Part shown: positions 1-64,000 of the stretch, piece by piece
How positions within the stretch are numbered: the first letter of the stretch is position 1
How the letters are laid out: each line of letters starts with the position of its first letter
Origin: Candidatus Micrarchaeota archaeon RBG_16_49_10
GTDB taxonomy: Archaea > Aenigmatarchaeota > Aenigmatarchaeia > CG10238-14
DNA: 64,000 bases
Assembly: GCA_001784635.1 (NCBI GenBank)
Contig: MFRS01000003.1
Location: 138,763-202,762 of the forward strand
Direction: 5' to 3'
Program-made: the position numbers and the translations under genes
Notes under the pieces: model-generated
What the model saw: the letters and a program-made list of their open reading frames with translations, nothing else
Database searches by the model: none
What the model was told of the DNA's origin: nothing

Positions 1-753
1 GTTCTTCCACTCGGTCACGTCCCCTATGTAGGCCGTGCACTTCATATAGCCTTTCTGCCCATTCACCATCTTTACACTTCCGGCGTTATCGCAGACCAGA
101 TCCCCGCTACTCACCGTCAGAGTCACGTCATCATTAACCGGCCTTCCACCACCGACATTTGTGATTTCAAGGTACACAGTCACCTGGCCGTTCTCGGCGT
201 ATGGTGTCCTGGATGAAAGCTTGAATTGGGTCTGTATGGGCCCGCTCTCAGGGACTTCTTCCGGCTCGCCTAGCTTGTTTTTTTCTATATCTTGCTGCTC
301 TTTCGGCAGGCTCCTTATCCATTCCCTGCTCGCAACCCTTATTATGGCCTCTGAGTGGCTTCGATAATCGTAATCTATCCCAATCTCGAACGGGTATGTT
401 ATCGTGGAGTACATGGCTGTCGGTATGTATACCCAAGTAAGGGTCTCCGTGAAGTTCGATGGCTCAAGCTCCGGTATGGAATCTGGCTGCTCTTGGAGTG
501 AAAAGCTGGTTGGCAACCCGATGACCTTTGGGACTATATTTTCCACAACATTGTCGCCGGCGTTCGTTATCTGGGCCTCGATATAAACTGACTCGCCCTC
601 ATAGACACCGTCTATAGGCTCCACACTGTATCCGACAATCTTCAAGGCCTCGCTGCTAGAAACTTGGGTATTGTCGCCGTTGTTTCTTGTATTAGTACAG
701 CCAGCAAGAAGAACTATAACAAACACCAAGAAAGTCAGCAAGAGATTCTTCAT
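1..753 (-). CDS. Secreted lipobox protein with CARDB-like beta-rich segments; C-terminal end lies outside the window
   Basis: Absent from the ORF track because it runs off the window. My reverse-strand translation from the ATG at 753 stays open to position 1 (251 codons). It begins MKNLLLTFLVFVIVLLAGCTNTRNNGDN, a signal peptide ending in lipobox L-A-G-C. Later segments VYIEAQITNAGDNVVENI and VTVYLEITNVGGG resemble CARDB-type repeats. Confidence 0.6.
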   Translation of the reverse strand, partial: MKNLLLTFLVFVIVLLAGCTNTRNNGDNTQVSSSEALKIVGYSVEPIDGVYEGESVYIEAQITNAGDNVVENIVPKVIGLPTSFSLQEQPDSIPELEPSNFTETLTWVYIPTAMYSTITYPFEIGIDYDYRSHSEAIIRVASREWIRSLPKEQQDIEKNKLGEPEEVPESGPIQTQFKLSSRTPYAENGQVTVYLEITNVGGGRPVNDDVTLTVSSGDLVCDNAGSVKMVNGQKGYMKCTAYIGDVTEWKN

Positions 754-758
754 AATAA

Positions 759-1421
759 TTATTTGTCACCGCTTTTATTAATCTTTTTTTCGGCTCTACT
801 AACCAAAAGCGCCAACAAAATAAATTCGATTGAAATCAGGCAAACCCAATAAACTGCCGTGTCAAACCAAAAAACCTCCGGATAGAGCTGAATTAAAGTA
901 GCCGTTGGTTCGAAAGCCCAGTTCCCTTCCTTGAAAAAGATTTCATGGAACTTTATAAAGAACGATTGGAAATTGGCTATCATTAAAACCGAAGATATCA
1001 CAACTATACCGGCCAACAACGAAAGCAATTTCTTAAGAAACACAACCAAACTCTTCAAATCCTCTAACTTGGCTAACAGAAAACACCCTCCTACCGAAAG
1101 GATGATTGTGCCAACATGGAAAGCAACCAGTTTAACCCTAAGTGATTTAACATCAGACAAATGGGCAATTTCGTCTTCCGTGAAAAAACCGCTGCCTCTA
1201 AGGGTAGTTTCGTCTATTTTTCCGTTGGTGTATCCCAAGACCATTTTAGACAGATCCAGCCTTTCAGTATCTGAAAATTTAATAGGCTTAGGAAAGGCGG
1301 TTTTAGAGTATTCCAAGCTGACGTATGCGTTTGAGAAAAACATGTAGATATTTGAGAGGAAAATTACACCAAATATTGAGAAAAACAGAAGAGTCCTGAG
1401 AACAAAAAAATCCGGCTTCAT
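759..1421 (-). CDS. Polytopic membrane protein, DUF1461/TIGR01906-like (the family that contains lipoprotein intramolecular transacylase Lit)
   Basis: 220-aa ORF with several hydrophobic helices. The segment FFTEDEIAHLSDVKSL matches my memory of the conserved E-x-x-H-(M/L)-x-DVK signature of this family. It ends 5 nt upstream of the lipobox gene on the same strand. Confidence 0.45.
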   Translation of the reverse strand: MKPDFFVLRTLLFFSIFGVIFLSNIYMFFSNAYVSLEYSKTAFPKPIKFSDTERLDLSKMVLGYTNGKIDETTLRGSGFFTEDEIAHLSDVKSLRVKLVAFHVGTIILSVGGCFLLAKLEDLKSLVVFLKKLLSLLAGIVVISSVLMIANFQSFFIKFHEIFFKEGNWAFEPTATLIQLYPEVFWFDTAVYWVCLISIEFILLALLVSRAEKKINKSGDK

Positions 1422-1454
1422 GAATCTTATATCTTTTTCCCGCTTAATATCTTC

Positions 1455-2225
1455 ATGGCGAGCATCGTCCAGAGATACTTAATTGAGCCGTTCGAAGTTG
1501 GGGCAGGGTATAATTCAGTAAAAACTATCGCAATTGCGTTTTTGTTCATAGCCTTCCTTTTCATTGCCGAGCGTCTTCTAAAGAAAATAAAGGTCAAAAT
1601 AGACAGGGAGTTTTTTTTGGCCGTGATACCTTTCATCGTACTCGGTGCCTTTGTAAGGGTAATTGAGGATGCCGGAATTTTAAAGTCCACCCTTTTCATA
1701 ACGCCCTTCATTTGGATACTCTTTTTTGGGATTATTATAGGTCTGTTGGCATTCTCATCTCTCATCCAACTTAAGAGGGGAATACCCTACTACAAAATAA
1801 TGTTCGTCTTGGGTATTTTCCTTTCAGGTTTGGCTGCAGGCACCTTGAGTTACACTAACCTAATCTCCATCTTCTATGTATCGGCATGGTTCGCTCCTTT
1901 TGTTTTATTGTTTCTCTTTCTTGACTGGTCATTGGAGAACAAATTAATATCGCTCGTCCAGCTTTTCGACGCTGTGACAACCTTCGTTTCGATGAAGTAC
2001 TTTGGATATTCCGAGCAGCATGTCCTACCTAATTTGATAATCAACTTTACCGGCACACCATTTTCGTTCGTCTTGGTGAAGCTGGTTGTGGTAGTTTTCG
2101 CCTTGAAGATAATAGACAAGCACTCTGAAAGCCAGGACACGAAGAACCTCTTCAAGTTTTCCATAATGCTCCTTGGCTTGGGACCTGGTTTAAGGGATTT
2201 GATAAGGCTAGTCGCTTTTGTCTAG
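1455..2225 (+). CDS. Polytopic membrane protein, possibly the archaeal DUF63 family
   Basis: 256-aa ORF with about 7 hydrophobic helices. The N-terminal GAGYNSVKT motif is reminiscent of DUF63. The family call is tentative. Confidence 0.5.
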   Translation: MASIVQRYLIEPFEVGAGYNSVKTIAIAFLFIAFLFIAERLLKKIKVKIDREFFLAVIPFIVLGAFVRVIEDAGILKSTLFITPFIWILFFGIIIGLLAFSSLIQLKRGIPYYKIMFVLGIFLSGLAAGTLSYTNLISIFYVSAWFAPFVLLFLFLDWSLENKLISLVQLFDAVTTFVSMKYFGYSEQHVLPNLIINFTGTPFSFVLVKLVVVVFALKIIDKHSESQDTKNLFKFSIMLLGLGPGLRDLIRLVAFV

Positions 2226-3364
2226 GGAAGGGTGACTTCCACATTCCCTATTACGAAATTACCGTTCCCTGTGACCTCAAAGTTTAGCGTGTTTTTGCCT
2301 GGCTTCACGTTGCTCTGCCCGAAACCCACCGAAACGGTCTCCCCTATAGAATAAGACTGTATGGCTTCAGTCGAATGCACATTACCCTCAGGGTCTGTTA
2401 TGGTTAATATCAAGTTCCCGTTGTAATTCGTGTCCGTGATCTTGAAACTCGCCTTTCCTTCCTTGTTTTTCAGGTTGTTGTAGGCTGTCGTGCTGACTTG
2501 GAAATCGAAGGACCTTTTTTTGACTCCAACCTCCTCGTGGATTATTGCTATCTCGGCGTCGTCTATCTCATACGTCACGCCGCTCTCGGCCGAAAAGCTG
2601 ATTGTGTTGGTGCCCTTCCTAAGCCCCACTTCCAAGGCGTCAAAACTCCTATGGAAATCGAATTCCGGCTCCCCCCTATATATGGTCCTACCGTTTACCT
2701 CGATCACCAGGTCACCGATGCCTTCTATATTATCGACCCCGAAGGAGATTTCGCCTGACCTGAAATCCCTGAGCTCATCCTCGTAGACCGTGAAGTCCTG
2801 CGTCTTCTCCGTCCTCCCCCACAGGTTTATCCCGAACTCCACCTTATCTATGTTGTATACGCTGCTCTTCCAGAATTCCCATCCAGGGTGCGTGGTCCTT
2901 ATTTCAATGACGTTGTAATCTTTAATCATCCCGTTGTCTATCGGGATTTCGACACTGCCTCTCCCGACCTTCTGGTCGAATACCTTGTTGTCGTTGAATG
3001 TCACCACCAGATTACCCCCGGAGTTAGTGTCAAGGACGTCTATATTGACGAACCCAGTGGTTATAGAACTCAGTTCCTGATCCACATTGACGCTCATGGT
3101 GTGATAATCCTCCCCAAATGAACCCTTCTTTACCAGAACAGCCCTGTCGGTCTTTATATCCTCGGAGCCAACGGAGTAGCTCACCTTGAAGTCGCCAATC
3201 CTTATATGCCTAGGCACGTCCTGGGGGAAAGCGCCTATCGAGAAGGGCGATACCACGCTGGTATTGTTCAATATCTGGTCTGAAGGGGTCTCTCCACCCC
3301 AAACGAAAATCGCAACGACTATCAGAGCAAGGCCGGCAAGGAGGACATACACAAATTCATCCAT
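2222..3364 (-). CDS. N-terminally membrane-anchored extracellular protein, function unknown
   Basis: 380-aa ORF. It starts with a TM helix (VYVLLAGLALIVVAIFVW) and continues with a beta-rich Asn/Thr/Gly-rich ectodomain. I recognised no family motif. Confidence 0.6.
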   Translation of the reverse strand: MDEFVYVLLAGLALIVVAIFVWGGETPSDQILNNTSVVSPFSIGAFPQDVPRHIRIGDFKVSYSVGSEDIKTDRAVLVKKGSFGEDYHTMSVNVDQELSSITTGFVNIDVLDTNSGGNLVVTFNDNKVFDQKVGRGSVEIPIDNGMIKDYNVIEIRTTHPGWEFWKSSVYNIDKVEFGINLWGRTEKTQDFTVYEDELRDFRSGEISFGVDNIEGIGDLVIEVNGRTIYRGEPEFDFHRSFDALEVGLRKGTNTISFSAESGVTYEIDDAEIAIIHEEVGVKKRSFDFQVSTTAYNNLKNKEGKASFKITDTNYNGNLILTITDPEGNVHSTEAIQSYSIGETVSVGFGQSNVKPGKNTLNFEVTGNGNFVIGNVEVTLP

Positions 3365-3442
3365 CAGTTCACACCTGTAATAAAATATTCAATTATTAAC
3401 TAATATTATTATCCTATCAATTCTTTCCCGCAACTTTTGGCT

Positions 3443-3979
3443 TCAAGGCGATATCCTTGTGATTTTATAGTAGGTCACGTCTGATTCGGAATCGACTATG
3501 GCCCATATCATCTCCGTCCTTATGTTCTGCGCCAGCCTCACTGCCCTTGACAGCTCTGGGAACGAGCAGGAGAACTCCTCAGGTATGGCATGGACGACCC
3601 ATTTAGTGTGCTCATGCGCCTGTTTGGGCCCTTTTTTAAGTTTCACGCCCCTCTCATAGACCCGGAAGTCACAGCCGAACTTGAAGCCCGTCTTGACGAG
3701 GAAACCCTTCTCCCTCAGGTCTGTGTATACTACGAGCTTCGCGTGAAAATTCCTCTCCGTTTTCTTGCAGTAGTTGAAGAAATCCTCCTCGCTGAAAAAC
3801 TTCTTTTTTGACTCCGCACGAATCTTGAGCTTTCCCCTTTTCAGAAGGTACATAGACTCGATTAGCGTCAGCTCTACCTTTCCCTCTACCTCTTTCCCGT
3901 ATCCGGACTCGAACAACTCCTCAAAATCATCCTTTTGCCAGATCATTACCCTTTGCTCTGCAAGCTCCCCTTCAAACAT
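3443..3979 (-). CDS. endA: tRNA-splicing endonuclease, short alpha4-size form
   Basis: 178 aa. YLLKRGKL, VVYTDLREKGFLVKTGFKFGCDFRVYERG and HTKWVVHAI match the EndA catalytic-domain pattern (Tyr/His/Lys triad region). Confidence 0.9.
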   Translation of the reverse strand: MFEGELAEQRVMIWQKDDFEELFESGYGKEVEGKVELTLIESMYLLKRGKLKIRAESKKKFFSEEDFFNYCKKTERNFHAKLVVYTDLREKGFLVKTGFKFGCDFRVYERGVKLKKGPKQAHEHTKWVVHAIPEEFSCSFPELSRAVRLAQNIRTEMIWAIVDSESDVTYYKITRISP

Positions 3980-4040
3980 AAACCTTCTCTCTTAATATTA
4001 ACCGAAAACCTTTTAACCTTTATATTTTTGGGTTTTTGGA

Positions 4041-4736
4041 CTAGTTAAAACCTTTAAACCTTAGGCTAATCACATAGGGGATCATTCTTAATTCCCTCTT
4101 GATGTTAAACGAGCTTTTCCTTTCGGACCTGACCCACAGTATAGGGAACTCTTTTATCTTATAACCGGCCCTTTTTGCCCTCGCCAAAAATTCCACATCC
4201 CAAAACCATCCTCGTTTGTTGTCAAAACCCATACCACTTATTATAGGGAGCAGCTCCCTTTTGAAAGCCTTGAAGCCGCATTGGTGATCCTTAATTTTAG
4301 TCAGGAAAAGAATACGCATAATTTTGTTGTACACAAAGCTTATTACCAGCCTTTTGGATTCCCTTTTCGCCTTCAGACCACCGTATCTGCTGCCTATCGC
4401 TATGTCGGCCCCGTTTTCCACATTACATATCAATTCTTTTAGGTATCTCAAATCAACGGAAAGGTCGGCGTCCATGAAAGCTATTATATCCCCCTTGGCC
4501 TTCTTGAATGACTGAGCCAGATTTTCTCTTCTAGTAGGCCCATTATTGTAGTTTAATATTTTGATGCCTTCAACTTTTTTGAGCTCGTCAAGAGTCCCGT
4601 CTGTCGAGGCGTCATTTACAACTATTATCTCGAAATTTTTAATGAACTTTCTGGTAGCACCCACAATTTTTTTAATGTTGCCTCGGATTATTTTCTCCTC
4701 ATTGTATACAGGAACGAATATGCTGACCTTGACCAT
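4041..4736 (-). CDS. Family 2 glycosyltransferase, polyprenyl-phosphate sugar synthase type (DPM1/ArnC/GtrB-like)
   Basis: 231 aa. VSIFVPVYNEE, VVNDASTDGT and the DxD motif in FMDADLS are the typical GT-A/GT2 signature. Confidence 0.85.
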   Translation of the reverse strand: MVKVSIFVPVYNEEKIIRGNIKKIVGATRKFIKNFEIIVVNDASTDGTLDELKKVEGIKILNYNNGPTRRENLAQSFKKAKGDIIAFMDADLSVDLRYLKELICNVENGADIAIGSRYGGLKAKRESKRLVISFVYNKIMRILFLTKIKDHQCGFKAFKRELLPIISGMGFDNKRGWFWDVEFLARAKRAGYKIKEFPILWVRSERKSSFNIKRELRMIPYVISLRFKGFN

Positions 4737-4812
4737 TAGATTAGACTTTCGTCTTCAAAGTTTTAAGTTTGAAACTCTCTGGCTTTAAATTTTTATTATA
4801 CACAAGCAGAGA

Positions 4813-5202
4813 TTACAATTTCATAACCACAAAATATGCCCCTGCTGATATCATCAATATACCTAACATTTTCATCAAGGTTAGTTTCTCCCCAAAGAAG
4901 GCCCATGCCGCAACCGCTGTCAGGATATATGCCATCCCTATCAGTGGGTACACGAAACTAACGTCCTCCATCGACAGTGCAGTGAGGTAGAAAACTGATG
5001 TCAAACCGTATAGCGCAAGTCCAACAAAAACGAACTTGTTGAAAAACACTTGGAAAAATTTCTCGAAGAAAATATCCTTTACCTGTATTTTTCCAATTTC
5101 ATTCATACCCCTTTTCATAAAAATCTGGGCGGCCGTCCCCATCAACACCACTATCCCAATAATTAAAAACACATTCATTTTTTTTCCCTCCTTAACTTTC
5201 AT
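4813..5202 (-). CDS. Small 4-TM EamA/SMR-like membrane protein (ArnE/F- or GtrA-like flippase role inferred)
   Basis: 129 aa with four hydrophobic helices. Its start abuts the stop of the upstream oxidoreductase gene (5202/5203). Confidence 0.6.
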   Translation of the reverse strand: MKVKEGKKMNVFLIIGIVVLMGTAAQIFMKRGMNEIGKIQVKDIFFEKFFQVFFNKFVFVGLALYGLTSVFYLTALSMEDVSFVYPLIGMAYILTAVAAWAFFGEKLTLMKMLGILMISAGAYFVVMKL

Positions 5203-6480
5203 TCAATCACACAATTTTGCAAGCTCTTCGCCGGCAATCACCGAGTTTTCAATCGACCTTTCTGGATATCCGTTGAACATACCACCAATGTAGAAGCCTT
5301 TTACCGGTGTCTCATGGCCTATAACCTTTTTTTGGTAATTGGTTTCATAAATTATTCCAGCTTTTTTACTTTTTGAAACTTTCCACCATTTAAGATTCTG
5401 TCTTTTGATATACGGGAAAAGCCTTCTAAGCTCCTTAAAATATTCTTCAAATATCCCCTTATCGGAAAGTTTCCATAGATGAGATCTAAAGTCTGGATAA
5501 CTTGCTAGATATAATATATGGTCTTTGTACTTCTCTATAGACTGGAAGTTGGTGTGTTCTATAATAGCCCCTATTAGAGACTCGTCTATTATGTTTATCC
5601 AATAGAAATCGGTGACTTTCCTATCTAAACCAACAATAATACAGAGAGCTCCCTGGTAATTTATATCAGATATTTTTTTCCTGAACTCTACAGACAAGTC
5701 TTTATATTCGGCAAGTGTAGGAAGGGGGATGGTACTTATAACATTATTGGCATTGATTTCTTTACCATCCAACACAACGCCTTTCATAACCCCATTCCTA
5801 ATTATAAACTTGTTAATACCCTTTCCTTTAACAATATCCCCCCCATTTTCAAGTATTTCCTGTTCGATTTTATCGATGAATATATGAAACCCACCATCTA
5901 TATACCCCAAGGATTCCTTTTTGAACCCACCCGTTGTTCTTATCCTTATCCTCTCTATAAACCATGTCGCCGATACTTTGTCGGCGTTTTTATCGTATTT
6001 GCTTTTAAGCATGGGTGAAAAGAATTTTTCATACACACCTTTACCAGCATTATTTAATATCCATTCTTTAGCGGTCATGTCATCCAATTTTTTAGGATTC
6101 CTTATGAACTTTATTTTTGCCATGACTAAACCTAGTCTTATTTTTTCAGGTACAGTGAGAATTTTGAATCCTATGAAACTGAAAGGGGTTGAGAGGTCAT
6201 GTATTTTTCCTTTTGTGTAAAAACCCAAGGTGCTACCAGTCCAGATAATATTCTCAATTCCTATTTCTTCAGCTAAATTTATGAAAGAGGGGTTGTTTAC
6301 AAAAACATGGTGATAGTATTTTTCTATCGGATCCCCCCTTGTTTTGGTAGACATAAGAAGACCGCCCAACTCATTTGTTTTTTCAACGAGCAAAACTTTT
6401 TTACCCCTTTTGCTTAACCTATACGCGGCTACTAGACCTGCCATACCCGCCCCAAGAATTACACAGTCATACCTGCTCAT
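5203..6480 (-). CDS. FAD/NAD(P)-dependent oxidoreductase (amine oxidase/phytoene desaturase/UDP-galactopyranose-mutase-like fold)
   Basis: 425 aa with an N-terminal Rossmann motif, DCVILGAGMAGLVAAYRLSKRGKKVLLVEK...GG. The exact subfamily is not resolvable by eye. Confidence 0.8.
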   Translation of the reverse strand: MSRYDCVILGAGMAGLVAAYRLSKRGKKVLLVEKTNELGGLLMSTKTRGDPIEKYYHHVFVNNPSFINLAEEIGIENIIWTGSTLGFYTKGKIHDLSTPFSFIGFKILTVPEKIRLGLVMAKIKFIRNPKKLDDMTAKEWILNNAGKGVYEKFFSPMLKSKYDKNADKVSATWFIERIRIRTTGGFKKESLGYIDGGFHIFIDKIEQEILENGGDIVKGKGINKFIIRNGVMKGVVLDGKEINANNVISTIPLPTLAEYKDLSVEFRKKISDINYQGALCIIVGLDRKVTDFYWINIIDESLIGAIIEHTNFQSIEKYKDHILYLASYPDFRSHLWKLSDKGIFEEYFKELRRLFPYIKRQNLKWWKVSKSKKAGIIYETNYQKKVIGHETPVKGFYIGGMFNGYPERSIENSVIAGEELAKLCD

Positions 6481-6592
6481 AAAATAAAACCCCTAAAGTT
6501 ACAGATTCATATATTAGGCTACTAACTATAAATTTTTGGTTTTTAAGGCTAATTTATCTCTTTCTTAGTAATATATTATTGGTGTTTGTTGA

Positions 6593-8134
6593 GTGGATGA
6601 ATTCACTAAAGCCTTGGCGATTTTCTTCGTTTTTTATTTCATACTTTTAATTTCTACGACTCCCGAACCAATAGTCTCTGATGAAGGAGATCATATGATG
6701 GATTCATTCTTCTTCTACAACCTCTTCAGGGATTTTTTTACTAACCCAAAACTAATTTTAAATTTACCAGATTACGTTTATAGATTTTATACTTTCTACC
6801 CGGCTCTTTATATTGTATATTATCCACCACTTTTTGCTTCTCTTACTACCCTGTCTTTCATGGTACTAGGACCTTCAATGCTATCTACAAGGCTAATAAC
6901 AATAATATTCTCTATCGCCTCTCTGGGAGTATTTTATTTGATTGGTAAAAGACTTTACGACAGAAAAACGTCTTTTTTGGCGACCCTCATACTCTCCTTC
7001 GCCCCATTTTATTTCATTTTTTCTAACATAGCAATGCTTGAGGTACCTCTCCTATTTTTTACATTCCTCTCAATACTATTTTTCCTTAAAGGTCTGGAAG
7101 AAAACAAAAACTACTTTTACTTAATGGGCCTTTCTTTAGGGGTTGGGGCATTAATAAAATATTCTATTTTCTCTTTAGGGCCCGGAATCTTTTTTTATCT
7201 TATATATAAAAAGGCATTTTTCAAAAATTTTAAAGAACTTTTTCTTTCCGCCTTAATCGCCCTTCTGATTTTCACCCCCTATGTTCTGATAGTCAATCAT
7301 TTTAATGGCATGGACTATACACTTTGGGTTTTGGGAAGAAAGGCCGATGAATGTTATGATATTTGTCCACCTAAAAGCAGGTTAGCAACTCTGTACTATT
7401 ACCCGTTTTTTTTATTTTTTGAAGTTTTCCCTCTTGTTTTTCTTTTACCAATAGCATACTTTATTTGGCATAGAAAATTAGAGAATTCCGATATTTTCCT
7501 TCTTTTTTTGGTGTTTTTTTACTTTCTTTTCTTCACTATATTGTCTAATAAAACCCCGAAGTACATAATGGTTACCATACCTCTCTTTTCACTCCTTTTT
7601 GTTTCAGCTTTGAAAAGACTCAAAAAAGGAACGGCCGTGTTATTCGTTTCCGTTTTTCTAGCCCAATTCATCATCTCAATTTTCTTTCCGCCTTATAGGG
7701 CTACCGAAACTTCAACAATATTGAGTTTTGACTCCCAAAAACCTGCATCTTATCTTGCAAACAACATAGAGCCACAGGCAAACGTCTTTCTTATAGGGTC
7801 TTTTTATGAAGACGGTTTAATTTTCAACTTCGCTAGCTTAAACAACTTTCAAAATCATGTTTTAAGATGGCGAGATTGCGTTTTTGAAAATATATCTAGT
7901 GAGAAATTTTCAGATTTTATCCATAAAAACAATATTCAATTTGTTGTGACTGATGATATAGCGAAGGAACAGTATAAACAATCTAGAAAATTTTTAGACG
8001 ATAACTTTAAACAAGTTTATAGTGGCGGTAATATGTTAATTTATGAGAATCAAGACTTGCAGATAATGCCTCTTAATGAGATATGTGATTTTGTTTGCAA
8101 AATAAACAAAACTGTTTGTAGAAAAATTGACTAA
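6593..8134 (+). CDS. GT-C fold glycosyltransferase (ArnT/PMT_2-like, lipid-linked sugar donor)
   Basis: 513 aa, GTG start, at least 10 hydrophobic helices followed by a soluble C-terminal domain. The architecture and Tyr/Phe-rich helices are typical of the 4-amino-arabinose/dolichyl-phosphate-mannose transferase family. Confidence 0.7.
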   Translation: MDEFTKALAIFFVFYFILLISTTPEPIVSDEGDHMMDSFFFYNLFRDFFTNPKLILNLPDYVYRFYTFYPALYIVYYPPLFASLTTLSFMVLGPSMLSTRLITIIFSIASLGVFYLIGKRLYDRKTSFLATLILSFAPFYFIFSNIAMLEVPLLFFTFLSILFFLKGLEENKNYFYLMGLSLGVGALIKYSIFSLGPGIFFYLIYKKAFFKNFKELFLSALIALLIFTPYVLIVNHFNGMDYTLWVLGRKADECYDICPPKSRLATLYYYPFFLFFEVFPLVFLLPIAYFIWHRKLENSDIFLLFLVFFYFLFFTILSNKTPKYIMVTIPLFSLLFVSALKRLKKGTAVLFVSVFLAQFIISIFFPPYRATETSTILSFDSQKPASYLANNIEPQANVFLIGSFYEDGLIFNFASLNNFQNHVLRWRDCVFENISSEKFSDFIHKNNIQFVVTDDIAKEQYKQSRKFLDDNFKQVYSGGNMLIYENQDLQIMPLNEICDFVCKINKTVCRKID

Positions 8135-8141
8135 AGTTGGA

Positions 8142-8215
8142 TGGGACGGACCGGATTTGAACCAGCAACACCACGGGCTTCAGCCGTGTGCTCTCCCGGG
8201 TTGAGCTACCGTCCC
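8142..8215 (-). tRNA. tRNA-Phe (anticodon GAA)
   Basis: Reverse complement folds as a cloverleaf: gggacgg ta gctc aacccggg agagc a cacgg ctGAAgc ccgtg gtgtt gctgg ttcaaat ccggt ccgtccc a. 74 nt, CCA not encoded. Confidence 0.9.
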
Positions 8216-8243
8216 TCGCAGTAATAATTCAACGAATAATTCT

Positions 8244-8960
8244 TTAAACTTTCCTATTAAAAATCCTTTTTACGATGTCGGACTTGTACTTCCAGACGAA
8301 CTCCGTATATGACCTTGCCATCCTCACGAGGTTCGTCTTTTTTCCTGTATTATAGCTTACACTCACCGGTATGACCGCAACCGAGAATCCCTTCATCGAG
8401 GCAATCCTAAGGCTGTCGGCCTCTATCCCATAACCCTCTATTCTCAGCTCTGGCAGCATACCTTCAACCACCTTTCGAGTGTAGCACCTGAAGCCCGAGC
8501 TTAGGTCAGAATAGAATGAACCTGAAACTAATACCATAAGCAGGTTGACGAATATGTTGAGGAGGACCCGCATCAAAGGGATTTTACCTCTTTCTTTGGT
8601 GAACCTGGAGCCTACAACTATGTCTGAAATCCTGTTTTCGGCCAACAGGAGGAGGTTAGGTATCTCCTCTGGGTCGCTCTGCCCATCAGCATCTATCGTG
8701 ACCGCATTTTTTCCGCCTTCATCTAGGAACCTCTTGAAGCCGGTCATCAGAGCTCTCCCTTTGCCCATGTTCTTCTTGTGCGAGAGGATTATAACCCTCT
8801 TTTCTCCCTTAAAGCCGCTTTGCATAAGGTTTAGAGTCCTGTCTGTCGAGCCATCGTTGACAAAAATAATTTTATCAACGTACTTCAATGTCTTCCTTGT
8901 CACGTCCACCGCTGTCTTCTCTTCGTTGTAGGCGCATATTATCGCGAAATTGTCCATCAA
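8244..8960 (-). CDS. Family 2 glycosyltransferase (second DPM1/GtrB-like copy)
   Basis: 238 aa. AIICAYNEE, VNDGSTDRT and TIDADGQ (DxD) motifs. Confidence 0.85.
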   Translation of the reverse strand: MMDNFAIICAYNEEKTAVDVTRKTLKYVDKIIFVNDGSTDRTLNLMQSGFKGEKRVIILSHKKNMGKGRALMTGFKRFLDEGGKNAVTIDADGQSDPEEIPNLLLLAENRISDIVVGSRFTKERGKIPLMRVLLNIFVNLLMVLVSGSFYSDLSSGFRCYTRKVVEGMLPELRIEGYGIEADSLRIASMKGFSVAVIPVSVSYNTGKKTNLVRMARSYTEFVWKYKSDIVKRIFNRKV

Positions 8961-9108
8961 TTATAAATTGAGGGAAAGATTATTAAACTCTATTTTTCCT
9001 AGTATACCGTTTCTTCCGTGAAAAGTTAAGAATTCTGCCGGAAAAATTATAAAAGGGTGCGATAAAGAATATAAAGATACAAACAAGTGATTTAAAGAGG
9101 CTGATTGG

Positions 9109-9348
9109 TTGAAGGAGTTTTTGGATGCGCTCAAGCTGAAAAGCAAGGACAAGCTGGAGAGAGCCGAAGGGTTTTCAATCCTTTCCCTCCTTCTAGGCTC
9201 GCTTCTCCTGTCACTTGGGATAGGTTTAAGTATTTTAATCCCGAAAGGCATTTCTGCCATTACGGCCATGTTTGGAAGCCTAATAGCCTTCCTTTCGACG
9301 GTGGCCCTGGTGGCGATATGGTTCATAAAGGAGTTAAAGGGTGAATAG
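9109..9348 (+). CDS. Small two-helix membrane protein
   Basis: 79 aa with two hydrophobic helices. Its stop codon directly abuts the S15 start (TAG ATG). Confidence 0.4.
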   Translation: MKEFLDALKLKSKDKLERAEGFSILSLLLGSLLLSLGIGLSILIPKGISAITAMFGSLIAFLSTVALVAIWFIKELKGE

Positions 9349-9810
9349 ATGGCAAGAATCCATGCCAGGAGAAAGGGGAGGTCAAGCTCCACAAGGCCCA
9401 TAGGGCGCGGCTCGCCTAGGTGGGTCAGGTACAAGAAGTCAGAGATAGAGGAGCTTGTCATGAAATATGCCAAGGAGGGGAAATCATCCTCGGAAATCGG
9501 GATGATATTGAGGGACCAGTACGGCATACCCCTAGTTAAAAGGGCCTCTGGCAGGAAAATATCCCAAATAATGAGGGAAAAGGATATGTACCCCAAATAC
9601 CCAGAGGACCTGTTCAACCTTTTCGTGAAGGCCGTCAACCTCATGGACCACCTTGAAAAAAGGAAGAAGGATTACACCTCAAAAAGGGGCCTCGAGCTCC
9701 TGGAGTCAAAGATAAGGAGGCTTGGGAAATATTACACCAAATCCGGGAAACTGCCCGAGAGCTGGAAATACGAGCCTGAAAAGATAAAACTATTGATCCA
9801 ACAGAAGTGA
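9349..9810 (+). CDS. rps15: 30S ribosomal protein S15 (uS15, archaeal S15P/S13e type)
   Basis: 153 aa. The MARIHARRKGRSSSTRP N-terminus and remaining sequence are typical of archaeal S15. Confidence 0.95.
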   Translation: MARIHARRKGRSSSTRPIGRGSPRWVRYKKSEIEELVMKYAKEGKSSSEIGMILRDQYGIPLVKRASGRKISQIMREKDMYPKYPEDLFNLFVKAVNLMDHLEKRKKDYTSKRGLELLESKIRRLGKYYTKSGKLPESWKYEPEKIKLLIQQK

Positions 9811-9814
9811 TTTC

Positions 9815-10369
9815 ATGGTGAAGAAACTCAAAGGGAAGACTTGGTACAATCTGGTTGCACCCAAGATGTTCGACTCAAAGGTTTTGGGGAAAACCCCTGC
9901 GGGGGATTCTGACACCATTATAGGGAGAACGGTCGAAGTCTCCATAATAAACCTCCTCAACAACCCCTCAAAGTACTACCTGAAGTTCAAGTTCAAGGGC
10001 GTGAAGATTGAGGAGACCAAGGTCATAACCGAATTCGCTGGCCTGGTATGCCTTAGGGACTACATATCCAGGATGGTGAGGCACGGCGTCAGGAGGATTG
10101 ACACTGTGCAGGACCTTACGACAGAGGACAAGAAGAAGGTGAGAGTGAAGACCTTGACCCTCATAAGCAAGAGAGCAAGGAAGGAGGTTGAGGTCACGAT
10201 GCGGAAGTTCATAAAAGATGGCATCAAGGAAAGAGTCGAGTCGATGAAGCTAGACGACTTCCTTTCCAAGCTATTGGACGACTCGCTGAAAAGGGAATTA
10301 TTAACAAAGGGGAACAAGATATACCCTATAAGGGCCTTTGAAGTCATAAAAATAGAGAGACTAGACTGA
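9815..10369 (+). CDS. rps3ae: 30S ribosomal protein S3Ae (eS1)
   Basis: 184 aa. KGKTWYNLVAPKMF and the following pattern are typical of S3Ae. Confidence 0.9.
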   Translation: MVKKLKGKTWYNLVAPKMFDSKVLGKTPAGDSDTIIGRTVEVSIINLLNNPSKYYLKFKFKGVKIEETKVITEFAGLVCLRDYISRMVRHGVRRIDTVQDLTTEDKKKVRVKTLTLISKRARKEVEVTMRKFIKDGIKERVESMKLDDFLSKLLDDSLKRELLTKGNKIYPIRAFEVIKIERLD

Positions 10370-11528
10370 TTATCTTCCCCATTCCTATTATATTCAGTAT
10401 CAGCACGGCGAACGTGAATATCGAGAGCCCGACGATTACCTTGTTTGCCACATCCTTTCTGAACACTTTCTCAAGCAGCGCCTGGTAAATCAACCCCCCG
10501 TCCAATGGCAGAAGAGGCAATAGGTTTGCTATCGCTATGTTTATGTCAAGGAAGGCCGCCCAGTTGAAGAGGTTGAAGAACCAGAAGAATATCCGGGCCC
10601 CAGTTTCTGGGTTTCCGAGGGACCTAAAACTATCCCTGTAAATAAGCTTAGTGCTCACGTCGCTTACCCCTATGAAGGACTGCCCCTCCAGGTCAGGGTT
10701 CTCCACGGTTTTAACTGTGAACAGGCCTTCTGTCGTCCTAATATCAATCTCCGTCCCGGGGGCCGCCGAAGCCAAAATTTCCGAAAGGTCATCCACACTC
10801 CTAACCTCCTGTCCCTGTATCTCGGTTATAATGCCCCTCAAACCCACAGCTTCGGCAGGCATCCCGGCTATCGTCTGGGAAAAGACGACGCCGTTTGCAA
10901 CGAAAATCTTTGGCACAATCACGCTCATGCCAAAAATGACACCTAACAGCAGCAGGAAAACCAGGAAATTCGCAAAGCTGCCCACAGCCGCAACCTTCAT
11001 CCTGGTCGATGGCCTACTCTTCCTGAACTGGTCCTCATCGGGCTCGACAAAAGCACCAGGGAAAATCAGGAACAGGATAAGCCCCAGGGACTTTATCCTT
11101 ATCTTTTCGGCGGCCGCAACGAAGCCGTGGCTCAGCTCGTGTGGGACGATTATTATGAAGATCGTTATTATCCAGTACCACAATGGGATGAAGGCGACGT
11201 GCTTCTGGACGCCCTCGCTCGGCTCCCCGGGGAATATCTTAGGGAGCAGGAACTTCACGCCTGGCTCGCCTAGAGTCAGGTTCTTCAGGAGGAAGCCCAT
11301 CCCGACCAAAGAGGCTATTATCGCCACGATGATGGCGATGGACGCATAGACTTTGAAGGCTTTCGCGTGCCTCAAGCCTATCTCCCTTATCTTGTTCTTC
11401 CCCTTCTTCGTCCTCCTGGTTATCATGAAGAACTTGAACTCTATGTTCTTCCTGTCCATTATCACCAAAACGCCCAAGACCGTCAAAAAAAGAACTATCG
11501 ACAGGCTTTCAAAGTTCATCAAAACCAC
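10344..11528 (-). CDS. Site-2 protease family (M50) membrane metalloprotease with PDZ domain
   Basis: 394 aa. HELSHG zinc motif (VPHELSHGFVAA), a PDZ-like segment (GIITEIQGQEVRSVDDL) and the C-terminal LPLLPLDGG motif. Confidence 0.85.
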   Translation of the reverse strand: MVLMNFESLSIVLFLTVLGVLVIMDRKNIEFKFFMITRRTKKGKNKIREIGLRHAKAFKVYASIAIIVAIIASLVGMGFLLKNLTLGEPGVKFLLPKIFPGEPSEGVQKHVAFIPLWYWIITIFIIIVPHELSHGFVAAAEKIRIKSLGLILFLIFPGAFVEPDEDQFRKSRPSTRMKVAAVGSFANFLVFLLLLGVIFGMSVIVPKIFVANGVVFSQTIAGMPAEAVGLRGIITEIQGQEVRSVDDLSEILASAAPGTEIDIRTTEGLFTVKTVENPDLEGQSFIGVSDVSTKLIYRDSFRSLGNPETGARIFFWFFNLFNWAAFLDINIAIANLLPLLPLDGGLIYQALLEKVFRKDVANKVIVGLSIFTFAVLILNIIGMGKIISLVSLFL

Positions 11529-11562
11529 AACTTAGTATTCTTTTGATTGGGAGAATATAAAT

Positions 11563-11994
11563 TTAGCCCAAAACTATAAGTATGGCGCCGCCCACCACGA
11601 GCAAGGCCCCCAGCGCAATCTTCAATGTGACCTTCTCTCCCAGGAAGAGGGCTGCGAGGATTATGACGAAGACCACGCTCAACCTGTCGATTGGTGCTAC
11701 CTTCGATGCCTGGCCGAGCTTCAATGCGATGAAGTAGAAGAGCCATGACAGTGCGCCAGCAACCCCGCTTAGGAGGATGTAGAAAAGTGCTTTCCGGTTG
11801 GAGAATATCTCCGGCACGTTGTGCAATTTTCCTGTCACTGCGATGGCTGCGAAAAGGAATAGGAACATAACCCCCGCCCTTACCATTGTGGCAGCGTTAG
11901 AGTCAACTCCCTGGAGACCTATCTTCCCAAATATGGCTACCAGAGAGGCCGTCAAAGCAGAGAGCAGCGCGAATATTAGCCACGAAACTTCCAT
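11563..11994 (-). CDS. Half-size EamA/DMT family transporter
   Basis: 143 aa with 4-5 TM helices and a typical EamA repeat pattern (APIDRLSVVFVIILAALFLGEK). Confidence 0.7.
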   Translation of the reverse strand: MEVSWLIFALLSALTASLVAIFGKIGLQGVDSNAATMVRAGVMFLFLFAAIAVTGKLHNVPEIFSNRKALFYILLSGVAGALSWLFYFIALKLGQASKVAPIDRLSVVFVIILAALFLGEKVTLKIALGALLVVGGAILIVLG

Positions 11995-12036
11995 GAAGAT
12001 TATTCTGTTCCCAGGTAAAAATATCTGACTTTAGCG

Positions 12037-12048
12037 ATGCAGGGGGAG
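12037..12048. repeat. Distal copy of the tRNA-Leu 3' end (att-like direct repeat, 12 nt)
   Basis: ATGCAGGGGGAG is identical to 13822-13833. The following bases (tgcgtttcaa) weakly resemble the tRNA T-arm (agatttgaa). Confidence 0.6.
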
Positions 12049-12058
12049 TGCGTTTCAA

Positions 12059-12136
12059 TTGTATTCAGGTTTTTCATGAATGTTAAACTGGGTTCATGTG
12101 CCTATTTAGGCTACACTAAAGTTGTATTCAAGTTTT
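12059..12136 (+). promoter_or_regulatory. Two 15-nt direct repeats upstream of the toxin-antitoxin operon (candidate operator) followed by a TATA-like box
   Basis: TTGTATTCAGGTTTT (12059-12073) and TTGTATTCAAGTTTT (12122-12136) match at 14 of 15 positions. The second lies just upstream of aagataaatatataag (about 12140-12156). Confidence 0.35.
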
Positions 12137-12186
12137 GAGGAAGATAAATATATAAGTATACTATGGTAATACTTTTAGGTGATTAT

Positions 12187-12381
12187 ATGGAAACTATCCC
12201 AGCAAAAGTCACTGAAAAATTGGTATTAGAGATGGACGAATTGATAAAAGAAGGTTGGTATGCCAACAGGTCCGAATTAATCAGAGATGCCATTAGGGAA
12301 ATGGTTAAAAGAGTCAAGATAGAGATGCTAGAGCAGGCTATAAGGGAAGATGTGGAATGGGGTCTGCATGGGAAAAATTGA
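12187..12381 (+). CDS. Ribbon-helix-helix (CopG-like) antitoxin
   Basis: METIPAKVTEKLVLEMDELIKEGWYANRSELIRDAIREMV is a typical RHH pattern. The ORF track starts at 12163, but that ATG lies too close to the TATA-like box, so I prefer the ATG at 12187. Confidence 0.7.
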   Translation: METIPAKVTEKLVLEMDELIKEGWYANRSELIRDAIREMVKRVKIEMLEQAIREDVEWGLHGKN

Positions 12382-12877
12382 GACAGCAATATCGAATTCT
12401 GGCCCATTAATTCATTTGTCGCAAATAGAGTCTTTTGGGCTTCTAGGTATAATAAAAAACATTTATATCACAAAAGAAGTTTTTGATGAAGTCTGCTCTT
12501 TCAGCTTGCCTGGAAGCAAGGAAGTGAAAAAATCCAGCAATATAAAAGTTAAAGACTTGAACTATAAGGCTAAGGATTTATCCAGGCTAATTTCTGACAA
12601 ATATTCGTTAGACTTGGGCGAGGCCACATCAATATCACTCGCAAAGCAGGAGAAAATAAACCTCTTCCTTACGGATGACCTTTCTGCTAAAGTTGTCGCC
12701 AAAGAGTTTGGTTTGCAAGTTCATGGGTCAATCGGTATAATTTTGAGAGCCTTCAGAGTTGGCGTTCTAAAAAAACAGGACGTGATAAGGTCAGTCCAAA
12801 ATTTGCACAAAAAATCCAGCATGTTTATAACGGCAGACCTAATCAGCTATGTGATTAAACAGATAGAAAAGGCCTAA
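12368..12877 (+). CDS. PIN-like nuclease toxin, DUF3368/COG2405 type
   Basis: SNSGPLIHLSQIESFGLLG...ITKEVFDEV...LDLGEATSISLAKQE...FLTDDLSAKVVAKEFGLQVHGSIGIILRA matches the DUF3368 pattern. The ATG at 12368 overlaps the antitoxin stop by 14 nt. Confidence 0.7.
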   Translation: MGKIETAISNSGPLIHLSQIESFGLLGIIKNIYITKEVFDEVCSFSLPGSKEVKKSSNIKVKDLNYKAKDLSRLISDKYSLDLGEATSISLAKQEKINLFLTDDLSAKVVAKEFGLQVHGSIGIILRAFRVGVLKKQDVIRSVQNLHKKSSMFITADLISYVIKQIEKA

Positions 12878-12884
12878 AAATCTC

Positions 12885-12897
12885 TATGCAGGGGGAG
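12885..12897. repeat. Middle copy of the tRNA-Leu 3' end (att-like direct repeat, 13 nt)
   Basis: TATGCAGGGGGAG is identical to 13821-13833. Confidence 0.65.
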
Positions 12898-12902
12898 CGC
12901 AG

Positions 12903-12924
12903 ACTCGTTATAAGAGGGAGCACA
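12903..12924. repeat. Left 22-bp terminal inverted repeat of the second cassette
   Basis: The reverse complement of actcgttataagagggagcaca is tgtgctccctcttataacgagt. This matches 13800-13821 (tgtgctccctgataaaacgagt) at 19 of 22 positions. Confidence 0.55.
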
Positions 12925-12985
12925 CTCAAGACGAAAGAGAAATAACTTTTGAAGTAGGAAAGAGTTTCTATAAATAATTCACATA

Positions 12986-13729
12986 CTATACTATTTCAAA
13001 TTCTTTCTCTAGAAACTTGATTTCATATTGATTTTCCCAAGGTCTAAAATCAGGTTCTTCTTCTGGACATTCTGTCCTATATTCAAATCTAAACTTGTAT
13101 CTCCCCGAATCTACTAAATGGTTCATATAACATGTATAGGTATCACCATTTGAACAATCGACAGTATCATAGACAATTTCTCTTTGGTCCCAGTGGAAGA
13201 ATTCCTGTGAATCTGAGATTTCACATATTGGAGTTGGAAATCCTGCTATGCAACCAATTGGACCATTTTCACAAATATCATTACATAAACCAACGCACCC
13301 TGGTTTTAAAAGTAATTTTTCCCAATTACCATTTTCATATCTGAAAACACTCCAAGAACCAGCACTATTTAGATAGATATTTTCATCTGTTCTTACAATA
13401 GCACTTATTTCTTCAAATTTGGCAAATTTGGTTTCCATTTCTATTTTCAATTCATTTTTTTCTTCTGTATCGCATATCGAATTATAATTATTATCGAGGC
13501 AACAAGAACTTCCAACTAATATATACGGTTTATTACACACTACTTTTCCTGATTTGAGCTCTCGAATTCTTAATTCTAACTGGCCATTTTCGTTTTGTAA
13601 ATTTTTAATTTCAGATAACAATCCCTCGTTGCTCTTTTGATTTTGGTTGATTACATAAAATAATCCTATTATAGCCAATAAAGAGACCATTCCAAATATA
13701 ATTAAGAGAGTATTATTAGATTTTTTCAT
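12986..13729 (-). CDS. Membrane-anchored coiled-coil protein with Cys-rich ectodomain (sole cargo of cassette 2)
   Basis: 247 aa. N-terminal TM (LLIIFGMVSLLAIIGLFYVI), a heptad-like LSEIKNLQNENGQLELRIRELK, then a CNKPYILVGSSCCLDNNYNSIC module and further Cys pairs. Confidence 0.6.
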   Translation of the reverse strand: MKKSNNTLLIIFGMVSLLAIIGLFYVINQNQKSNEGLLSEIKNLQNENGQLELRIRELKSGKVVCNKPYILVGSSCCLDNNYNSICDTEEKNELKIEMETKFAKFEEISAIVRTDENIYLNSAGSWSVFRYENGNWEKLLLKPGCVGLCNDICENGPIGCIAGFPTPICEISDSQEFFHWDQREIVYDTVDCSNGDTYTCYMNHLVDSGRYKFRFEYRTECPEEEPDFRPWENQYEIKFLEKEFEIV

Positions 13730-13799
13730 ATGTTGAAATATAGGATTACATATTTAAAATGGATTGAACTCTCTAAAAACGTACTTATATTTAAGTGTC

Positions 13800-13821
13800 T
13801 GTGCTCCCTGATAAAACGAGT
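13800..13821. repeat. Right 22-bp terminal inverted repeat of the second cassette
   Basis: See 12903-12924. This copy abuts the direct repeat and the tRNA 3' end. Confidence 0.55.
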
Positions 13822-13833
13822 ATGCAGGGGGAG
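13821..13833. repeat. Proximal copy of the direct repeat, overlapping the 3' acceptor/T-stem of tRNA-Leu
   Basis: TATGCAGGGGGAG. Bases 13823-13833 are the discriminator plus the last 10 nt of the tRNA. Confidence 0.65.
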
Positions 13834-13906
13834 AGATTTGAACTCTCGAACCCACTAAGGGACAGGCTTCTAAGGCCTGCGCCGTTGGCCGCTTGGCTAC
13901 CCCTGC
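13823..13906 (-). tRNA. tRNA-Leu (anticodon UAG)
   Basis: gcagggg ta gccaagcggccaacggc g caggc ctTAGaa gcctg tcccttagtgggttc gagag ttcaaat ctctc cccctgc a. The long variable arm fits Leu. 84 nt. Confidence 0.9.
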
Positions 13907-13947
13907 TTCAAAAATAATTATAAGGCGTAGGATTTAAACTAATAAAA

Positions 13948-14133
13948 ATGGGATGCGTAACATTTTACATGAAGGTGCAGTGCAGCAGATGCGCTAAGGG
14001 TGTCAGCAAGGCCGTTTACGAGCATTCAAAGGCCAAGTACGGCAAGCCGCTGTGTTTCGATTGCCAGACCATCCTGAATTCAGGCAAGACTTTCAAGGAG
14101 AGGTTCAGGATAGTGGACACTATTGTTGATTAG
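13948..14133 (+). CDS. Small 4-Cys zinc-ribbon protein
   Basis: 61 aa with CSRC...CFDC. It sits on the opposite strand between tRNA-Leu and tRNA-Glu and is more GC-rich than its surroundings. Confidence 0.45.
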   Translation: MGCVTFYMKVQCSRCAKGVSKAVYEHSKAKYGKPLCFDCQTILNSGKTFKERFRIVDTIVD

Positions 14134-14135
14134 GA

Positions 14136-14232
14136 TGCTCCCGACGGGATTTGAACCCGTGTCTATGGCTCGAAAGGCCACTATCCTATCGGTTTTAAAC
14201 TATGTTAAATGACCGGGCTAGACTACGGGAGC
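14136..14232 (-). tRNA. tRNA-Glu (anticodon UUC) with a ~23-nt insertion in the D-loop (candidate non-canonical intron)
   Basis: gctcccg ta gtct agcccggtc [atttaacatagtttaaaaccgat] a ggat a gtggc cTTCga-type loop (ctttcga) gccat agac acggg ttcaaat cccgt cgggagc a. 97 nt. The cloverleaf only closes if 14188-14210 is removed or looped out. Confidence 0.7.
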
Positions 14233-14853
14233 TTTCATAAAACTTTCATATCTTTTTATATGTTTTATGTTTTTAAATCCCACTACTTTTTTGAATTTTT
14301 TTACCATCGCTCTATCGTAGATATATATTTGCGGAGTTTCGCTTCCAAAAGTCCACTTAGTGGTTCTGATACCTAAAACTTTCATACAACCTGAGAAGTC
14401 GACCATCAGTTTTGGCATTTTAGTCTTTAGAGAAATACAGGGATGGTCCCTTTTAGGTAAACAATAGACTGACCCATCAGTGTCAATAAGGCCTCTTAAA
14501 AACGCTTCCATGAAATCTGTGTTTTTGGAAACCCAATCAGGTATCCCTAGGTTATTATTAATTTTATTACCTCTTTTTAGACCGAAGTTTTCTAGTAAAA
14601 ATACCAAACTCCTATTTTGGTTCAATAGCGCTATACCATTGAAATTTTTGTATCTTTTAATATGAAAACTGAAACCGAGGGTTTGTTCAAACAATGGTTT
14701 AACATAATTAACTAAATACTCATAATCATCACTCAAATGCCCAGAAACAGTAGTTTGATAGACTTTTCGTCTTTTATCCACATATATACAACCATCCCCT
14801 GTCATAATGCCAAAAATTTCTGCCAAATTTCGCGTTTTTTCTATCATTTCCAT
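14218..14853 (-). CDS. Free-standing double-motif LAGLIDADG homing endonuclease
   Basis: 211 aa. Motif 1 is LAEIFGIMTGDGCIY and motif 2 is AFLRGLIDTDGSVY. The last four codons and the stop (gct ccc gta gtc tag) are nucleotides 1-15 of tRNA-Glu. Confidence 0.8.
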   Translation of the reverse strand: MEMIEKTRNLAEIFGIMTGDGCIYVDKRRKVYQTTVSGHLSDDYEYLVNYVKPLFEQTLGFSFHIKRYKNFNGIALLNQNRSLVFLLENFGLKRGNKINNNLGIPDWVSKNTDFMEAFLRGLIDTDGSVYCLPKRDHPCISLKTKMPKLMVDFSGCMKVLGIRTTKWTFGSETPQIYIYDRAMVKKFKKVVGFKNIKHIKRYESFMKAPVV

Positions 14854-14910
14854 GTTTCATGATTAAAAAATAATCATAATTATCTTTGGCGACAGGGTAG
14901 GGTTTGGATA

Positions 14911-14920
14911 AAAAAAAAAA
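14911..14920 (-). terminator. Oligo-T (T10) tract immediately after the tRNA-Val 3' end
   Basis: A10 on the plus strand at 14911-14920 is T10 on the transcribed strand, directly following the discriminator base. Oligo-T is the canonical archaeal termination signal. Confidence 0.5.
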
Positions 14921-15017
14921 TGGGCCGAGCAGGACTCGAACCTGCGATTTGCGGTTGCCAAAACAGGCAAATTCCGCCACGTCAAGGCGGCGTCTTAACC
15001 AACTGGACCATCGGCCC
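14921..15017 (-). tRNA. tRNA-Val (anticodon GAC) with a ~23-nt insertion in the variable-loop region (candidate non-canonical intron)
   Basis: gggccga tg gtcc agttggttaa gac g ccgcc ttGACgt ggcgg [aatttgcctgttttggcaaccgcaaatc] gcagg ttcgagt cctgc tcggccc a. 28 nt lie where 4-5 are expected, and the insert can self-pair (tttgc/gcaaa or ttgcc/ggcaa). 97 nt. Confidence 0.7.
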
Positions 15018-15063
15018 CCAATACAATTATACTTCGGCCATTAAATTTTAATCGTTTTTCCAG

Positions 15064-15591
15064 CTAACCTTTGAATCCAACCACTTTGAGCTGCGGGTAG
15101 GCGACCCTTTTATACACCAATCCCATGAGCTTTGAGATTACCCTCACCACAAAAAATGGGTTCTTCTCATCCAGAAAAAGGTATTCAGCACCTATCCTTT
15201 CCATCTTCAAACTCCTTAGGTGGTTTTCGAGATGCCAGGGCGTGTAAAGCGCGTAATGCCTGTCCTCTTCCCCGTAGCTGATTCTCTCATACCTGCCGAA
15301 ATGGGCTCCGGAAAATGGTGTGTGCCACCCCCAGAAGCTCGCGTTGTCCGTTATTAAAATCAGCTTACCGCCTTTCTTGAGGACTCTGATCATCTCTTCC
15401 AGAGCCTTGTTCGGGTTTTTCAGGTGCTCAAAAAGGTTTTCAGAGTACACCTCGTCGAAAAACCTATCAGGAAAAGGCAATTTCCCCCTTTCCACATCGC
15501 ACTTGATTACGCCCTTCCTCTGCGGATAGAGGTCGATGAAATGCGTCCCAAACGTCTGGTGGGCGCACCCCACGTTCAATATTTTTTCCAT
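15064..15591 (-). CDS. Class I SAM-dependent methyltransferase (Methyltransf_11-like)
   Basis: 175 aa. LNVGCA..., FFDEVYSENLFEHL and VLKKGGKLILI are typical post-I/II/III motifs. It is wedged between tRNA-Ser and tRNA-Val. Confidence 0.65.
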   Translation of the reverse strand: MEKILNVGCAHQTFGTHFIDLYPQRKGVIKCDVERGKLPFPDRFFDEVYSENLFEHLKNPNKALEEMIRVLKKGGKLILITDNASFWGWHTPFSGAHFGRYERISYGEEDRHYALYTPWHLENHLRSLKMERIGAEYLFLDEKNPFFVVRVISKLMGLVYKRVAYPQLKVVGFKG

Positions 15592-15613
15592 TGCTAATAC
15601 CCCTGAAAGACAG

Positions 15614-15697
15614 CGTCGAGGCCGGGATTTGAACCCGGAAGGAGCAAGCTCCGCTAGCTTAGCAGGCTAGTGCCCTACCTGATTAGGCGACCTCGAC
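15614..15697 (-). tRNA. tRNA-Ser (anticodon GCU)
   Basis: gtcgagg tc gcc taatcaggta ggc a ctagc ctGCTaa gctag cggagcttgctccttc ccggg ttcaaat cccgg cctcgac g. Long variable arm. 84 nt. Confidence 0.9.
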
Positions 15698-15810
15698 CCA
15701 TTAAACTAAATTGGCGTTAAAAATTAAATTGTTACCACGCCTCCCGACAAAAGAATTAATCCTTAAAACTTAATAAAGAAAATATCTAATATATTTAGGA
15801 GGTTAATGGC

Positions 15811-16083
15811 ATGCCGATAACAGTGAAGGACATTTCTGAGATGTTTGGCAAGGACGTTTTCACCGACAAGGGCCTGTACTGCGGGAAGCTATCCGACGTC
15901 GAGTTCGACCTTTCTAGGTTCAAAGTGAAATCGCTCATAATAGAGGTCGCCAAGGGCACTTTTTTGGGTAAAATGGTTGGGAGCAAGAAGGGAATAATCG
16001 TCCCATACGCTATGATACAGTCGATTGGCGACGTGGTCTTGATAAAGCACATTTCTGCGCCTTTGCCTGAAGAAGGTAGTTAG
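15811..16083 (+). CDS. PRC-barrel domain protein
   Basis: 90 aa. DISEMFGKDVFTDKGLYCGKLSDVEFDLSRFKVKSLII...IVPYAMIQSIGDVVLI matches the PRC-barrel pattern. Confidence 0.7.
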   Translation: MPITVKDISEMFGKDVFTDKGLYCGKLSDVEFDLSRFKVKSLIIEVAKGTFLGKMVGSKKGIIVPYAMIQSIGDVVLIKHISAPLPEEGS

Positions 16084-16085
16084 AA

Positions 16086-16346
16086 TTGGATTTACCCAAG
16101 AAGACGAAAGAGATGGCATGGTCTAAACTAGGAGAGACCTATATTTTGGTAGACCCTGCCACTAACAAGACCTTCAACATCGATACGACATCCTTCCTCA
16201 TATGGGTTCAATGCGACGGCAAGACCTCAGTGGAGGACATGACCGACATATTCTCAGTCAACGGGAACAGGGACATCGTAAAAGCCGCGATAGTGGGCAT
16301 AATAGACAAGCTCAAGGACTATGGGCTGGTTTCGCTTTCATCTTAG
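16086..16346 (+). CDS. PqqD-family protein (RiPP-recognition-element-like fold)
   Basis: 86 aa, TTG start. LGETYILVDPATNKTFNIDTTSFLIWVQCDGKTSVEDMTDIF...IIDKLKDYGLV fits the PqqD consensus. Confidence 0.65.
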   Translation: MDLPKKTKEMAWSKLGETYILVDPATNKTFNIDTTSFLIWVQCDGKTSVEDMTDIFSVNGNRDIVKAAIVGIIDKLKDYGLVSLSS

Positions 16347-16736
16347 CTTCTCAAGGGTCCTTACGCCGAATACCTCATAGTAAGTTATCTCTTCGCCTGG
16401 GTTGACAGAGCCCTTCATGTCTTCCGGGATTTCTATCTCGAAGTTCGAGTAGTCGGTCAGGTCCATCACCTGAACCTTTTCCCCAACTATGGCTAACACC
16501 TGGCCCTGCTTCCTGAGCACCACAGGCGTGTCGATTTTGGCGTCGGCGGGCTTTATTACGTTCCTCCTCCTGTTGTCGAAGAGCCCCATGCCTTCCAGCC
16601 TGCACTTGGCAGCCCCGTGCTTCCCGCTCTTAGAGATGTTCACCGAGACTACCTTGCAGGGGACATCATCTATCAAAACAAAATTTCCCTTTTTAAGGTT
16701 TTTAAGCACAGCCGTGCCTTTCTCTACGTTCTCCAT
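16338..16736 (-). CDS. eif5a: Translation initiation factor 5A (aIF5A)
   Basis: 132 aa. The hypusination loop SKSGKHGAAK and the rest of the sequence are typical. Confidence 0.95.
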   Translation of the reverse strand: MENVEKGTAVLKNLKKGNFVLIDDVPCKVVSVNISKSGKHGAAKCRLEGMGLFDNRRRNVIKPADAKIDTPVVLRKQGQVLAIVGEKVQVMDLTDYSNFEIEIPEDMKGSVNPGEEITYYEVFGVRTLEKLR

Positions 16737-16747
16737 GGGTTCACCGA

Positions 16748-16951
16748 TTACTTGACCGCCAGCTTTATGTCGGAAGCCTTCACAGTGACCCTGCCCGCGT
16801 GCTTTGAAGCGGCCACCGCGTCCATAGCGATGACGTCTGCGACATCCAATACCGCATCCTTGAGCGCTTCCACAGCGGAGATGGCCACTCTTTCTGCCCC
16901 AGCTTCCCTAGCTATCTTCTCTAAAGGGGCGAGTGGAAAAGATCTAACCAT
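16748..16951 (-). CDS. Archaeal histone (HMf family)
   Basis: 67 aa. LPLAPLEKIAREAGAERVAISAVEALKDAVLDVADVIAMDAVAASKHAGRVTVKASDIKLAVK. Confidence 0.95.
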   Translation of the reverse strand: MVRSFPLAPLEKIAREAGAERVAISAVEALKDAVLDVADVIAMDAVAASKHAGRVTVKASDIKLAVK

Positions 16952-17141
16952 CTTTACACCTCCAAATTTATTAATAATTTAGCGGGAGAATATTTAAAAA
17001 TTCCGTGAAAGAAGGCGTAAAAAAGGCAATAATCAAAAATAAAAATGTAAAAAATCAATACGTGGTTGCAAACGTCATATAGCAGGTTTTCAGACGAAAA
17101 AACGGGTTTTCTATCACAGTTAAGTTTAAATGCTTGAAGCG

Positions 17142-17154
17142 ATATATTTAAATA
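17142..17154 (+). promoter_or_regulatory. TATA-box-like element upstream of tfb
   Basis: atatatttaaata lies about 22-31 nt upstream of the GTG/ATG candidates (17176/17185). Confidence 0.4.
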
Positions 17155-17175
17155 CTTTACTATCCTTACTTATGA

Positions 17176-18120
17176 GTGATTATTATGACGATGTTCGAGA
17201 AGCAAATGAAGAAGTGCCCGGAATGCGGCAGCACCATGTTTATAGAGGATAAAAACAGAGGAGAGATGGTTTGCGTAAAGTGTGGTCTGGTATTGGAGGA
17301 CGAGTTCATCGACAGGGGCCAGGAATGGAGGTCCTTCGACTCGGAGCAGTCTTCAAGCAGGGCCAGGTCAGGCGCGCCATTGACCTACACCAAGCACGAC
17401 AAGGGCCTGACGACTGAGATTGGGAAAGGCTTGGGAGAGCTTTACAAGGTCCCGGGGAAGAAGAGAGCACAGTACTACAGGCTCAAGAAGTGGCATAAGA
17501 GGCTCATAGAGTCCAAGGACAGGAACCTTTCGTTCGCGCTTTCCGAGCTACAGAGGATTATATCATTCTTGAACCTTCCGAAGCCGGTCCATGAGAAGGT
17601 TGGCAGATACTATGAAGAGGCTGTCGACAAGGGATTGGTGAGGGGAAGATCGATAGAATCCGTAATAGCAGCTTTAGTTTATGGAGTATCAAGGCAGTTC
17701 GGCACGCCCAGGACGTTGGACGAGATTGCTGAGGCTTCCGGCCTCGAGAAGAGGGACATAGGGAGGACCTACAGGTACATCGCCAGGGAATTGGACATCA
17801 GGATTCTGCCTGCTGACCCGAAAGGCTTCGTGCCGAGGTTCTGCTCGATGCTGAACTTGAGCGACAAGGTCCAGGCAAAGGCCATAGACATCCTTGAGAA
17901 GGCCAACTCTTTGGACATAACGAGCGGCAAGGGCCCGACAGGCGTCGCAGCTGCAGCGATATACATTTCCTGCGTGCTTGTGGGTGAAAAGAGGACACAG
18001 AGGGAAGTCGCCTCGATCGTCTCAGTGACCGAAGTCACGATAAGGAACAGGTACAAGGAGATTGTCGAGAAGCTCGGCCTGGAGAAGGAAGTCGAGGAGA
18101 AGACCAAGGAAGAGAAGTAA
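17176..18120 (+). CDS. tfb: Transcription initiation factor IIB (TFB)
   Basis: 314 aa. An N-terminal zinc ribbon (CPECGS...CVKCG) and two cyclin-fold repeats. The start may be the ATG at 17185. Confidence 0.95.
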   Translation: MIIMTMFEKQMKKCPECGSTMFIEDKNRGEMVCVKCGLVLEDEFIDRGQEWRSFDSEQSSSRARSGAPLTYTKHDKGLTTEIGKGLGELYKVPGKKRAQYYRLKKWHKRLIESKDRNLSFALSELQRIISFLNLPKPVHEKVGRYYEEAVDKGLVRGRSIESVIAALVYGVSRQFGTPRTLDEIAEASGLEKRDIGRTYRYIARELDIRILPADPKGFVPRFCSMLNLSDKVQAKAIDILEKANSLDITSGKGPTGVAAAAIYISCVLVGEKRTQREVASIVSVTEVTIRNRYKEIVEKLGLEKEVEEKTKEEK

Positions 18121-18156
18121 GATTCCTTTTAATTTTTTGTTTCTATAATTTAGTCT

Positions 18157-18588
18157 ATGGAACAGGCTAAAGTTCAGGTTGCAACTAAGGCAATCATTCT
18201 TAAAAAAGGAAAGTTTTTGGCCATAAAACAGTCATTTGGAGGTAAGAAGTACCTCGACCTTCCAGGCGGCAGGATCGAATACGGCCTAACTCCTGAAGAA
18301 AACGTCGTGAAGGAAGTAAAAGAGGAAATGTCCTTGAATGTCAAAGTCCAGAAAATTTTAGGCATATACCACTTTTTTAGGGGTACTGATAGAGTCCAAG
18401 TAGTTTGCATAACATATTTGTGCAAACCGCTCTCGGATGTTATTGACTTGACGAAAAACCCCGATTCTCAGGAGAAATTGACGGATGCTGTATGGGTCAC
18501 TCCGAAAGAATTCCTAGCATTAGAGAGCGATTATTATGATGGTCTTGACAGACTGAGAAGTTTAGTCGCAAATTTGAAAATTAATTAG
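18157..18588 (+). CDS. NUDIX hydrolase
   Basis: 143 aa with the Nudix box GGRIEYGLTPEENVVKEVKEEMSL. Confidence 0.85.
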   Translation: MEQAKVQVATKAIILKKGKFLAIKQSFGGKKYLDLPGGRIEYGLTPEENVVKEVKEEMSLNVKVQKILGIYHFFRGTDRVQVVCITYLCKPLSDVIDLTKNPDSQEKLTDAVWVTPKEFLALESDYYDGLDRLRSLVANLKIN

Positions 18589-19112
18589 ATTAGCCATCCT
18601 TCAAACTCCTGCAGCCAATCGACAAAAACCTTCTGCCCTTTGAAGTTGCCTTTCACCACCTTCAATATTTCCCCTATTATATCCTCAACTTCCTTTCCGG
18701 TGACGTCAACCTCGTAGACATTTACATTGGCGTTGATGGCCTCGGATGTTATGACCCCCAATATCTCGCTCTGCACGTTCTCTTTGACCTTCCTAGGGTT
18801 CTCTGGGTATCTGTTCACCAGCCTCGTCTCAAGGGTGCGCGGGTTGCATCTCAGGACTATCACCAAATCGGCGGGCAACTCATGCGACAGATGGCCTTCG
18901 ATTATCTTATCCCCATCAATCCTTTTCACGCTGCCTTTCAGCTTGTCTAAATCAACCAGCCCCGCATCCATGTCCTCGTCGAAGCCCACTATTGCCCCGG
19001 CCTTTTCCGCAATCTCCTTGAAGGACAGGAGCCCATAACCGAGCCTCTCGGAGAGCAGCCTTGAGACGGTGCTCTTCCCGGTGCATGGGACGCCTGTAAT
19101 CGCAATTATCAT
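18585..19112 (-). CDS. Fap7/AK6-type putative adenylate kinase (NTPase)
   Basis: 175 aa. P-loop ITGVPCTGKST, then EGHLSHEL and VIVLRCNP..L..RL motifs typical of COG1936. Confidence 0.8.
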   Translation of the reverse strand: MIIAITGVPCTGKSTVSRLLSERLGYGLLSFKEIAEKAGAIVGFDEDMDAGLVDLDKLKGSVKRIDGDKIIEGHLSHELPADLVIVLRCNPRTLETRLVNRYPENPRKVKENVQSEILGVITSEAINANVNVYEVDVTGKEVEDIIGEILKVVKGNFKGQKVFVDWLQEFEGWLI

Positions 19113-19150
19113 AATTTATATCTGTCAATTCAAAATTATAAAGTGATTCA

Positions 19151-20101
19151 ATGGACATCTGGACCGAGAAATACAGGCCCGGCAGCCTAGAGGATGTGGT
19201 AAACCAGAGGCATGTAGTGGATAGGTTGAAAGAATTCGTCAAGAACAAGTCCATCCCCCATATGCTTTTCGCCGGCCCTCCAGGTGTCGGGAAGACCGCT
19301 TCCGCTATAGCCTTGGTCAAGGACTTGTACGGCGAGAAGTGGCACCAGAACTTCCAGGAGCTGAATGCGAGCGACGATCGTGGCATCAATGTGGTCAGGA
19401 CAAGGATAAAGGAGTTCGCCAGGATTAAGCCCATAGACGCGCCGTTCAAAATAATATTCCTCGATGAGAGCGACGCCCTGACGACTGACGCCCAGCAGGC
19501 GTTGAGGAGGACTATAGAGCAGTACTCGGGCTCATGCCGCTTCATCCTTTCATGCAACTACTCGTCAAAAATCATATCCCCCATTCAGTCGAGGTGCAGC
19601 GTCTTCAGGTTCAAGCCCTTGGAGAAGGCCGATGTCGTCGAATATCTGAAGAGGATTATAAAGGCCGAGAAGCTGAGCGTCGATTCAGCGGCGCTTGACG
19701 CGATATTCGAGCTGAGCGAGGGCGACATGAGGATGGCAGTCAACCTGTTGCAGTCGTCTGCGTCGTTCGGCGAAAAGATAACGTCCGACTCTGTCTACGA
19801 GGTGGCGAGCCAGGCCAAGCCAAAGGACGTTAAGGTCATGCTCGACTTCGCGGTGAAGGGTGACTTCAAGTCAGCAAGGAAGAAGCTGCACGAGCTGGTC
19901 CTGAAGCAGGGTCTGGCGGGCGAAGACATAATAAGCGCATGCCACAGGGAAGTCTACAACCTCGAGCTGTCCGAGGAGAAGAAGGTTGAGTTCATCAGCA
20001 AGATGGGCGAGTACGACTTCAGGATAAGCGAGGGCGGGGACCCGATAATCCAGCTGGAGGCCATGCTGGCGCAGTTCATGATATCTTCTAAGAAACAATA
20101 A
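19151..20101 (+). CDS. rfcS: Replication factor C small subunit
   Basis: 316 aa. WTEKYRP, FAGPPGVGKT, the DESD (Walker B) and SRC motifs. Confidence 0.95.
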   Translation: MDIWTEKYRPGSLEDVVNQRHVVDRLKEFVKNKSIPHMLFAGPPGVGKTASAIALVKDLYGEKWHQNFQELNASDDRGINVVRTRIKEFARIKPIDAPFKIIFLDESDALTTDAQQALRRTIEQYSGSCRFILSCNYSSKIISPIQSRCSVFRFKPLEKADVVEYLKRIIKAEKLSVDSAALDAIFELSEGDMRMAVNLLQSSASFGEKITSDSVYEVASQAKPKDVKVMLDFAVKGDFKSARKKLHELVLKQGLAGEDIISACHREVYNLELSEEKKVEFISKMGEYDFRISEGGDPIIQLEAMLAQFMISSKKQ

Positions 20102-20125
20102 ATTGTTATCTGAGAAATTATTTTT

Positions 20126-20335
20126 ATGACATCTTTTCAACAAAGAGTTCTAAATGGTGAACTAACTCTTGCTGATAGAGCTTATTTGTTACGGTTTGTT
20201 AGATTAAATCATTTAACTAGGGATTATATTCCTAATTCATCCTCTGAGGAATGGGCTGCTCAAGTTTTAAATGGTACACACCCTCTTTATGGAATTAATA
20301 AAAAAATAAATGACGCTGGAAATCAAACCAATTAA
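20126..20335 (+). CDS. Orphan small protein in an AT-rich insert between rfcS and rfcL
   Basis: 69-aa ORF with no recognisable motif. Coding status is uncertain. Confidence 0.3.
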   Translation: MTSFQQRVLNGELTLADRAYLLRFVRLNHLTRDYIPNSSSEEWAAQVLNGTHPLYGINKKINDAGNQTN

Positions 20336-20359
20336 TAATTAAACCCCAGAATATTATCA

Positions 20360-21490
20360 ATGCAAGTCTGGACCTCTAAACACAAACCCAAGAAAACTTC
20401 TGAAATTGTTGGACAAAAGAAAGGCTTAGACTCATTCCTTATTTGGCACAGGGGATGGAAGCCGGGGAAGAAACCCGCGCTCATCCACGGCCCTCCGGGG
20501 TCCGGCAAGACATCGCTAGTGGAAGCTTTCGCCGAGGAGAAGGGTCTGGAGATAATAGAGCTCAACGCGAGCAACTACAGGACGGCTTCAGCCATAAAGG
20601 AGGTCATCGGAAACTCGCTTTCCCAGGCATCGCTCTTCAAGAAGGGCAAGATATTCCTGATAGACGAGGTGGATGGCGCCTCCGGCAGGGAGGACAAGGG
20701 TGGTATAAAGGAGATACTGGGCTTGATTGCATCGTCCAAGCACCCGATGGTCTTCACGTGCAACGACATATGGAACCCGAAGCTCTCCGGCCTGAGGAAC
20801 GCCTGCGAGATGATACAGTTCGGCAAGGTGGACTACTGGTCCGCCATCAGGAGGCTAGACGAAATCTCGAAAAAGGAGAACATGACAGCCAGCAAGGACA
20901 TACTCAGCAACATAGCCAAGAGGGCTGGCGGTGACTTGAGGTCCGCGATAAACGACCTCCAGACATTCTCGCAGAAAAAGGACTTGGTGATATCGGACTT
21001 GGATTCTATAGGGGAGAGGGAGACCGATGCGAACATCTTCGACGTGATGAAGATAATCTTCAAGACCAGCTCGGGGCTTGCGGCGAAGCTTTCCATAGAG
21101 AACGTAGAGAAGTCGCCGGATGAGATTCTTTGGTGGATTGAGGAGAACATTGTCAACGAGTATGAGAGGCCTGAAGAGCTGGCGAAGGCCTACGAGGCGC
21201 TAGCCAAGGCCGATTTGTTTTTCGCAAGGATCAGGAGCAGGCAAAACTGGAAGCTGATGAAGTATGCGATAGACTTGATGACCAGCGGCGTGGCCGTCTC
21301 AAAGAAAGAGATGTACAGGAAGTTCTCCAAGTACCAGTACCCAAGCAAGATAAAGTACCTCAGCATCACGAAGGGGAAGAGGTTTAAGGAGAACGCGGAG
21401 CTCGCAGAGCTCGGTAAAATCCTCCACTGCTCCTCAAAGAAGGTAAGGAGGGAGTATCAACCATTCCTCAAAAACATGGTCAAGGCTTAA
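20360..21490 (+). CDS. rfcL: Replication factor C large subunit (short form)
   Basis: 376 aa. WTSKHKP, HGPPGSGKTS, IFLIDEVDG, and a degenerate PIP-like C-terminus QPFLKNMV. Confidence 0.85.
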   Translation: MQVWTSKHKPKKTSEIVGQKKGLDSFLIWHRGWKPGKKPALIHGPPGSGKTSLVEAFAEEKGLEIIELNASNYRTASAIKEVIGNSLSQASLFKKGKIFLIDEVDGASGREDKGGIKEILGLIASSKHPMVFTCNDIWNPKLSGLRNACEMIQFGKVDYWSAIRRLDEISKKENMTASKDILSNIAKRAGGDLRSAINDLQTFSQKKDLVISDLDSIGERETDANIFDVMKIIFKTSSGLAAKLSIENVEKSPDEILWWIEENIVNEYERPEELAKAYEALAKADLFFARIRSRQNWKLMKYAIDLMTSGVAVSKKEMYRKFSKYQYPSKIKYLSITKGKRFKENAELAELGKILHCSSKKVRREYQPFLKNMVKA

Positions 21491-21866
21491 CAACAGTGAA
21501 ACTCGAATCCAAGGAGTATTTCTCAGAGACGAGGGCCATCACGAAATCGACGTCGCTCGGACGCACCGTGTAGTTCATGGAGAATATGTAGTGTTTCTCC
21601 TGTGCCACCTCATCCGCTATGTCGCTGAAGCTCTCCAGGTTGGGGGCCAGCGTTGTGTCGTTGCTCAGCTTGACCACCCTCTCGGCCTGGTTCCTCAGGT
21701 TGTTGAAGAAGAATATCTCGTCATCGATCACAGCCTGCGAGCTGTCGATGAAGGAGTAGGGGTTTATGTACTTGCTCATCAGGAAGAAGAAGCCGACTAT
21801 GACTACCGCCGTCAACAGATAGAACTGCCCCTTACCTAACGAGCTGCGCATGCGGAACTTCCCCAA
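21480..21866 (-). CDS. Small N-terminally anchored protein, possible class III (type IV pilin-like) signal peptide
   Basis: 128 aa. The basic N-terminus followed by GKGQFYLLTAVVIVGFFFLM resembles a prepilin-type signal but is not a perfect FlaFind-type match. Confidence 0.4.
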   Translation of the reverse strand: MGKFRMRSSLGKGQFYLLTAVVIVGFFFLMSKYINPYSFIDSSQAVIDDEIFFFNNLRNQAERVVKLSNDTTLAPNLESFSDIADEVAQEKHYIFSMNYTVRPSDVDFVMALVSEKYSLDSSFTVVKP

Positions 21867-22119
21867 TCATGATAATGTTTTCTTTCGTAATAAGTTTTCT
21901 CTTCAGCGCGAAATCCACAATTTTCTTTCCCACGAGGTTGGCCATGGTACACTCCTTAAAAATGGCTTCCAGGGCCTTCTCCTCGGCCTCTTTGTGGAAG
22001 TAGAAGCTGCCGTTGACGACGAACTCTGGGTCTGCCCTTATCGTTTTACCCAGAATATCCTTATCGCAGACTCCCAGAATGACGTGACCTTGTATTTCGT
22101 GAAGCTTGTAGCAGAACAT
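21832..22119 (-). CDS. DUF424 family protein
   Basis: 95 aa. ILGVCDKDILGK...FYFHKE...ANLVGKKIV...GEVPHAQ fits the DUF424 pattern. Confidence 0.6.
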   Translation of the reverse strand: MFCYKLHEIQGHVILGVCDKDILGKTIRADPEFVVNGSFYFHKEAEEKALEAIFKECTMANLVGKKIVDFALKRKLITKENIIMIGEVPHAQLVR

Positions 22120-22126
22120 CCGGACC

Positions 22127-22495
22127 CTACTCGAACTTCCTTTCGAGGTCCCTTATCAACGAGTCGCAGTCCATCTTCACCTTCTGGAGGCTGACTATTA
22201 TCCTCTCTTTCTCTTTCTTCAGCTCCTCCACATCCTCGTATTGGGCGATGGCCTGCCTGAACAGCGGCAGATCGATTGTCGGATATGGGCTCTCGTTCAT
22301 CTTCTTGGAAACGTTGATGCAGAGCTTGGCCAGCCAGAGGTTCATCTCCTGCTTCACCTGCTTCCTTATCAGCTTGTGGTCGTCCATGTTCTCCTTCATC
22401 AGCCTGACTATCGGCGCTGACGGGAAAGGCAGATTCAAGTCCTCCTTATCATCCTCTTTCGCTTCCATCTCCTTGTTTTCCACCAAAAAAATCAC
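22127..22495 (-). CDS. Histone-fold-like protein with acidic N-tail and C-terminal coiled coil
   Basis: 122 aa. LPFPSAPIVRLMKENMDDHKLIRKQVKQEMNLWLAKLCINVSKKMNESPYPTIDLPLFRQAI aligns by eye to the histone pattern LP.API.RI.K....RVS..A...L...LE.....A...A.HAGRKT....DI.LA. It is followed by EELKKEKERIIVSLQKVKMD. Confidence 0.4.
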   Translation of the reverse strand: MIFLVENKEMEAKEDDKEDLNLPFPSAPIVRLMKENMDDHKLIRKQVKQEMNLWLAKLCINVSKKMNESPYPTIDLPLFRQAIAQYEDVEELKKEKERIIVSLQKVKMDCDSLIRDLERKFE

Positions 22496-22534
22496 CTCTC
22501 TATATATCGGGAGACAATCTTATCAAGTTAATCA

Positions 22535-22945
22535 CTAGAGCTTGCTGGCCTGCCTGGAGCCGCAACCATCGCATACGACGAAAATCATCCTACCCACCTT
22601 CTCGAAGTGGGTGTCAGGCCTCTTGCACTCCCTGCACTCGACGAAGGCCTTCACGTAGCCCTCCACCTTCTTCTCGATGAGGCTTGGCATGACCTTCCCC
22701 TGGAGGATGAGCCTGTGATTGTCTATGCTCCCGGGGGTGGCAAGCTCCTTGAAGAGGTACTTGGCGACATGGGCCTTGTCCCTTGTCAGCTTGTTGCATA
22801 TCTCCTCGAAGTTCGAGATGAATGTCTGGTTCCCCTGGATGGCGACTATGGGCTTAGGCACCTCGAACCTTTCGCTGCTCTCAGTGTTCTTCGGAAGCCT
22901 ATCCACGGCCTCCTTAAGCATGTCCTCATAGCTTTTCATTATCAC
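22535..22945 (-). CDS. eif2b: Translation initiation factor 2 subunit beta (aIF2-beta)
   Basis: 136 aa. RFEVPKP, AKYLFKELATPGS and the zinc ribbon CRECKRPDT...CDGCG. The true start is probably the ATG at 22939. Confidence 0.9.
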   Translation of the reverse strand: MIMKSYEDMLKEAVDRLPKNTESSERFEVPKPIVAIQGNQTFISNFEEICNKLTRDKAHVAKYLFKELATPGSIDNHRLILQGKVMPSLIEKKVEGYVKAFVECRECKRPDTHFEKVGRMIFVVCDGCGSRQASKL

Positions 22946-23679
22946 ACCCTCTTGACGAACCCTGGCTTCGGCTCATAACAAAGGCCCTCGGTTATAAGCT
23001 CGTTCATGGCCTCCTCGAAGACGCTCTGCTTGAGTTTGGCCTCCTCCGCAAGCTTCTTTATCTGCGTGCCCTTGCCCTTATCTAACTTATCTATCAGCTC
23101 AAGCAGAAAAGGTTTGTGGTCCTTCTCCTTAATCTGCTCACCCTTCGTTAGGCTCTCTATGACCCCTTCGACCTCAGGCAAGTCCACCTTCTGCTTTTTG
23201 GTCAGGTACTTCTTCAGCTCCTCCACGTCGCTGAACTTGTTGAGCTCAGACTTCACCATATCGTAGCTCCCTTTTTGAGCAATCCTGCCTTTCAATGCTT
23301 CCAGCCTGTGCAGGTTCTCGAAGTTGATGCTTGTCCTCTTCACAACCTCGGGGGAGACGTATATTTCGCCGTTATACTCCTTCACCTTCCCGACGAGCAT
23401 GGCTATGTCCCCTATCTCGACCTCCTCGAATATGTTCACGCTCTCCCCGAAGGCCTTGGCCCTTATGGCGCTGGTCTCGTCCTCTATGGTCATGTTGGAG
23501 TAGTTGCCGTCCTCGCTCATGAATTTGTTGGTCACCGTCCCTATGATTTTGGCTCTGGAAATCCTTTTTCCGTAGCCGGTCAGGATGTAGCTGGGCTCGA
23601 AGCCCTCCTTCTTCACGAACTCGCCGGTCTTCAAATCGGAAATCTCGCACTTGACCATGGTCTGCCTGAAGGTGTCCAT
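22942..23679 (-). CDS. RPA32/Stn1-like OB-fold protein with C-terminal winged helix
   Basis: 245 aa. OB-fold-like IIGTVTNKFMSEDGNYSNMTIEDETSAIRAKAFGE...GDIAMLVGKVKEYNGEIYV, and a C-terminal wH ending EGLCYEPKPGFVKRV. Confidence 0.55.
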   Translation of the reverse strand: MDTFRQTMVKCEISDLKTGEFVKKEGFEPSYILTGYGKRISRAKIIGTVTNKFMSEDGNYSNMTIEDETSAIRAKAFGESVNIFEEVEIGDIAMLVGKVKEYNGEIYVSPEVVKRTSINFENLHRLEALKGRIAQKGSYDMVKSELNKFSDVEELKKYLTKKQKVDLPEVEGVIESLTKGEQIKEKDHKPFLLELIDKLDKGKGTQIKKLAEEAKLKQSVFEEAMNELITEGLCYEPKPGFVKRV

Positions 23680-23738
23680 AGAAATTAAATGGTTGCATAG
23701 AGATTTATTTTGTCATTCAACCTAAAACCGTTTATTTA

Positions 23739-24740
23739 TTAATCTTTTTGACAGTCCCCCATCCCGAAAATGTCAAACCAGTTCTTCCCGCTCCCCATAA
23801 CCGTATCTCTATCAAGGAAACCGTATTTAGGGTAGTTTGTAGATATATTGCATGTGCCTGTGTTGATATCTTTTATGACAGACTCTTTTGCAGCCTCTTC
23901 TGACAACCCCTGACCCATATACCATTTACATAATATCTCGTCGCAATCATCAGGCGTCAGGGTCGTTCCTTCACAAGTACAGTTTTTCATTAAGTTGAAG
24001 CAATAGTAGCCATCCTCACAGAAAGGAACCCCGTCTATTACTCCGCCATGTTGAATCCCCCTTACTGAATATTCGCCTTCTTTCGAGTTACCATCAATAT
24101 CGAGTTCGACCCTTTCTTTACAGAAAGCTACAGCCTTTTCATTGTCACACGAACCGCTTATGTAGTCTTCACACATTTTATCGCACTTGTTCAAGCCCTG
24201 TTCTATATAGTACTGGTTACCCAACACGAACTCCCTGCATCTTTCAATCATATCTTCTATCGTCATGTTGAATTTTTCTTCCTGACGCTGTGTCAGTGAA
24301 AGCTCATCGCATAAAGTAGCATTCTGAGTTTGATGGCCGACAAGAATCAAACACCAGTTCCTTGGAGCTATATCATACCAATACAAACTTTGATACTCAT
24401 CATCAAGCGACCTACATAGATTAACATCATTGTAGTGTCTGGCATAATTGTACAAACAAAATGTTTGGAAATCATCGACAGAAACTTCGAAGATTGTCTG
24501 ATTATTTCTAGATATATCACCCATCGCCATCGGTCTATTCAAAATACCACAATATTTTAAATTTTTCACTGATTTGGAGCTTATTTTGTAGCAGATGTTT
24601 AGGTCAACCTTTTCTTTAGCCTTATTTGATAACCAAAGTGCAGAATTCTTGCAAAAGTATAAAGTCGCAAGAAAATAACCAGCAACAAGGATTATTATTA
24701 CACACAATACGACTAAACCTATTTTGAAGACCTTCTTCAT
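23739..24740 (-). CDS. N-terminally anchored Cys-rich extracellular protein (AT-rich gene)
   Basis: 333 aa. TM helix IGLVVLCVIIILVAGYFLATLYF followed by more than 25 Cys in the ectodomain. No family recognised. Confidence 0.6.
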   Translation of the reverse strand: MKKVFKIGLVVLCVIIILVAGYFLATLYFCKNSALWLSNKAKEKVDLNICYKISSKSVKNLKYCGILNRPMAMGDISRNNQTIFEVSVDDFQTFCLYNYARHYNDVNLCRSLDDEYQSLYWYDIAPRNWCLILVGHQTQNATLCDELSLTQRQEEKFNMTIEDMIERCREFVLGNQYYIEQGLNKCDKMCEDYISGSCDNEKAVAFCKERVELDIDGNSKEGEYSVRGIQHGGVIDGVPFCEDGYYCFNLMKNCTCEGTTLTPDDCDEILCKWYMGQGLSEEAAKESVIKDINTGTCNISTNYPKYGFLDRDTVMGSGKNWFDIFGMGDCQKD

Positions 24741-24799
24741 GAAATAATAATGGGTTTTTCTATAAAAATAATCTTTCGAATACGCTAAAATTCAAAAAC

Positions 24800-26818
24800 C
24801 TAAACCTTCTGTATGAACCCTGGCTTTGGCTCGAAGACAAGCCCCTCGGACTTCATCTTCCTTATTATCTCCTCTATGTTCTCCACTCCCGCGTCCCTGC
24901 ACCTCTTGACGACCTCCTCCATCGGGATGTTCTTCCCCATCACCTGGTGCAGCTCGTTGAGCGTGTCCAGGACTATCCTCATCTTGTTCCTCTGGGTGCT
25001 CGGCGTCCCCCCCTCTGCCCTGTCTATGTCTATCATCCCGGTCTCCTGGTCGAAGCCGAACTGCCTTATCGAGAACTTCATGATGTCTATCGCCCTGTCC
25101 GCATCCTCCATCGTGACTTTGTCGCTGAGCCTTATCTTTGCGCTAGCCTCCGCAAGCCTTATCAGGGCCTCGCATTGCCTGAGCGTGATCGGTATCGCAG
25201 AATCCTCACCGCCGGCTGTGGACCTAAGGCCGACATAGAAATCCTTCAGCGCATTCCCAGCTTCTCTGGTGAGCTCGGGCTTGCAGTTCTTTTTGGCGTA
25301 TGCTATGTACTTCCTCAGGAACTCGGGCTCTATGGCAGACTTTATCTCATCCTTCTTGAAGTGCCTCGAGTCGAGCACGTGCGTAATTATCCTCTCGTCC
25401 ATCTCCGCGTTCGGCACATCCCTGAGGGCAAACTTGACGTCGAACCTAGAGAGTATCGTTTCCGGAAGGTCCACCTGCTCCCTTATCGGAATGTAGGGGT
25501 CGAACCTCCCAAGCTTCGGGTTGGCGCCTCCCAGTATGGCCGTCCTCGAGGGTAAAGTCGCGACTATAGTGGCCTTCGCTATGGATATTTGCTGCAGGGA
25601 CATGGCCTCGTGCATCGCGATCTGGTCGGTCTTCTCCATCTTCTCGAACTCGTCGATGGCACATATGCTCTGGTTCGCCATCACAAGGACCCCAGCCTCC
25701 AACACCCAGCCGCCCAAGAACTGCTCATCCTTGACTACAGTAGCTGTAAGTCCAGCCCCAGTCACGCCCTTTCCAGAGACATACTTTCCCCTCGGTATTA
25801 TGGATGTCGCAAGCTTCAGCAGCTGCGACTTCCCCACTGAAGGGTCCCCTATCAGCAATATATGAATGTCCCCGCGGATTCTTGTGTTGTCCTGCAGCAG
25901 GTGAGGAACGCCGCCGAACAATTGAAAGATGATGGCCATCTTGACCTTCTCAAGCCCGAACATCGTAGGTGCCAGCGAGCCCACAAGCTTGTCGTATATC
26001 CCCTTGTCATTGGCTAAGTCCTTTATCCTCTTCGCGTCCTCCGGCGTTATCATCAGCTCCTCCCACTCAATCTCGACGGACTCCACGTTGTTGGCGGCAA
26101 TGAGTATGTCCTTCTGCTTCGTTTGCTGGCCCTTTGCGGTCCTCCTCGGGATCTCCTTCAGGATGCCCACGACCCTTATCCTGTTCCCCGGCTCGGTCTT
26201 GTTCCTCAGCTTCGTGGAGACCAGGTCCTCGGTGAGGTAGACCATCATGTCCGAAGGCCTCTCGCCTGTTGTTATCTCGAAAGGCTCCTCTATTGTTATC
26301 CACCTCGCATCGTAAAGCTTCTCCTTCAGGACGCGGAAGTTCCTCCTGTTGCCGCAGTCGCACCTTGCCGGGTACTTCATGGTCTTCTCCTTCTCGGTCT
26401 GGATGACGGACATCCTGTTCCCGCACTCGGGGCACTCGAAGACGATCTCGGAGACCTCGGGCCTGACCTCTGACGCCCTCTTCACTATGCCGTCCACGGA
26501 GAGGAGCTTCCCTATGTTCTTGGCCCTTATGTTCCTAATCCTTATGTTGGTGCTCTCCGGGAGGTTGAAGAGCCTGACAGTGACGGTGGCCTTCTCCGAG
26601 AAGTCGAACTGCCTTATCGACTCGTTCAGGTAGTCGATGGTCGCCTCTGGGGTGTCAATTATCTCGTCACTCAGGTCAGGGTTGAACTTGTCAATCAGGG
26701 AGAAGTCTATGTAAATAGATTCCAATCCCTTGGAGACAGTCTTGGCTAGCTCTTTGTAGTAGTTTTGCCTAAGGAACTCCGAAAACTGATTTATGATTTG
26801 GTCCTTGTCCATAATCAT
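24800..26818 (-). CDS. mcm: MCM replicative helicase (no intein)
   Basis: 672 aa. Zinc motif CPECG...CDCG, Walker A GDPSVGKSQ, Walker B CAIDEFEKM, the SRFD arginine finger, and a C-terminal wH. Confidence 0.97.
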   Translation of the reverse strand: MIMDKDQIINQFSEFLRQNYYKELAKTVSKGLESIYIDFSLIDKFNPDLSDEIIDTPEATIDYLNESIRQFDFSEKATVTVRLFNLPESTNIRIRNIRAKNIGKLLSVDGIVKRASEVRPEVSEIVFECPECGNRMSVIQTEKEKTMKYPARCDCGNRRNFRVLKEKLYDARWITIEEPFEITTGERPSDMMVYLTEDLVSTKLRNKTEPGNRIRVVGILKEIPRRTAKGQQTKQKDILIAANNVESVEIEWEELMITPEDAKRIKDLANDKGIYDKLVGSLAPTMFGLEKVKMAIIFQLFGGVPHLLQDNTRIRGDIHILLIGDPSVGKSQLLKLATSIIPRGKYVSGKGVTGAGLTATVVKDEQFLGGWVLEAGVLVMANQSICAIDEFEKMEKTDQIAMHEAMSLQQISIAKATIVATLPSRTAILGGANPKLGRFDPYIPIREQVDLPETILSRFDVKFALRDVPNAEMDERIITHVLDSRHFKKDEIKSAIEPEFLRKYIAYAKKNCKPELTREAGNALKDFYVGLRSTAGGEDSAIPITLRQCEALIRLAEASAKIRLSDKVTMEDADRAIDIMKFSIRQFGFDQETGMIDIDRAEGGTPSTQRNKMRIVLDTLNELHQVMGKNIPMEEVVKRCRDAGVENIEEIIRKMKSEGLVFEPKPGFIQKV

Positions 26819-27369
26819 TATTTGCCCATAGCGCCTATCTCCTTGAGCCTCTTGGAGACGCTCTTCACGGCATATTCGATGTCCTCGACCTTCCTAGCCC
26901 CCGTGCACACTATCTTCCCCGAGCTGAACAGCAGGAAAGCCACCTTCGGGCTCTTCATCCTGTACACGAGTCCTGGAAACTGCTCCGGCTCATACTCCGA
27001 GTCCTCCAGATCGAAGGCTATCTTGTCCAGGTTGAGCAACGACTCCAGCTTCGAGGAGGCGACTATGTTCTCGATTTGAATATCATACTTCTTCGGATTG
27101 CCTATGCCGGCTTCCTTTATGACCTTCACCACCTTCTTGACCACTTTCTTGACGTCCTCTACGCTCCTAGCCCCCGTGCACACTATCTTCCCCGAGGAGA
27201 ATATCAGCGTGGCTGCCTTGGGATCCTTGACCCTGTACACGAGTCCTGGAAACTGCTCCGGCTCATATTCCGTTCCTTCAAGGTTCTCTGCCAGGTTCTC
27301 CAATGGTATCCTTATCCCTAGGGACACTGAAGCGACAATGTTCTCGATTTTGATCTCAAACTTAGGCAT
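26818..27369 (-). CDS. tbp: TATA-box binding protein
   Basis: 183 aa with two TBP repeats, each containing IENIVAS...EYEPEQFPGLVYR...FSSGKIVCTGAR. The stop overlaps the mcm start (TAATG). Confidence 0.97.
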   Translation of the reverse strand: MPKFEIKIENIVASVSLGIRIPLENLAENLEGTEYEPEQFPGLVYRVKDPKAATLIFSSGKIVCTGARSVEDVKKVVKKVVKVIKEAGIGNPKKYDIQIENIVASSKLESLLNLDKIAFDLEDSEYEPEQFPGLVYRMKSPKVAFLLFSSGKIVCTGARKVEDIEYAVKSVSKRLKEIGAMGK

Positions 27370-27419
27370 TCCACATCACAAGATTAAATGTTATTTTTAA
27401 AGTATTTAAAAAGACAATT

Positions 27420-27896
27420 TTAGAGGTAATCACCGCAATTAAGTAAAAATTCGTTGAGCTTCCATGCGGGCACGACTATGACATTGTTATATTCGGCTAT
27501 GTCCTCCTCGAACCAGGTTATCAATAAGGGAATCACCTTTTTTTGGGCCATTTTCAGCGTCCTTTTGGCTATCTCGTTCCCTTTCAGGAACTTCCCCAGC
27601 TCTTCGCACCGCTCCTTCTGGACGTTCACAGCCTCCTTCAGGGCCGATTTCTTGTACCTCCCCCTGTTCCAGAACTTGCAGTCCACCCCGAAGTTGTAGA
27701 GCCTCCCCACAGCGAAAACATCAATTTCCCACCTTTTCTCGGTCTTGAAGCGGAAGTTGGTCCTTACCTTGTACTCGTGCTCTTCAAAGATTTTGGAAAC
27801 AAGCTGCTCGAAGTCCTGCCATTCGATGCCGACTAGAACACTTTCTAGGGCTTCCCCAGCCTCTAACCTACCCCTAACCTCTTCCAGGGAAATCAT
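27420..27896 (-). CDS. Restriction-endonuclease-fold protein (Mrr_cat/PD-(D/E)xK-like)
   Basis: I trim the 243-aa track ORF to the ATG at 27896 (MISLEEV...), because the upstream extension overlaps rnhB. WQDFEQLVSKIFEEHEYKV...EIDVFAV...FGVDCKFW fits the D...(D/E)xK core. Confidence 0.55.
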   Translation of the reverse strand: MISLEEVRGRLEAGEALESVLVGIEWQDFEQLVSKIFEEHEYKVRTNFRFKTEKRWEIDVFAVGRLYNFGVDCKFWNRGRYKKSALKEAVNVQKERCEELGKFLKGNEIAKRTLKMAQKKVIPLLITWFEEDIAEYNNVIVVPAWKLNEFLLNCGDYL

Positions 27897-27932
27897 ATTA
27901 TTAATAGAAAAAACACAATTATTACTCTTGAG

Positions 27933-28637
27933 GTGTTTCCTGTGGCCGAAAAGTTGGTTCTTGGCATTGACGAGGCGGGCCGCGGGTCTGTCCTCGGTCC
28001 TATGGTACTGTGCGGTTTGGCCGTCAGGGAGAGCCAGCAGAGCCAACTGAAAGAGCTTGGTGTTAAGGACTCGAAGATGCTTACCCCTAAGAGGAGGGAG
28101 TTCCTCGCCAAGGAGATAGAGAAGATAGCCGAGCACACGATAGTCTTCCATGTCCCTCCCTGCAAGATAGACAGCGACAGGGCGAAGGGGATAAACCTGA
28201 ACCAGATAGAGGCCATCAGGATGGCTGACATCATAAACATGGTGCAGCCCGACAAGGCGATTATAGACACTCCGAGCTACAACAGCGACAAGTTCGAGAG
28301 CTTCCTTAGGTCGAAGCTGGATTCTAAGGACGTGGAACTGGTCTGCGAGAACTACGCGGACAAGAACTGGCCTGTCGTATCTGCGGCCTCCATAGTGGCG
28401 AAGGTGAGCAGGGACGACAAAATCAAGAAATTAGAAAAGAAAGTAGGGGAGCCTTTGGGTGTTGGGTACCCGCATGACGAGCTCACGATAAAGCACTTGG
28501 AGAAGCTGGCCAGGGACAACAATGGGAAAATGCCGGACTATGTCAGGAAGAGTTGGGATACTACAGAACAGATAATAAAAAAATATAAACAGAAAGGGTT
28601 GAAAGGGTTCTTTGGAAAGAAGAAAGAGCCTTGCTAA
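27933..28637 (+). CDS. rnhB: Ribonuclease HII
   Basis: 234 aa. LGIDEAGRGSVLGPMV, DSK and IDTPSY... motifs. Confidence 0.92.
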   Translation: MFPVAEKLVLGIDEAGRGSVLGPMVLCGLAVRESQQSQLKELGVKDSKMLTPKRREFLAKEIEKIAEHTIVFHVPPCKIDSDRAKGINLNQIEAIRMADIINMVQPDKAIIDTPSYNSDKFESFLRSKLDSKDVELVCENYADKNWPVVSAASIVAKVSRDDKIKKLEKKVGEPLGVGYPHDELTIKHLEKLARDNNGKMPDYVRKSWDTTEQIIKKYKQKGLKGFFGKKKEPC

Positions 28638-28724
28638 TAAGTATTTTTTAATTCTTAAAATTTCTTCGTTGTAAAAAGATTCATCACTTATACCCCAAAC
28701 CTTATACTATCAAATAATAAAAAA

Positions 28725-29171
28725 TTAAAAGTCGGCCCCGAACCTTCTAGCAACCCTCACACCAGCCTCAACTACGTTCAAGGCGTCGCTGACTACACCA
28801 GCGCCAAAGGCTACATACCTCAAGCCCCTCCTGAGCCTGCTCCCGTCCCTTTGGTTGGTCTCCCTTATTACCCTCAGCCTTCCCGGGGCGGTCGTCAAGT
28901 CATAAGCCGATGTAACTCCATTGACGGTGTTTGCGAAGACGACGCCGTTCTGGTACAGCATCGGGTTGTCTGCTATCCCTTTGACGCCGCCGTTGCCTCT
29001 CAGACCCTGGTACAGCTGGGTAGCATTATTTGCTAGCTGATACCCTTCTGTAACCACGACAAAAGGCGGGTTTAGGCCGTTAGTGGCAACATATCCACCA
29101 AGGTTTAAGGCTTGGGCCGCTGTCCCAACTCCAGCATCCAACGCGTATAACCAATCTTGTGCCTTTCCCAT
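28725..29171 (-). CDS. Orphan Gly/Asn/Ala-rich soluble protein
   Basis: I trim the track ORF (207 aa) to the ATG at 29171 (MGKAQDWLYALDAG...), because the extension runs through the AT-rich promoter region and the neighbouring gene. No TM, no known motif. Confidence 0.45.
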   Translation of the reverse strand: MGKAQDWLYALDAGVGTAAQALNLGGYVATNGLNPPFVVVTEGYQLANNATQLYQGLRGNGGVKGIADNPMLYQNGVVFANTVNGVTSAYDLTTAPGRLRVIRETNQRDGSRLRRGLRYVAFGAGVVSDALNVVEAGVRVARRFGADF

Positions 29172-29284
29172 ATCAATCCCAATTACTAAAAAGGAGTGAC
29201 AAAATTTATATATAATTGATATAAAATATATAATAAAGGTGATTTTATATAAAAAGGAAGGCGATAAAGCTCGGCTCAACCTAC
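29172..29284. promoter_or_regulatory. AT-rich divergent promoter region with several TATA-like boxes
   Basis: aatttatatataattgatataaaatatataataaaggtgattttatataaaaagg lies between two divergently oriented genes. Confidence 0.4.
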
Positions 29285-30226
29285 GTGGTTTCATTACCAC
29301 TCTCTTGGTCCAGGCGGTTTGAGATTGACAAAAAAAGGGAGCTCTCATTACAGGAAACCGAGGACGGCATACTGTCGATAATACCTGGCGACATGAAGAA
29401 TGTTAAGGACGAAACCTCGATATCAATAACAAAAACGACGACCTCGGACAAGATTTATTACCGGATTCTTAGGGCGTACCTGAGCGGCTACAGCAGAATC
29501 ACCCTTTTCGGCGAGTTGAACGACGAGCAGATGGACTTCCTCGACATAATCCACAAGAGGATAGTAGGCTTAGAGGTCACAGAACAGCAGGAGGATAGGA
29601 TTGTGCTCACAGACCTTCTGAAGCCCGAGGACGTGAGCCTGGACAAGATAGTCAACCAGATGTTCTCCTTCATCACAGTCATGGTGAAGGACATAATCTC
29701 GGACATAGAGCAAGGGATAAAGCCCGGTGACAAGATACTGGACAGGGACTCCATAACCGTGCGCAACCACAACCTCGCGTACAGGTGCTGCAACATGGCG
29801 CTGAAGGATTCTGTGTATTTGGGAAGGCTGAGGAAGAAGACCAACGAGATACTGGTGTTATCCAGGATAGTCAGGAGCCTGGACATGATTGGGACGATAC
29901 TCATCGGGATAAGCTACCTGATAAATGACGAGATGACCGCCGGCATGAGGAAGCACCACTACAAGATCCTCGAGAAGGACGAGGAGACGACAAAGATACT
30001 TTTGGATTACCTGAAAAAATGGCTGCTTTATTTCCAGGACACCAAGATGGTGCTGAGGGAGAGGAACATAGAGAAGGCGACCAACCTCTACATAAAGAGG
30101 TTCGACTACAAGATAAAAGTGGCCAAAGGGACTAGGAAGCCAGAATACCTCTCCCACATAACGGACTTCTGCAACCAGCTGAACATGATGACCGCGCTGA
30201 TACTCAGGGACTTCATCATGTACTGA
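29285..30226 (+). CDS. AbrB/SpoVT-domain plus PhoU-domain regulator (archaeal PhoU-like); true start probably upstream of the first canonical start codon
   Basis: 313 aa from the GTG. VSLPLSWSRRFEIDKKRELSLQETEDGILSIIPG is an AbrB-like swapped-hairpin, followed by helical PhoU-like repeats. See the finding on the start codon. Confidence 0.7.
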   Translation: MVSLPLSWSRRFEIDKKRELSLQETEDGILSIIPGDMKNVKDETSISITKTTTSDKIYYRILRAYLSGYSRITLFGELNDEQMDFLDIIHKRIVGLEVTEQQEDRIVLTDLLKPEDVSLDKIVNQMFSFITVMVKDIISDIEQGIKPGDKILDRDSITVRNHNLAYRCCNMALKDSVYLGRLRKKTNEILVLSRIVRSLDMIGTILIGISYLINDEMTAGMRKHHYKILEKDEETTKILLDYLKKWLLYFQDTKMVLRERNIEKATNLYIKRFDYKIKVAKGTRKPEYLSHITDFCNQLNMMTALILRDFIMY

Positions 30227-30905
30227 ACTTAACAGCCTTCAAGAACTTGTCGGAATCGGTAAAATCTTCTAGAATTAAATCAGGATTGCCTCTCATCAGT
30301 TCGCTTTTTCTGAAGATGCCTGTGCAGACCGAGATGGTTTTTAGCCCGTTTGCTTTCCCGACCTCTATGTCGCATGGCGTATCCCCGATAATGAATATGT
30401 CTTTCTTTTGGAATTTTACTCCGAATCTCTCTTCTGCTTGGCTGATGGCTACCGGAGCCAGTTCAGACCTTTTCTCCGAGTAGGATCCAAACCCTCCAGC
30501 CTTGAAATGATGCTCCACACCGAATTTTTTCAGTTTAATTCTGGCCACTTCCTCCAGGTTTCCTGTCAGTAAACCTATTTTTACATTGTTCCGGTCCAAC
30601 TCTTCCAGAAGGCGTTTCACGTTTGGCAAGAGACGGAAGTCATCATCCCTATTGATGTTCATTCTCGCATAGTTCCTCATGTTCCTAAATATGTCGGGGA
30701 GCCTTTTTTCCGTAAGTTCCCTGGTCACCCCTTTCCTCTTCAGAGTCTCGAAAATTATCCCCCTGTCGGTCCAACCGGAAAATTCCCATCCAGGGGGGTT
30801 TGTGTCGATGCCGAAGACCAGTTTTATCGCATACGGGAAAGATTCCTCTCCAACCCTGAAACGGTTAACAAGCGTCCCATCAACGTCGAAAAGCACCAAT
30901 TTCAT
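30216..30905 (-). CDS. HAD-superfamily hydrolase (phosphoglycolate phosphatase-like)
   Basis: 229 aa. Motif I is LFDVDGTLV and motif IV is IGDTPCD. Confidence 0.85.
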   Translation of the reverse strand: MKLVLFDVDGTLVNRFRVGEESFPYAIKLVFGIDTNPPGWEFSGWTDRGIIFETLKRKGVTRELTEKRLPDIFRNMRNYARMNINRDDDFRLLPNVKRLLEELDRNNVKIGLLTGNLEEVARIKLKKFGVEHHFKAGGFGSYSEKRSELAPVAISQAEERFGVKFQKKDIFIIGDTPCDIEVGKANGLKTISVCTGIFRKSELMRGNPDLILEDFTDSDKFLKAVKFST

Positions 30906-30947
30906 GATAAAAGGTTGGAGTTAAAACTTAAATCCTCAACTTCAACA

Positions 30948-31595
30948 TTATTTGGTATAAATCGGCCAGACCTTGTTGAACCATTCGGCAATCTCCTCGA
31001 TGTCCCAATCCTCAATCAGCATCTTCCCCATATGTACGCATGAGCTCTCCCAGCTTATCAGGAGCTGCGCCGTTATGAAATGGAGTATCACCTTCTGGAA
31101 AGTTGAAAGGCTGTCGTAACTTTCAATGAAGGGTATAGTAAGCCTTCTCCAAATCAGCATCCCCTTCTTTTTCGAAGGATAAAAACTCAGCAAAAGATTG
31201 TCCTGGAACAGGTCTGGGAACTCATCTTCATGTTTTTCCATATGGTCTTCGAAACCTACCTTTTTGATCAAACTGAACTCCTCCTTGCTGAACAGGTGTT
31301 TGAAATCCTCGTCCCTTATTTCCAAGTCATCCTCGTTCCAGTCGGCAATCAGGCCATCCATGCTCGAATCGATTCTATCAAGAACAACCAGGGCCTTAAT
31401 CATGAATTTCTTGTACTGCATCTCGGTCTGCGAGATGGCGAGAACGGCCAACAATTCCTTATCTTTCGAGTCGTACTTTTTCTTGCTCAGTAGATTCACA
31501 AGGCTCTCCCATTCTGGCGATACATTCAGCACAGGATTTTTGTTCCCTTTTACGATTTCCCCTACCCTTATCACAGTCATCACTTCTTGAACCAA
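30948..31595 (-). CDS. Acidic protein of unknown function, overlaps the end of fen
   Basis: 215-aa ORF. Its first 16 nt overlap the fen stop region on the same strand. No motif recognised. Confidence 0.5.
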   Translation of the reverse strand: MVQEVMTVIRVGEIVKGNKNPVLNVSPEWESLVNLLSKKKYDSKDKELLAVLAISQTEMQYKKFMIKALVVLDRIDSSMDGLIADWNEDDLEIRDEDFKHLFSKEEFSLIKKVGFEDHMEKHEDEFPDLFQDNLLLSFYPSKKKGMLIWRRLTIPFIESYDSLSTFQKVILHFITAQLLISWESSCVHMGKMLIEDWDIEEIAEWFNKVWPIYTK

Positions 31596-32611
31596 TTTTC
31601 CAGCTTTGTCTGTGCCCCTTCGACCTTGTTTTTCTTAAGCACGTTCAACCCATTATCTACCCTAGCCTCGGAGAAGTCATGGTCCATCAGGAAGCCCCTG
31701 ACCTTGTCCAAATCCAAATCCTTCGCCTCTATCGAATAATCTTCAAAGGCGGGAGGGTTAATGAAAAAATCGAAAATCTCGTGCGGGTCGTTCTCGAAAC
31801 CCCACTCAATCTTCTTCAGGACGCCATCGAGCGTCTTATTCTCCTTGGTCAGCTTCAACGCAGTCTTTGGCCCCACGCCTTTTATGCCTCCAGGGTTGTA
31901 GTCAGTCCCAATCAGCATGCCTACTATTATCAGCTGCTCTTGATTCAGCCCCAGCTCGGAAAGCACGTTCTTCAATTTTATGATTTCAGGAGTCACTTCA
32001 ACCCACTTCTCTTTCCTGGGAAGCTTTTTTTTGCCAGATATCGAAAGGTTCCTTACAAGCACCTCCCCGCCGAATAGGAGCGAATCGAAGTCCTGACTCC
32101 CCACAGCATACACGTCCCCCTTTTTGGCTAGCAGCACGGCCTGCGCCTCCCCTTCGGATTTGGCCTGCACCCAGGGGATTCCCATATAATCGAGCAACTG
32201 CTTGCTCTCCTCTATCATGAAGTCGGTAAGCTTCGCCGAGGCCTGGGCGTAAACCATGACATCCTCCTTCCTGCCCTCCTCGACAGCCTTCTCCCACTTC
32301 TTCCTAGCCTCCTCCCTGACCTTCTTCCTCGCCTCCACGACCCCCCTCTTGAACTTTGGCGGCTCCCCGTCGAAGACGAAGATAGGTTTGACCCCGTTCT
32401 CCAGCAAGTTTATGTTCCTGTAGAACAGGCCGGACAGGTGGGAAGTGATTCTACCCTTTGAGTCCCTGAGCAGCTCTCCCGTGTCCCGATGGCGTATTAT
32501 GCTGAGGAACTGGAAGATTGTGTTGAATGCATCGACGGCTATCTTCTTGCCTCTCAAGTCATCTAAGGATATACCCTCTTTCGGTATTATGCTGGTGAGT
32601 TGAACACCCAT
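31580..32611 (-). CDS. fen: Flap endonuclease 1
   Basis: 343 aa. MGVQL..., AVDAFN, FVFDGEPP, SEGEAQ and GTDYNPGG motifs. Confidence 0.95.
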   Translation of the reverse strand: MGVQLTSIIPKEGISLDDLRGKKIAVDAFNTIFQFLSIIRHRDTGELLRDSKGRITSHLSGLFYRNINLLENGVKPIFVFDGEPPKFKRGVVEARKKVREEARKKWEKAVEEGRKEDVMVYAQASAKLTDFMIEESKQLLDYMGIPWVQAKSEGEAQAVLLAKKGDVYAVGSQDFDSLLFGGEVLVRNLSISGKKKLPRKEKWVEVTPEIIKLKNVLSELGLNQEQLIIVGMLIGTDYNPGGIKGVGPKTALKLTKENKTLDGVLKKIEWGFENDPHEIFDFFINPPAFEDYSIEAKDLDLDKVRGFLMDHDFSEARVDNGLNVLKKNKVEGAQTKLENWFKK

Positions 32612-32638
32612 AAATAAAATTAGAAATAAAAAAAGAAA

Positions 32639-32965
32639 TTACTTTTTCTTTTTGGCTGCTTTCTTGGCTGGTGCCTTCTTAGCCGCTCTCACAGGCCTGG
32701 CTTGCTTGACTTCCTTTTCCTTCTCCTCTTCTGCCTTCAGCTCCTTCTCTATCTTCCACTCGTCAAGCTCTAACCAAACTATGAAAAGCCCTATAAGCAT
32801 TATGAACGGTGGCAGAGTACCTTGAATCACTGTCCCGAGAGATTTCCACATGTATACTCCTAAACCAATCTCTCCGCCCATTAGTTCATATGCGTATAGA
32901 CCAAGAGGAACGACCAGCAACAAAACTCCAATCAAAAGCTTTAAAGCCCCCATTTGTTTTTTCAC
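32639..32965 (-). CDS. Small two-TM membrane protein with Lys/Ala-rich C-terminal tail
   Basis: 108 aa with two hydrophobic helices followed by ELKAEEEKEKEVKQARPVRAAKKAPAKKAAKKKK. Confidence 0.5.
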   Translation of the reverse strand: MKKQMGALKLLIGVLLLVVPLGLYAYELMGGEIGLGVYMWKSLGTVIQGTLPPFIMLIGLFIVWLELDEWKIEKELKAEEEKEKEVKQARPVRAAKKAPAKKAAKKKK

Positions 32966-33062
32966 CGTCCCGATGGTTAATAGATTTTATATTAGCGTTT
33001 AGCTATTTAAGTTTTGAATTTTTCTACCTGATGCGAACATTTTATCTCGGGGATTTCGAGTC

Positions 33063-33809
33063 CTACCTCTTCCTGCAGAAAACGGTTATGGATTGCGCGA
33101 AGAAGTTGAGAGGGGTCTTGGCCAAAAACTCCTCCAGGTTGGAAAAGACAAACCAGTTCCTGTTCATGAACTCGCCTGCACTCTCGCTCAGCCTGTGGAG
33201 TTGGACGGGTAGCATGTTCTCCCTTATGACTAGAATCGGTTGTGCATACTTGGAGACCATATCGGTTATACCCTTGACGGTGTATTTCCTGTCATGGTGG
33301 CGGGTCTTTATTATTATATCTGCGAGGAACTCCGAAAACCCTAGCTTGTTCGGGAGATCGAATACAAAGTAATAGCCGCCCTTCTTCAGGACCCTGAAAG
33401 TCTCTTTGAGAAATTTCCCTTCGTCCCTGACGTGTTCGATTACGCCAAAGGAGACGACCACATCGAACTCCTCTCCCTTGAACTGCTTTAGATTCTCACC
33501 ATCAGCTTTTATCAGTTCCACGGAAAAGTCCCTGACAACAGGCCAGGTATCCCTTTCTAATATGTCTATCCCCTTAACTTCGCAATCAGGCCTCAGCATC
33601 TTTATCAGCGCCGTTGGCTCCCCTCCACCGCAACCGACATCGAGCACTTTCCCATTTTTCGGGATGTGCTTCGCGACGAGCATGGCGAACCTTATGTACC
33701 TCACCCAGTTGACCAGGCTCTTTATGTTGTAGAACTTGTCGTCCTTATATTTTCCCAAGGCAGCTAACCTTAATTCTTCAAACCTTTCGATGTCGTTCAG
33801 CCTAATCAT
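33063..33809 (-). CDS. Class I SAM-dependent methyltransferase
   Basis: 248 aa. VLDVGCGGGEPT (motif I) and FDVVVSFGVIEHV. Confidence 0.8.
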   Translation of the reverse strand: MIRLNDIERFEELRLAALGKYKDDKFYNIKSLVNWVRYIRFAMLVAKHIPKNGKVLDVGCGGGEPTALIKMLRPDCEVKGIDILERDTWPVVRDFSVELIKADGENLKQFKGEEFDVVVSFGVIEHVRDEGKFLKETFRVLKKGGYYFVFDLPNKLGFSEFLADIIIKTRHHDRKYTVKGITDMVSKYAQPILVIRENMLPVQLHRLSESAGEFMNRNWFVFSNLEEFLAKTPLNFFAQSITVFCRKR

Positions 33810-33857
33810 ATCAGAACCTTATTAGAATAGAATTAAATAAGGATAAAAATTCCCGCC

Positions 33858-34154
33858 TCAGAACTTGAAGAGTTTGCCCTTGAAATCGACTATCTTCCCA
33901 CCTTTTACTTCCACACCTTCCTTTTCAAGGAGCTTTATCTTTTCCCGAAGGCCGCCTGAAAAGCCACCCAAGCCTCCCGAGCTGCTCACAATCCTATGGC
34001 AAGGCACCTCCGGTGCATAAGGGTTCCTACCACACGCCCCACCGACAGCTCTGTAGGCCCTAGTCCCCATTCTGTCTCCGATAATCTTGTATGTCGTGAC
34101 CCTACCCTTCGGGATTTTCCCCATAAGCTCGTAGACCTTCTCGTCGAAACTCAT
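33858..34154 (-). CDS. ogt: Minimal MGMT-family DNA alkyltransferase (C-terminal domain only)
   Basis: 98 aa. IPKGRVTTY, the active-site PCHRIV, and a GG..GG tail. Confidence 0.85.
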   Translation of the reverse strand: MSFDEKVYELMGKIPKGRVTTYKIIGDRMGTRAYRAVGGACGRNPYAPEVPCHRIVSSSGGLGGFSGGLREKIKLLEKEGVEVKGGKIVDFKGKLFKF

Positions 34155-34201
34155 ACCAACCTATTAAATTTTAACATTTGTAAATTTATTTCAGTGGTTC
34201 C

Positions 34202-35251
34202 TTGAAGATACTGATAGCACATGAGATTTTTTACCCCGAGGTATCTGGGGGTGGAGAAAAGATAGTTCTGGAGCTCGCAAAAGGTCTCCTTGAGAGGGGG
34301 CACGAGGTAAAGATTTTCACCTCCGGCGACCCGAAGATAAAACAATACGAGGGCATAGAGACAGTCAGACTGCCGGTAAACAGGTACCTCCTCAGCCTTT
34401 CCCTCCCTCTAATATCTAAACACACGAAGGACTGCGATTTGGTGCAAATAAGCACCGGGAACTTGACCTTCCCTGCGTTTTACGCCTCGAGAATCCACAA
34501 AAAACCTTCCGTGTGTACGGCCTACCACCTTTTTGGCCCCTTCTGGAAAGATGTCAAGGGCCCCCTGATTGGAACCGCTTTCCAGAAATTTGAGAAGTCT
34601 TACTTGACGAGGGACTATGACGCTTTCGTCTTCATGAACAGATACACCGAGAAGCTCGGTTTGGACGCAGGTGTCAATAAGGGGAAAGCACATTTAATTC
34701 ACCCAGGCTTCGATTACGAGAAATATAAACCAAAAAAAATGAAAAAAGAGCCTTTTGTGTTATTGGTGGGGAATTTTGCGATGAACGAATCGATGCTCAG
34801 GGTTAAGGGAACCTACAATTTGATTGAGGCCGCAAAAATGCTCCCTGAAACCGACTTCGTGATAGTTGGCGGCGGTTCAGGCATCGAAAACCTAAAGAAA
34901 AAATCACCGAACAATGTAAAGTTCCTCGGCCCGATGAAGTTCGAGGATTTTGCAGAATATTACAATAGAGCCTTGATATTTTGCCACCCCAGTCTCAGCG
35001 AGAGTTTCAGCCTCGCGATTTTGGAGGCGATGGCATACGGATGCTCCGTAGTATCTGCGATAGATTTGGGTCAAAAGGGGATTAGAATTAGGGTGAAAGA
35101 CACAGAAGATATTGCCAACGGGATTAAACACCTTTTAAACAACACGGGAAAAACAATCTCTATGGGCAGGGAGAACATGAAAATAGCCAAAAAGTTCACC
35201 TGGAAGAAATTCATCGCAGACTACGAAAAATTGTATCAAAGTTTAGTCTGA
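34202..35251 (+). CDS. GT-B fold glycosyltransferase (family 4/1-like)
   Basis: 349 aa, TTG start. PEVSGGGEKIV at the N-terminus and the E(x7)E-like region SLSESFSLAILEAMAYG. Confidence 0.8.
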   Translation: MKILIAHEIFYPEVSGGGEKIVLELAKGLLERGHEVKIFTSGDPKIKQYEGIETVRLPVNRYLLSLSLPLISKHTKDCDLVQISTGNLTFPAFYASRIHKKPSVCTAYHLFGPFWKDVKGPLIGTAFQKFEKSYLTRDYDAFVFMNRYTEKLGLDAGVNKGKAHLIHPGFDYEKYKPKKMKKEPFVLLVGNFAMNESMLRVKGTYNLIEAAKMLPETDFVIVGGGSGIENLKKKSPNNVKFLGPMKFEDFAEYYNRALIFCHPSLSESFSLAILEAMAYGCSVVSAIDLGQKGIRIRVKDTEDIANGIKHLLNNTGKTISMGRENMKIAKKFTWKKFIADYEKLYQSLV

Positions 35252-35367
35252 CTTTAAAATTCCAAAAACACTCTAGGATTCGAAAAAACAGCCTTTGGCT
35301 ACTATTTCTATTTACACCCCGTTTTCAAATATTTAAGCTAAAAAACAAATTAATAAGAGAAGGTTCT

Positions 35368-37563
35368 ATGGTCAAATCCAAGAAAAAAAACTTGAAAGAA
35401 ATCAAGATTAACCCGCAGTCCTTGGTAATTCCAGTCATCCTACTTCTGATAGCGGGCTTCGCTGTTTGGAGCAGGTCGGGCACATTGGAGTCCGATGTCG
35501 TACTTGATTATGATCCTTGGTATCACTACAGGCTAGCCAAGACCATACTTGAGAACAACTTGAAAACTCCCGCGTGGGACTTCCAAACTTTCGCTCCCCC
35601 TGGAAGGATATTCGAACCCCAGATAGGTTGGGAATACACGATGGTGCTCTTTTATAAAATCATGAAAATTATAAACCCCGCCGAGACTTTAATGAGGGCG
35701 GCAATAACGGCTCCTGTCATCATGGTCGGCTTGACGGTATTTTCTGCTTTCTTCTTGGGTAAGTATCTTTCTAATTCAATAGGTGGCCTTTTCACAGCCC
35801 TGTTTGCGATAGGCACACCGACTTTCATAGGAGTCTCTATGGCAGGCTATTCGGACACGGATGTGGTGGTCGTCTTTTACACATTCCTTTGTATATTTTC
35901 CATTCTACTGGCAGTCAACAAAAAGAAGTGGCCCTACTACATATTTGCAATCGTTTCGAACCTGCTTTTCATATACAACTGGTTCTTCGCATGGTACATC
36001 ATAGGCTTCTTCACGGCCTTCATCTTCATCTTGCTCGGCTTCCGTACCTTCGAGCATTTCATAAGGGACAAAAAAATCGATTTTAAGAAAGTTTTTGAAG
36101 GCTCAAAAAATGTGATAGTGCCTTTGCTGATAATCATCATTTTAACAAATGTCATTGGCCTTGCAATAGGTCTCCAAACGATGTTCAGGTTCCTAGTTTT
36201 AGGTTTGGGTTTTGCCGGAGGCTCTGAGGGCGCTCTGGTGAACGTTTCTGTCGCCGAGCTGCAGCCCATAAGCATTTTCACTAGGGCAGGATTCCTGACT
36301 GTGGCCGATAGGGTTGGTATGGGACCTACACTATTGTTTTTGTTCGGTTTGCCGTTGCTCGTCTTCTACAAACTTTTCAAAAAAGTTGAGATAGCACACA
36401 GCGAAATCTTCATGTTCATGTGGGCGGCCATAACATTTTGGCTGATATTGCACGGAGTCAGGTTTTCACTCTTGTTCTCTTGCGCCGTGACCACGGCAGC
36501 GGGCTATGTCATCGGGAACTCCACCATGTTTCTGAAAAAGGGAATAATTCCAGTAACCTTTTACGGTCTCATAGGGGTCTTGACCTTACTCTTCATATCG
36601 AACGCAGTATCTTATGCGCTAAGCGCAAGCGGAATGGAGGTTGGGCAGAACTGGATAGACATGCTGGAATGGCTCAAGCAGAACGCTGACAGGAACAGTC
36701 TGGTCGCGACTTGGTGGGATCCGGGTCACATAATTGCAGGGTATACTGGTTTGAAGGTTCACGCCGACGGCGCGCATTGCATAGAACCATGCTACCCCTA
36801 CAATCACAACGTGAGGATACAGGACATGGGAAGGATAATGTCTACCAGCAACGAGACCGAGGCTGTGAGGTTGCTCAAGAAGTACATGAGCATAGACGAC
36901 CAGGCTTGCAGGGAGGTAGAGGAGAAAAACGAAATCTCATTACCAAAAGGCACTTGCGGCCCACTATCCGAGCTTTACTTCATATCCAGCAACGACCTCA
37001 TAGGAAAGTACACATGGATGAACTACTTCGGGGGGTACAGGGCCCCGATAGTAGATCAGGACAGCTTCTTGAGGAATCCGGGTGTATGTTGCGCCTCGAC
37101 GCCGCAGAGCGAGCCAGGGCAAGTTTCCTGTGGTGAGTTCGCAGATCAAGGGAAAGGCGTTTGGGTTTGGTGCCCATGGTTCTTCAGCCTTGAAAGGACG
37201 GCTACAGACCAGGAAAAGAACCCTGTATTCATCTATGACTACTCCGGCCTGAAGATGTCCATAATTCAGAGGACTAACAACTTGGTTCCCGTTTACATGA
37301 ACCAGTTCGTCATAAACGATATAGTATACTTCCAGGACGGCCAGATGAAGATAATCGACAATTCAAACTTGAACACGACAATGGAAAAGATAGACGGGAT
37401 GGTTTGGGTCGATTCTACACTCAGGACACTGCTTTATTTCCCACCAGAGGTAAAGGACAGCATATTCGTTAGGACTTTCTTCTTCAACGGGGAGGGTCTG
37501 CAACATTTCACAAAGGTTTATGAGAACTCAGAGATAAGGATTTACAACGTCACCTTCGATTAG
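35368..37563 (+). CDS. aglB: Archaeal oligosaccharyltransferase AglB (STT3 homologue)
   Basis: 731 aa. About 13 TM helices, a first-loop DxD (LDYDPWYHYR), and a WWDxG motif as ATWWDPGH. Confidence 0.85.
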   Translation: MVKSKKKNLKEIKINPQSLVIPVILLLIAGFAVWSRSGTLESDVVLDYDPWYHYRLAKTILENNLKTPAWDFQTFAPPGRIFEPQIGWEYTMVLFYKIMKIINPAETLMRAAITAPVIMVGLTVFSAFFLGKYLSNSIGGLFTALFAIGTPTFIGVSMAGYSDTDVVVVFYTFLCIFSILLAVNKKKWPYYIFAIVSNLLFIYNWFFAWYIIGFFTAFIFILLGFRTFEHFIRDKKIDFKKVFEGSKNVIVPLLIIIILTNVIGLAIGLQTMFRFLVLGLGFAGGSEGALVNVSVAELQPISIFTRAGFLTVADRVGMGPTLLFLFGLPLLVFYKLFKKVEIAHSEIFMFMWAAITFWLILHGVRFSLLFSCAVTTAAGYVIGNSTMFLKKGIIPVTFYGLIGVLTLLFISNAVSYALSASGMEVGQNWIDMLEWLKQNADRNSLVATWWDPGHIIAGYTGLKVHADGAHCIEPCYPYNHNVRIQDMGRIMSTSNETEAVRLLKKYMSIDDQACREVEEKNEISLPKGTCGPLSELYFISSNDLIGKYTWMNYFGGYRAPIVDQDSFLRNPGVCCASTPQSEPGQVSCGEFADQGKGVWVWCPWFFSLERTATDQEKNPVFIYDYSGLKMSIIQRTNNLVPVYMNQFVINDIVYFQDGQMKIIDNSNLNTTMEKIDGMVWVDSTLRTLLYFPPEVKDSIFVRTFFFNGEGLQHFTKVYENSEIRIYNVTFD

Positions 37564-38327
37564 CGTCGTCTCAACTTCTTCTTGACCTTCAAAAAAAACT
37601 TAAAAGACGACTTGCTGAAGTCGTAAACCTTGGCCGACACTTCTGAAAACATCTTAGGCATTATGACATTTCCCTTGCTGTCGGAACAGAAAAAAAGGTT
37701 TTCGAAGTAGAACTCGCCGTTCCTCAGAGCAGCAATTACGGTTTTCTCAGTCTTTTCTGATTCTATTTTCATGGACATTAGCAACTTCTCAGCCAAAAAG
37801 AACCTGTAGAAGTAGTGCAGGTCCAAACCGAAAAAACTCAACAGATTTTCGTCCTTTTTTTTCATTTCGCTGAAGATTTCAATCCCTCTTTTTCTTGGCC
37901 ATAATCCATCATATGAGAAGTTCCACAATTCCACGCCACCAAGACCTTCAACCCCCTCTGTATTAAAATTCTCGTACTTTGTAGGGTGCGCCATAATCGG
38001 GAAACCTCCTAAATCTCTAATTTTCTTTATTACAGCATCGACTTTTGTTTCGCTGATAATTTCAGAGACTCCGAGACCAACTATATGCATGCCCCCCTCG
38101 CAGCTGTACTCTACGCTCGGGATTAAAACAACATCGCCGTCAGACAATTCCCTGCATTTCTTCCTGAACTCCTCCGCCTTTTTGTCATCCAGCGATTGGG
38201 AATGTTCGGCGAGGATTACGAAATCAAAACCATAATGTTTACACGCAGATTTTATCTTTTCCAGAGACAGCTTGCCGTCATAGGAATAATCCGAATGCAC
38301 GTGGAACAGTCCGTTAAGCACAGGCAT
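37560..38327 (-). CDS. PHP-domain phosphoesterase
   Basis: 255 aa. FHVHSDYSYDG, ILAEHS and MAHP motifs. Confidence 0.75.
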   Translation of the reverse strand: MPVLNGLFHVHSDYSYDGKLSLEKIKSACKHYGFDFVILAEHSQSLDDKKAEEFRKKCRELSDGDVVLIPSVEYSCEGGMHIVGLGVSEIISETKVDAVIKKIRDLGGFPIMAHPTKYENFNTEGVEGLGGVELWNFSYDGLWPRKRGIEIFSEMKKKDENLLSFFGLDLHYFYRFFLAEKLLMSMKIESEKTEKTVIAALRNGEFYFENLFFCSDSKGNVIMPKMFSEVSAKVYDFSKSSFKFFLKVKKKLRRR

Positions 38328-38328
38328 C

Positions 38329-39525
38329 CTAACCCCTCCTCACCTTATTTATTATTGTGCCCCCGGAATAGATTAGGTTCACCATGAACGGCATCAAATC
38401 AGCCTTATCTAGAATGTCGTAGTTCATCCCTTTAGATCTTGAACTGAAGAACCCCTTCAGCGCCTGAAGCCTATTAAAATTCTTCCCCACGTCTTTGTTG
38501 TACGCCCCCGCCATCACGCTCACCAAATTATATATGTCGCCCACGAGCCACCTGCACCTTACCCCGGTCTTGTACTTGGACACTTTCCCTATGTCTCCAT
38601 CCTTCTCCATCCTGTACAAAAGGTACGGGAAATCTACCCCTGAGGCTATGGCCAGCTTCAGAGAACCCCAAAACCTCCCGTTTATCTCCATGAGCTTGAA
38701 CTCCTTATCTTTCTCATCATATTTGAACTCCACCATCGCTACCCCGTGCCAACCCAGGTCTTTCAGAAATTTTTCGCCTAAAGACTTGACTTCCCTAACG
38801 TAGACGCTCTCCCTCAACGAGCTCCCGCCGCCTGTCGGAGGGAACTCCCTTATCCTCTTGTGCATGAAGAAAGCCCGGACATCCCCGTGGTTCATCAGGG
38901 CGAAATACCCATAACCGTCGCCTTGGACAAGCTTCTGTATAAGCGGAGGTTTGTTCATCTCATACAGCAGCCTGTACTTTTCGACAAGCTCCTTCGGCGA
39001 GTTCGCGTACGAGACCATCTTGCCAGCTATCTTATTTCCCACCCAAATCTTGCTGCTTTCCGGCTTTATGACGACAGGGTACTCGAGGTCCATCGAAAGC
39101 CTTTCAACCTCCTTAACAGTCTTCGGGAAATGGGTATCAGGTACCGGAATGTCATTCTCTATGGCCCTCTTGATTGTCTTCGTTTTGTTGTGGGTCTCCA
39201 GGATGGTTTCATCATCTGGTATGGGGAGTTTGGTGTACCTCATGAATTTTTCTCTGTACTTTGAGATTGGGATTAAGGTGGAATCGTTCACCGGGAAAAT
39301 CATCTCAGGCCTTTTTTTCTTGGTGACCTCCAGCATTTTTTCCAAATAAGCGTTTATGCTGCTCTCAGGCCTTGGGTAGACGAAGAAATTCTGCGTGTAT
39401 TTAGAATAGAAGGCACAGGACAACTTATTATCCCCTGAAACCGTGACATCAACGCCCCTCTTTCTCAGGGACTTGAAGACGTTGAGCCCAATCCTCTCCT
39501 CTCCGCCTGTGACTATTACGCTCAA
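38329..39525 (-). CDS. ATP-grasp carboxylate-amine ligase (COG3919-like)
   Basis: 398 aa. YPVVIKP, IQKLVQGDGYGYF, MVEFKYD and LMEINGRFWGS motifs. Confidence 0.8.
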   Translation of the reverse strand: MSVIVTGGEERIGLNVFKSLRKRGVDVTVSGDNKLSCAFYSKYTQNFFVYPRPESSINAYLEKMLEVTKKKRPEMIFPVNDSTLIPISKYREKFMRYTKLPIPDDETILETHNKTKTIKRAIENDIPVPDTHFPKTVKEVERLSMDLEYPVVIKPESSKIWVGNKIAGKMVSYANSPKELVEKYRLLYEMNKPPLIQKLVQGDGYGYFALMNHGDVRAFFMHKRIREFPPTGGGSSLRESVYVREVKSLGEKFLKDLGWHGVAMVEFKYDEKDKEFKLMEINGRFWGSLKLAIASGVDFPYLLYRMEKDGDIGKVSKYKTGVRCRWLVGDIYNLVSVMAGAYNKDVGKNFNRLQALKGFFSSRSKGMNYDILDKADLMPFMVNLIYSGGTIINKVRRG

Positions 39526-40454
39526 TTCATCACCCTCTCAGGTATCTCGGAAACCTTGCAGTATTCCACTTCGAAGCTTCGCTCGAAGTTCGACAATACA
39601 TTTTTGATGAGTCCAAAGTTCTCTTCGCTGCAGTACCCGTAACCTTTTTTCTCCCAGCTCATGAACTCCCATGGGTGCGCAAGAAAAATCAGGTGAGGGA
39701 TTACCCCATTCCTTTGCTGGAAAAATGCCACCCTGTTAAAAAAATCGAATATTTGATCTTTTGAAAGGTCGACGATTGTCTTGAGGTTGAAGCTCTCGTA
39801 ATAGAAGCTTGGCAACAAGCTGCCCTTTGACAGCTTTGGTATCGGGTTTGATGTGACCGGAACCTCAAACACCCCGCCTATCTTCCTAGGCACCGGCTCG
39901 ACACCCCTATAAGAGGGAAAAGAAGAGTCTACAGTAAAGCCGAACTTCTGGATTAGTTTTAGAGTCTCATCATTCACGACAAGGTATGGGCTCCTGAAGG
40001 ACTTTGGCCTCTCCAACCCGTTTTCATCAAAAGCCCCCAAACCCCTTTTAATCAGCTCGACCTTTTCGCTGTAACTGGGAATCGGCCTATTCAACCACCA
40101 ACCGTTAGTTCCCCACAGCTCGTGGCTGAACCCATGCAACCCGAACTCGTTTCCGCTTAGGTTTTTGAAATCTTTCGCAAATTCAGAGACCATATCTCCC
40201 TGAATGAAAAGAGTGAGGTTGGACTTGGTAATTTTCTCTAGAGCCTTCGCCTTTTTGATGAAGCCTCTCATAGCCTTCGTGTTTTCCAGGTCGAAATCTC
40301 GTTCCACATCGAAGGTCAGCGAGATGAATATCTTGTCAAATTCAGGCTTTTTGTATTGAAGCTTCATTTTGGTCGACTTAGCTATGTTGTATGGCAGGAA
40401 ATGTGGCAACCTGTTGTCGGTTGCGATGTCGATAATTTTCCTCAGCACGTTCAT
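39522..40454 (-). CDS. Polysaccharide deacetylase (CE4-like)
   Basis: 310 aa. LTFDVERD, GLHGFSHE and FLAHPWEF motifs. Confidence 0.7.
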   Translation of the reverse strand: MNVLRKIIDIATDNRLPHFLPYNIAKSTKMKLQYKKPEFDKIFISLTFDVERDFDLENTKAMRGFIKKAKALEKITKSNLTLFIQGDMVSEFAKDFKNLSGNEFGLHGFSHELWGTNGWWLNRPIPSYSEKVELIKRGLGAFDENGLERPKSFRSPYLVVNDETLKLIQKFGFTVDSSFPSYRGVEPVPRKIGGVFEVPVTSNPIPKLSKGSLLPSFYYESFNLKTIVDLSKDQIFDFFNRVAFFQQRNGVIPHLIFLAHPWEFMSWEKKGYGYCSEENFGLIKNVLSNFERSFEVEYCKVSEIPERVMN

Positions 40455-40594
40455 CTAACCATCTTAAATTAAAATTAAACTATTAAAAGAAACCTATTTG
40501 GCCAAAAATGGCACTGTTAGGGCTTCAAAATACCACCCGAATACCCAAGAAAATGTCAAATTATTTATGCTTTCTCTAAAATATTTTTAGTTAT

Positions 40595-43500
40595 ATGAAA
40601 TTTAATAGAAAATTATTCATAATATCATATTTTTTACTTGTAAATATTTCCTATGCATGGTGGGACGAGAGCTTTGACTATTGTAGGGAGCTCAAGTTGA
40701 AAGAGGCTGCAGGGGTAAGAAGGGAGTTCGAAGTCGCAGACATTGTGATAAACACCTCCAATTGGGGAAACCAACCCTTCGAAAATTCCACGAGACTAGT
40801 AACCGGGAGCTGCTCTGGCAATGGGACTGAAATCCCGTCCCAGATTTACAACAAGACTGTGGTTGCTGGCTACCTCCAAAACTTCAACCTCGTCTTCGAG
40901 GCCAACTCCTCCGAGTTCGAACAGAGGACATACTCAATCTATTATAGTAGCTCACCTAAGAACAGGACCACCTACAACTCTATATTGGCCGTGAGGCAGA
41001 CGCAGTCCTGGTGGGTCGAGACCGACATCTACCACTTCTATTACAGCCTGCGCAGCGACGAAGGACTCACGGTTATGAAATTCGTTAAAGACGGCGACCG
41101 GTACACAAACTATGCCGGGAGCCTTGGTAACACTCCCCTCTCCATATTGGACGCTGGGCCGGTGGGACGTTTTAATAACCTAAGCACCGGCCCTCTATGC
41201 TTTATATATCAAAGAGGAAACCTAACAGAAAATGTAATTTGCAGACTCTGCAAGTCCAGCCCTGTCATCTCTTGCGAACACACGGGAAACTCCCCTTATA
41301 GCGTGAAAAATCACATCTTCACCTGGCTCTTCTACGGCCAGAACTCGAGCAGCCTCTATTACAGGACAAATCTCGACTCATCACCCAAGCCGTCCAACAT
41401 AGCTGGCTATAACATGCTTCAGAACTTCAGATACGGAGTTGCCAACACGACAAAGGGGACCAACTTCATAACTGTAATAACTAACGGCACTCAAGACTAT
41501 TCCGTAGACAGCCAGTGGACGATGATAAACAGCCTTGTGTACAATGACAGCTTCGGTCTTCTCTTGTCGACGAATCCATCCATCACATGGAGGAAAGCCT
41601 TAGTAGCTGTCACAAATGAAAGTTTGGACAGTTCCTTCCAAAGGACCCTCAATTACAGCATGGCTGTCGACCATCCATTGGACGAGAACTTCACCTTGTC
41701 AGGGGAGCACCAAATAAATCCAAAAACGGAAATAAGAATCAAAACAGAGCCTGAGATAATAGAGGGAGAGCCTTTCGACTTGCTTGTTGATGTGCAGTCC
41801 GATTCCTCCCCTTTGGCCAACTTGTCTTCGGAGGACTTCCATTTCAGTTTGGGCTCTTTTCCCATCCAAAAAATATCCTTCGACAATTTCCTAAACGGAT
41901 CCTATCTTTTTTCAACGAGCCTTGATTTTATGGACTTTGGATATAAGAAAATCAACCTTAAGGTCAATATTTCTGGCGAGGACTTTTTTGGCGATGCAGA
42001 AGTCCTTTATTTGATGAGGCCCGGAAAGTCCTTGATACTGACAGGATACGACTATGAGAACTACACGTCAGCTGTTCTGACTGGACAGCCCGTCCTCATA
42101 TACGAGTCAAACAGGGAATTCATTGATTATTATATTAGGGAATACCAACCGTCAGAGGTCTTTCAGCTGGGTACCAACCTGGCTTTAAACAATAGCCATA
42201 CCGTTGACTCGCTTGAAACCCTCCACAAAATCTTCCCTAAAATAGAAGGGTCCCGACCTACTGAAACTGATTACATAATACTTTCGAACACGGCTGACAA
42301 GATGTCGATGTTCTCAGTCCCATATTCGATTATTAGAGGTGGCTTGGTAATAAATGCCACAGGGTCTGCGGAAGAGACAAAGCAGATTTTGATCTCTGAA
42401 ATATCTAGATTGCACATACCCGACTCCTACATATTCGAGAAGAACATCTTTTTGCTTCTCGTAGGCACTCCTACCTTCACGGTGGATAACCCCTTACCTT
42501 TCGGGGAACCTTTGAATACCGATACACCATACGGGGATGTTGACGACGACGGCCACTTGGATTTATCCGTTGGTAGACTTTTAGGTTCTCCCGAGTCTAT
42601 GTCTTTTCAAATAGAGTATTCTAAATTTTTACAGAACAGAAAGACCGCACTTCTGCTTTCCTCCTACAACATTCCGGCAAAGTACTTTGATGTGCTGACT
42701 GGCGGCGGGACCTTGGAGGAATCCTTGGGAACTGAGATGACTCTCCGAAAAAAAGGTTTCAGTGTAACAAAGATAGTCGAAAAAAGGAGTGACTACGATG
42801 AGCTAGACTTTTCTGTACTGCAGGAAGTTAAGGAATTCTTCTCATTGTTCGGCCTGCTTTCCGGAAAGAATTATGAGGATTTGTTCGGCGAGGCTTTCGG
42901 TTCCGTGAACTCCATGATTCTCCTGGCCAAGGCGGGAGATTTCTTGATGTACTCGATACATGAATTCGATTGGTCGAGCTGGTGGAACGATTTTCTAAAT
43001 GGTCAGCCTTCATACCCAAGACATTTGCCTGTACTCAACGAGGACAACTTGTTGGACAATACGGGGAAAAATCAGATAATCATTTACTATTCAAAGGGCA
43101 ACTCCACTAATTGGTTTCTTCCGATAAACACAACTAGATTTGAGACTGAGTATAAGATTTTTGACCCGTCAAATCTAGATTTCAACCCAGCCTTTTACTA
43201 CATCAAGCACGACTATAGCAGCAATATCGTTGGGAAAATATTTGATAGAGGGGCGGTAGCGGCAGTGGCAATTGACGGACAGGTGAGCGAACTGCATTCC
43301 GGCAGATTCGCTACAGTTTTCTTCAAAAACTTCGACAAGCCCATTGGAGTCAGCTTGAAGGAGGCGAAGAACTGGAACTTGGAGACCAGTAATGCTAGCG
43401 AATTCGGGAGACATTTCTGCATGGAGGAGTACTACAAGCCTGGACTTATTGGCGATCCCGCGTTGTCCTTTGACCCTCAGCTCATCCTAGAAAAGACAAT

Positions 43501-44683
43501 CCAGCCTACCTATGAAAGCGGGACTTTCAAAGTTAATTTCACTCTAAGGCCTAGTTACAGAGTTCTTGATTACGGGGGAAGGGAGTCGGTGCTTTTTGAG
43601 GACTTCGACGACGAATTGATTTTCGAGATGGAACCGCCAACACCTCTGTACAGCGAAGAGTTTATTCTACCATCGGATACGACGGTTTTTGATGTCTCGG
43701 TGCGCCCTTTGAAGGTAAAGAATTTCGACAACACCACCATAAACTCTTTTGACATGGAATTTTTCTATGGTCAATGGCCGGAAAAGAACTTCTGGAGCAG
43801 CGAGGCAAGCCTGTTGGATGGTAGAAAGGAGTTCAAGGTGTTCGTTTCACCGGTAATCTATTTCGAGAATGGTACTACTGTAGTCTTCGAGGAGGTTGAG
43901 ATCTCTTTCCATTATACATCCCCAGTTGAGATTTTGGAGTTGGTTGCCGGAGACATCTATCAAAGCCACAATCAGCGGATAAACTTCACCGTCTTGAGCG
44001 GTTTAAACAGTTCAATCTCCATGAACGCGTCTCTGCTGATCGATAACGGAAACACAAAAACTCTAGAGAAGGCAACTTACCTAATTGAACCGGGCGTCAA
44101 TAAACTCTCTTACCAATTAAATGGGAATAATTATTTAGGCCCATATTCAGTTGCCCTGGGATTGACCAATGAAGATTATAGTATCGGTCCAAAGTACACG
44201 CACTTCAATGTGAGTCAAGAACCCAACGCCACAACTATTAAAAATTCAACAGAACCTTCAGATGAAAGTCAACCCATTCCCAGTTCCCATTCCAATTTCT
44301 CTCTTCCGGTGAAACTTAACAAAGTCCTAACTGAACAAAGCTTTATTGAAAGTTTACAGAACTTCTTTGAGAGGTTTTATCTGGAAAAGACGGTTGGAAA
44401 AGAGTATTTTCACTATAAGATTCCCGGCAAGGAGATTTGGGTAGATAGCAACGATGGCGCTACGAAATCATATTTTTATTTTGACGGCAAAGAACTCACT
44501 ATATACGAATACCCCGGATCGGTGATTTATACTTTACAGACATCTGACGGCGAAATGATTTTGGAAAAGAATAGAGGGTCTATCGGAAAGTACGGGGAGG
44601 GCAACCTTGCCGTTCTCGAGAGGGATATGGAACAGGCTATGAGAAAATACGGGATTGAAGCCAACCGTATCACCGGTAAATAG
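40595..44683 (+). CDS. Giant secreted, sequon-rich surface protein with a peptidase-C25 (gingipain)-like domain lacking the catalytic dyad
   Basis: 1362 aa with an N-terminal signal/anchor. About 35 N-x-S/T sequons by my manual scan. The C25-type motif DTPYGDVDDDGHLDLSVGRLLG lies near 42515-42600. The positions expected for His and Cys read YYSKGNSTNW and YYIKHDYSSN. Confidence 0.65.
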   Translation: MKFNRKLFIISYFLLVNISYAWWDESFDYCRELKLKEAAGVRREFEVADIVINTSNWGNQPFENSTRLVTGSCSGNGTEIPSQIYNKTVVAGYLQNFNLVFEANSSEFEQRTYSIYYSSSPKNRTTYNSILAVRQTQSWWVETDIYHFYYSLRSDEGLTVMKFVKDGDRYTNYAGSLGNTPLSILDAGPVGRFNNLSTGPLCFIYQRGNLTENVICRLCKSSPVISCEHTGNSPYSVKNHIFTWLFYGQNSSSLYYRTNLDSSPKPSNIAGYNMLQNFRYGVANTTKGTNFITVITNGTQDYSVDSQWTMINSLVYNDSFGLLLSTNPSITWRKALVAVTNESLDSSFQRTLNYSMAVDHPLDENFTLSGEHQINPKTEIRIKTEPEIIEGEPFDLLVDVQSDSSPLANLSSEDFHFSLGSFPIQKISFDNFLNGSYLFSTSLDFMDFGYKKINLKVNISGEDFFGDAEVLYLMRPGKSLILTGYDYENYTSAVLTGQPVLIYESNREFIDYYIREYQPSEVFQLGTNLALNNSHTVDSLETLHKIFPKIEGSRPTETDYIILSNTADKMSMFSVPYSIIRGGLVINATGSAEETKQILISEISRLHIPDSYIFEKNIFLLLVGTPTFTVDNPLPFGEPLNTDTPYGDVDDDGHLDLSVGRLLGSPESMSFQIEYSKFLQNRKTALLLSSYNIPAKYFDVLTGGGTLEESLGTEMTLRKKGFSVTKIVEKRSDYDELDFSVLQEVKEFFSLFGLLSGKNYEDLFGEAFGSVNSMILLAKAGDFLMYSIHEFDWSSWWNDFLNGQPSYPRHLPVLNEDNLLDNTGKNQIIIYYSKGNSTNWFLPINTTRFETEYKIFDPSNLDFNPAFYYIKHDYSSNIVGKIFDRGAVAAVAIDGQVSELHSGRFATVFFKNFDKPIGVSLKEAKNWNLETSNASEFGRHFCMEEYYKPGLIGDPALSFDPQLILEKTIQPTYESGTFKVNFTLRPSYRVLDYGGRESVLFEDFDDELIFEMEPPTPLYSEEFILPSDTTVFDVSVRPLKVKNFDNTTINSFDMEFFYGQWPEKNFWSSEASLLDGRKEFKVFVSPVIYFENGTTVVFEEVEISFHYTSPVEILELVAGDIYQSHNQRINFTVLSGLNSSISMNASLLIDNGNTKTLEKATYLIEPGVNKLSYQLNGNNYLGPYSVALGLTNEDYSIGPKYTHFNVSQEPNATTIKNSTEPSDESQPIPSSHSNFSLPVKLNKVLTEQSFIESLQNFFERFYLEKTVGKEYFHYKIPGKEIWVDSNDGATKSYFYFDGKELTIYEYPGSVIYTLQTSDGEMILEKNRGSIGKYGEGNLAVLERDMEQAMRKYGIEANRITGK

Positions 44684-44703
44684 AAAAATAAAATAAAAAA
44701 AGG

Positions 44704-45900
44704 CTATGTTGGCGTGGTAGTAACTTCTATGGTTGTTGTTTCGGTATTTTCGGTTGTCGTCTCTTGCAATGTGGTCGTTTCCTGAGGGGTTGTAGTTTCA
44801 GTCAGCGTTGTAGTCTCGGTTGTAGTCGTGCTCTCCGTCGTGGCAGGCTCTGTTGTTGTACTTTCCCCTTCCGCTTCAAGTATCTTTATTGTGGGTTTCA
44901 ACTTGTACCTGCCGCTGCCCGTCGACACTACTGATTTGTCGGCATCGAAGTCGATAGTCACTATTGTGACTTTACCCTCCTCTATGTCGAACTCGTTGAC
45001 AAGCTTCAAGGACTTGCTTGTAATCTCCAAATCGCTCGCCCCTCCTGTAGTCACTATAGTTGCATTGGAAATGTAGAGTCTCACTTGGGTGTACTTCCCG
45101 ACGCTAAGGTCCTTGGATGCCAGGAACTCCTTGACGTCCTTTATCTTGAGGAGGTCAAATTCCTTCGGCTCCTCGGTGACTGTTACCCACCCGCTTTCAT
45201 TTACCGAGTCGTTTTCACTTGCTTTGTGTACTTCCACCTTGCTTATTGTCACTAGAACGCTTGTTATATTACCTGATACCGGTTTGTCCGTGATTTGCAT
45301 CAAAAGCGTGCCTTTTCCTGTCACCACTTTCCTTTGCGTCGTGCCTACTTGTCCTTTTTTCAATGTCGTGGTCGTGATTTTGAGTGTCGTTCCTACTTTA
45401 GGCTCTTCTTCAATTTCCCTGACTCTTTCTTTAACCTCTTCAGTTTTGTCTATAGCGCTCTGTATGGAATCCTTTGCGGTCTCTGGGACCTTCGCCAAGA
45501 CCAATTGCAGTACAGCTTTGTGTTTCTCTGTGGAGTTCTCTATCTCCTTGACAATCTGCGAAACATTCTGCCCTATCCCCTTGGATATGTTGATTTCTTT
45601 CTCGGCACTCGAAAGTTCCTTTTCGTACTCCTCGACAAGCCCCTTGACCCTTTCAGTATTGTTTAAGTATATGGCTTTGGCTTCCCCCAGCCTCTCTTTG
45701 GCCAGTCCCAAGTGCATCTTCGCCTTTTCGATATGCCTCCAAGTGAAGATCATCTGCGTCTTTTCCCACCCTCTCTTGAGGGCGTAGGCCCAGTGGCCTG
45801 GAACCACCTTTGGGGTCGGCAAGTCGTCCTGCGCAATCGCTAGTATCGGAACCACCAATAGAGCAATCCCGAATAAGACAAGAATTCTTTTGTCAATCAT
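44704..45900 (-). CDS. Secreted DUF5667/DUF4382-like protein with Thr-rich C-terminal tail
   Basis: 398 aa with a signal peptide. A helical HWAYALKRGWEKTQ...LAKERLGEAKA region, a DUF4382-like beta domain (LLMQITDKPVSGNITSVLVTISKVEVHK...EFDLLKIKD...YTQVRLYI), and a tail of TTTE-type repeats. Confidence 0.6.
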   Translation of the reverse strand: MIDKRILVLFGIALLVVPILAIAQDDLPTPKVVPGHWAYALKRGWEKTQMIFTWRHIEKAKMHLGLAKERLGEAKAIYLNNTERVKGLVEEYEKELSSAEKEINISKGIGQNVSQIVKEIENSTEKHKAVLQLVLAKVPETAKDSIQSAIDKTEEVKERVREIEEEPKVGTTLKITTTTLKKGQVGTTQRKVVTGKGTLLMQITDKPVSGNITSVLVTISKVEVHKASENDSVNESGWVTVTEEPKEFDLLKIKDVKEFLASKDLSVGKYTQVRLYISNATIVTTGGASDLEITSKSLKLVNEFDIEEGKVTIVTIDFDADKSVVSTGSGRYKLKPTIKILEAEGESTTTEPATTESTTTTETTTLTETTTPQETTTLQETTTENTETTTIEVTTTPT

Positions 45901-46079
45901 ACTGAATTATTAGGTTTGGGTAATTAAGTATTTGGCTTAAGCCAGAAAAACAATAGTTCCACCTTATTTAGTTGATGTCCGCCTTCCAGCCAGGGCATGA
46001 AATTTTGTTGTTTCTGTTGTTGAAGAAAATGTGACAATATGTGGATATTTATGAACACACATAAAAGAATACAAAAAGT

Positions 46080-46838
46080 TTATTTTAGGTTTGAAATTTC
46101 TTCAGCTTTTTTCCATGTCAAATAAAAATAATCACTTAAAGCCGTCGCGAAGTCTTTGTTTTTGATATGAATAATTATCCTATCATCTCTATCTTTGGGG
46201 TTAACTATGGTCAAAACCCCCTCTTTCTTATCGATTATTGTTATTCTAAAATGTTCTATTGGATAATATTTGACTTCTTCTCCCATTTTCATCTTTTCTA
46301 TGATAAATTGTTTATTTTCCAAAGAAGTCGCTAGAATCTTTATTTTCACGCCTCTTTTCATTGCGTTGACTTCTTCACGATGAATACTGAATGGCGCTTT
46401 TCTATCAAAAGTGTATATTCCTAACATTTCCTTTTCGGATCTATAAATCACATCTCGAATTGTATTCCACATTTCACTATATCCGGAAGTTATGGAAATG
46501 CTTTCTTCTATCTTGTTTAAAGGTTGAACCCTTTTTTTAATTGTTTTCACTCTATTCATCAATTCTTCTTCCTGTTTTACTAATTCATCTTTTTTGCTTT
46601 CTATATAATTTTTAAGTGCTGTTTCAGGTTTTATTATTTTGAAGGTTTTTGGTTTTACTGGAATTATGGATATAAGACCCTTTTTTTCCAACTTTTCTAG
46701 TATATTGTAGGTTCTCCCATTAGGGACTCTACTTTTTTCGGAAATGTCCTTACCTTTCAACGTTTCATATTGCAAAAGCGTAATATACACCTTTATTTCA
46801 TAATCCGAAAAACCCAACTCTCTCAATATCCCATCCAT
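46080..46838 (-). CDS. TrmB-family transcriptional regulator
   Basis: 252 aa. LGFSDYEIKVYITLLQYETLKGKDISEKSRVPNGRTYNILEKLEKKGLI is a wHTH. AT-rich gene. Confidence 0.75.
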   Translation of the reverse strand: MDGILRELGFSDYEIKVYITLLQYETLKGKDISEKSRVPNGRTYNILEKLEKKGLISIIPVKPKTFKIIKPETALKNYIESKKDELVKQEEELMNRVKTIKKRVQPLNKIEESISITSGYSEMWNTIRDVIYRSEKEMLGIYTFDRKAPFSIHREEVNAMKRGVKIKILATSLENKQFIIEKMKMGEEVKYYPIEHFRITIIDKKEGVLTIVNPKDRDDRIIIHIKNKDFATALSDYFYLTWKKAEEISNLK

Positions 46839-46910
46839 TTACAACTCCTCATAGTTGTTAATAACAAATATAAGTTGTTACTACTATTTAAAGATTACTT
46901 TGGTGTTAAT

Positions 46911-47228
46911 ATGAAAAACGTTATTTTAGAATTAATTAATGGAGAACAAATTGGTACATTTACTTATGGGACTTTTCATTTCTTAGGAAAATATTCACCT
47001 TCAAAAGATTATGGAGATTTTTTTCTTTTTACTTCAGGACCAGAAATAGCGGAAAGTGTGCCTTATGAAGATTTTTTAAGAAATTATTCTAAATTTGAAC
47101 CTCAAATTGGAATGTATCCAGTTAAAATAAGATCTCTTGGAAGTTTATGTAGAAAATTAGGAAAAAATCCGATAGCCAGGGTTTATAAAGTTCCAATAGG
47201 TTCTATAACGATTGAAAAAAATATTTGA
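46911..47228 (+). CDS. Small hypothetical protein
   Basis: I trim the track ORF to the ATG at 46911 (MKNVILELINGEQ...), 105 aa. No motif. AT-rich. Confidence 0.4.
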   Translation: MKNVILELINGEQIGTFTYGTFHFLGKYSPSKDYGDFFLFTSGPEIAESVPYEDFLRNYSKFEPQIGMYPVKIRSLGSLCRKLGKNPIARVYKVPIGSITIEKNI

Positions 47229-47351
47229 TTTCTAATACCCTCATAATGAGAGCTATTTATACTTCTAGCATTGACTGGTCATTAGAAAATGAGGTCAAAA
47301 CATTCCAGCAGAAACAATAAAAAAAAGGTTCAAGGGGCGCGACATTTCACC

Positions 47352-48287
47352 TTATTCCAAAAATTCGACATCGTCCACAATACCGTCCCCGTCAACATCA
47401 ACCCCCCTGACAACGCTGCCTATAATTTTTTTGTTGAGGGAATTGCCTTCCATGATTTTTTTCGTGTACTTCATCAGCGCAATCACGCCTGCCAAAGACC
47501 CAGTGAACCCCTTACCAGCAACAACAAGTATCTCCTTCCCTTCTTTGAAAGGGCTTGCTATCCTCGTCACAAACCCTATATACTTGTCCCTGTAGGTGCT
47601 CCTTGAGATGCTCGACACTATGTTCCAGTCCTTCAGCTCCTCCGAGTAGTCGAAGTATATCGGGAGATTCTGGTTCACCTTTTCTGTGACCATGTTGGCC
47701 TTTGGCCCGCCAATCAGTATCAGGTTGTTCTTCAAGTCAGCCTCTTTGGTCTGTGTGTCGAGTTTGTAGATCGGTAGCTCTATGTCTTTCAGGAACTTGC
47801 CGAAGAACATCGATAGGTTTATCACACAATAGCCGTCGGACGAAGGGCATTTGTACTTCCCGTGCAGATCCGGGCTCCCGATTATTATCAGGGAATTTAG
47901 TTTCTGGTTCTCGATGAAGGGTTTCAGGAATTTGAGCTCGGGGACTTTAGTCTTGAAGTCGTTGATCGCCTCACCGTCATGTATCTTGAACGAGACTGTC
48001 GGTGAGACCAGGGAATATATTTTGGCGGTTGCCCCAACCCTCTCCTCAACCCTGTCTACCCTAATTATCCCTACGGCCTCCAATTTCCTTATGTGGTAAT
48101 ATATCTTCTGCTCATGCTCCTTCAGCCTCCTCGCTATGTCCATAGCGCACATAGGGTACTTGGCTAGTTCCTTCAAGATTTTGTGGCTAAGGTCGCTTGA
48201 CATGACTGAAAGCGCCTTTGGGGTTTTCATCAGCAGGGTCTCGTACGCCTGCTGGCCGTTTTCCGAATCGTCGACGTAGAATTTCAT
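47352..48287 (-). CDS. wHTH (ArsR/TrmB-like) N-terminal domain protein with an uncharacterised C-terminal domain and an acidic DxDGDG tail
   Basis: 311 aa. HKILKELAKYPMCAMDIARRLKEHEQKIYYHIRKLEAVGII, and a C-terminus VDVDGDGIVDDVEFLE (EF-hand/dockerin-like). Confidence 0.55.
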   Translation of the reverse strand: MKFYVDDSENGQQAYETLLMKTPKALSVMSSDLSHKILKELAKYPMCAMDIARRLKEHEQKIYYHIRKLEAVGIIRVDRVEERVGATAKIYSLVSPTVSFKIHDGEAINDFKTKVPELKFLKPFIENQKLNSLIIIGSPDLHGKYKCPSSDGYCVINLSMFFGKFLKDIELPIYKLDTQTKEADLKNNLILIGGPKANMVTEKVNQNLPIYFDYSEELKDWNIVSSISRSTYRDKYIGFVTRIASPFKEGKEILVVAGKGFTGSLAGVIALMKYTKKIMEGNSLNKKIIGSVVRGVDVDGDGIVDDVEFLE

Positions 48288-48521
48288 ACGTTATAAAATG
48301 AATTTTAACATTAAAATACTTTTTTTATATGTTATGCCTTAATTTAGCTTTATTTGAACTCTTCGTTTTCACGGTTTAAAAGTGGTTTTTAGGCTTGTTT
48401 TTTATATCTGGATGCCAAATAAGATTACAGGGAAGAGAAGGAGGCAAACCCCCAAGAGGTCATCTTAAGTGTAAATTTGCGCCTCCGACCCCGGCCCACT
48501 TTTTCTTTTTTTCTGAAAGAT

Positions 48522-50336
48522 TCACATGATTTCCGGAGTCTCTATTCCCAAGAGGTCAAGACAATTCTTCAGCGTCACTTTGAAGGCCTCTGTCAGCGTG
48601 AGCCTGAAGTCCCTAAGTTCCCCTTCCGATTTTATGACAGGGCACGCATGGTAGAATGTACTGAAAGTCTCGGCCAGGTCATATGCATAATCCGCAATCA
48701 GATTGGGCTTGTACTCGACGGTCGATTTTCCCACAACCTCCGGGAAACCCACCAGCTTCTTCACAAGCATGCCTTCCTCCGGAGCAAGGTTATCCACCTT
48801 AAAAATCTTCTTGAAGCTACCTGCCTTTTCGAGAATTTTACCCGCTCTAACATGCGCATACTGGAGATAAGGACTGGAATCCCCTTCAAAGGATAGTGAC
48901 TCCTCAACATCGAACGAAATTTCTTTCGTTGTGCTTATTTTCAACATAGAGTATTTTACTGCCCCTATGGCCACCATCTCAGAAATCTTATCCATCTCCT
49001 TTTCAGAGTAGCCCCTGTCTTTCAAAACTCCTTTAAGTTTGCTCTTCGCCTCGTTCATTATGTCCTCGGCCACGACAACATTCCCCAGTCTCGATGACAT
49101 CTTCCCTTCCTTCAGCCTTACCCATCCATACACCAGATGGAACTGCCTGTCCTTGAATTTTTGCGGATCCAACAACTCCTCAACCTTGAAGGTAACCTTG
49201 AAGAAGCTCGACTGCTCTGGCCCGACCACATGCAAACACTTCTCTATCTTGCCGAACTCCGAGAATTCCATCTGCGCTAGCTTCAGCTCTTTGGCCTCGT
49301 ATGTAGGTAGCCCCATGTTGTTCACAAAAACCCTCTTATCTAACCCGTACGGCTCCCCGTCAAATATTATGGCCCCCTCGCTTTTTTTGAGAACGCCCTT
49401 TCTCTCAGCCTCGTTCGCAAGGTCAACACCGGCCAGGCACTCGCTTTCGAAGTAATAACGGTCGAAGTGGCTGTAGACCCTTCTGTACACCTTCTCAAAA
49501 TGCTCAAGGCTCCATAATCTAGTCCTTTTCCAAATCATGTAAACCTTGTCGATGTCCACACCCTTCCCCTGGACGAACTTCAAATAATCGGTCGAACCGG
49601 GCTCAAGGCCCCTCTCCTCCTTGTTGAACCTCTGGGCCGAGGCATAGACGAGGGAGTTCATATCATTTATCGCGGACTTCGCCTTGTCGTTCTCCTCGTA
49701 AGCCTTGCTGCCCGCCGCATAACACTTGCCCAGAAAGGCCATTTTTTCCTCTATTGTTTTGAGGCCGTTCAGGACTTCCTCATAATTTTCCGTGTTCAGT
49801 ATTCCGTACAGGCATTTCGCTATATGGAGGCCCACATCCCCCTGGTAGTTCACCCTTATCACCTCATGGCCGGTGAACTCAAAAATCCTGACCATGGCCT
49901 CGCCTATCGATATGTTCCTTAGATGCCCTATATGGAAGAGCTTGTGGGTGTTGGGGTGCGCGAATTCCACCATGTATTTCTTCCCCTTTCCCATATCGGA
50001 CGAGCCGTAATGGTTTTTCTTATTCAGGATTTCCTTCAGGGTCATTTGGGACAGCTTCCCAAGGGACAGATAGAAGTTTATGTACCCGCCTTTGACAGCC
50101 ACCCTTTCAATGACCGAGCCCTTCGGGACTTTAATCCCGTTGGCAATCTCCTGGGCTATGTGGTTCGGGGACTTCTTCAACTCCTTCGAGAGCGAGAATG
50201 AGATGTTGCATGCTATGTCGCCCATCTCAGGGTTCGGTGGCACCTCGAGCGTGCTGGCGATGTCGCGCGACTCGATAAGATCGATGCCTTCCAGAACCCC
50301 AACTATTTCGGACTTTATCATTTCGTTTATGGTCAT
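48522..50336 (-). CDS. argS: Arginine--tRNA ligase
   Basis: 604 aa. HPNTHKLFHIGHLRN (HIGH) and an MSSR-type KMSKS region (GKMSSRLGN). The terminal Met is typical of ArgRS. Confidence 0.95.
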   Translation of the reverse strand: MTINEMIKSEIVGVLEGIDLIESRDIASTLEVPPNPEMGDIACNISFSLSKELKKSPNHIAQEIANGIKVPKGSVIERVAVKGGYINFYLSLGKLSQMTLKEILNKKNHYGSSDMGKGKKYMVEFAHPNTHKLFHIGHLRNISIGEAMVRIFEFTGHEVIRVNYQGDVGLHIAKCLYGILNTENYEEVLNGLKTIEEKMAFLGKCYAAGSKAYEENDKAKSAINDMNSLVYASAQRFNKEERGLEPGSTDYLKFVQGKGVDIDKVYMIWKRTRLWSLEHFEKVYRRVYSHFDRYYFESECLAGVDLANEAERKGVLKKSEGAIIFDGEPYGLDKRVFVNNMGLPTYEAKELKLAQMEFSEFGKIEKCLHVVGPEQSSFFKVTFKVEELLDPQKFKDRQFHLVYGWVRLKEGKMSSRLGNVVVAEDIMNEAKSKLKGVLKDRGYSEKEMDKISEMVAIGAVKYSMLKISTTKEISFDVEESLSFEGDSSPYLQYAHVRAGKILEKAGSFKKIFKVDNLAPEEGMLVKKLVGFPEVVGKSTVEYKPNLIADYAYDLAETFSTFYHACPVIKSEGELRDFRLTLTEAFKVTLKNCLDLLGIETPEIM

Positions 50337-50345
50337 ACGCTCTAA

Positions 50346-51191
50346 CTATCTTTTAATTCTTGACCTTAAAATAACTAAAACCTCGACAAACACGAGGGAT
50401 AGGAACGCCATTGTAAACAAGACCCCCTCACCGTAAAAGTTTATCAGGCCGTAGAAACCGAACAGGTAAAACGGCACACGAACCAGCCAGTCTATATTTT
50501 CGCTCGTCTTCGGCTTCCCACCCTTCCTTATGAACAATAGCGATAACAATGCCAACAGAACTACAAGGAGCATTTCGTAAGACTTGGTAAGGTAGCTTGA
50601 AACTGGCTCTATAAGGGCGAAGGCTAGAAAAACCAGGAGGTAGGCTCCGAATGTCGAAAACACAAGGAGAGGGTACCTTAGCCTTTCATTCATCTTGGCG
50701 CTGGTAAGCTTCCTGTACATGAGGGAGAAGAAGAAAGTCACCAGGAACCATCCCATATAGTTGTTGGCGGGGACGCCGAACCACCCTTCATGGAAGCTAT
50801 AACCCCTCCAATACCAGAAGCCAAACCTTATGGCGAAGACGTCGATGGCCAGATCGACCAGCAGCACCAGGAGGGCGTCTACAAAAGGTTTTGAACTTTC
50901 CTTTACACCCAGGCTGTTCGTGAGAAAATACGCCGAATAAATCAGGGAAGCCCATGAAAAAGCGACGAAAATCGGCAAATCGCCGATAAACAAATGGAAG
51001 CCTTGGCTGTAATAGTACCCCGCAGGCTTATTCGCCGAGAGCATCATGTTCAAATTCTCGAATAGTATCGAATAGAGAAACACGATGAACAGCAGGAAAA
51101 CGTATTTCTTCCCTTTTTTAAAGGCGTGGATGAGGCAGGCCATGAATATCAGAAAGGTCCCAAATTCCACCGCGAGCATCAGACTTGCCAT
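50346..51191 (-). CDS. Polytopic membrane protein, possibly DUF422/carotenoid-biosynthesis-protein family
   Basis: 281 aa, about 7 TM helices, with the segment HEGWFGVPANNYMGWF. The family call is tentative. Confidence 0.45.
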   Translation of the reverse strand: MASLMLAVEFGTFLIFMACLIHAFKKGKKYVFLLFIVFLYSILFENLNMMLSANKPAGYYYSQGFHLFIGDLPIFVAFSWASLIYSAYFLTNSLGVKESSKPFVDALLVLLVDLAIDVFAIRFGFWYWRGYSFHEGWFGVPANNYMGWFLVTFFFSLMYRKLTSAKMNERLRYPLLVFSTFGAYLLVFLAFALIEPVSSYLTKSYEMLLVVLLALLSLLFIRKGGKPKTSENIDWLVRVPFYLFGFYGLINFYGEGVLFTMAFLSLVFVEVLVILRSRIKR

Positions 51192-51287
51192 ACAGAAAGA
51201 GATTTAAATTGCAACTTTTAATTATCTTTTCAATGTTCAGAAGAGAGACGCCTTAAACCTAATTCTGCTAACGTCTAGTCTTCAGAG

Positions 51288-52235
51288 GTGATTATCTTGT
51301 CTATCGTAAAAGATTTCAAGTGGCATAAGGGGACCAAAGTCTCAGGCTTAATGGAAAGCCTAGGCAGCTCTGGCTTCCAGGGCATCGAATTGAAGAGGGC
51401 GACGGACTGCATCGTCAAGATGAGGAGGGAGGGAGCTAAGATCTATCTGACCTTCACCTCCAATATGGTGACTTCAGGGCTTAGAGGGTTCTTTGCCCAG
51501 GTCGTCAGCCTCGGCATGGCCAATGTCGTGATAACCACTGTGGGCAGCATAGAGGAGGACATAATGAAGGCGATGGGTGAGAGCTTCTTCATAGGGAAGT
51601 ACCACAGCGACGACGTTTCACTCCACGAAAAGGGGACCAACAGGGTCGGAAATCTTTTGATAAAGAACGAAAGCTACGAGAGGTTCGAGGCATGGACCAG
51701 GAACATGCTTGAGAAGCTTTACGCAAAGAAAAAAAGGTACTCTGTCGTTGAGCTACTAAGGGAGATAGGATTGCTCTTGGTGGACGAAGATTCCATACTC
51801 TATCAATGCTCGAAAAACAATATCCCGATATTCTGCCCTGCAATCACTGACGGAGCCTTCGGCTTCCACCTGTTCATGTTCCAACAGGACCATCCTGATT
51901 TCATAGTGGATGTGATTCAGGATTTCAAGGGTTTGGTCTTCAGCTCGAGCTACGATGACAAGAAGGGGATAATAGCTTTGGGTGGCGGCGTATCTAAACA
52001 CCATGCTATACTCGGGACTCTCCTAAGCGGCGGGGCTGATTTCGCAGTCTACATGACCACTGCGCACGAACATTCCGGTAGCTTGAGCGGGGCGACGACC
52101 AGGGAGGCGAAGAGCTGGGGCAAGATAAAGGACGATGCCGATGCGGTTACAGTGATAGGCGATGTCAGCGTGTTCTTCCCATTGGCGATGTTCGCTGCGC
52201 TCGATATACTGTCAGAGGAAGGTTTGGTGAAATGA
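51288..52235 (+). CDS. dys: Deoxyhypusine synthase
   Basis: 315 aa. LTFTSNMVTSGLRG, VITTVGSIEEDIMK and AITDGAFG motifs. Confidence 0.9.
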   Translation: MIILSIVKDFKWHKGTKVSGLMESLGSSGFQGIELKRATDCIVKMRREGAKIYLTFTSNMVTSGLRGFFAQVVSLGMANVVITTVGSIEEDIMKAMGESFFIGKYHSDDVSLHEKGTNRVGNLLIKNESYERFEAWTRNMLEKLYAKKKRYSVVELLREIGLLLVDEDSILYQCSKNNIPIFCPAITDGAFGFHLFMFQQDHPDFIVDVIQDFKGLVFSSSYDDKKGIIALGGGVSKHHAILGTLLSGGADFAVYMTTAHEHSGSLSGATTREAKSWGKIKDDADAVTVIGDVSVFFPLAMFAALDILSEEGLVK

Positions 52236-53263
52236 GCGAAGCAAAGTTCATCGTGAGCAAGCCGAAAGTCCTGGAGCAGTACAAAATGTTGAGAGACTTG
52301 GCGCTAGAAGTATCCTACAGCGTCAAGAACTTCACGGAGATTTGCTGGGTATTGGAGGACAATACAGATTCATTCTTCAGCGCGCACATGTTCCAGTCCC
52401 TGCAGTTCGTGAAAGATATGACAAAGGTTTGGTTTTTGGCCCAGGCATGGAACCATGATTTCATCGAAAAGTTGGTTGGCATAGGAGTCAGGAATTTTGT
52501 CGTCGATAATGAGGCCGATTTGGAACCTCTGGTAAAATATTTGGATGGTAAAAACGTTAAAATAAATCTCCTCTTGAGGATGAGGCTGAAGGAGCATACT
52601 ATACACACCGGCAAGTATTTCGTCTTCGGGATGTACTCCCACCAGATAAACGGCCTTATTCCTCAACTCAGAGACAACAAGAACATAGACAAACTTGGCA
52701 TCCATTTTCACAGGAAGACGCAGAACACGAGCGAGTGGTTCATAAAGGATGAGATATCCCAGGTTATCGCGAAAGAGACGCTTGAGAAAATAGACTTATT
52801 CAACATAGGCGGGGGAATCCCAATAGAGTACAAGAACACATCAGGCAGCAACCTGAAGCAGATTTTTCAGAGAATAGCTGAGTTCAAGGAGTGGTTGGGG
52901 AAGGAGTACAATGTTAAAACAATAATAGAGCCCGGCAGGTTCATAGCAGGCCCACCCACGAAGTTGGAGACCGAAGTGCTGTCTGTCCATGGGAATAACG
53001 TGATTGTCAACGCGTCAGTCTACAATTCCTCTTTGGATACTATTGTCTTTGGGCTGAAGCTTTTGGTAGAAGGGGAACTTGAAGAAGGCGAAGATTTTTT
53101 GATAAAAGGGTGCACCCCATGTTCGATGGATATCTTCAGGTACAATGTGAAATTGAAACAGCCAAAGGTTGGCGATAAGGTTGTCTTCCTGAACGCGGGG
53201 GCATACAACTTCGCCTCGGATTTCTGCAACTTACCGAAATTGGGAGTAGAGTTTACAGACTAA
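52232..53263 (+). CDS. PLP-dependent group IV decarboxylase (Orn/DAP/Arg or carboxy(nor)spermidine decarboxylase-like), short form
   Basis: 343 aa. YSVKNF at the PLP-Lys position, GIHFH, NIGGGIP, EPGRF and GAYNF motifs. The ATG overlaps the dys stop (ATGA). Confidence 0.65.
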   Translation: MSEAKFIVSKPKVLEQYKMLRDLALEVSYSVKNFTEICWVLEDNTDSFFSAHMFQSLQFVKDMTKVWFLAQAWNHDFIEKLVGIGVRNFVVDNEADLEPLVKYLDGKNVKINLLLRMRLKEHTIHTGKYFVFGMYSHQINGLIPQLRDNKNIDKLGIHFHRKTQNTSEWFIKDEISQVIAKETLEKIDLFNIGGGIPIEYKNTSGSNLKQIFQRIAEFKEWLGKEYNVKTIIEPGRFIAGPPTKLETEVLSVHGNNVIVNASVYNSSLDTIVFGLKLLVEGELEEGEDFLIKGCTPCSMDIFRYNVKLKQPKVGDKVVFLNAGAYNFASDFCNLPKLGVEFTD

Positions 53264-53317
53264 GATAAGCTAGTTATGGTTGGTTTCAACATCCTCTATA
53301 AATAATCTATTAAAAAA

Positions 53318-53491
53318 CTACTTGGGACATAAAAAATTGCTTATCCACGGTTTCGATTCAGTCTGTCCTGTATAACCCTTAACAAATACATGAATAAAGT
53401 CAGCTATGTTGCATCTAAAGGCTACAACAAAGAGAACAAACAAAATTACTATAATCAACAAAATCTTTTTACGGTCTAATTTTATTCCCAT
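53318..53491 (-). CDS. Possible 57-aa single-TM protein (below the ORF-track cutoff)
   Basis: My translation is MGIKLDRKKILLIIVILFVLFVVAFRCNIADFIHVFVKGYTGQTESKPWISNFLCPK. It sits in an AT-rich spacer. Confidence 0.25.
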   Translation of the reverse strand: MGIKLDRKKILLIIVILFVLFVVAFRCNIADFIHVFVKGYTGQTESKPWISNFLCPK

Positions 53492-53557
53492 AAGATTAAC
53501 TTGCGTTTCTTTACTTAAAAAAATATTTATTCCGTCATTTTTGATAGATGATTCAAT

Positions 53558-54388
53558 CTAACTCTTTATCTCGACAACATCCCTATCCATCAAGACATGC
53601 TCCAGCCCAACCTGAGCCCCGCTGAACTTCACCGACTTTCCCCAAACCTTCGCATACCGGAAATGCTTCAGGAACGCCTTGTGCACTTCCTTGACAACGT
53701 CCTTGACAATAGACCCATTTTTTAGGATGATCGGTTTCGCTTCAGCCTTCTTCCCGGGCGTCTTGGTGTAAACCCTTAACAGACCTAGGTTACCCCAAAT
53801 ATCTTTCTTCAGCTTCTCAGTGTCAACCTTTATCTTCGTGGTGACATAGAGGATTTTCTTGTGCAGTTCCCTCCTGCTCAACATGTTCTGCAGCTCTTTT
53901 TTCTGCGTTTCCAAGTTCCTGTTGCTGTCCAGAAGCATTAACAAAAGGTCGCAGGTGTAAATGAGGCTCATGACCTCAGGCTCGAAGGTCGAGGGTATCT
54001 CTATTATCTGGACCCACACGTCCTCGTGCTTCATCATCCCGAACTGCGGCACGGTCGTCGTGTAGGGGTAATCAGCAACCTCAGCGTTTATACCTGTCAG
54101 CTCGTTGAGCAGGGTGGTTTTCCCTGAGTTCGGCAACCCTATGATGCATACCTGCGCAGCGCCCTCCTTCTTTATCGAGAACTTCGGTTTGGACCCTCTT
54201 TTAGGTGGCTTCTCATTCTTAAGTTTTGCAAGCTTCTTTTTTAAATTTGCTAAAGAATTTTCACTTGACTTATGTTTAGGTAAAAGTCTAATCATTTCTT
54301 CTAGGCAAGCTATTTTATCCTCCCTAGTCTTGGCCTCTAGAAATTTTTCCTCAGCCTTGTAGTATTCAATCGAGGCGTTTACCGGCAT
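53558..54388 (-). CDS. DRG/Rbg-type OBG-family GTPase with TGS domain; G3 and G4 motifs degenerate
   Basis: 276 aa. G1 is GLPNSGKTT and G2 is DYPYTT. The C-terminal TGS region is RVYTKTPGKK...YAKVWGKSVKFSGAQVG..HVL.DRDVVEI. The expected DLPG reads EIPS. Confidence 0.75.
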   Translation of the reverse strand: MPVNASIEYYKAEEKFLEAKTREDKIACLEEMIRLLPKHKSSENSLANLKKKLAKLKNEKPPKRGSKPKFSIKKEGAAQVCIIGLPNSGKTTLLNELTGINAEVADYPYTTTVPQFGMMKHEDVWVQIIEIPSTFEPEVMSLIYTCDLLLMLLDSNRNLETQKKELQNMLSRRELHKKILYVTTKIKVDTEKLKKDIWGNLGLLRVYTKTPGKKAEAKPIILKNGSIVKDVVKEVHKAFLKHFRYAKVWGKSVKFSGAQVGLEHVLMDRDVVEIKS

Positions 54389-54623
54389 CTTCTCCCTCTA
54401 AAAATTGCTTCGCGGCCTTTATGTGGCTGCAGTCCGTGAATTTCAGCGAGAAGAACTGGCAGTCGCAGGACCACTTGTTTTTGGCCTTTTCGTAGATGAC
54501 TGACTTCTCCTCCCCCCCCGTCTCAACCGTGAAGAATATCCTCCTCTCATTCTCTATGTCCTTCTTGACCTTCCCCTGCTTGGCAAGCCAGTAGGCCTTC
54601 ATCCTAGTCTTCCACGAAACCAT
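54366..54623 (-). CDS. SWIM zinc-finger protein
   Basis: 85 aa with CDCQFFSLKFTDCSHI (CxC...CxH). It overlaps the GTPase start by 23 nt. Confidence 0.6.
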   Translation of the reverse strand: MVSWKTRMKAYWLAKQGKVKKDIENERRIFFTVETGGEEKSVIYEKAKNKWSCDCQFFSLKFTDCSHIKAAKQFLEGEDAGKRLD

Positions 54624-54740
54624 GAAGAATTATTGTCGGTTAAGAATAATAGTTTTGGGATTTCGATTATTAGGTAACATATTTTCACACCTTTAAGTCA
54701 AAACAAAGGCTATTTAAGATTATTTTCCCTCAAAACTCAC

Positions 54741-55157
54741 ATGGCAAGTGTAGTAAAGGCTGCATGGGAACTGACGATTGAAGATGCTAGACATTCCTGT
54801 TCACACCCCCCTGCTGAATTAAACCGTTCTCCGAAAGATATTAGAAAAAAAAGTAAAGCTTTAGAGACTGCTATCAAATATGTCGAAAATTCAGGTCTTC
54901 CAGAAGATTTAGGCCAACTCTATGATGATTTGAAAAGATACGAGGCCGAGTCGTTTAAAGGAATTTTGCCGAAGATAGATTTGGGACTTGCTGTAGACGC
55001 ATTTTATTTCCTGCGGGCGTCTTTGGGAGTTGTTCCCCAAATGGAGTGCTATAGGATGTACAGGAGAAACCCGACACCAGAGGAATTTCAGAGATTTACG
55101 GAAGGCGATGGGATACTAAATTACAAGATGATACGGGCCAGAGAGAACCGACTCTAA
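54741..55157 (+). CDS. Hypothetical protein
   Basis: 138-aa ORF, helical, no motif recognised. Confidence 0.4.
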   Translation: MASVVKAAWELTIEDARHSCSHPPAELNRSPKDIRKKSKALETAIKYVENSGLPEDLGQLYDDLKRYEAESFKGILPKIDLGLAVDAFYFLRASLGVVPQMECYRMYRRNPTPEEFQRFTEGDGILNYKMIRARENRL

Positions 55158-55218
55158 CAATTGCAGTCCCGAAAGGTACAGTTCAAACTATTAAATATTC
55201 GACGCCAAATTCTTCGTT

Positions 55219-56100
55219 ATGCAGGATGTTATAAAACAGCTCGAAAAGATGAAAGTCAAAAAAATATTAATACAGGTTCCTGAAGGTCTGAAGGCGAAAG
55301 CCGTGGAGTTTTCCAGTCGTTTGGAGAAGGCCGGCTTCGAGACTGTCATAAGCTGCGAGGAGAACTTCGGCGCCTGCGACATCAGGGACGACGAGGCTGT
55401 AAGGATGGGCTGTGGCGCTGTCCTTCACATAGGCCATAACGACTTTGGCATCAAGGCGGCCGTACCTGTCGTTTATCACGATTACTATTTTGATATTGAC
55501 CCCACCAACATACTTAAAAAAGAGATGAAGAAGCTTGGCAACTACAAAAGAATAGGCCTCTTCAGCAGCCTTCAGTTCTTGAAAGCCATGGATAGGGCAA
55601 AAAAATACCTGGAAAAAAATGGCAAAAAAATAGTCGTCGGCAAGGAAGGCATGGAGTGCGAGGGCCAAGTGTTGGGTTGCAGGCTCCAGAACGTGAAATC
55701 TATAGAGGACAAGGTCGACTGCTTCCTATATGTGGGTGCCGGGCTGTTCCACCCCTTGGGAGCTGCCCTGGAGACCGAAAAACCGGTCTACACGCTTGAT
55801 GTCGAAAAGCGGACTATAAAGAATCTAAAAGAAGAGAAGATGAAGTACCTGAAGAAGAGGGCATGGTTCGAGAGTGAGCTCGAGGAGGCGAAGACTGTAG
55901 GGATACTCGTCTCCTGGAAAAAGGGGCAGAACAGGGTTTCCGAGGCCTTCAAGCTGAAGAAAAAGCTTGAAAAAAACGGCAAAAAAGTCACTATACTCGC
56001 CTTCGACAAGATTGACAAGGTCAAGATCGAGGGGATGAAGTTCGACGTCCTCGTCACAATGGCCTGCCCGAGGATGGGGGACGAGTACATATTCCATTAG
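55219..56100 (+). CDS. dph2: Diphthamide synthesis protein Dph2 (2-(3-amino-3-carboxypropyl)histidine synthase)
   Basis: 293 aa. ILIQVPEGLK...FGACDI...GHN..G pattern and the C-terminal ACPR. Confidence 0.85.
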   Translation: MQDVIKQLEKMKVKKILIQVPEGLKAKAVEFSSRLEKAGFETVISCEENFGACDIRDDEAVRMGCGAVLHIGHNDFGIKAAVPVVYHDYYFDIDPTNILKKEMKKLGNYKRIGLFSSLQFLKAMDRAKKYLEKNGKKIVVGKEGMECEGQVLGCRLQNVKSIEDKVDCFLYVGAGLFHPLGAALETEKPVYTLDVEKRTIKNLKEEKMKYLKKRAWFESELEEAKTVGILVSWKKGQNRVSEAFKLKKKLEKNGKKVTILAFDKIDKVKIEGMKFDVLVTMACPRMGDEYIFH

Positions 56101-56105
56101 GCGTT

Positions 56106-56741
56106 TTGATGATGAAGAAACAGCTTGCGATTGTCCTTTCAAGGCTGAAGCCCATAGAGGACCCAGACCCGGATTCTGAACAGTACACGATACCCGGCGA
56201 TTTGGCGGCTGAGATACTAAATCTCGCGCATTTAGCGGGCGATATCGAGGGGAAGACCGTGATAGACTTGGGCTGCGGCTCGGGGAGGCTTGTGATAGGG
56301 GCCCTGATATTAGGAGCCGGCAAGGCAATAGCTGTCGACAAGTATAATGCCGTTATAAAGACAGCCAAGGAAAATGTCAAGATGGCCGAAGAAATGACCT
56401 CCATGAGGTTTTCAGACAAAATAGAGTTCATAACGTCGGATGTCTCCGAGGCAAAGCTGAAGGGCGACACCGTGATTCAGAACCCCCCGTTCGGGATACA
56501 GAAGGAACACTCAGACAGGGCATTCCTCGAAAAGGCCCTGGAATCCGCGGGCAAGGTCTACTCTTTGCACCGCTCCTACCACAAGTCCAGGGACTTCATC
56601 CAAGGCTTTGTTGAGCAGAGGAAAGGGGAGGTGGGAAAGATTATTAAATTTAAGTTCCGAATACCATACATGTTTAGGTTCCACAGGAAGAGGGCAGTGG
56701 AGTTCGATGTGGACCTTTTCGTGATCAAGAAGGTGAAATGA
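56106..56741 (+). CDS. METTL5-like N6-adenine RNA methyltransferase (COG2263)
   Basis: 211 aa. VIDLGCGSGRL, AVD and VIQNPPFG (NPPF) motifs. Confidence 0.8.
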   Translation: MMMKKQLAIVLSRLKPIEDPDPDSEQYTIPGDLAAEILNLAHLAGDIEGKTVIDLGCGSGRLVIGALILGAGKAIAVDKYNAVIKTAKENVKMAEEMTSMRFSDKIEFITSDVSEAKLKGDTVIQNPPFGIQKEHSDRAFLEKALESAGKVYSLHRSYHKSRDFIQGFVEQRKGEVGKIIKFKFRIPYMFRFHRKRAVEFDVDLFVIKKVK

Positions 56742-57019
56742 TGGAAATCGCTGTTTTGAAGGATGACAAGGACGGCTTCCTGCTTGAGCTCAAGGGCGAG
56801 ACCAAGTCCTTCGCCAACCTCATAAGGGAGGAGCTCTGGAACGACTCGAACGTTCTGGAGGCGGCAGCCATAAAGGAGCACCCCTACAACACCCACCCCA
56901 AGATATTCGTCAAGATGAAGGGGAAGAGCGACCCCAAGAAGGCATTGAAGGAGGCGGCCAAGAGGGTGCAGGGGAAGCTGAAGGAGCTCGACGCCGAGTT
57001 TAAAAGGCACCTCAAGTGA
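56738..57019 (+). CDS. rpoL: DNA-directed RNA polymerase subunit L (Rpo11)
   Basis: 93 aa. ELKGETKSFANLIREEL...EHPY...PKIFVK. Confidence 0.85.
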   Translation: MMEIAVLKDDKDGFLLELKGETKSFANLIREELWNDSNVLEAAAIKEHPYNTHPKIFVKMKGKSDPKKALKEAAKRVQGKLKELDAEFKRHLK

Positions 57020-57047
57020 CTAATTTATTTATTATTGGTTTTCTAAA

Positions 57048-57734
57048 TTGATTTCAGATATCATGTATGAGCCATACGGTGAAAAGAAGAAGCTAGATTT
57101 CTCCCAGATAAAACAGAAGATACAGGAAAAGTTTAAGGACCTAAACTTAGGCAACCTGAACAAACACAGCTACATCGTGATAATACTTCTCCTTTTAGCG
57201 ACGGTCGGCGGCATAACCGGCTGGGTCACCTACTCCGGGAAGGTCACAGAGATGGAGAAGAAGTATGTGATTATGGAGAAGCAGATCCAGACACTGCAGA
57301 CCGACTTGGGCGTCTCCCAGCAGGACGTCAACCAATGCACGGTAGACCTCCAGACTACACAAGGCAACCTCAATGCAAAGGAGGAGGAACTCAAGAGCAC
57401 CCTTGTCACACTCTCGGAGAGGAACAACGACCTGGAGAGTTGTAATGCGGAGGGCTCTAACCTGAAGGGTGAGATAACATCCTTGCAGAACGATGTGGAC
57501 GACCTTAACATAAAGGTTGAAGACCTGAATGATGAGATAGACAACTTGAACGATGATTACGATGAGCTCGAGGCCGACCTGAACAACATGGCCTGCAGGA
57601 TAGCCAAACTATCCTCGTGCGACTACTATATCGTCCAGGATGGCAGCAAGGTCATCTGCTGCTTCAAGTTCGAGGGGAAGTACATCTGCTCAGGGAGCGT
57701 AGTGACCGACGGGATAAATCAAGTCAACTGCTAG
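57048..57734 (+). CDS. Membrane-anchored coiled-coil protein with C-terminal Cys module (paralogous architecture to 12986-13729)
   Basis: 228 aa. TM helix YIVIILLLLATVGGITGWV, a long heptad region, then CDYYIVQDGSKVICCFKFEGKYIC. Confidence 0.6.
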   Translation: MISDIMYEPYGEKKKLDFSQIKQKIQEKFKDLNLGNLNKHSYIVIILLLLATVGGITGWVTYSGKVTEMEKKYVIMEKQIQTLQTDLGVSQQDVNQCTVDLQTTQGNLNAKEEELKSTLVTLSERNNDLESCNAEGSNLKGEITSLQNDVDDLNIKVEDLNDEIDNLNDDYDELEADLNNMACRIAKLSSCDYYIVQDGSKVICCFKFEGKYICSGSVVTDGINQVNC

Positions 57735-59383
57735 GCTTTTTTCATTTTTATTGAACTTTTTATGAACTCCAGGAAGAGCGGGTGCGGCTCTATCGGCGTG
57801 GACTTGTACTCAGGATGCCCCTGTGTGCCTATGAAGAAGGGATGCACGGATTGCGGCAGCTCTATCATCTCGACGAAGAAGTTGTCAGGCGAAGTCCCGG
57901 ATATGACCAGCCCATTCTTCTCGAACTCGTCCCTGTACTTGTTGTTGAACTCGAACCTGTGCCTGTGCCTCTCCGATACGAGTCCTTTTTTCTTGTCCTT
58001 GAAAGCATTATGATTCTCGTAAATCTTGTAAACATACGTGCCTTTTTTGAGCACGCAGTCATAGGCCCCAAGTCTCATGGAAGTCCCATCACCCTTTATG
58101 ACCTGGTACTTCTTGTTGAACGGGATTTCGTGCAATATCGGGTAGGGTGTCTTCGGGTCAACCTCGCTCGACTGCGCCCCCTTCCAGCCAATCACATCCC
58201 TCGCGAACTCGACGCAGGCTAGCTGCATCCCGTAGCAAAGGCCGAGGAAAGGTATCTTCTTCTCTCTCGCAAACTTTATGGCCTTTATCTTCCCCTCGAC
58301 CCCCCTTGCCCCCCAACCTATGGGGACGATTATGCCTTGAGAGCCTTTCAGGAGTTCCTCGACGTCCTTTTCCCTCTTCTCGGAGTTTATGAAGTTGAAC
58401 ACCGGGTTCACGTTCAGCTCCCAGCAGGCGTGCCTTATCGCCTCCAAAAGCGCGAAATATGAGTCCGCCAGGGAATAGTTCCCGGTGCCGAAGTATTTCC
58501 CGACTATAGAAATCTTGACCTCCCCCTTCTTCTCCTTCACCTTTTTGGCCAGCCTCTCCCAGTCCGACATGTCGATACCCTTGGCCTTCATTCCGAACAG
58601 CTCAAGGATTACATTGTCGATTCCCTGCTTGTGGAGCAGCAGCGGAACGGAATAGACGCAACCCACGTTAGGGTTCGAGAACACGTTCTTCGGCTGGATG
58701 TTACATGTGAGGGCGAGCTTGTACCTTCTCTGGTCGTCCACATCCCCCTCGCTCCTCAGGATGACTATATCAGGCTGTATTCCCATCGCCATCAGCTGCC
58801 TTATCGAGAGCTGGGTTGGTTTGGTCTTCGGCTCCCCAATATGTGGCGGTATCGGGACGTAGCTGACATGGATGTGGATTACGGACCCCTTCTCGAGGGC
58901 CATGACCCTGCTCGCCTCGTAGTAAAGCACGTTCTGGTATTCCCCCACCGTCCCCCCCAGTTCAATAACCACGAAGTCCGCCTTCCCCTTCTCGCCGGCA
59001 TCCTTTATTCTCCTTATAATCTCATCGCAGACGTGCGGGATAGCCTCGACATCCTCCCCTTTGTAGCCCATCGACCTTTCTCTGTCTATCACGGTCTTGA
59101 AAATCTGGCCCATGGTCACGAAGTTGTCCTTCCCCATTTTCTGGTTCAGGAACCTCTCGTAGTTCCCCAGATCCATGTCCGCCTCAAGCCCGTCCTCGCA
59201 GAGGAACGGGTCGCCGTGCTCTATGGGGTTTATCGTGCCGGAATCGACGTTGAAGTAGTTCTCGCACTTGACCGGCACTACCTTGAAGCCGTGCCTTTTC
59301 AGCAGGAGCGAGATGGAGGAGGCTACTATACCTTTGCCGACGCTTGACATTACCCCCCCTGAAACAAAGATGTACCTTCTCAT
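57731..59383 (-). CDS. pyrG: CTP synthase
   Basis: 550 aa. YIFVSGGVMSSVGKG, the GATase domain with GLCYGMQ, and HRHR(F/Y)E. Confidence 0.97.
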   Translation of the reverse strand: MRRYIFVSGGVMSSVGKGIVASSISLLLKRHGFKVVPVKCENYFNVDSGTINPIEHGDPFLCEDGLEADMDLGNYERFLNQKMGKDNFVTMGQIFKTVIDRERSMGYKGEDVEAIPHVCDEIIRRIKDAGEKGKADFVVIELGGTVGEYQNVLYYEASRVMALEKGSVIHIHVSYVPIPPHIGEPKTKPTQLSIRQLMAMGIQPDIVILRSEGDVDDQRRYKLALTCNIQPKNVFSNPNVGCVYSVPLLLHKQGIDNVILELFGMKAKGIDMSDWERLAKKVKEKKGEVKISIVGKYFGTGNYSLADSYFALLEAIRHACWELNVNPVFNFINSEKREKDVEELLKGSQGIIVPIGWGARGVEGKIKAIKFAREKKIPFLGLCYGMQLACVEFARDVIGWKGAQSSEVDPKTPYPILHEIPFNKKYQVIKGDGTSMRLGAYDCVLKKGTYVYKIYENHNAFKDKKKGLVSERHRHRFEFNNKYRDEFEKNGLVISGTSPDNFFVEMIELPQSVHPFFIGTQGHPEYKSTPIEPHPLFLEFIKSSIKMKKA

Positions 59384-59403
59384 TATTACCAGAGTTTTTC
59401 GGT

Positions 59404-60768
59404 TTAGGAAGTTAAATATTTCCAGTACCTGTGCAGAGCAGACAGCGCCTTCACCGCCCTCTCAGGGCTTGGGAGGACTGCCACACCGTTCGCCATCAGC
59501 CTTTTGTTCATCCTCTCCGAGAACTCCCCGCCCGTCGAGCACACGACTATAGGCCTGTTATGCTTCTTCATGGCCGTTATACAATCCACAACATCCTCGC
59601 CCAGTGTGGGGACCTGGAACAGCGTGATGATGAGGAATGCGTCGAACTCCTTGCTTTTTACCGTCTCCTCCAGCGTCAGCCTGTACCTCTCGGCGTCCGC
59701 ATCGCCAGTGAGGTCTATAGGGTTGTTCTTAACCGTGTAGTCCGGCAGAATATCCTTCAACCTCTTTTTGAGCTCTTTCGAAGGCTCCGGGAGCTCTAAA
59801 CCTGCCCTTTCAGCCTCGTCTGTCGCAAGCACACCAAATCCACCGCCATCCGTGACTATCAACAACCTCTTCCCCCTCGGCAAGGGCTGGCTGGAGAATG
59901 TCCTCGCGAAGTCGAAAAGCTCCTCCCAGGTCTCGGCCTCTATCAAACCCGCCTGTTTGAAGGCGCCCGAATAAATATTTCCCGATCCTGCCAGAGACCC
60001 AGTATGCGATGAGACGGCCTTTTTCCCCTTCTCTGACTTCCCCGCCTTGAGCACGATGATAGGCTTCTTCCTGGATACCCTCCTGCACACCTCTATGAAC
60101 CTTTTCCCGCTGTCTTTTATCCCCTCTAGGTAGACCGCTATAACCCTAGTGTCCCTGTCCTCCCCCAGGTACTCTATCAGGTCCGTCTCCGTTATGTCCA
60201 TGGCATTTCCGTAGGAGATGAACTTCCCTATCCCCGTCCCCTGCTCCGCAAGCCAGTCCAGCATCGTAGAGCCTACAGCTCCTGACTGCGAGACGAAGGA
60301 TATGTCGCCCTTCCCGGGCCTCCCGCACCTTTCCTTTGGTAGGAATATCGTATCCACGGATGAACTGGAATCGTAAATCCCCAGGCAGTTGGGCCCTATC
60401 ACCCGCGTCTTAGTGCCTGAAATTATCTTCCTGCACTCCTCCTCCAGATGCTTGTTCCCTATCTCCGAGAAGCCGCCGCTTATGATTATGACTACCTCCA
60501 CCCCCTTCTCGACGCAGTCTGCCAGCGCCTCAGGGACGCCTTTCGCAGGTATCGAGATGACAGCTAAATCCACCTTGTCCGGGATGTCAAGGACGTTCGG
60601 GTAAACCCTTTTCCCGAGTATCGGCTCGGTGTTCGGGTTGATGGGGTAGATATCCCCTTTGAAGCCGTCCATGAAGCTCTTCAGGATTATGTAGCCTATC
60701 TTGCCTTCGCTGTGGGAGGCACCAATTATAGCCACATTTTTGGGCCTGAAGAACTTATCAAATGGCAT
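59404..60768 (-). CDS. acdA: ADP-forming acetate--CoA ligase, alpha (CoA-binding/succinyl-CoA-synthetase-like) subunit
   Basis: 454 aa. FRPKNVAIIGAS...GKIG, NPIDLTGDA and the phosphohistidine-loop-like SHTGSLAG. No beta subunit is adjacent. Confidence 0.8.
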   Translation of the reverse strand: MPFDKFFRPKNVAIIGASHSEGKIGYIILKSFMDGFKGDIYPINPNTEPILGKRVYPNVLDIPDKVDLAVISIPAKGVPEALADCVEKGVEVVIIISGGFSEIGNKHLEEECRKIISGTKTRVIGPNCLGIYDSSSSVDTIFLPKERCGRPGKGDISFVSQSGAVGSTMLDWLAEQGTGIGKFISYGNAMDITETDLIEYLGEDRDTRVIAVYLEGIKDSGKRFIEVCRRVSRKKPIIVLKAGKSEKGKKAVSSHTGSLAGSGNIYSGAFKQAGLIEAETWEELFDFARTFSSQPLPRGKRLLIVTDGGGFGVLATDEAERAGLELPEPSKELKKRLKDILPDYTVKNNPIDLTGDADAERYRLTLEETVKSKEFDAFLIITLFQVPTLGEDVVDCITAMKKHNRPIVVCSTGGEFSERMNKRLMANGVAVLPSPERAVKALSALHRYWKYLTS

Positions 60769-60873
60769 GAATATTATTGGACTTTTTAATTGATAAAAGT
60801 GGAATAAGAAAAACAGTTTTTTCTATTTAGTAGAAAAACTCATTTTAAATCCGCATTTTTATAAACAATTGTT

Positions 60874-61146
60874 ATGGCAACAGATTCGTCAAACCTATAC
60901 ATGGTTACCGTCCAAAATCCTGAAAAAATTTTCGCAGTAGCAAAAGGAGTTGAGGCATATTATGGCACTCAGGTTTACATGTTAGACAGACTTCTTCCAA
61001 ACCATTTTTTACTTTTAATTCAACCCTCGTCACATCCAATGGATGATACATTAAATTCTATTATGGAATATCTTGAAAATACGGGCCCTTCTATACTCGA
61101 AGAGTTAAACCCTGGACCACGTATTATGAATACAATAAAGACTTAA
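60874..61146 (+). CDS. Hypothetical small protein (AT-rich)
   Basis: 90-aa ORF, no motif. Confidence 0.35.
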   Translation: MATDSSNLYMVTVQNPEKIFAVAKGVEAYYGTQVYMLDRLLPNHFLLLIQPSSHPMDDTLNSIMEYLENTGPSILEELNPGPRIMNTIKT

Positions 61147-61171
61147 GAGCTTTACACGTCAATTATTATTT

Positions 61172-61424
61172 GCAAGGGACCTCTGGTTGGGAGACTAGCC
61201 CTCTCCTGTTAACTCTAACGGGCTACAAGGGTGACCACAGTCCAAAGGCGGAACAACCCCATGGTCAAGTCCGGGTTGCCGACTGCGAAGCCTCGTCTCC
61301 AGGGACAGCAGGCAGTTCGAACTAGGTGAGGCGGGGAACCGAGCAGCCTTAAGGGATGCTTGCGGTGCTCTCGAGCTCTCGGGGTGGAGAAGGCAATTTG
61401 GGCTAACTTGACTGGAAGGATTGC
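61172..61424 (+). ncRNA. Probable signal recognition particle RNA (7S/SRP RNA); ends approximate
   Basis: A GC-rich non-coding stretch. ctaGGTGAGGcggGGAAccgAGCAGCCttaagg matches the helix-8 pattern (symmetric-loop residues flanking a GGAA tetraloop; compare bacterial GGUCCGGAAGGAAGCAGCC). ggGTGAcc and cAGTCCaaagg resemble the Alu-domain loops. The 5' end (gcaa..cct ctggttggg..ctagccc) can pair with the 3' end (gggcta..cttgactgg aagg..ttgc) using G-U pairs. Confidence 0.6.
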
Positions 61425-61453
61425 CTCAACTTTGGGCGTGCCCCTTGCTTTTC

Positions 61454-62194
61454 ATGATGATAAAGTCCGCCTTGCTCTTTGCCGGGATTCTCCTAGTCTT
61501 AGCCCTGCTTTACAACGGCATACCTGTCCTAAAGACCGAGGGGAAGGAGACCACCATCTTCCTCAGGCCTGACTTCAGTCCACTCACCGACAACTACGTT
61601 GAGTTTAGGGTACCGGCCGTCACCGAGGACGACAAAGGGATACTAGCAAAGGTCACTATTGAGGTGGTCCCGGGCAGCGGGAGGACGCTGATGAACATAG
61701 ACAACATACTCTTCTTCGAGGACACGCAGAACTCGATAAGGCTGGCAAGGGCGATTGCGGAGAACGTGACAGGGGTCGAGCTGGTCGAGAACGACATAAT
61801 CTACTCGGTGAGGACAGACGCAAGCGCGATAGAGGGTTCTTCGGCTGGGGCGGCCATGACTATCGGTACGATAGCCCTTCTGGAAGGCAGGGAGCTCAAC
61901 CAGTCGGTCGCGATGACAGGGTTCGTCAGGCCGGACGGAAGGGTGGGGAAGGTCTCAAACGTCCTCGAGAAGGCCAAGGTCTCCAAGGACAACGGCTATA
62001 CCCTTTTCTTGGTTCCCCCAGGACAGGAGGTCCAGGAGGAAATAACCAAGGAGGAAGTCTGCAGGAGGATACTCTTCAAGGACGTCTGCAACACCGTCGT
62101 GAAGGAGAGTATGATAGACATCCAGAAGGCCGCAAACATAACAGTCATAGAGGTTTCCGATATTCGGGAAGCCGTGGGGTACATAATCATATAG
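61454..62194 (+). CDS. Membrane-anchored S16 (Lon C-terminal proteolytic domain-like) serine protease, COG1750 type
   Basis: I trim the track ORF to the ATG at 61454 (MMIKSALLFAGILLVLALL...). IEGSSAGAAMT (catalytic Ser) and GKVSNVLEKAKVSK (Lys) are present. Confidence 0.75.
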   Translation: MMIKSALLFAGILLVLALLYNGIPVLKTEGKETTIFLRPDFSPLTDNYVEFRVPAVTEDDKGILAKVTIEVVPGSGRTLMNIDNILFFEDTQNSIRLARAIAENVTGVELVENDIIYSVRTDASAIEGSSAGAAMTIGTIALLEGRELNQSVAMTGFVRPDGRVGKVSNVLEKAKVSKDNGYTLFLVPPGQEVQEEITKEEVCRRILFKDVCNTVVKESMIDIQKAANITVIEVSDIREAVGYIII

Positions 62195-63626
62195 TCCTTA
62201 TCCTTGCGCCGCCCTCTTCGTCCTCTACCGCATAGCCCATCTCGTTTATTTTTTTCCTTATCTCGTCGGCCCTCTTCCAATCTTTTCTTTCTCTCGCTAA
62301 TTGCCTTTCCTTTACCAACTCTTCTATTTCTTTTGGTATTTCTTTTTTTTCAATAGCTGAAAGAATGTTGAAAGCTGCATCGAGTTCCCTAAGAAGATTG
62401 TGGGCTTTTTTTCCTCCACCGGTTTTGTTTACTTCTCTTATAAAATTAAAAATTACTGCAAAAGCTCTAGGCGTGTCAAGGTCATCGTTCATCGCCGCTA
62501 AAAAATCGTTTCTAGTTGTTTCTATAAGTTTATCATCGAAATTGTCAATTCCACTCTCTGTTTTTTCCATAAATTCATTTAACCTATCTAAAGTGTTTTG
62601 CGCTTTTACCAAGTTTTCTTCAGAAAAATCGATTGGGCTTCGGTAATGAGTAGAAATGAAAAAATATCTCAATGTTTTTGCATTCCACTTTTTCAATGCA
62701 TCCCTAATTGTAATAAAATTGCCTAAAGATTTTGACATTTTTTGCCCGTTTATTGTTAAGAAGCCAGTATGAAGCCAATATTTTACAAAAGGTTTTTTTC
62801 CAGAAGCCGCTTCCATTTGAGCTATTTCTGCTTCGTGATGCGGAAATATCAAATCTCTTGCACCACCGTGTACGTCGTACTGTGGACCAAAAACCGTTTC
62901 TGTGATAGCTGTGTCTTCAATATGCCAGCCAGGCCTACCTTCACCAAACGGTGATGGCCACTTTGGTTCACCTGGTTTCGACAATTTCCATAAACAAAAA
63001 TCGCCTTTGTTCCTCTTTTTTACGCTTTCATCGATTCTTGTAACTGCGTCTTCTGCTTCTAATGCGGTCCTGCCAGAAAGTTTTCCATATTCAGGAAACT
63101 TGGACAGATCAAAATAAACACCGTCTTCGTTTTCATAAGTATAGCCCCTTTCCATTAAAATTTTGACTTGATTGATCATTTCTTTTATAAAATCGGTAGC
63201 CCGAGCAAATTTAGTAATACTGTTAACGCCTAACGTTTTCAGGTCTTTGTAATATTCTGCTTCAAACTCCTCAGCTAATTGTTTCGGGTCTATTTTTCGC
63301 TCTTTTGCACGCTGAATTATTTTGTCGTCTAAATCTGTAATATTCTGCAAATAGAAAACATCATAACCAATAGCTCGCATATATTTGGCAATCATATCGA
63401 ATTGTATGTATGTCTTTGCGTGTCCTATATGTGAATAATCGTAAACGGTTGGACCGCAGACAAAAAATTTTACATTTCTACCATTTCTTGGCTTAAACAA
63501 TTCTTTTTTTCCACTTTGCGTATTTAACAGTTTCAATTCAGTTCGGTCTTCTTTTGCTTCTCTTTTCACTGAGCTTGTTTTTCCTTTGACTTCGGCATTT
63601 TGTTTCACCATTATCACTTTATCCAT
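62187..63626 (-). CDS. cysS: Cysteine--tRNA ligase (AT-rich gene)
   Basis: 479 aa. CGPTVYDYSHIGHAKT (HIGH) and the KMSKSLGN motif. The conserved N-terminus (KLLNTQSGKKELFKP) begins at an in-frame TTG at 63536, so the first 30 Lys-rich codons may not be translated. Confidence 0.93.
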   Translation of the reverse strand: MDKVIMVKQNAEVKGKTSSVKREAKEDRTELKLLNTQSGKKELFKPRNGRNVKFFVCGPTVYDYSHIGHAKTYIQFDMIAKYMRAIGYDVFYLQNITDLDDKIIQRAKERKIDPKQLAEEFEAEYYKDLKTLGVNSITKFARATDFIKEMINQVKILMERGYTYENEDGVYFDLSKFPEYGKLSGRTALEAEDAVTRIDESVKKRNKGDFCLWKLSKPGEPKWPSPFGEGRPGWHIEDTAITETVFGPQYDVHGGARDLIFPHHEAEIAQMEAASGKKPFVKYWLHTGFLTINGQKMSKSLGNFITIRDALKKWNAKTLRYFFISTHYRSPIDFSEENLVKAQNTLDRLNEFMEKTESGIDNFDDKLIETTRNDFLAAMNDDLDTPRAFAVIFNFIREVNKTGGGKKAHNLLRELDAAFNILSAIEKKEIPKEIEELVKERQLARERKDWKRADEIRKKINEMGYAVEDEEGGARIRTI

Positions 63627-63694
63627 CTAATGTTGAATTAAATATCAATGTATACTGTTTTAAATTGTATGGTACCATATGTTTGTTTTATTTT

Positions 63695-64000
63695 TTAAGG
63701 GTTAGAAGCCTCAGCATAAGTTATGGTGTCATTCACATTAGTCTTTGCCCTCCTTGATGAGATTACAAGGAAAGAGACTAACCCTATACATATCACCAAA
63801 ACTGTAACTAACGATATTATGATCGCCTTATGACGGGACTCTTTTATGCAGGCATTAAGCACGCAGGAGTATCCTGATGGGCAGCCTATGTCCTTGCAAC
63901 AATTTTCTGAACTTTCGCTCAACTCAATTATATCATTTCCACATTTCGGTTCTTCCCTTCCTGGCATTGTAACATTTTCCCCCTCTTTTGGCACATAGTT
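63695..64000 (-). CDS. Small Cys-rich protein with a C-terminal TM helix; reading frame open to the window edge
   Basis: ...MPGREEPKCGNDIIELSESSENCCKDIGCPSGYSCVLNACIK... then IIISLVTVLVICIGLVSFLVI. Candidate ATG at 63967. The frame has no stop up to 64000. Confidence 0.4.
   Translation of the reverse strand, partial: NYVPKEGENVTMPGREEPKCGNDIIELSESSENCCKDIGCPSGYSCVLNACIKESRHKAIIISLVTVLVICIGLVSFLVISSRRAKTNVNDTITYAEASNP

What the first reader, a model, noticed from the sequence alone, without database searches (positions are those of the whole stretch)
12037..13906. tRNA-Leu 3' end copied three times, delimiting two ~0.9-kb single-module cassettes with no recombinase
The 12-13 nt (T)ATGCAGGGGGAG, which is the discriminator plus the last 10 nt of tRNA-Leu(UAG) and 2 trailer nt, occurs perfectly at 12037, 12885 and 13821. 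All copies are in direct orientation, and all lie downstream of the tRNA 3' end, where integrative elements sit. The copies cut the AT-rich interval into two units. Unit 1 (about 0.85 kb) holds only an RHH/PIN (DUF3368) toxin-antitoxin pair with its own repeated operator-like sites. Unit 2 (about 0.94 kb) holds only a membrane-anchored coiled-coil Cys-rich protein, and is additionally framed by 22-bp inverted repeats (12903-12924 versus 13800-13821, 19 of 22 matches). The inverted-repeat arms themselves resemble degenerate copies of the tRNA acceptor end (agggagcaca versus agggggagcgca), so each junction can fold as an imperfect hairpin with the tRNA-derived core. No integrase, transposase or IntI-like gene is in the 64 kb. 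One module per unit, a recombination-site-like imperfect palindrome at each boundary, and a toxin-antitoxin cassette together recall integron gene cassettes, but here the array is anchored on a tRNA 3' end. It could be a pair of decayed integrated elements. It could also be an undescribed cassette-capture system mobilised in trans.
Basis: partly seen in the sequence, partly recalled or inferred. Interest (0 to 1): 0.78.

Follow-up and report, generated by a model that had tools for sequence, protein, structure and literature searches.

The report
Integrase-less inserts stacked at tRNA-Leu
Two small pieces of foreign DNA, a toxin-antitoxin pair and a surface-protein gene, were inserted one after the other into the end of a tRNA-Leu gene of a Micrarchaeota archaeon and carry no recombinase of their own; this is a familiar kind of captured mobile DNA, although similar stripped-down, repeat-bounded toxin-antitoxin units recur across DPANN archaea.

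Summary
ATGCAGGGGGAG (last 11 nt of tRNA-Leu(UAG) plus 1 trailer nt) occurs exactly three times in 64 kb, where 0.01 is expected. All copies are in direct orientation downstream of the tRNA and bound two low-GC units of 837 and 924 nt. Unit 1 holds an RHH/PIN-DUF3368 pair. Unit 2 holds one Cys-rich membrane protein framed by 22-26-nt inverted repeats. No recombinase is detectable in the window.

The integron analogy fails. The junctions do not fold, there is no IntI or attC, and the TA pair carries a conserved upstream promoter-like block. The best reading is two successive site-specific integrations at the tRNA-Leu attB that left integrase-less, att-flanked units like bacterial CIMEs.

Support comes from a scan of related genomes. 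At least 14 Micrarchaeota loci carry extra copies of the same tRNA-Leu core bounding 0.1-5 kb units. Two tyrosine-integrase families sit at this site. Several of the small units, some of them TA-only, retain integrase fragments. A distant syntenic relative lacks both units.

One result keeps a trans-mobilised cassette reading alive at about 0.25. The closest RHH-DUF3368 pairs elsewhere are also bounded by direct repeats about 0.85 kb apart at other targets (4 of 6 loci against 2.7% of controls). Call it a new member of a known kind, of moderate interest.

The parts
13823..13906 (-). tRNA-Leu(UAG) gene, with no encoded CCA. Its 3' end is the attachment site.
   Evidence: ARAGORN; Rfam tRNA, 57.5 bits
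13822..13833 (-). Repeat copy 3 (tRNA-proximal att copy). It comprises the last 11 nt of the tRNA plus 1 trailer nt.
12886..12897 (-). Repeat copy 2, the junction between unit 2 and unit 1. It is 13 nt if T12885 is counted.
12037..12048 (-). Repeat copy 1, the distal att copy. By inference it is the displaced original tRNA end, followed by the native trailer and the EamA promoter region (12000-12036).
   Evidence: reading the flank as native is inference
12049..12885 (.). Unit 1 (837 nt, GC 0.368): an integrase-less insert holding one toxin-antitoxin module.
12059..12136 (+). Two 15-nt direct repeats, TTGTATTCAGGTTTT (12059-12073) and TTGTATTCAAGTTTT (12122-12136), in the non-conserved spacer next to the distal att copy. 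They could be recombinase arm-type sites or operator sites; their function was not tested.
   Evidence: family D14
12151..12186 (+). Promoter/operator block (TATAAGTATACTATGGTAATAC...) conserved upstream of homologous RHH-DUF3368 pairs in six other DPANN contigs.
12187..12381 (+). Ribbon-helix-helix antitoxin gene (64 aa).
   Evidence: Pfam RHH_8 at 3e-07 and RHH_1 at 4.6e-06, both above cut-off
12368..12877 (+). PIN/DUF3368 toxin-like gene (169 aa). Its stop codon lies 8 nt from repeat copy 2.
   Evidence: Pfam DUF3368 and PIN, both below the curated cut-offs; 196 homologues, and the best 120 listed carry a precomputed PF11848 assignment
12898..13821 (.). Unit 2 (924 nt, GC 0.312): an integrase-less insert holding one gene.
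12899..12924 (+). Distal inverted-repeat arm of unit 2.
13800..13825 (-). Proximal inverted-repeat arm of unit 2; its last 4 nt overlap repeat copy 3. If the unit is joined into a circle, the two arms flank a 9-nt spacer, AGGGGGAGC.
12986..13729 (-). 247-aa protein with an N-terminal membrane anchor, a coiled-coil stretch and a Cys-rich domain. Function unknown. Only three other relatives (four database hits counting the protein itself) were found among 5.8 billion proteins.
11563..11994 (-). EamA-family transporter gene, the native flank on the far side of the inserts (GC 0.528).
   Evidence: Pfam EamA at 1.2e-23

Best explanation
The three repeats are attachment-site (att) copies left by two successive site-specific integrations into the 3' end of tRNA-Leu(UAG).

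Proposed sequence of events. A circular element carrying an attP with the 12-nt core CTCCCCCTGCAT recombined with the identical core at the tRNA end. This regenerated the tRNA and displaced the old core to the far side, giving unit 1. A second element then did the same at the regenerated tRNA end, giving unit 2. Unit 2 is probably the younger, being tRNA-proximal and having the lowest GC.

Enzyme. It was most likely a tyrosine recombinase of the kind found at the same 11-nt core in other Micrarchaeota.

Present state. Neither unit now encodes a recombinase. They are stripped-down, att-flanked leftovers, the archaeal counterpart of bacterial CIMEs or 'captured' elements. They most likely arose by internal deletion from small integrase-bearing elements. 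The toxin-antitoxin pair would be retained because losing it is harmful. Any excision today would need an integrase supplied in trans.

Unit 2. Its inverted repeats are read as the two recombinase-binding half-sites that flank the crossover region in its attP.

Shown versus inferred. Shown: the repeats, the unit boundaries and contents, the foreign base composition, the lack of a recombinase in the window, and the existence of integrase-bearing and integrase-fragment-bearing units at the same core in relatives. Inferred: the order of insertion, the class of enzyme for these two particular units, and their origin by deletion.
For: (1) The 12-mer occurs three times exactly where 0.01 is expected. 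All copies are in direct orientation within 1.8 kb downstream of the tRNA and coincide with the edges of a low-GC block.

(2) A distant syntenic relative (L124) has tRNA-Leu, then a membrane-protein gene, then M50 protease, S3Ae and S15. It has neither unit and no extra core copy.

(3) A scan of species-representative genomes with the tRNA-Leu 3' 20-mer returned 118 loci, nearly all Micrarchaeota. At least 14 of them hold one or two extra non-tRNA copies of CTCCCCCTGCA in direct orientation downstream of a tRNA-Leu, bounding units of 0.1-5.2 kb.

(4) Two tyrosine-recombinase families (Pfam PF00589) sit next to tRNA-Leu in these loci. Type B is about 310 aa. Type C is about 400 aa with a zinc ribbon.

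(5) Small units keep integrase footprints. L013 keeps the first 162 residues of a type C integrase. L035 keeps only the first 147 nt of the element. L073 keeps about 20 N-terminal and 95 C-terminal integrase residues. Type C derivatives have an exact repeat of only 11 nt, the same core as here.

(6) Cargo of the small units is mostly toxin-antitoxin pairs: ParE, HEPN/nucleotidyltransferase, DUF4258/DUF2283 and AbiEii/AbiEi.

(7) The circular junction of unit 2 is a 26-9-26 palindrome (-20.2 kcal/mol, z = -5.86), the layout of simple tyrosine-recombinase sites.

(8) The literature reports archaeal att sites of 8-14 bp at tRNA 3' ends, tandem integration, and loss of the integrase gene after integration (PMC8371274). 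CIMEs are defined as elements that lost their integration genes but kept attL and attR (PMC5704250).
Against: No integrase fragment is detectable in either window unit, so origin by deletion is argued by analogy only.

No parent element with the unit 2 inverted repeat or the unit 1 ends was found in the viral, plasmid or phage collections or among the fetched loci.

The PIN stop codon lies 8 nt from the tRNA-proximal core. That is the position where the integrase sits in the two Micrarchaeota families, so any parent must have had a different layout.

The closest RHH-DUF3368 pairs are bounded by direct repeats about 0.85 kb apart at three other targets. This uniformity is easier to explain if the pair moves as a unit.

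Only 64 kb of a 232-kb contig was visible.
Confidence: 0.6

Rival explanations
1. The units are functional non-autonomous cassettes rather than wreckage. Each would be a gene module of about 0.85-0.95 kb plus a short non-coding stretch carrying its own attP. It would excise as a small circle and re-insert at a matching core, using an integrase encoded elsewhere in the cell. That would be an archaeal, tRNA-anchored analogue of integron cassettes, CIMEs or satellites.
For: RHH-DUF3368 pairs 60-68% identical to unit 1 are bounded by direct repeats with nearly the same spacing at unrelated targets. L127 has a 90-nt repeat with spacing 872. L129 has a 44-nt repeat with a 12-nt exact core and spacing 854. 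L130 has a 39-nt repeat in three copies, delimiting an RHH-PIN unit (823 nt), a HEPN/nucleotidyltransferase unit (1287 nt) and a second RHH-PIN copy.

Four of six evaluable loci have a flanking exact repeat of 12 nt or more, against 2.7% of random controls.

Polarity is the same in the window, L127 and L129: the PIN stop is next to the intact target copy.

Both cores and the inverted repeats of unit 2 are intact. One module per unit is also seen in L024 and L046. Two contigs from other samples are 100% identical over unit 2 and the 3' part of unit 1 (12583-13922). The adjacent host genes of one of those samples differ by 0.7%.
Against: No circular form, empty site in a close relative, or second copy of either unit was seen. 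Contigs from the two other samples that carry these genes show the same arrangement.

The repeats differ in sequence and length (12 to 90 nt) between loci. One trans-acting enzyme cannot serve them all.

The non-coding spacers next to the repeats are not conserved.

Selection against loss of the antitoxin would drive independent deletions to the same TA-only end state.

In the two Micrarchaeota integrase families the small units demonstrably carry integrase remnants.
Confidence: 0.25
2. Unit 2 is a transposon-type passenger cassette (a MIC, MITE-like or casposon-derived element). On this reading its inverted repeats are transposon ends and the flanking repeat is a target-site duplication made by a transposase or casposase acting in trans. 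Unit 1 would have a separate origin.
For: Terminal inverted repeats of 22-26 nt lie next to a short direct repeat. Casposons are known to insert in tandem with inverted repeats and target duplications (PMC6563490). From my own knowledge, not tested here, some casposons target tRNA 3' ends. Read differently, the element could span 12898-13825 with an 8-bp duplication, AGGGGGAG.
Against: The repeat does not abut both arms symmetrically: there are 0 nt on one side and 5 nt on the other. The 8-bp reading needs the last 4-5 nt of the element to match the target by chance.

Unit 1 has the same 12-nt repeat and no inverted repeats.

The same 11-nt core bounds tyrosine-integrase derivatives in other genomes.

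No transposase, Cas1 or PolB is present in the window. No other copy of the inverted repeat exists in the window or in viral contigs.
Confidence: 0.07
3. The repeats are chance matches or local duplications, and the intervening genes are ordinary resident genes.
For: The Cys-rich protein has a 49%-identical homologue in a contig (L003) that has no tRNA and none of the 11-nt core CTCCCCCTGCA (the core search is). Two RHH-DUF3368 loci (L125, L126) lack flanking repeats. Other low-GC stretches exist in the window.
Against: Three exact copies occur where 0.01 is expected, with the orientation and position expected of att sites. The pattern recurs in at least 14 other genomes. The units are absent from the syntenic relative L124.
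Confidence: 0.02

Closest known systems
CIMEs (cis-mobilizable elements) and tandem accretion at tRNA genes in bacteria
   Same: Both are elements that have lost their integration genes but keep attL and attR. Both are stacked in tandem at the 3' end of a tRNA gene because newcomers integrate into an att site of the resident (definition in PMC5704250). The window shows att copies, no recombinase and two units in tandem.
   Different: The host is an archaeon (Micrarchaeota, DPANN). The units are far smaller (0.84 and 0.92 kb, one module each). No decayed integrase or transfer genes remain inside. Cis-mobilisation by an incoming element is untested.
Archaeal integrated elements with integrase loss ('gene capture') and tandem integration
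   Same: The shared features are integration at a tRNA 3' end, direct repeats equal to the tRNA end, tandem arrays, and loss of the integrase after integration. All are described for archaea (PMC8371274; PMC6563490).
   Different: Described cases are multi-gene proviruses or plasmids, mostly in Sulfolobales, Thermococcales, Methanococcales, haloarchaea and Thaumarchaeota. My literature searches found nothing specific for Micrarchaeota.
SNJ2-type integration (very short att at the acceptor end of a tRNA)
   Same: The review describes an att of 13-14 nt, without a stem-loop, at the amino-acid-attachment end of a tRNA (PMC8371274). Here the identity is 12-13 nt over the acceptor 3' strand, the discriminator and the trailer.
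   Different: No SNJ2-like integrase or virus genes are present. Any relationship between the Micrarchaeota type C integrases and IntSNJ2 was not tested.
Integron gene cassettes
   Same: Both are small single-module units in a head-to-tail array, with toxin-antitoxin modules among them and the newest unit probably next to the primary site.
   Different: There is no IntI, attI or Pc. The junctions do not fold as attC sites. The boundaries are a 12-nt tRNA-derived core, not GTTRRRY. The TA unit carries a conserved upstream block read as its own promoter. The palindrome of unit 2 exists only in the hypothetical excised circle.
Casposons and transposase-less passenger cassettes (MICs/MITEs)
   Same: Unit 2 has terminal inverted repeats plus a short flanking direct repeat and lies in a tandem arrangement at a tRNA end.
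   Different: No Cas1 or PolB or transposase is present. The repeat is not symmetric with respect to the arms. Only a single copy exists. Unit 1 lacks inverted repeats.

Membership tests
Integrase-less att-flanked integrated element (CIME-like / captured element) | Direct repeats identical to the 3' end of the target gene at both ends of the insert, with the target gene left intact | tested here: met
   There are three exact 12-nt copies, the proximal one inside an intact tRNA-Leu.
Integrase-less att-flanked integrated element (CIME-like / captured element) | The insert is foreign to the site (absent in relatives, deviant composition) | tested here: met
   GC is 0.37 and 0.31 against 0.50-0.53 in the flanks. 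The syntenic relative L124 lacks both units. That relative is distant; no close relative with an empty site was available.
Integrase-less att-flanked integrated element (CIME-like / captured element) | No integration or transfer genes within the element | tested here: met
   The units hold only RHH plus PIN, and one Cys-rich ORF. No recombinase is detectable anywhere in the 64 kb.
Integrase-less att-flanked integrated element (CIME-like / captured element) | Derivation from an integrase-bearing element (remnants, or a recognisable parent) | tested here: inconclusive
   No integrase footprint and no parent element were found for the window units. Clear footprints exist in analogous units at the same core in L013, L035, L073, L072 and L024.
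Integrase-less att-flanked integrated element (CIME-like / captured element) | Excision or mobilisation when a cognate integrase is supplied | not testable with these tools
   This needs read-level data or experiments.
Integron (cassette array) | IntI-type tyrosine recombinase with an adjacent attI and Pc | tested here: not met
   No PF00589 hit in any window ORF of 200 aa or more. The local integrase HMM found nothing.
Integron (cassette array) | An attC site at each cassette boundary: an imperfect palindrome that folds as single-stranded DNA, with a conserved 7-nt core | tested here: not met
   The junctions fold no better than shuffles (z = 0.40, 0.85, -1.11). The boundary core is ATGCAGGGGGAG.
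Integron (cassette array) | Mostly promoterless cassettes | tested here: inconclusive
   Unit 1 has a conserved upstream promoter/operator block, but TA cassettes in integrons also have their own promoters. Unit 2 has 92 nt upstream of its ATG. No expression data exist.
Casposon | Cas1 (casposase), usually with a family B DNA polymerase | tested here: not met
   No such domains in the window ORFs.
Casposon | Terminal inverted repeats directly flanked by a target-site duplication | tested here: inconclusive
   Unit 2 has inverted repeats and a 12-nt repeat, but they are offset by 0 nt on one side and 5 nt on the other. Unit 1 has none.
IS-derived passenger cassette (MIC/MITE) | Several copies with the same ends, at varied targets, with a constant-length duplication | tested here: not met
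   Only the two arms of unit 2 match in the window, and none match in viral contigs. The rest of the genome was not visible.
SSV-type ('suicidal') integrase element | The integrase gene is split by integration, leaving Int(N) and Int(C) parts at the two ends | tested here: not met
   No integrase-like coding sequence at either end of either unit.
Type II toxin-antitoxin (VapBC-like RHH + PIN/DUF3368) | An adjacent, overlapping small DNA-binding antitoxin gene and a PIN-type toxin gene with a conserved upstream control region | tested here: met
   The RHH domains are above cut-off. PIN and DUF3368 are below the curated cut-offs but consistent with 196 homologues (the best 120 listed carry a precomputed PF11848 assignment). 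The genes overlap by 14 nt, and the upstream block is conserved. Toxicity and neutralisation were not tested.

The most novel reading that the evidence does not exclude
The units of about 0.85-0.95 kb are bona fide non-autonomous integrative cassettes. Each would be one gene module plus a short attP-bearing non-coding stretch that circularises and re-inserts using tyrosine integrases of co-resident small elements. Arrays of such cassettes at tRNA-Leu and other att sites would then be a DPANN-wide, integron-like way of trading toxin-antitoxin and surface-protein genes. This would also give a concrete mechanism for how two-gene toxin-antitoxin modules move between genomes.
Probability: 0.22. Interest if true: 0.75.

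Novelty: new member of a known kind. Interest (0 to 1): 0.42.

Why it matters
For this locus alone the result is ordinary: tandem, integrase-less insertions at a tRNA gene, the normal debris of site-specific integration.

Three things make it worth a note.

First, it documents this process in Micrarchaeota, a group of DPANN archaea with tiny genomes. My literature searches found no description of such integrated elements there.

Second, the scan shows that the 3' end of tRNA-Leu is a lineage-wide hot spot. It is used by at least two families of very small (3.3-5.2 kb) tyrosine-integrase elements, and their most persistent cargo is toxin-antitoxin pairs.

Third, one toxin-antitoxin family (RHH-DUF3368) recurs as a repeat-bounded unit of about 0.85 kb at four unrelated targets. 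This is either a clean example of addiction-driven reduction to a minimal remnant, or the first hint of a mobilisable toxin-antitoxin cassette in archaea. Read mapping and a recombination assay could tell these two apart.

Tried and rejected
Searches that found nothing or no variation:

- Identical or near-identical copies of the units in other contexts. Exact-protein look-ups returned only the same arrangement in two other samples (L001, L002, L128).
- Unit 2 inverted repeat and the tRNA 3' 21-mer in viral contigs: no hits.
- Both units against plasmid and phage collections: no match.
- RHH-DUF3368 profile in viral contigs: no relatives.
- Homology of the window units to any of the 118 Micrarchaeota loci, by DNA or protein: none beyond the tRNA.
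- Integrase footprints in the non-coding ends of the units: none. Only the conserved TA promoter block matched.
- EamA and the 61-aa Zn-ribbon protein as handles for alternative contexts: not on record.

Readings considered and rejected:

- SSV-type split integrase for the window units: rejected, because there are no Int fragments. In the type B family the ORF merely begins inside the tRNA-matching att region and stays whole after integration.
- attC-like folding of the chromosomal junctions: rejected.
- Resemblance between the arm motif AGGGAGCACA and the core plus flank AGGGGGAGCGCA: it needs a 2-nt gap, and with only 3 pattern matches in the window (0.32 expected, two of them the arms themselves) it is inconclusive.
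- The 39-nt repeat of L130 and the other flanking repeats as known RNAs: no Rfam match.
- L032, first counted as a repeat-bounded unit: set aside, because both copies belong to tRNA-Leu genes.


Full report
OBSERVATION

The window comes from Candidatus Micrarchaeota archaeon RBG_16_49_10, the name a source gives for the identical protein P0001 on a 231,994-bp contig.

ATGCAGGGGGAG occurs exactly at 12037, 12886 and 13822, all on the + strand. There is no other copy even with one mismatch. Shuffles give 0.01 exact matches on average, and none of 100 reached three.

tRNA-Leu(tag) lies at 13823-13906 on the minus strand. In the tRNA sense the repeat reads CTCCCCCTGCAT: three T-stem bases, the seven acceptor bases, the discriminator and one trailer base. 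Both extra copies lie downstream of the tRNA.

The 22-nt inverted repeat is confirmed at 19 of 22. It extends to 26 nt at 85% (12899-12924 / 13800-13825) and has no other match in the window.

Unit 1 (12049-12885) holds an RHH gene and a PIN/DUF3368 gene. Unit 2 (12898-13821) holds one 247-aa membrane-anchored Cys-rich protein with no Pfam match.

GC is 0.368 for unit 1 and 0.312 for unit 2, against 0.454 for the window and 0.50-0.53 for the flanking EamA and M50 genes.

No recombinase, transposase or Cas1 domain was found in 40 ORFs of 200 aa or more. tblastn and an HMM built from the integrases described below also found nothing.

One descriptive claim fails. The chromosomal junctions do not fold better than shuffled sequence (z = 0.40, 0.85, -1.11).

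IS THE INTERVAL AN INSERTION?

The one metagenome scan, using the tRNA's 3' 37-mer, returned a distant syntenic contig, L124. There the tRNA-Leu is followed by a 260-aa membrane-protein gene, then the M50 protease, S3Ae and S15, as in the window. It has no toxin-antitoxin pair, no Cys-rich gene and no second core copy. Together with the composition, this marks 12049-13821 as added DNA.

Contigs from the two other samples that carry these genes (L001, L002, L128) show the same arrangement. I therefore saw no presence/absence polymorphism within the species.

THE SAME SITE IN OTHER GENOMES

The one genome scan, using the 3' 20-mer of the tRNA, gave 118 loci, nearly all Micrarchaeota. I listed every copy of the 11-nt core with its flanks.

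Many apparent orphan copies are simply intron-bearing tRNA-Leu genes. However, at least 14 loci carry one or two extra non-tRNA copies in direct orientation downstream of a tRNA-Leu. These bound units of 0.1 to 5.2 kb.

Two element families stand out.

- Type B has a conserved integrase end next to the tRNA and a conserved far end of about 190 nt that includes about 35 nt of tRNA sequence. Complete members are 3.3-5.2 kb.
- Type C shares only 11 nt with the tRNA, the same core as in the window. It has subterminal inverted motifs.

Both encode tyrosine recombinases (PF00589). Type B is about 310 aa, and type C about 400 aa with a zinc ribbon.

Small units in both families are deletion derivatives:

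- L013 keeps the first 162 integrase residues.
- L035 keeps only the first 147 nt of the element, with a different toxin-antitoxin pair behind it.
- L073 keeps about 20 N-terminal and 95 C-terminal residues.
- L072 and L024 keep only the first codons.

Their cargo is mostly toxin-antitoxin pairs: ParE, HEPN/nucleotidyltransferase, DUF4258/DUF2283 and AbiEii/AbiEi. Other cargo includes a DndB-like gene; by ORF inspection only, some units also appear to carry metal-resistance-type genes.

So integration at this exact core by tyrosine recombinases, tandem stacking, and reduction to integrase-less units of 0.7-1.7 kb are common in the phylum.

WHAT THE WINDOW UNITS ARE

By the same logic, unit 1 and unit 2 are two independent insertions at the tRNA-Leu attB. 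Each is bounded by the 12-nt core, and each now lacks a recombinase.

Neither unit resembles type B or type C. No parent element was found.

If unit 2 is joined into a circle, its ends form a 26-nt / 9-nt / 26-nt palindrome with AGGGGGAGC in the centre (-20.2 kcal/mol, z = -5.86). This is the layout of simple tyrosine-recombinase sites: two inverted binding sites around an overlap region. That last point is established knowledge, summarised in PMC8371274.

Among 20 units compared, only unit 2 and a 123-nt empty unit in L046 have such strongly palindromic junctions. Unit 1 has none; it has two 15-nt direct repeats beside its distal core.

A transposon reading of unit 2 is possible but strained. 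The repeat touches one arm and is 5 nt from the other. The alternative 8-bp duplication requires a chance match of the element's last bases to the target. Unit 1 shares the same repeat without inverted repeats.

A RESULT THAT CUTS THE OTHER WAY

The PIN/DUF3368 protein has 196 homologues, those with source names all in DPANN archaea. For the closest ones I could fetch six contexts.

In all of them the DNA homology to unit 1 runs only from about 35 nt upstream of the RHH start to the PIN stop. In three of them this module is again bounded by direct repeats, each with a different sequence:

- L127 has a 90-nt repeat, which is the duplicated 3' end of a membrane-protein gene, with spacing 872.
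- L129 has a 44-nt imperfect repeat with a 12-nt exact core that contains the start codon of the next gene, with spacing 854.
- L130 has a 39-nt repeat present three times. It delimits an RHH-PIN unit (823 nt), a HEPN/nucleotidyltransferase unit (1287 nt) and a second RHH-PIN copy.

With the window (spacing 849), that makes four of six loci. Only 2.7% of random 700-nt segments in the same sequences have a flanking exact repeat of 12 nt or more.

An exact core inside longer imperfect similarity is the signature of attP x attB recombination, not of a fixed-length target duplication. Two explanations fit.

- Deletions in a small integrated element can remove everything except the att sites and the toxin-antitoxin pair, because losing the antitoxin is harmful. 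Independent events would then converge on the same minimal remnant.
- Alternatively, the pair with its short non-coding stretch is itself mobilised in trans.

The first is favoured by the integrase footprints in the Micrarchaeota units, by the lack of conservation of the spacers, and by the different att sequences. The second is favoured by the uniform size and polarity. I cannot separate them with the data available.

MECHANISM, WITH STATUS OF EACH STEP

1. attB is the last 11-12 nt of tRNA-Leu(UAG). This is shown by the repeats.
2. A circular element with a matching core recombined with attB, regenerating the tRNA and displacing the old core. This is inferred from the standard mechanism.
3. 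The enzyme was a tyrosine recombinase. This is inferred from relatives that use the same core.
4. A second element integrated at the regenerated tRNA end. The order is inferred from position and GC.
5. The recombinase genes were lost or were never carried. This is unresolved; I favour loss.
6. The units are now fixed unless an integrase acts in trans. This is untested.

COMPARISON WITH KNOWN SYSTEMS

The closest concept is the bacterial CIME: an element that lost its integration genes but kept attL and attR, and is stacked by accretion at a tRNA gene (PMC5704250).

Archaeal reviews already describe short att sites (8-14 bp), tandem integration and integrase loss (PMC8371274; PMC6563490).

The locus is not an integron. 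It is also not a casposon, an SSV-type split-integrase element or a multi-copy IS-derived cassette. A defining feature was tested and not met in each case (see the membership table).

VERDICT

It is a new member of a known kind: integrase-less, att-flanked insertions in tandem at a tRNA gene, here in a DPANN archaeon.

Interest is moderate. The locus itself is ordinary. The lineage-wide tRNA-Leu hot spot and the recurrent repeat-bounded toxin-antitoxin unit deserve a systematic survey.

LIMITS

- Only 64 kb of the genome was visible.
- The syntenic comparator is distant.
- L130 may be a tandem array or a mis-assembled circle.

Noticed in passing
window 13948-15591: The tRNA cluster next to the finding is expanded by three extra ORFs: a LAGLIDADG homing-endonuclease-like ORF (14218-14853, minus strand, GC 0.33) between two intron-bearing tRNAs, a methyltransferase (15064-15591) and a 61-aa Zn-ribbon ORF (13948-14133). 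Relatives L122 and L123 have the same tRNAs packed together without these ORFs.
   Followed up: partly
window 4500-8960; L128 1-83: A same-species contig from another sample (L128) is 99.5% identical to window 8881-12533 but unrelated upstream of 8881. The low-GC glycosyltransferase block therefore appears strain-variable. All 19 mismatches fall in 8887-11684 and none in 11685-12533. L001 and L002 are 100% identical over 12583-13922.
   Followed up: partly
L021 769-6016; L027 1067-4381; L056 4229-7920; L083 1488-5765; L062 1624-3647; L086 1819-3201: Two families of very small (3.3-5.2 kb) tyrosine-integrase elements are integrated at tRNA-Leu genes (UAG, CAG, CAA isoacceptors) across Micrarchaeota. 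Their ends are conserved and their cargo varies.
   Followed up: partly
L060 215-3313: A type C integrase is joined in one 1032-aa ORF to a TraG/HerA-type P-loop ATPase. This is either a true fusion or a sequencing frameshift.
   Followed up: no
L127 1434-2395; L129 174-1071; L130 81-2229: RHH-DUF3368 toxin-antitoxin pairs are bounded by direct repeats of 90, 44 and 39 nt at non-tRNA targets, about 0.82-0.87 kb apart. L130 has three repeat copies that delimit two different TA modules plus a second RHH-PIN copy, and 74-284 repeats at 2184-2394 at 98%.
   Followed up: partly
L046 1148-1270; L086 1830-1889; L065 3801-3860; L062 (minus strand) about 3589-3647: Tiny 'empty' units of 58-123 nt lie between two copies of the tRNA-Leu core. 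The one in L046 has palindromic ends (junction z = -3.2). They may be solo att remnants.
   Followed up: no
L125 7569-8177: A 13-nt direct repeat, GCAAGAATTCCCC, flanks an IS200-type Y1 transposase gene with 596-nt spacing, inside an island of several PIN toxin-antitoxin pairs.
   Followed up: no
window 12986-13729; P0002-P0004: The Cys-rich protein belongs to a very rare family: four database hits counting the protein itself, i.e. three other relatives. Members share only an N-terminal motif, VCNKPYILVG..CCLD.N.N..CD, after a signal or lipobox sequence, followed by unrelated C-terminal domains. One member carries an Ltp-type surface-lipoprotein domain, PF07553.
   Followed up: partly
L008, L010, L017, L019, L030, L036 and many other loci: Many Micrarchaeota tRNA-Leu(UAA) genes carry an insertion in the 5' half. 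ARAGORN therefore misses them or calls them with the wrong identity, which inflates apparent 'orphan' tRNA ends.
   Followed up: no

Follow-up and report, generated by a model that had tools for sequence, protein, structure and literature searches.

A LAGLIDADG endonuclease gene runs into the 5' end of a tRNA-Glu gene on the minus strand of the window, by which we mean the whole 64,000-nt stretch of DNA that was analysed. The best explanation of the locus as a whole, to which we give a probability of about 70%, is that positions 14233-14920 are a selfish homing-endonuclease cassette which belongs to a lineage associated with tRNA-Glu and tRNA-Gln genes and which is sited inside the tRNA gene.

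Layout of the locus and character of the endonuclease

All features of the locus lie on the minus strand. Their order, as given in an earlier note on this DNA, was borne out by ARAGORN, Rfam, Pfam and the reading frames: tRNA-Ser(GCU) (15613-15697 in ARAGORN; start at 15614 in Rfam, 58.9 bits), an ORF for a class I SAM-dependent methyltransferase (15064-15591; Pfam Methyltransf_11, 5e-13), tRNA-Val(GAC) with a span of 97 nt (14921-15017; Rfam full model, 55.7 bits), the endonuclease ORF of 211 aa (14218-14853) and tRNA-Glu(UUC) with 97 nt (14136-14232). The spacers measure 21-22 nt, depending on the tRNA-Ser end used, 46 nt and, between tRNA-Val and the endonuclease ATG (14854-14920), 67 nt. 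The 15-nt overlap described earlier is exact: the end of the ORF, gct ccc gta gtc TAG, is nt 1-15 of tRNA-Glu (14218-14232), and the stop codon corresponds to nt 13-15 of the tRNA.

Rfam matched tRNA-Glu at model positions 8-63 only (35 bits) because of an insertion in the D-loop. The entire 97-nt gene, with a cloverleaf as its minimum free energy fold, was retrieved by our own scan for T-arms and acceptor stems, which was validated on the window and used because the intron option of ARAGORN mislabels intron-bearing tRNAs. ARAGORN overlooked both intron-bearing tRNAs of the locus. A single tRNA-Glu gene was found in the assembly, which is 83% complete (one genome match to the tRNA-Glu 5' pattern).

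tRNA-Ser(GCU) is the first member of an ancestral Ser-Val-Glu tRNA cluster, in which the gap between tRNA-Ser and tRNA-Val is 3-4 nt in relatives (loci L004 and L270). The methyltransferase gene had been counted earlier as part of a pattern of protein genes wedged between tRNAs, and this part of the claim did not hold. Its orthologs (46-55% identity) occur in other families only, without tRNA flanks, which rules it out as a component of the endonuclease element; judged by these orthologs, it is a separate, one-off insertion.

The endonuclease carries two LAGLIDADG motifs in one chain, LAEIFGIMTGDG (residues 10-21) and LRGLIDTDG (residues 119-127), and matches Pfam LAGLIDADG_3 (2.8e-13) and Hom_end (2.9e-4). 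Pfam matches, motif alignment and fold confirmed the proposed double-motif enzyme, with motifs, acidic residues and fold all being those of the single-chain two-motif LAGLIDADG type (Pfam PF14528/PF05204). The catalytic residues D20 and D126 are kept and are nearly invariant in an alignment of 22 homologs. By a strict pattern, the acidic residue of motif 1 is present in 69/79 related ORFs; motif 2 is intact in this set by construction, because the loci were chosen by the motif GLIDTDG[SC][VI]. The ORF is not degenerate in relatives. The AlphaFold model (pLDDT 94.6, pTM 0.92) and its best Foldseek matches, I-Tsp061I (TM 0.72), PI-PfuI and I-DmoI (TM 0.63), all with a probability of 1.00, support a pseudo-dimeric alpha-beta-beta-alpha-beta-beta-alpha fold, while a phmmer search of the endonuclease against PDB chains gave a chance match only, the similarity being too low. 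The protein is a short form, and many relatives carry an N-terminal extension of about 100 aa. From its sequence and model, the endonuclease is predicted to be intact and looks active.

In archaea, LAGLIDADG endonucleases have been known as products of rRNA introns and inteins. The ORF studied here is encoded in neither: it starts with an ATG of its own, 67 nt after tRNA-Val, ends in exon 1 of tRNA-Glu and lies outside the adjacent 22-nt ORF-less intron, in agreement with its earlier description as a free-standing copy. The same genome encodes an intein-borne homolog elsewhere (L003), as well as a paralog, 25% identical, that terminates inside tRNA-Thr(GGU).

Empty sites and relatives of the endonuclease gene

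Only 2-5 nt, and no endonuclease, lie between tRNA-Val and tRNA-Glu(UUC) in nine genomes from the same family (G004, G005, G006, G007, G009, G012, G014, G016 and G020), and the 688 nt at 14233-14920 are therefore an insertion. Three of these genomes (G005, G006 and G020) have the same upstream genes as the window, namely those for a histone, aIF5A, a PqqD-like and a PRC-barrel protein. The occupied L004 is no closer to the genome of the window than the empty G005 (PRC 83% vs 80%). A metagenome search for an empty Val-Glu junction with the exact tRNA sequences of this genome gave no match. One further endonuclease-less allele, L124, retains the last ~36 nt of the ORF, including TTTAATAA at -32 to -25, and is, by this remnant, a decay or deletion product of an occupied allele. 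The endonuclease is thus not uniformly present at this position, and the endonuclease-less alleles at the syntenic locus speak for the earlier proposal that a selfish element of the homing type has attached itself to a tRNA gene. Presence and absence at a homologous site are combined here with a phylogeny unlike that of the hosts.

For the wider family, 185,579 species genomes were scanned and the closest 80 relatives, all from DPANN archaea, were taken. All 79 informative ORFs among them enter a same-strand tRNA (69 junctions detected automatically, 10 by eye). The partners are tRNA-Gln (34) and tRNA-Glu (32) at almost all loci, and the overlap at the 69 automatic loci is 15 nt in 40 and 10 nt in 10 cases. 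Because the reading of the ORF into a tRNA also recurs in the paralog of the same genome and in 9/9 first contexts inspected, chance is excluded as its cause. The tree of the endonucleases contains a Glu clade (support 98/93) and a sister Gln clade (95/92), both joined at 100/99, and tracks tRNA identity, not host taxonomy. The endonuclease of the window clusters with metagenome sequences, away from the syntenic L004 allele. Two further occupied tRNA-Glu alleles are metagenome loci. The tRNA is the sole constant neighbour of the endonuclease gene, the upstream neighbour being tRNA-Val in the window, L004 and L270, an M24 peptidase gene in L019 and other genes in L139, L142 and L007.

The closest relative, L269 (65% identity), shares both the junction and the intron site despite a divergent tRNA body. 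The identity to the other occupied alleles compared is 34-48%, and for this reason the endonuclease may have been in place for a long time and have lost its mobility. As far as the sequences compared can tell, these free-standing LAGLIDADG genes form a lineage that extends across the DPANN archaea and has specialised on the genes of tRNA-Glu and tRNA-Gln. Full-text searches of open-access papers and preprints turned up no description of a large free-standing lineage that reads into these tRNA genes and, in many of its copies, would renew their 5' end.

The distribution also bears on whether the protein could be a domesticated host factor, for example a DNA-binding regulator like WhiA or an RNA helper of the maturase kind, that serves tRNA expression or processing. 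The gene persists at the same tRNA in divergent lineages, it shares its promoter-upstream motif (see below) with four other genes of the genome, and Foldseek also matched WhiA (rank 3) and the maturases bI3 and I-AniI. But both catalytic acidic residues are kept here, which is not known to be the case in WhiA. Moreover, a host factor that acts on tRNA-Glu should be found in all genomes, whereas a homolog of any kind is present in 28/61 relatives, with none close within the same family, and the endonuclease lies directly upstream of 5/58 tRNA-Glu(UUC) genes in 118 genomes of the order; the deletion remnant of L124 points in the same direction. Domestication is therefore highly improbable in our judgement.

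Duplicated tRNA 5' ends, introns and expression

In 16-17/72 related loci, nt 1-21 of the tRNA recur just before the endonuclease start (0-7 mismatches, p<=0.02), with a TATA box upstream of this stranded copy. The exact duplication reaches 22-24 nt and stops at ..GGTCA(A). An ungapped search for such a tRNA-Glu 5' piece in the 67-nt spacer of the window was negative (p=0.9), as it was in L004 and L270, which have the same Val-endonuclease-Glu order. A gapped match of the spacer to the tRNA-Glu 5' end, equalled in 0.2% of shuffles, falls on a genome-specific promoter-upstream motif with five copies; it was dropped as a candidate for an orphan tRNA-Glu fragment because the matched stretch also precedes unrelated genes. 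Since no stranded fragment is demonstrable in the window, the placement of the cassette inside the tRNA gene is drawn from the relatives.

In these relatives, the cassette would lie inside the tRNA gene, with the old promoter and tRNA nt 1 to about 22-26 stranded upstream, and would bring a fresh copy of the stranded nucleotides at its own 3' end. The last codons of the ORF and its stop would thus belong to the cassette. Cleavage probably takes place in the D-arm region of tRNA-Glu genes that have neither the endonuclease gene nor the intron, whereupon repair would copy the cassette, and the D-loop intron would protect the rebuilt tRNA gene from recutting. In the window, the old stranded 5' piece would no longer be recognisable, and the endonuclease would have gained a host-type promoter. 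tRNA-Glu would no longer be co-transcribed with tRNA-Val, and would now depend for its transcription either on a TATA-like box inside the endonuclease 3' end or on read-through transcripts that RNase P then cleaves. Both routes would make a precise loss of the cassette costly to the host.

A rival account is plain intergenic homing, in which the enzyme would recognise either the place where tRNA-Val ends and tRNA-Glu begins or, more generally, the 5' flank together with the first ~10 nt of tRNA-Glu, and the gene would insert exactly there. The tRNA 5' end would then be resident DNA, into which the ORF runs, without a spacer, to the first in-frame stop. This account agrees with the exact fit of the insert, which starts right after the final base of tRNA-Val and stops right before the first of tRNA-Glu, with the merely 2-5 nt found there in empty alleles and with the lack of a demonstrable stranded fragment in the window and, by the ungapped search, in L004 and L270. 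A LAGLIDADG gene classically immunises its host by inserting at the centre of a 20-22-bp site. However, occupied alleles of the same clade have different upstream neighbours, so that half of a junction site would not be conserved, and the ~22 tRNA nt duplicated on both sides in 16-17/72 relatives are unlike a simple junction insertion. In addition, joint inheritance of the ORF end with the tRNA start is suggested by the modal 15-nt overlap and by a junction that stays constant across phyla. We consider intergenic homing unlikely; the Val-Glu junction as the sole target is weakened by the presence of the same clade at tRNA-Glu genes with unrelated upstream genes.

A cassette sited inside the tRNA gene would assign a role to the intron of tRNA-Glu. 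The odd insertions noticed earlier in both flanking tRNAs are present, and their identity is that of introns of 22 and 23 nt; both are predicted to be well-formed bulge-helix-bulge introns with 3-nt bulges and a 4-bp helix. The D-loop intron of tRNA-Glu (14188-14209), located by its fold and by comparison with relatives, has the context GGTCA|TTTAACATAGTTTAAAACCGAT|AGGAT, the central helix CGGU/ACCG and the bulges CAU and AUA. Without it, the D-loop reads GTCTAGCCCGGTCAAGGAT, identical to that of intron-less relatives. The variable-loop intron of tRNA-Val (14949-14971), located by its fold, has the central helix GCGG/CCGC and the bulges AAU and AAA. The gene for a splicing endonuclease is present at about 3470-3748 of the window. 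L269 has an intron at the same tRNA-Glu site, with a length of 23 nt when the splice rule used here is applied (22-23 nt), and 12-13-nt versions of the D-loop intron occur in other genomes.

Introns in the 5'-proximal part of tRNA-Glu were found in 7/8 endonuclease-bearing vs 24/101 endonuclease-less cases (Fisher 5.6e-4, kinship ignored). In a wider set they are present at 40/61 loci, with a mode at the D-loop site, and the start of the D-loop intron coincides with the exact end of the duplicated tRNA segment in relatives. The intron is not required for coexistence with the endonuclease, because the tRNA beside the endonuclease is intron-less in 16/61 related loci and because the Glu allele L019 is without a 5'-proximal intron. 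The same D-loop intron also occurs in several endonuclease-less genomes. It is a tentative thought, and on balance a doubtful one, that endonuclease cassettes create and spread non-canonical tRNA introns in DPANN archaea, perhaps along with split or duplicated tRNA 5' halves. A cassette would cut the D-arm region, insert with a spare 5' exon and leave a mini-intron that blocks recutting; the endonuclease would decay later while the intron persists, and the D-loop intron of tRNA-Glu would be such a footprint beside its maker.

Regarding expression, the T tract that had been noted after tRNA-Val is present, with a length of T11 (14910-14920) instead of T10, and is a likely tRNA-Val terminator. 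It is followed by the promoter-upstream motif ATCCAAACCCTACCC (14895-14909), whose five copies in the genome each lie 52-66 nt upstream of an ATG and include both free-standing endonuclease genes, and by the TATA-like sequence ATAATTAT (14876-14883), 22 nt before the endonuclease ATG. Together, these elements make the proposed own promoter of the endonuclease plausible. A second TATA-like box, CATATAAAAAG (14252-14262), is located in the 3' coding end of the endonuclease, where it spans the codons K-H-I-K-R and lies 19-21 nt ahead of the first tRNA-Glu nucleotide. It scored 5.6 bits with a position weight matrix (PWM) trained on the upstream regions of 81 endonuclease-less tRNA-Glu genes (training median 5.2), a score matched by 3% of equal-size windows in endonuclease ORFs. 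This box is a candidate tRNA-Glu promoter and is convincing at this locus. In most other occupied alleles, the PWM score of an internal TATA-like box was no better than background. These scores count against an internal promoter as a family-wide rule, and the ~36-nt remnant in L124 counts in its favour.

The genome has a gene for RNase P RNA (109 bits), so a conflict between RNase P cleavage and translation is possible. As proposed earlier, the endonuclease and tRNA-Glu would share a transcript, RNase P cleavage at tRNA nt 1 would strip the stop codon, and tRNA maturation and endonuclease translation would exclude each other. The overlap might then be a selected device that keeps the nuclease low. 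No terminator separates the ORF from the tRNA, nor would one fit there, and the stop codon lies within the tRNA in nearly all relatives. Yet the tRNA-encoded C-terminal tail is not frame-conserved among relatives, with G1 of tRNA-Glu at codon position 1 here and at position 3 in L004 and the 10-nt overlap class, and its residues are disordered or of low confidence in the AlphaFold model, which argues that the tail itself is not selected. The internal TATA-like box lies at promoter distance and could give a separate tRNA transcript, and protein could still be produced from a stop-less message, as archaeal Pelota ribosome rescue permits. A device of this kind is very unlikely to account for the overlap. 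For the same reasons, an unconserved and disordered tail and a TATA-like box that could drive tRNA-Glu separately, the overlap looks like a structural by-product of the cassette seating on a tRNA gene and not like a regulatory device.

Relation to known elements and meaning of the finding

The enzymes I-Tsp061I, I-DmoI and I-PorI are like the one encoded here in fold, size, the two acidic LAGLIDADG motifs and archaeal host, and also in the association of a stable-RNA gene target with a bulge-helix-bulge intron. In contrast to these, the ORF of the window lies outside the intron, has its own start and candidate promoter and ends in the tRNA 5' exon; the presumed target is a tRNA instead of an rRNA gene, and the intron is a 22-nt ORF-less mini-intron. 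Phage T4 SegB is a free-standing GIY-YIG endonuclease in a tRNA cluster that is preferentially co-inherited with flanking tRNA sequence by double-strand-break repair, outside an intron or intein (PMC2330249). It shares with our case a free-standing endonuclease gene between tRNA genes, and differs in being a GIY-YIG rather than a LAGLIDADG enzyme, in its phage host and in having no tRNA overlap, no intron and no 5'-end duplication. Collaborative homing with a psbA intron is reportedly carried out by F-CphI of cyanophages. Collaborative (trans) homing has also been described for T4 mobE with the ORF-less I-TevIII intron (PMC2790892). The likeness would consist in an endonuclease beside a gene with an ORF-less intron near the presumed cleavage site, where it would protect the carrier, and in co-inheritance of the two; unlike in mobE and F-CphI, the tRNA-Glu intron is a predicted protein-spliced bulge-helix-bulge intron, not a group I intron, and a quarter of the related loci are intron-less. 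Mobile ORF elements of fungal mitochondria (Allomyces atp6 type) carry a replacement gene end. The relatives with a stranded tRNA copy resemble them in that the target would be interrupted, with a duplicate end restoring the gene and the old end left stranded; the difference is that a tRNA 5' end, and not the 3' end of a protein gene, would be replaced, and that the window is without a detectable fragment.

Non-canonical bulge-helix-bulge introns of archaeal tRNAs have been reviewed (PMC4090602, PMC4033280), and a splicing endonuclease of broad specificity is known from ultrasmall archaea (PMC3239211). Both introns of the locus, in the D-loop and the variable loop, match this type and are in themselves nothing different. 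What is new, on the genomes compared, is the statistical and positional link of non-canonical introns to an adjacent putative endonuclease cassette.

For annotation, such ORFs pass as ordinary genes in gene calling, and their partner tRNAs escape the standard search programs. If the proposed reading is true, the family would be a naturally occurring set of compact nucleases with specificities that follow small differences between tRNA genes. It would also provide a mechanism for the origin of non-canonical tRNA introns and disrupted tRNA genes in small archaea, a long-standing puzzle, and an example of a selfish gene that resists loss by occupying the promoter region of an essential tRNA gene present in one copy.

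Arrangement and insertion at the tRNA-Val/tRNA-Glu locus

On the minus strand, tRNA-Ser(GCU) (15613-15697), a class I methyltransferase ORF of 175 aa (15064-15591), tRNA-Val(GAC) (14921-15017), an endonuclease ORF of 211 aa (14218-14853) and tRNA-Glu(UUC) (14136-14232) follow one another, with tRNA-Leu(UAG) (13823-13906) lying after tRNA-Glu. ARAGORN detected only the Ser and Leu genes of the four tRNAs of this cluster; Rfam matched tRNA-Val in full (55.7 bits) and tRNA-Glu at model positions 8-63 only (35.2 bits), because of an insertion in the latter. All four genes were recovered complete by a scan for the T-arm and then for the acceptor strand plus its complement. The spacers, given as 22, 46 and 67 nt in an earlier note, measured 21-22 (depending on the tRNA-Ser end), 46 and 67 nt, and the endonuclease ORF does end in gct ccc gta gtc TAG, identical to nucleotides 1-15 of tRNA-Glu. 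The gene arrangement was thus confirmed, whereas the interpretation attached to it, a selfish element that uses tRNA genes and sets tRNA maturation by RNase P against the endonuclease stop codon, is only partly supported by the results below. On the plus strand, a 61-aa ORF with four cysteines (13948-14133) runs towards tRNA-Glu and stops 3 nt short of the tRNA's 3' end; tRNA-Glu therefore lacks a nearby oligo-T terminator of its own. Beside tRNA-Leu(UAG) lies a stretch of low G+C content (~11900-13850; 29-40% compared to 45-55% around it), which holds a 247-aa ORF and others.

The tRNA-Glu 5' sequence was searched in 118 genomes of the same order and all sites found were fetched. As the earlier note had anticipated for this spacer, endonuclease-less alleles were found at the locus: the gap between tRNA-Val(GAC) and tRNA-Glu(UUC) is 2-5 nt in nine genomes of the same family (G004, G005, G006, G007, G009, G012, G014, G016 and G020) and 37-40 nt in two further ones (G008 and G010). 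In G005, G006, G008 and G020, the upstream genes are those for histone, aIF5A, a PqqD-like and a PRC-barrel protein, exactly as in the window. Short gaps and shared upstream genes together show that the 688 nt at 14233-14920 were inserted into what was ancestrally a Ser-Val-Glu tRNA cluster.

The order Val-endonuclease-Glu is common to two metagenome loci, L004 and L270. Judged by its host genes, L004 is no nearer to the window's genome than the empty genome G005 (PRC-barrel 83% vs 80%), and its endonuclease is 47% identical to that of the window and not its sister in the tree. Across the order, an endonuclease gene lies directly upstream of 5 of the 58 tRNA-Glu(UUC) genes, and the metagenome loci L004 and L007 add two more. 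The upstream neighbour of these occupied alleles differs (tRNA-Val, an M24 peptidase or other genes), the only constant partner being tRNA-Glu. One endonuclease-less locus, L124 (G082 C13), retains the last ~36 nt of the ORF (..FNNPYHKIRF), including TTTAATAA at -32 to -25, directly before tRNA-Glu, and carries a gene for a 349-aa membrane protein where the related genome G059 has the endonuclease gene; it looks like a remnant of deletion or replacement.

Between tRNA-Ser and tRNA-Val the gap is 3-4 nt in L004 and L270. The orthologs found for the methyltransferase (46-55% identity) all come from other families of the order, where tRNAs do not flank them; this distribution suggests lateral acquisition. 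The methyltransferase gene is an ordinary one, separate from the endonuclease, that came to lie in this tRNA cluster.

The endonuclease family and its junction with tRNA genes

Pfam assigned LAGLIDADG_3 (2.8e-13) and Hom_end to the 211-aa ORF, which carries the two motifs LAEIFGIMTGDG and LRGLIDTDG. The earlier note had staked its proposal on the existence of endonuclease-less relatives and on retention of the catalytic acidic residues; in an alignment of 22 homologs, the motif aspartates D20 and D126 are nearly invariant, and neither point counts against that proposal. The AlphaFold model built from this alignment is very confident (pLDDT 94.6, pTM 0.92), with confidence falling only at the final, tRNA-encoded residues. 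A sequence search of PDB chains gave no match to the endonuclease; Foldseek against the PDB placed the archaeal intron enzyme I-Tsp061I first (TM 0.72), followed by the intein enzyme PI-PfuI, WhiA and I-DmoI. Motifs, aspartates, predicted structure and fold matches identify the product as a full single-chain LAGLIDADG enzyme, archaeal in type and showing no sign of inactivation. It is the short form; many relatives have an additional conserved N-terminal segment of ~100 aa (alignment A1, columns ~55-150; P0003, P0005, P0006, P0009, P0011 and others) with the pattern ..KLKKGKQKELI..W..LA..L....YL....NWGQ.KGGK.S, absent from the window's gene and its closest relatives and perhaps an extra DNA-binding module.

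The window's own genome contains a second free-standing LAGLIDADG gene, also of 211 aa and 25% identical (locus L002, 1425-2124; G000 C15:32558-33254), which ends in a TAG formed by nucleotides 8-10 of a same-strand, intron-less tRNA-Thr(GGU). Nine distinct contexts were fetched for protein homologs taken down to 25% identity; in every one of them the ORF ran into a tRNA on its own strand, specific for Glu, Gln, Pro or Thr. A genome scan with one genome per species (185,579 species) yielded 270 relatives, of which the best 80 were analysed, all of them from DPANN archaea (Woese-, Pace-, Micr-, Aenigmat-, Iain- and Nanoarchaeota). As these loci were selected by the peptide GLIDTDG[SC][VI], they have an intact motif 2 by construction, which does not hold for the tRNA association. 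One of the best 80 was interrupted by a contig end; in all 79 others, the ORF enters or touches a same-strand tRNA (69 detected automatically, 10 by eye). Within these best 80, 40 of the 69 automatically detected loci overlap the tRNA by 15 nt and another 10 by 10 nt, and the partner is tRNA-Gln in 34 and tRNA-Glu in 32 of 72 analysed loci. The junction of the ORF with the tRNA is a trait of the endonuclease family. In a maximum-likelihood tree of 37 sequences, a Glu clade (98/93) is sister to a Gln clade (95/92), both together being supported at 100/99, and thus the enzyme lineage tracks which tRNA is its partner. The C-terminal tails seen most often, SPVV, APVV and APIV, are the translated acceptor strand of the tRNA; since relatives differ in the reading frame of the ORF across the tRNA, this tail is incidental.

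Other layouts were seen among further homologs. Those in L025, L031 and L036 (G024, G053 and G018) adjoin an opposite-strand tRNA tail to tail, the ORF stop in G018 meeting the 3' end of tRNA-Val(GAC). Two near-identical, very divergent homologs of 330-354 aa (L027 and L029; G037 and G004) have no tRNA after the stop; the sequence there is non-coding but conserved (..GGCCGCTTGTTCCAGGTAGCG..) and may be another structured RNA gene. More distant homologs in L042 and L043 (G036 and G032) lie within 23S and 16S rRNA sequence, the classical location of rRNA introns.

The enzymes closest to the window's endonuclease are archaeal rRNA-intron endonucleases. In lifestyle, the cassette is close to the mobile ORFs of mitochondria, which replace the end of a gene. 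Similarly close are SegB of phage T4, which lies in a tRNA cluster (PMC2330249), and free-standing endonucleases that move together with an intron lacking an ORF (PMC2790892). For archaea, no account of free-standing LAGLIDADG genes joined to tRNA genes was found in the full text of open-access papers and preprints.

tRNA introns and split tRNA genes

The odd insertions reported for both flanking tRNAs are present and are bulge-helix-bulge introns. In tRNA-Glu, the intron is 22 nt long (TTTAACATAGTTTAAAACCGAT, 14188-14209) and is bordered by GGTCA and AGGAT; a 4-bp helix of exon CGGU and intron ACCG has a 3-nt bulge on either side (CAU and AUA), and removal of the intron leaves GTCTAGCCCGGTCAAGGAT, as in the D-loop of intron-less relatives. 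The tRNA-Val intron (23 nt, 14949-14971) has the pairing GCGG/CCGC and the bulges AAU and AAA, its removal giving a variable loop of 5 nt. The genome encodes a tRNA splicing endonuclease (in the window at ~3470-3748), and non-canonical tRNA introns of this kind are known in small archaea (PMC4090602, PMC3239211).

In the survey of the order, introns within the first 33 tRNA positions occurred in 7 of 8 endonuclease-bearing vs 24 of 101 endonuclease-less tRNA-Glu genes (Fisher 5.6e-4, ignoring relatedness). Of 61 Glu/Gln partners in the wider set, 40 had an intron in this region, the D-loop site being the most frequent, and 16 had none at all. In the closest relative of the window's gene (L269, 65% identity), the junction is identical (..agttttatgaaa|GCTCC), and the D-loop of the tRNA is interrupted at the same position by an intron, 23 nt long under the same splice rule (22-23 nt); the tRNA body departs from the window's at many positions. 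Short forms of the D-loop intron (12-13 nt) occur in alleles both with and without the endonuclease gene. These data fit, without proving, a scheme in which the enzyme would cut within the D-arm region of intact tRNA genes and the rebuilt gene would be protected by the intron or, where there is none, by base changes.

In 16-17 of the 72 loci analysed from the best 80 of 270 relatives, a second copy of tRNA nucleotides 1-21 lies just before the endonuclease start codon, 740-985 nt upstream, with 0-7 mismatches (each p<=0.02 vs shuffled queries). In the examples inspected, a TATA-like box precedes this copy at promoter distance, and the copy is not part of a complete tRNA. The exact duplication, 22 nt in L250 and 24 nt in L199, stops at ..GGTCA(A), the start point of the D-loop intron in the functional copy. 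Judging from these duplications, the cassette clearly splits the tRNA gene in such loci, and its 3' end clearly appears to replace the first 22-26 nt of the tRNA; the last codons and the stop of the ORF would then be cassette DNA.

Transcription of the endonuclease and of tRNA-Glu

In the window, an ungapped search found no stranded copy of the tRNA-Glu 5' end. When gaps were allowed, the 67-nt spacer did match tRNA-Glu 5' halves (0.2% of shuffles), but this match was discarded, as it falls on (T)CATCCAAACC(C/A)TACC, a motif of 15-17 nt with five copies in the 916-kb genome (~0.01 expected by chance): at 14895-14909 (minus strand) in the window and at C15:33321, C11:24032, C4:44934 and C19:2873 of G000. 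Every copy is followed by a TATA-like box after 26-29 nt and by an ATG after 52-66 nt, and precedes either one of the two free-standing endonuclease genes or one of three unrelated genes (375 aa, a 68-aa zinc-ribbon protein and 427 aa). The motif looks like a candidate transcription factor binding site. Because the spacer match is part of a motif that also precedes unrelated genes, we read the spacer as a probable remodelled promoter region, comprising the T-run as terminator of tRNA-Val, the shared motif and ATAATTAT, a TATA-like box 22 nt before the endonuclease ATG. The T-run, counted as ten in the earlier note, has 11 T; together with the motif and the box, it supports the promoter of its own proposed there for the endonuclease.

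The ancestral cluster leaves no room for a promoter between tRNA-Val and tRNA-Glu, which in the window are now parted by the T11 tract and the endonuclease gene. A position weight matrix trained on the upstream regions of 81 endonuclease-less tRNA-Glu genes (consensus TTTAAATA, mostly starting at -33 to -28) picked TATAAAAA at -28, within the 3' end of the endonuclease gene, as a candidate promoter box for tRNA-Glu; its score of 5.6 bits exceeds the training median, and among windows of equal size taken from within endonuclease ORFs only 3% reach it. Scores are lower in the other occupied alleles, and such an internal box is therefore not general. Alternatively, as in the earlier note, tRNA-Glu may arise by read-through from the endonuclease promoter and subsequent cleavage by RNase P, the RNA of which is encoded in the genome (109 bits). 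No second tRNA-Glu was found in the assembly. Whichever the route of transcription, the sole tRNA-Glu found there now relies on sequence of the cassette.
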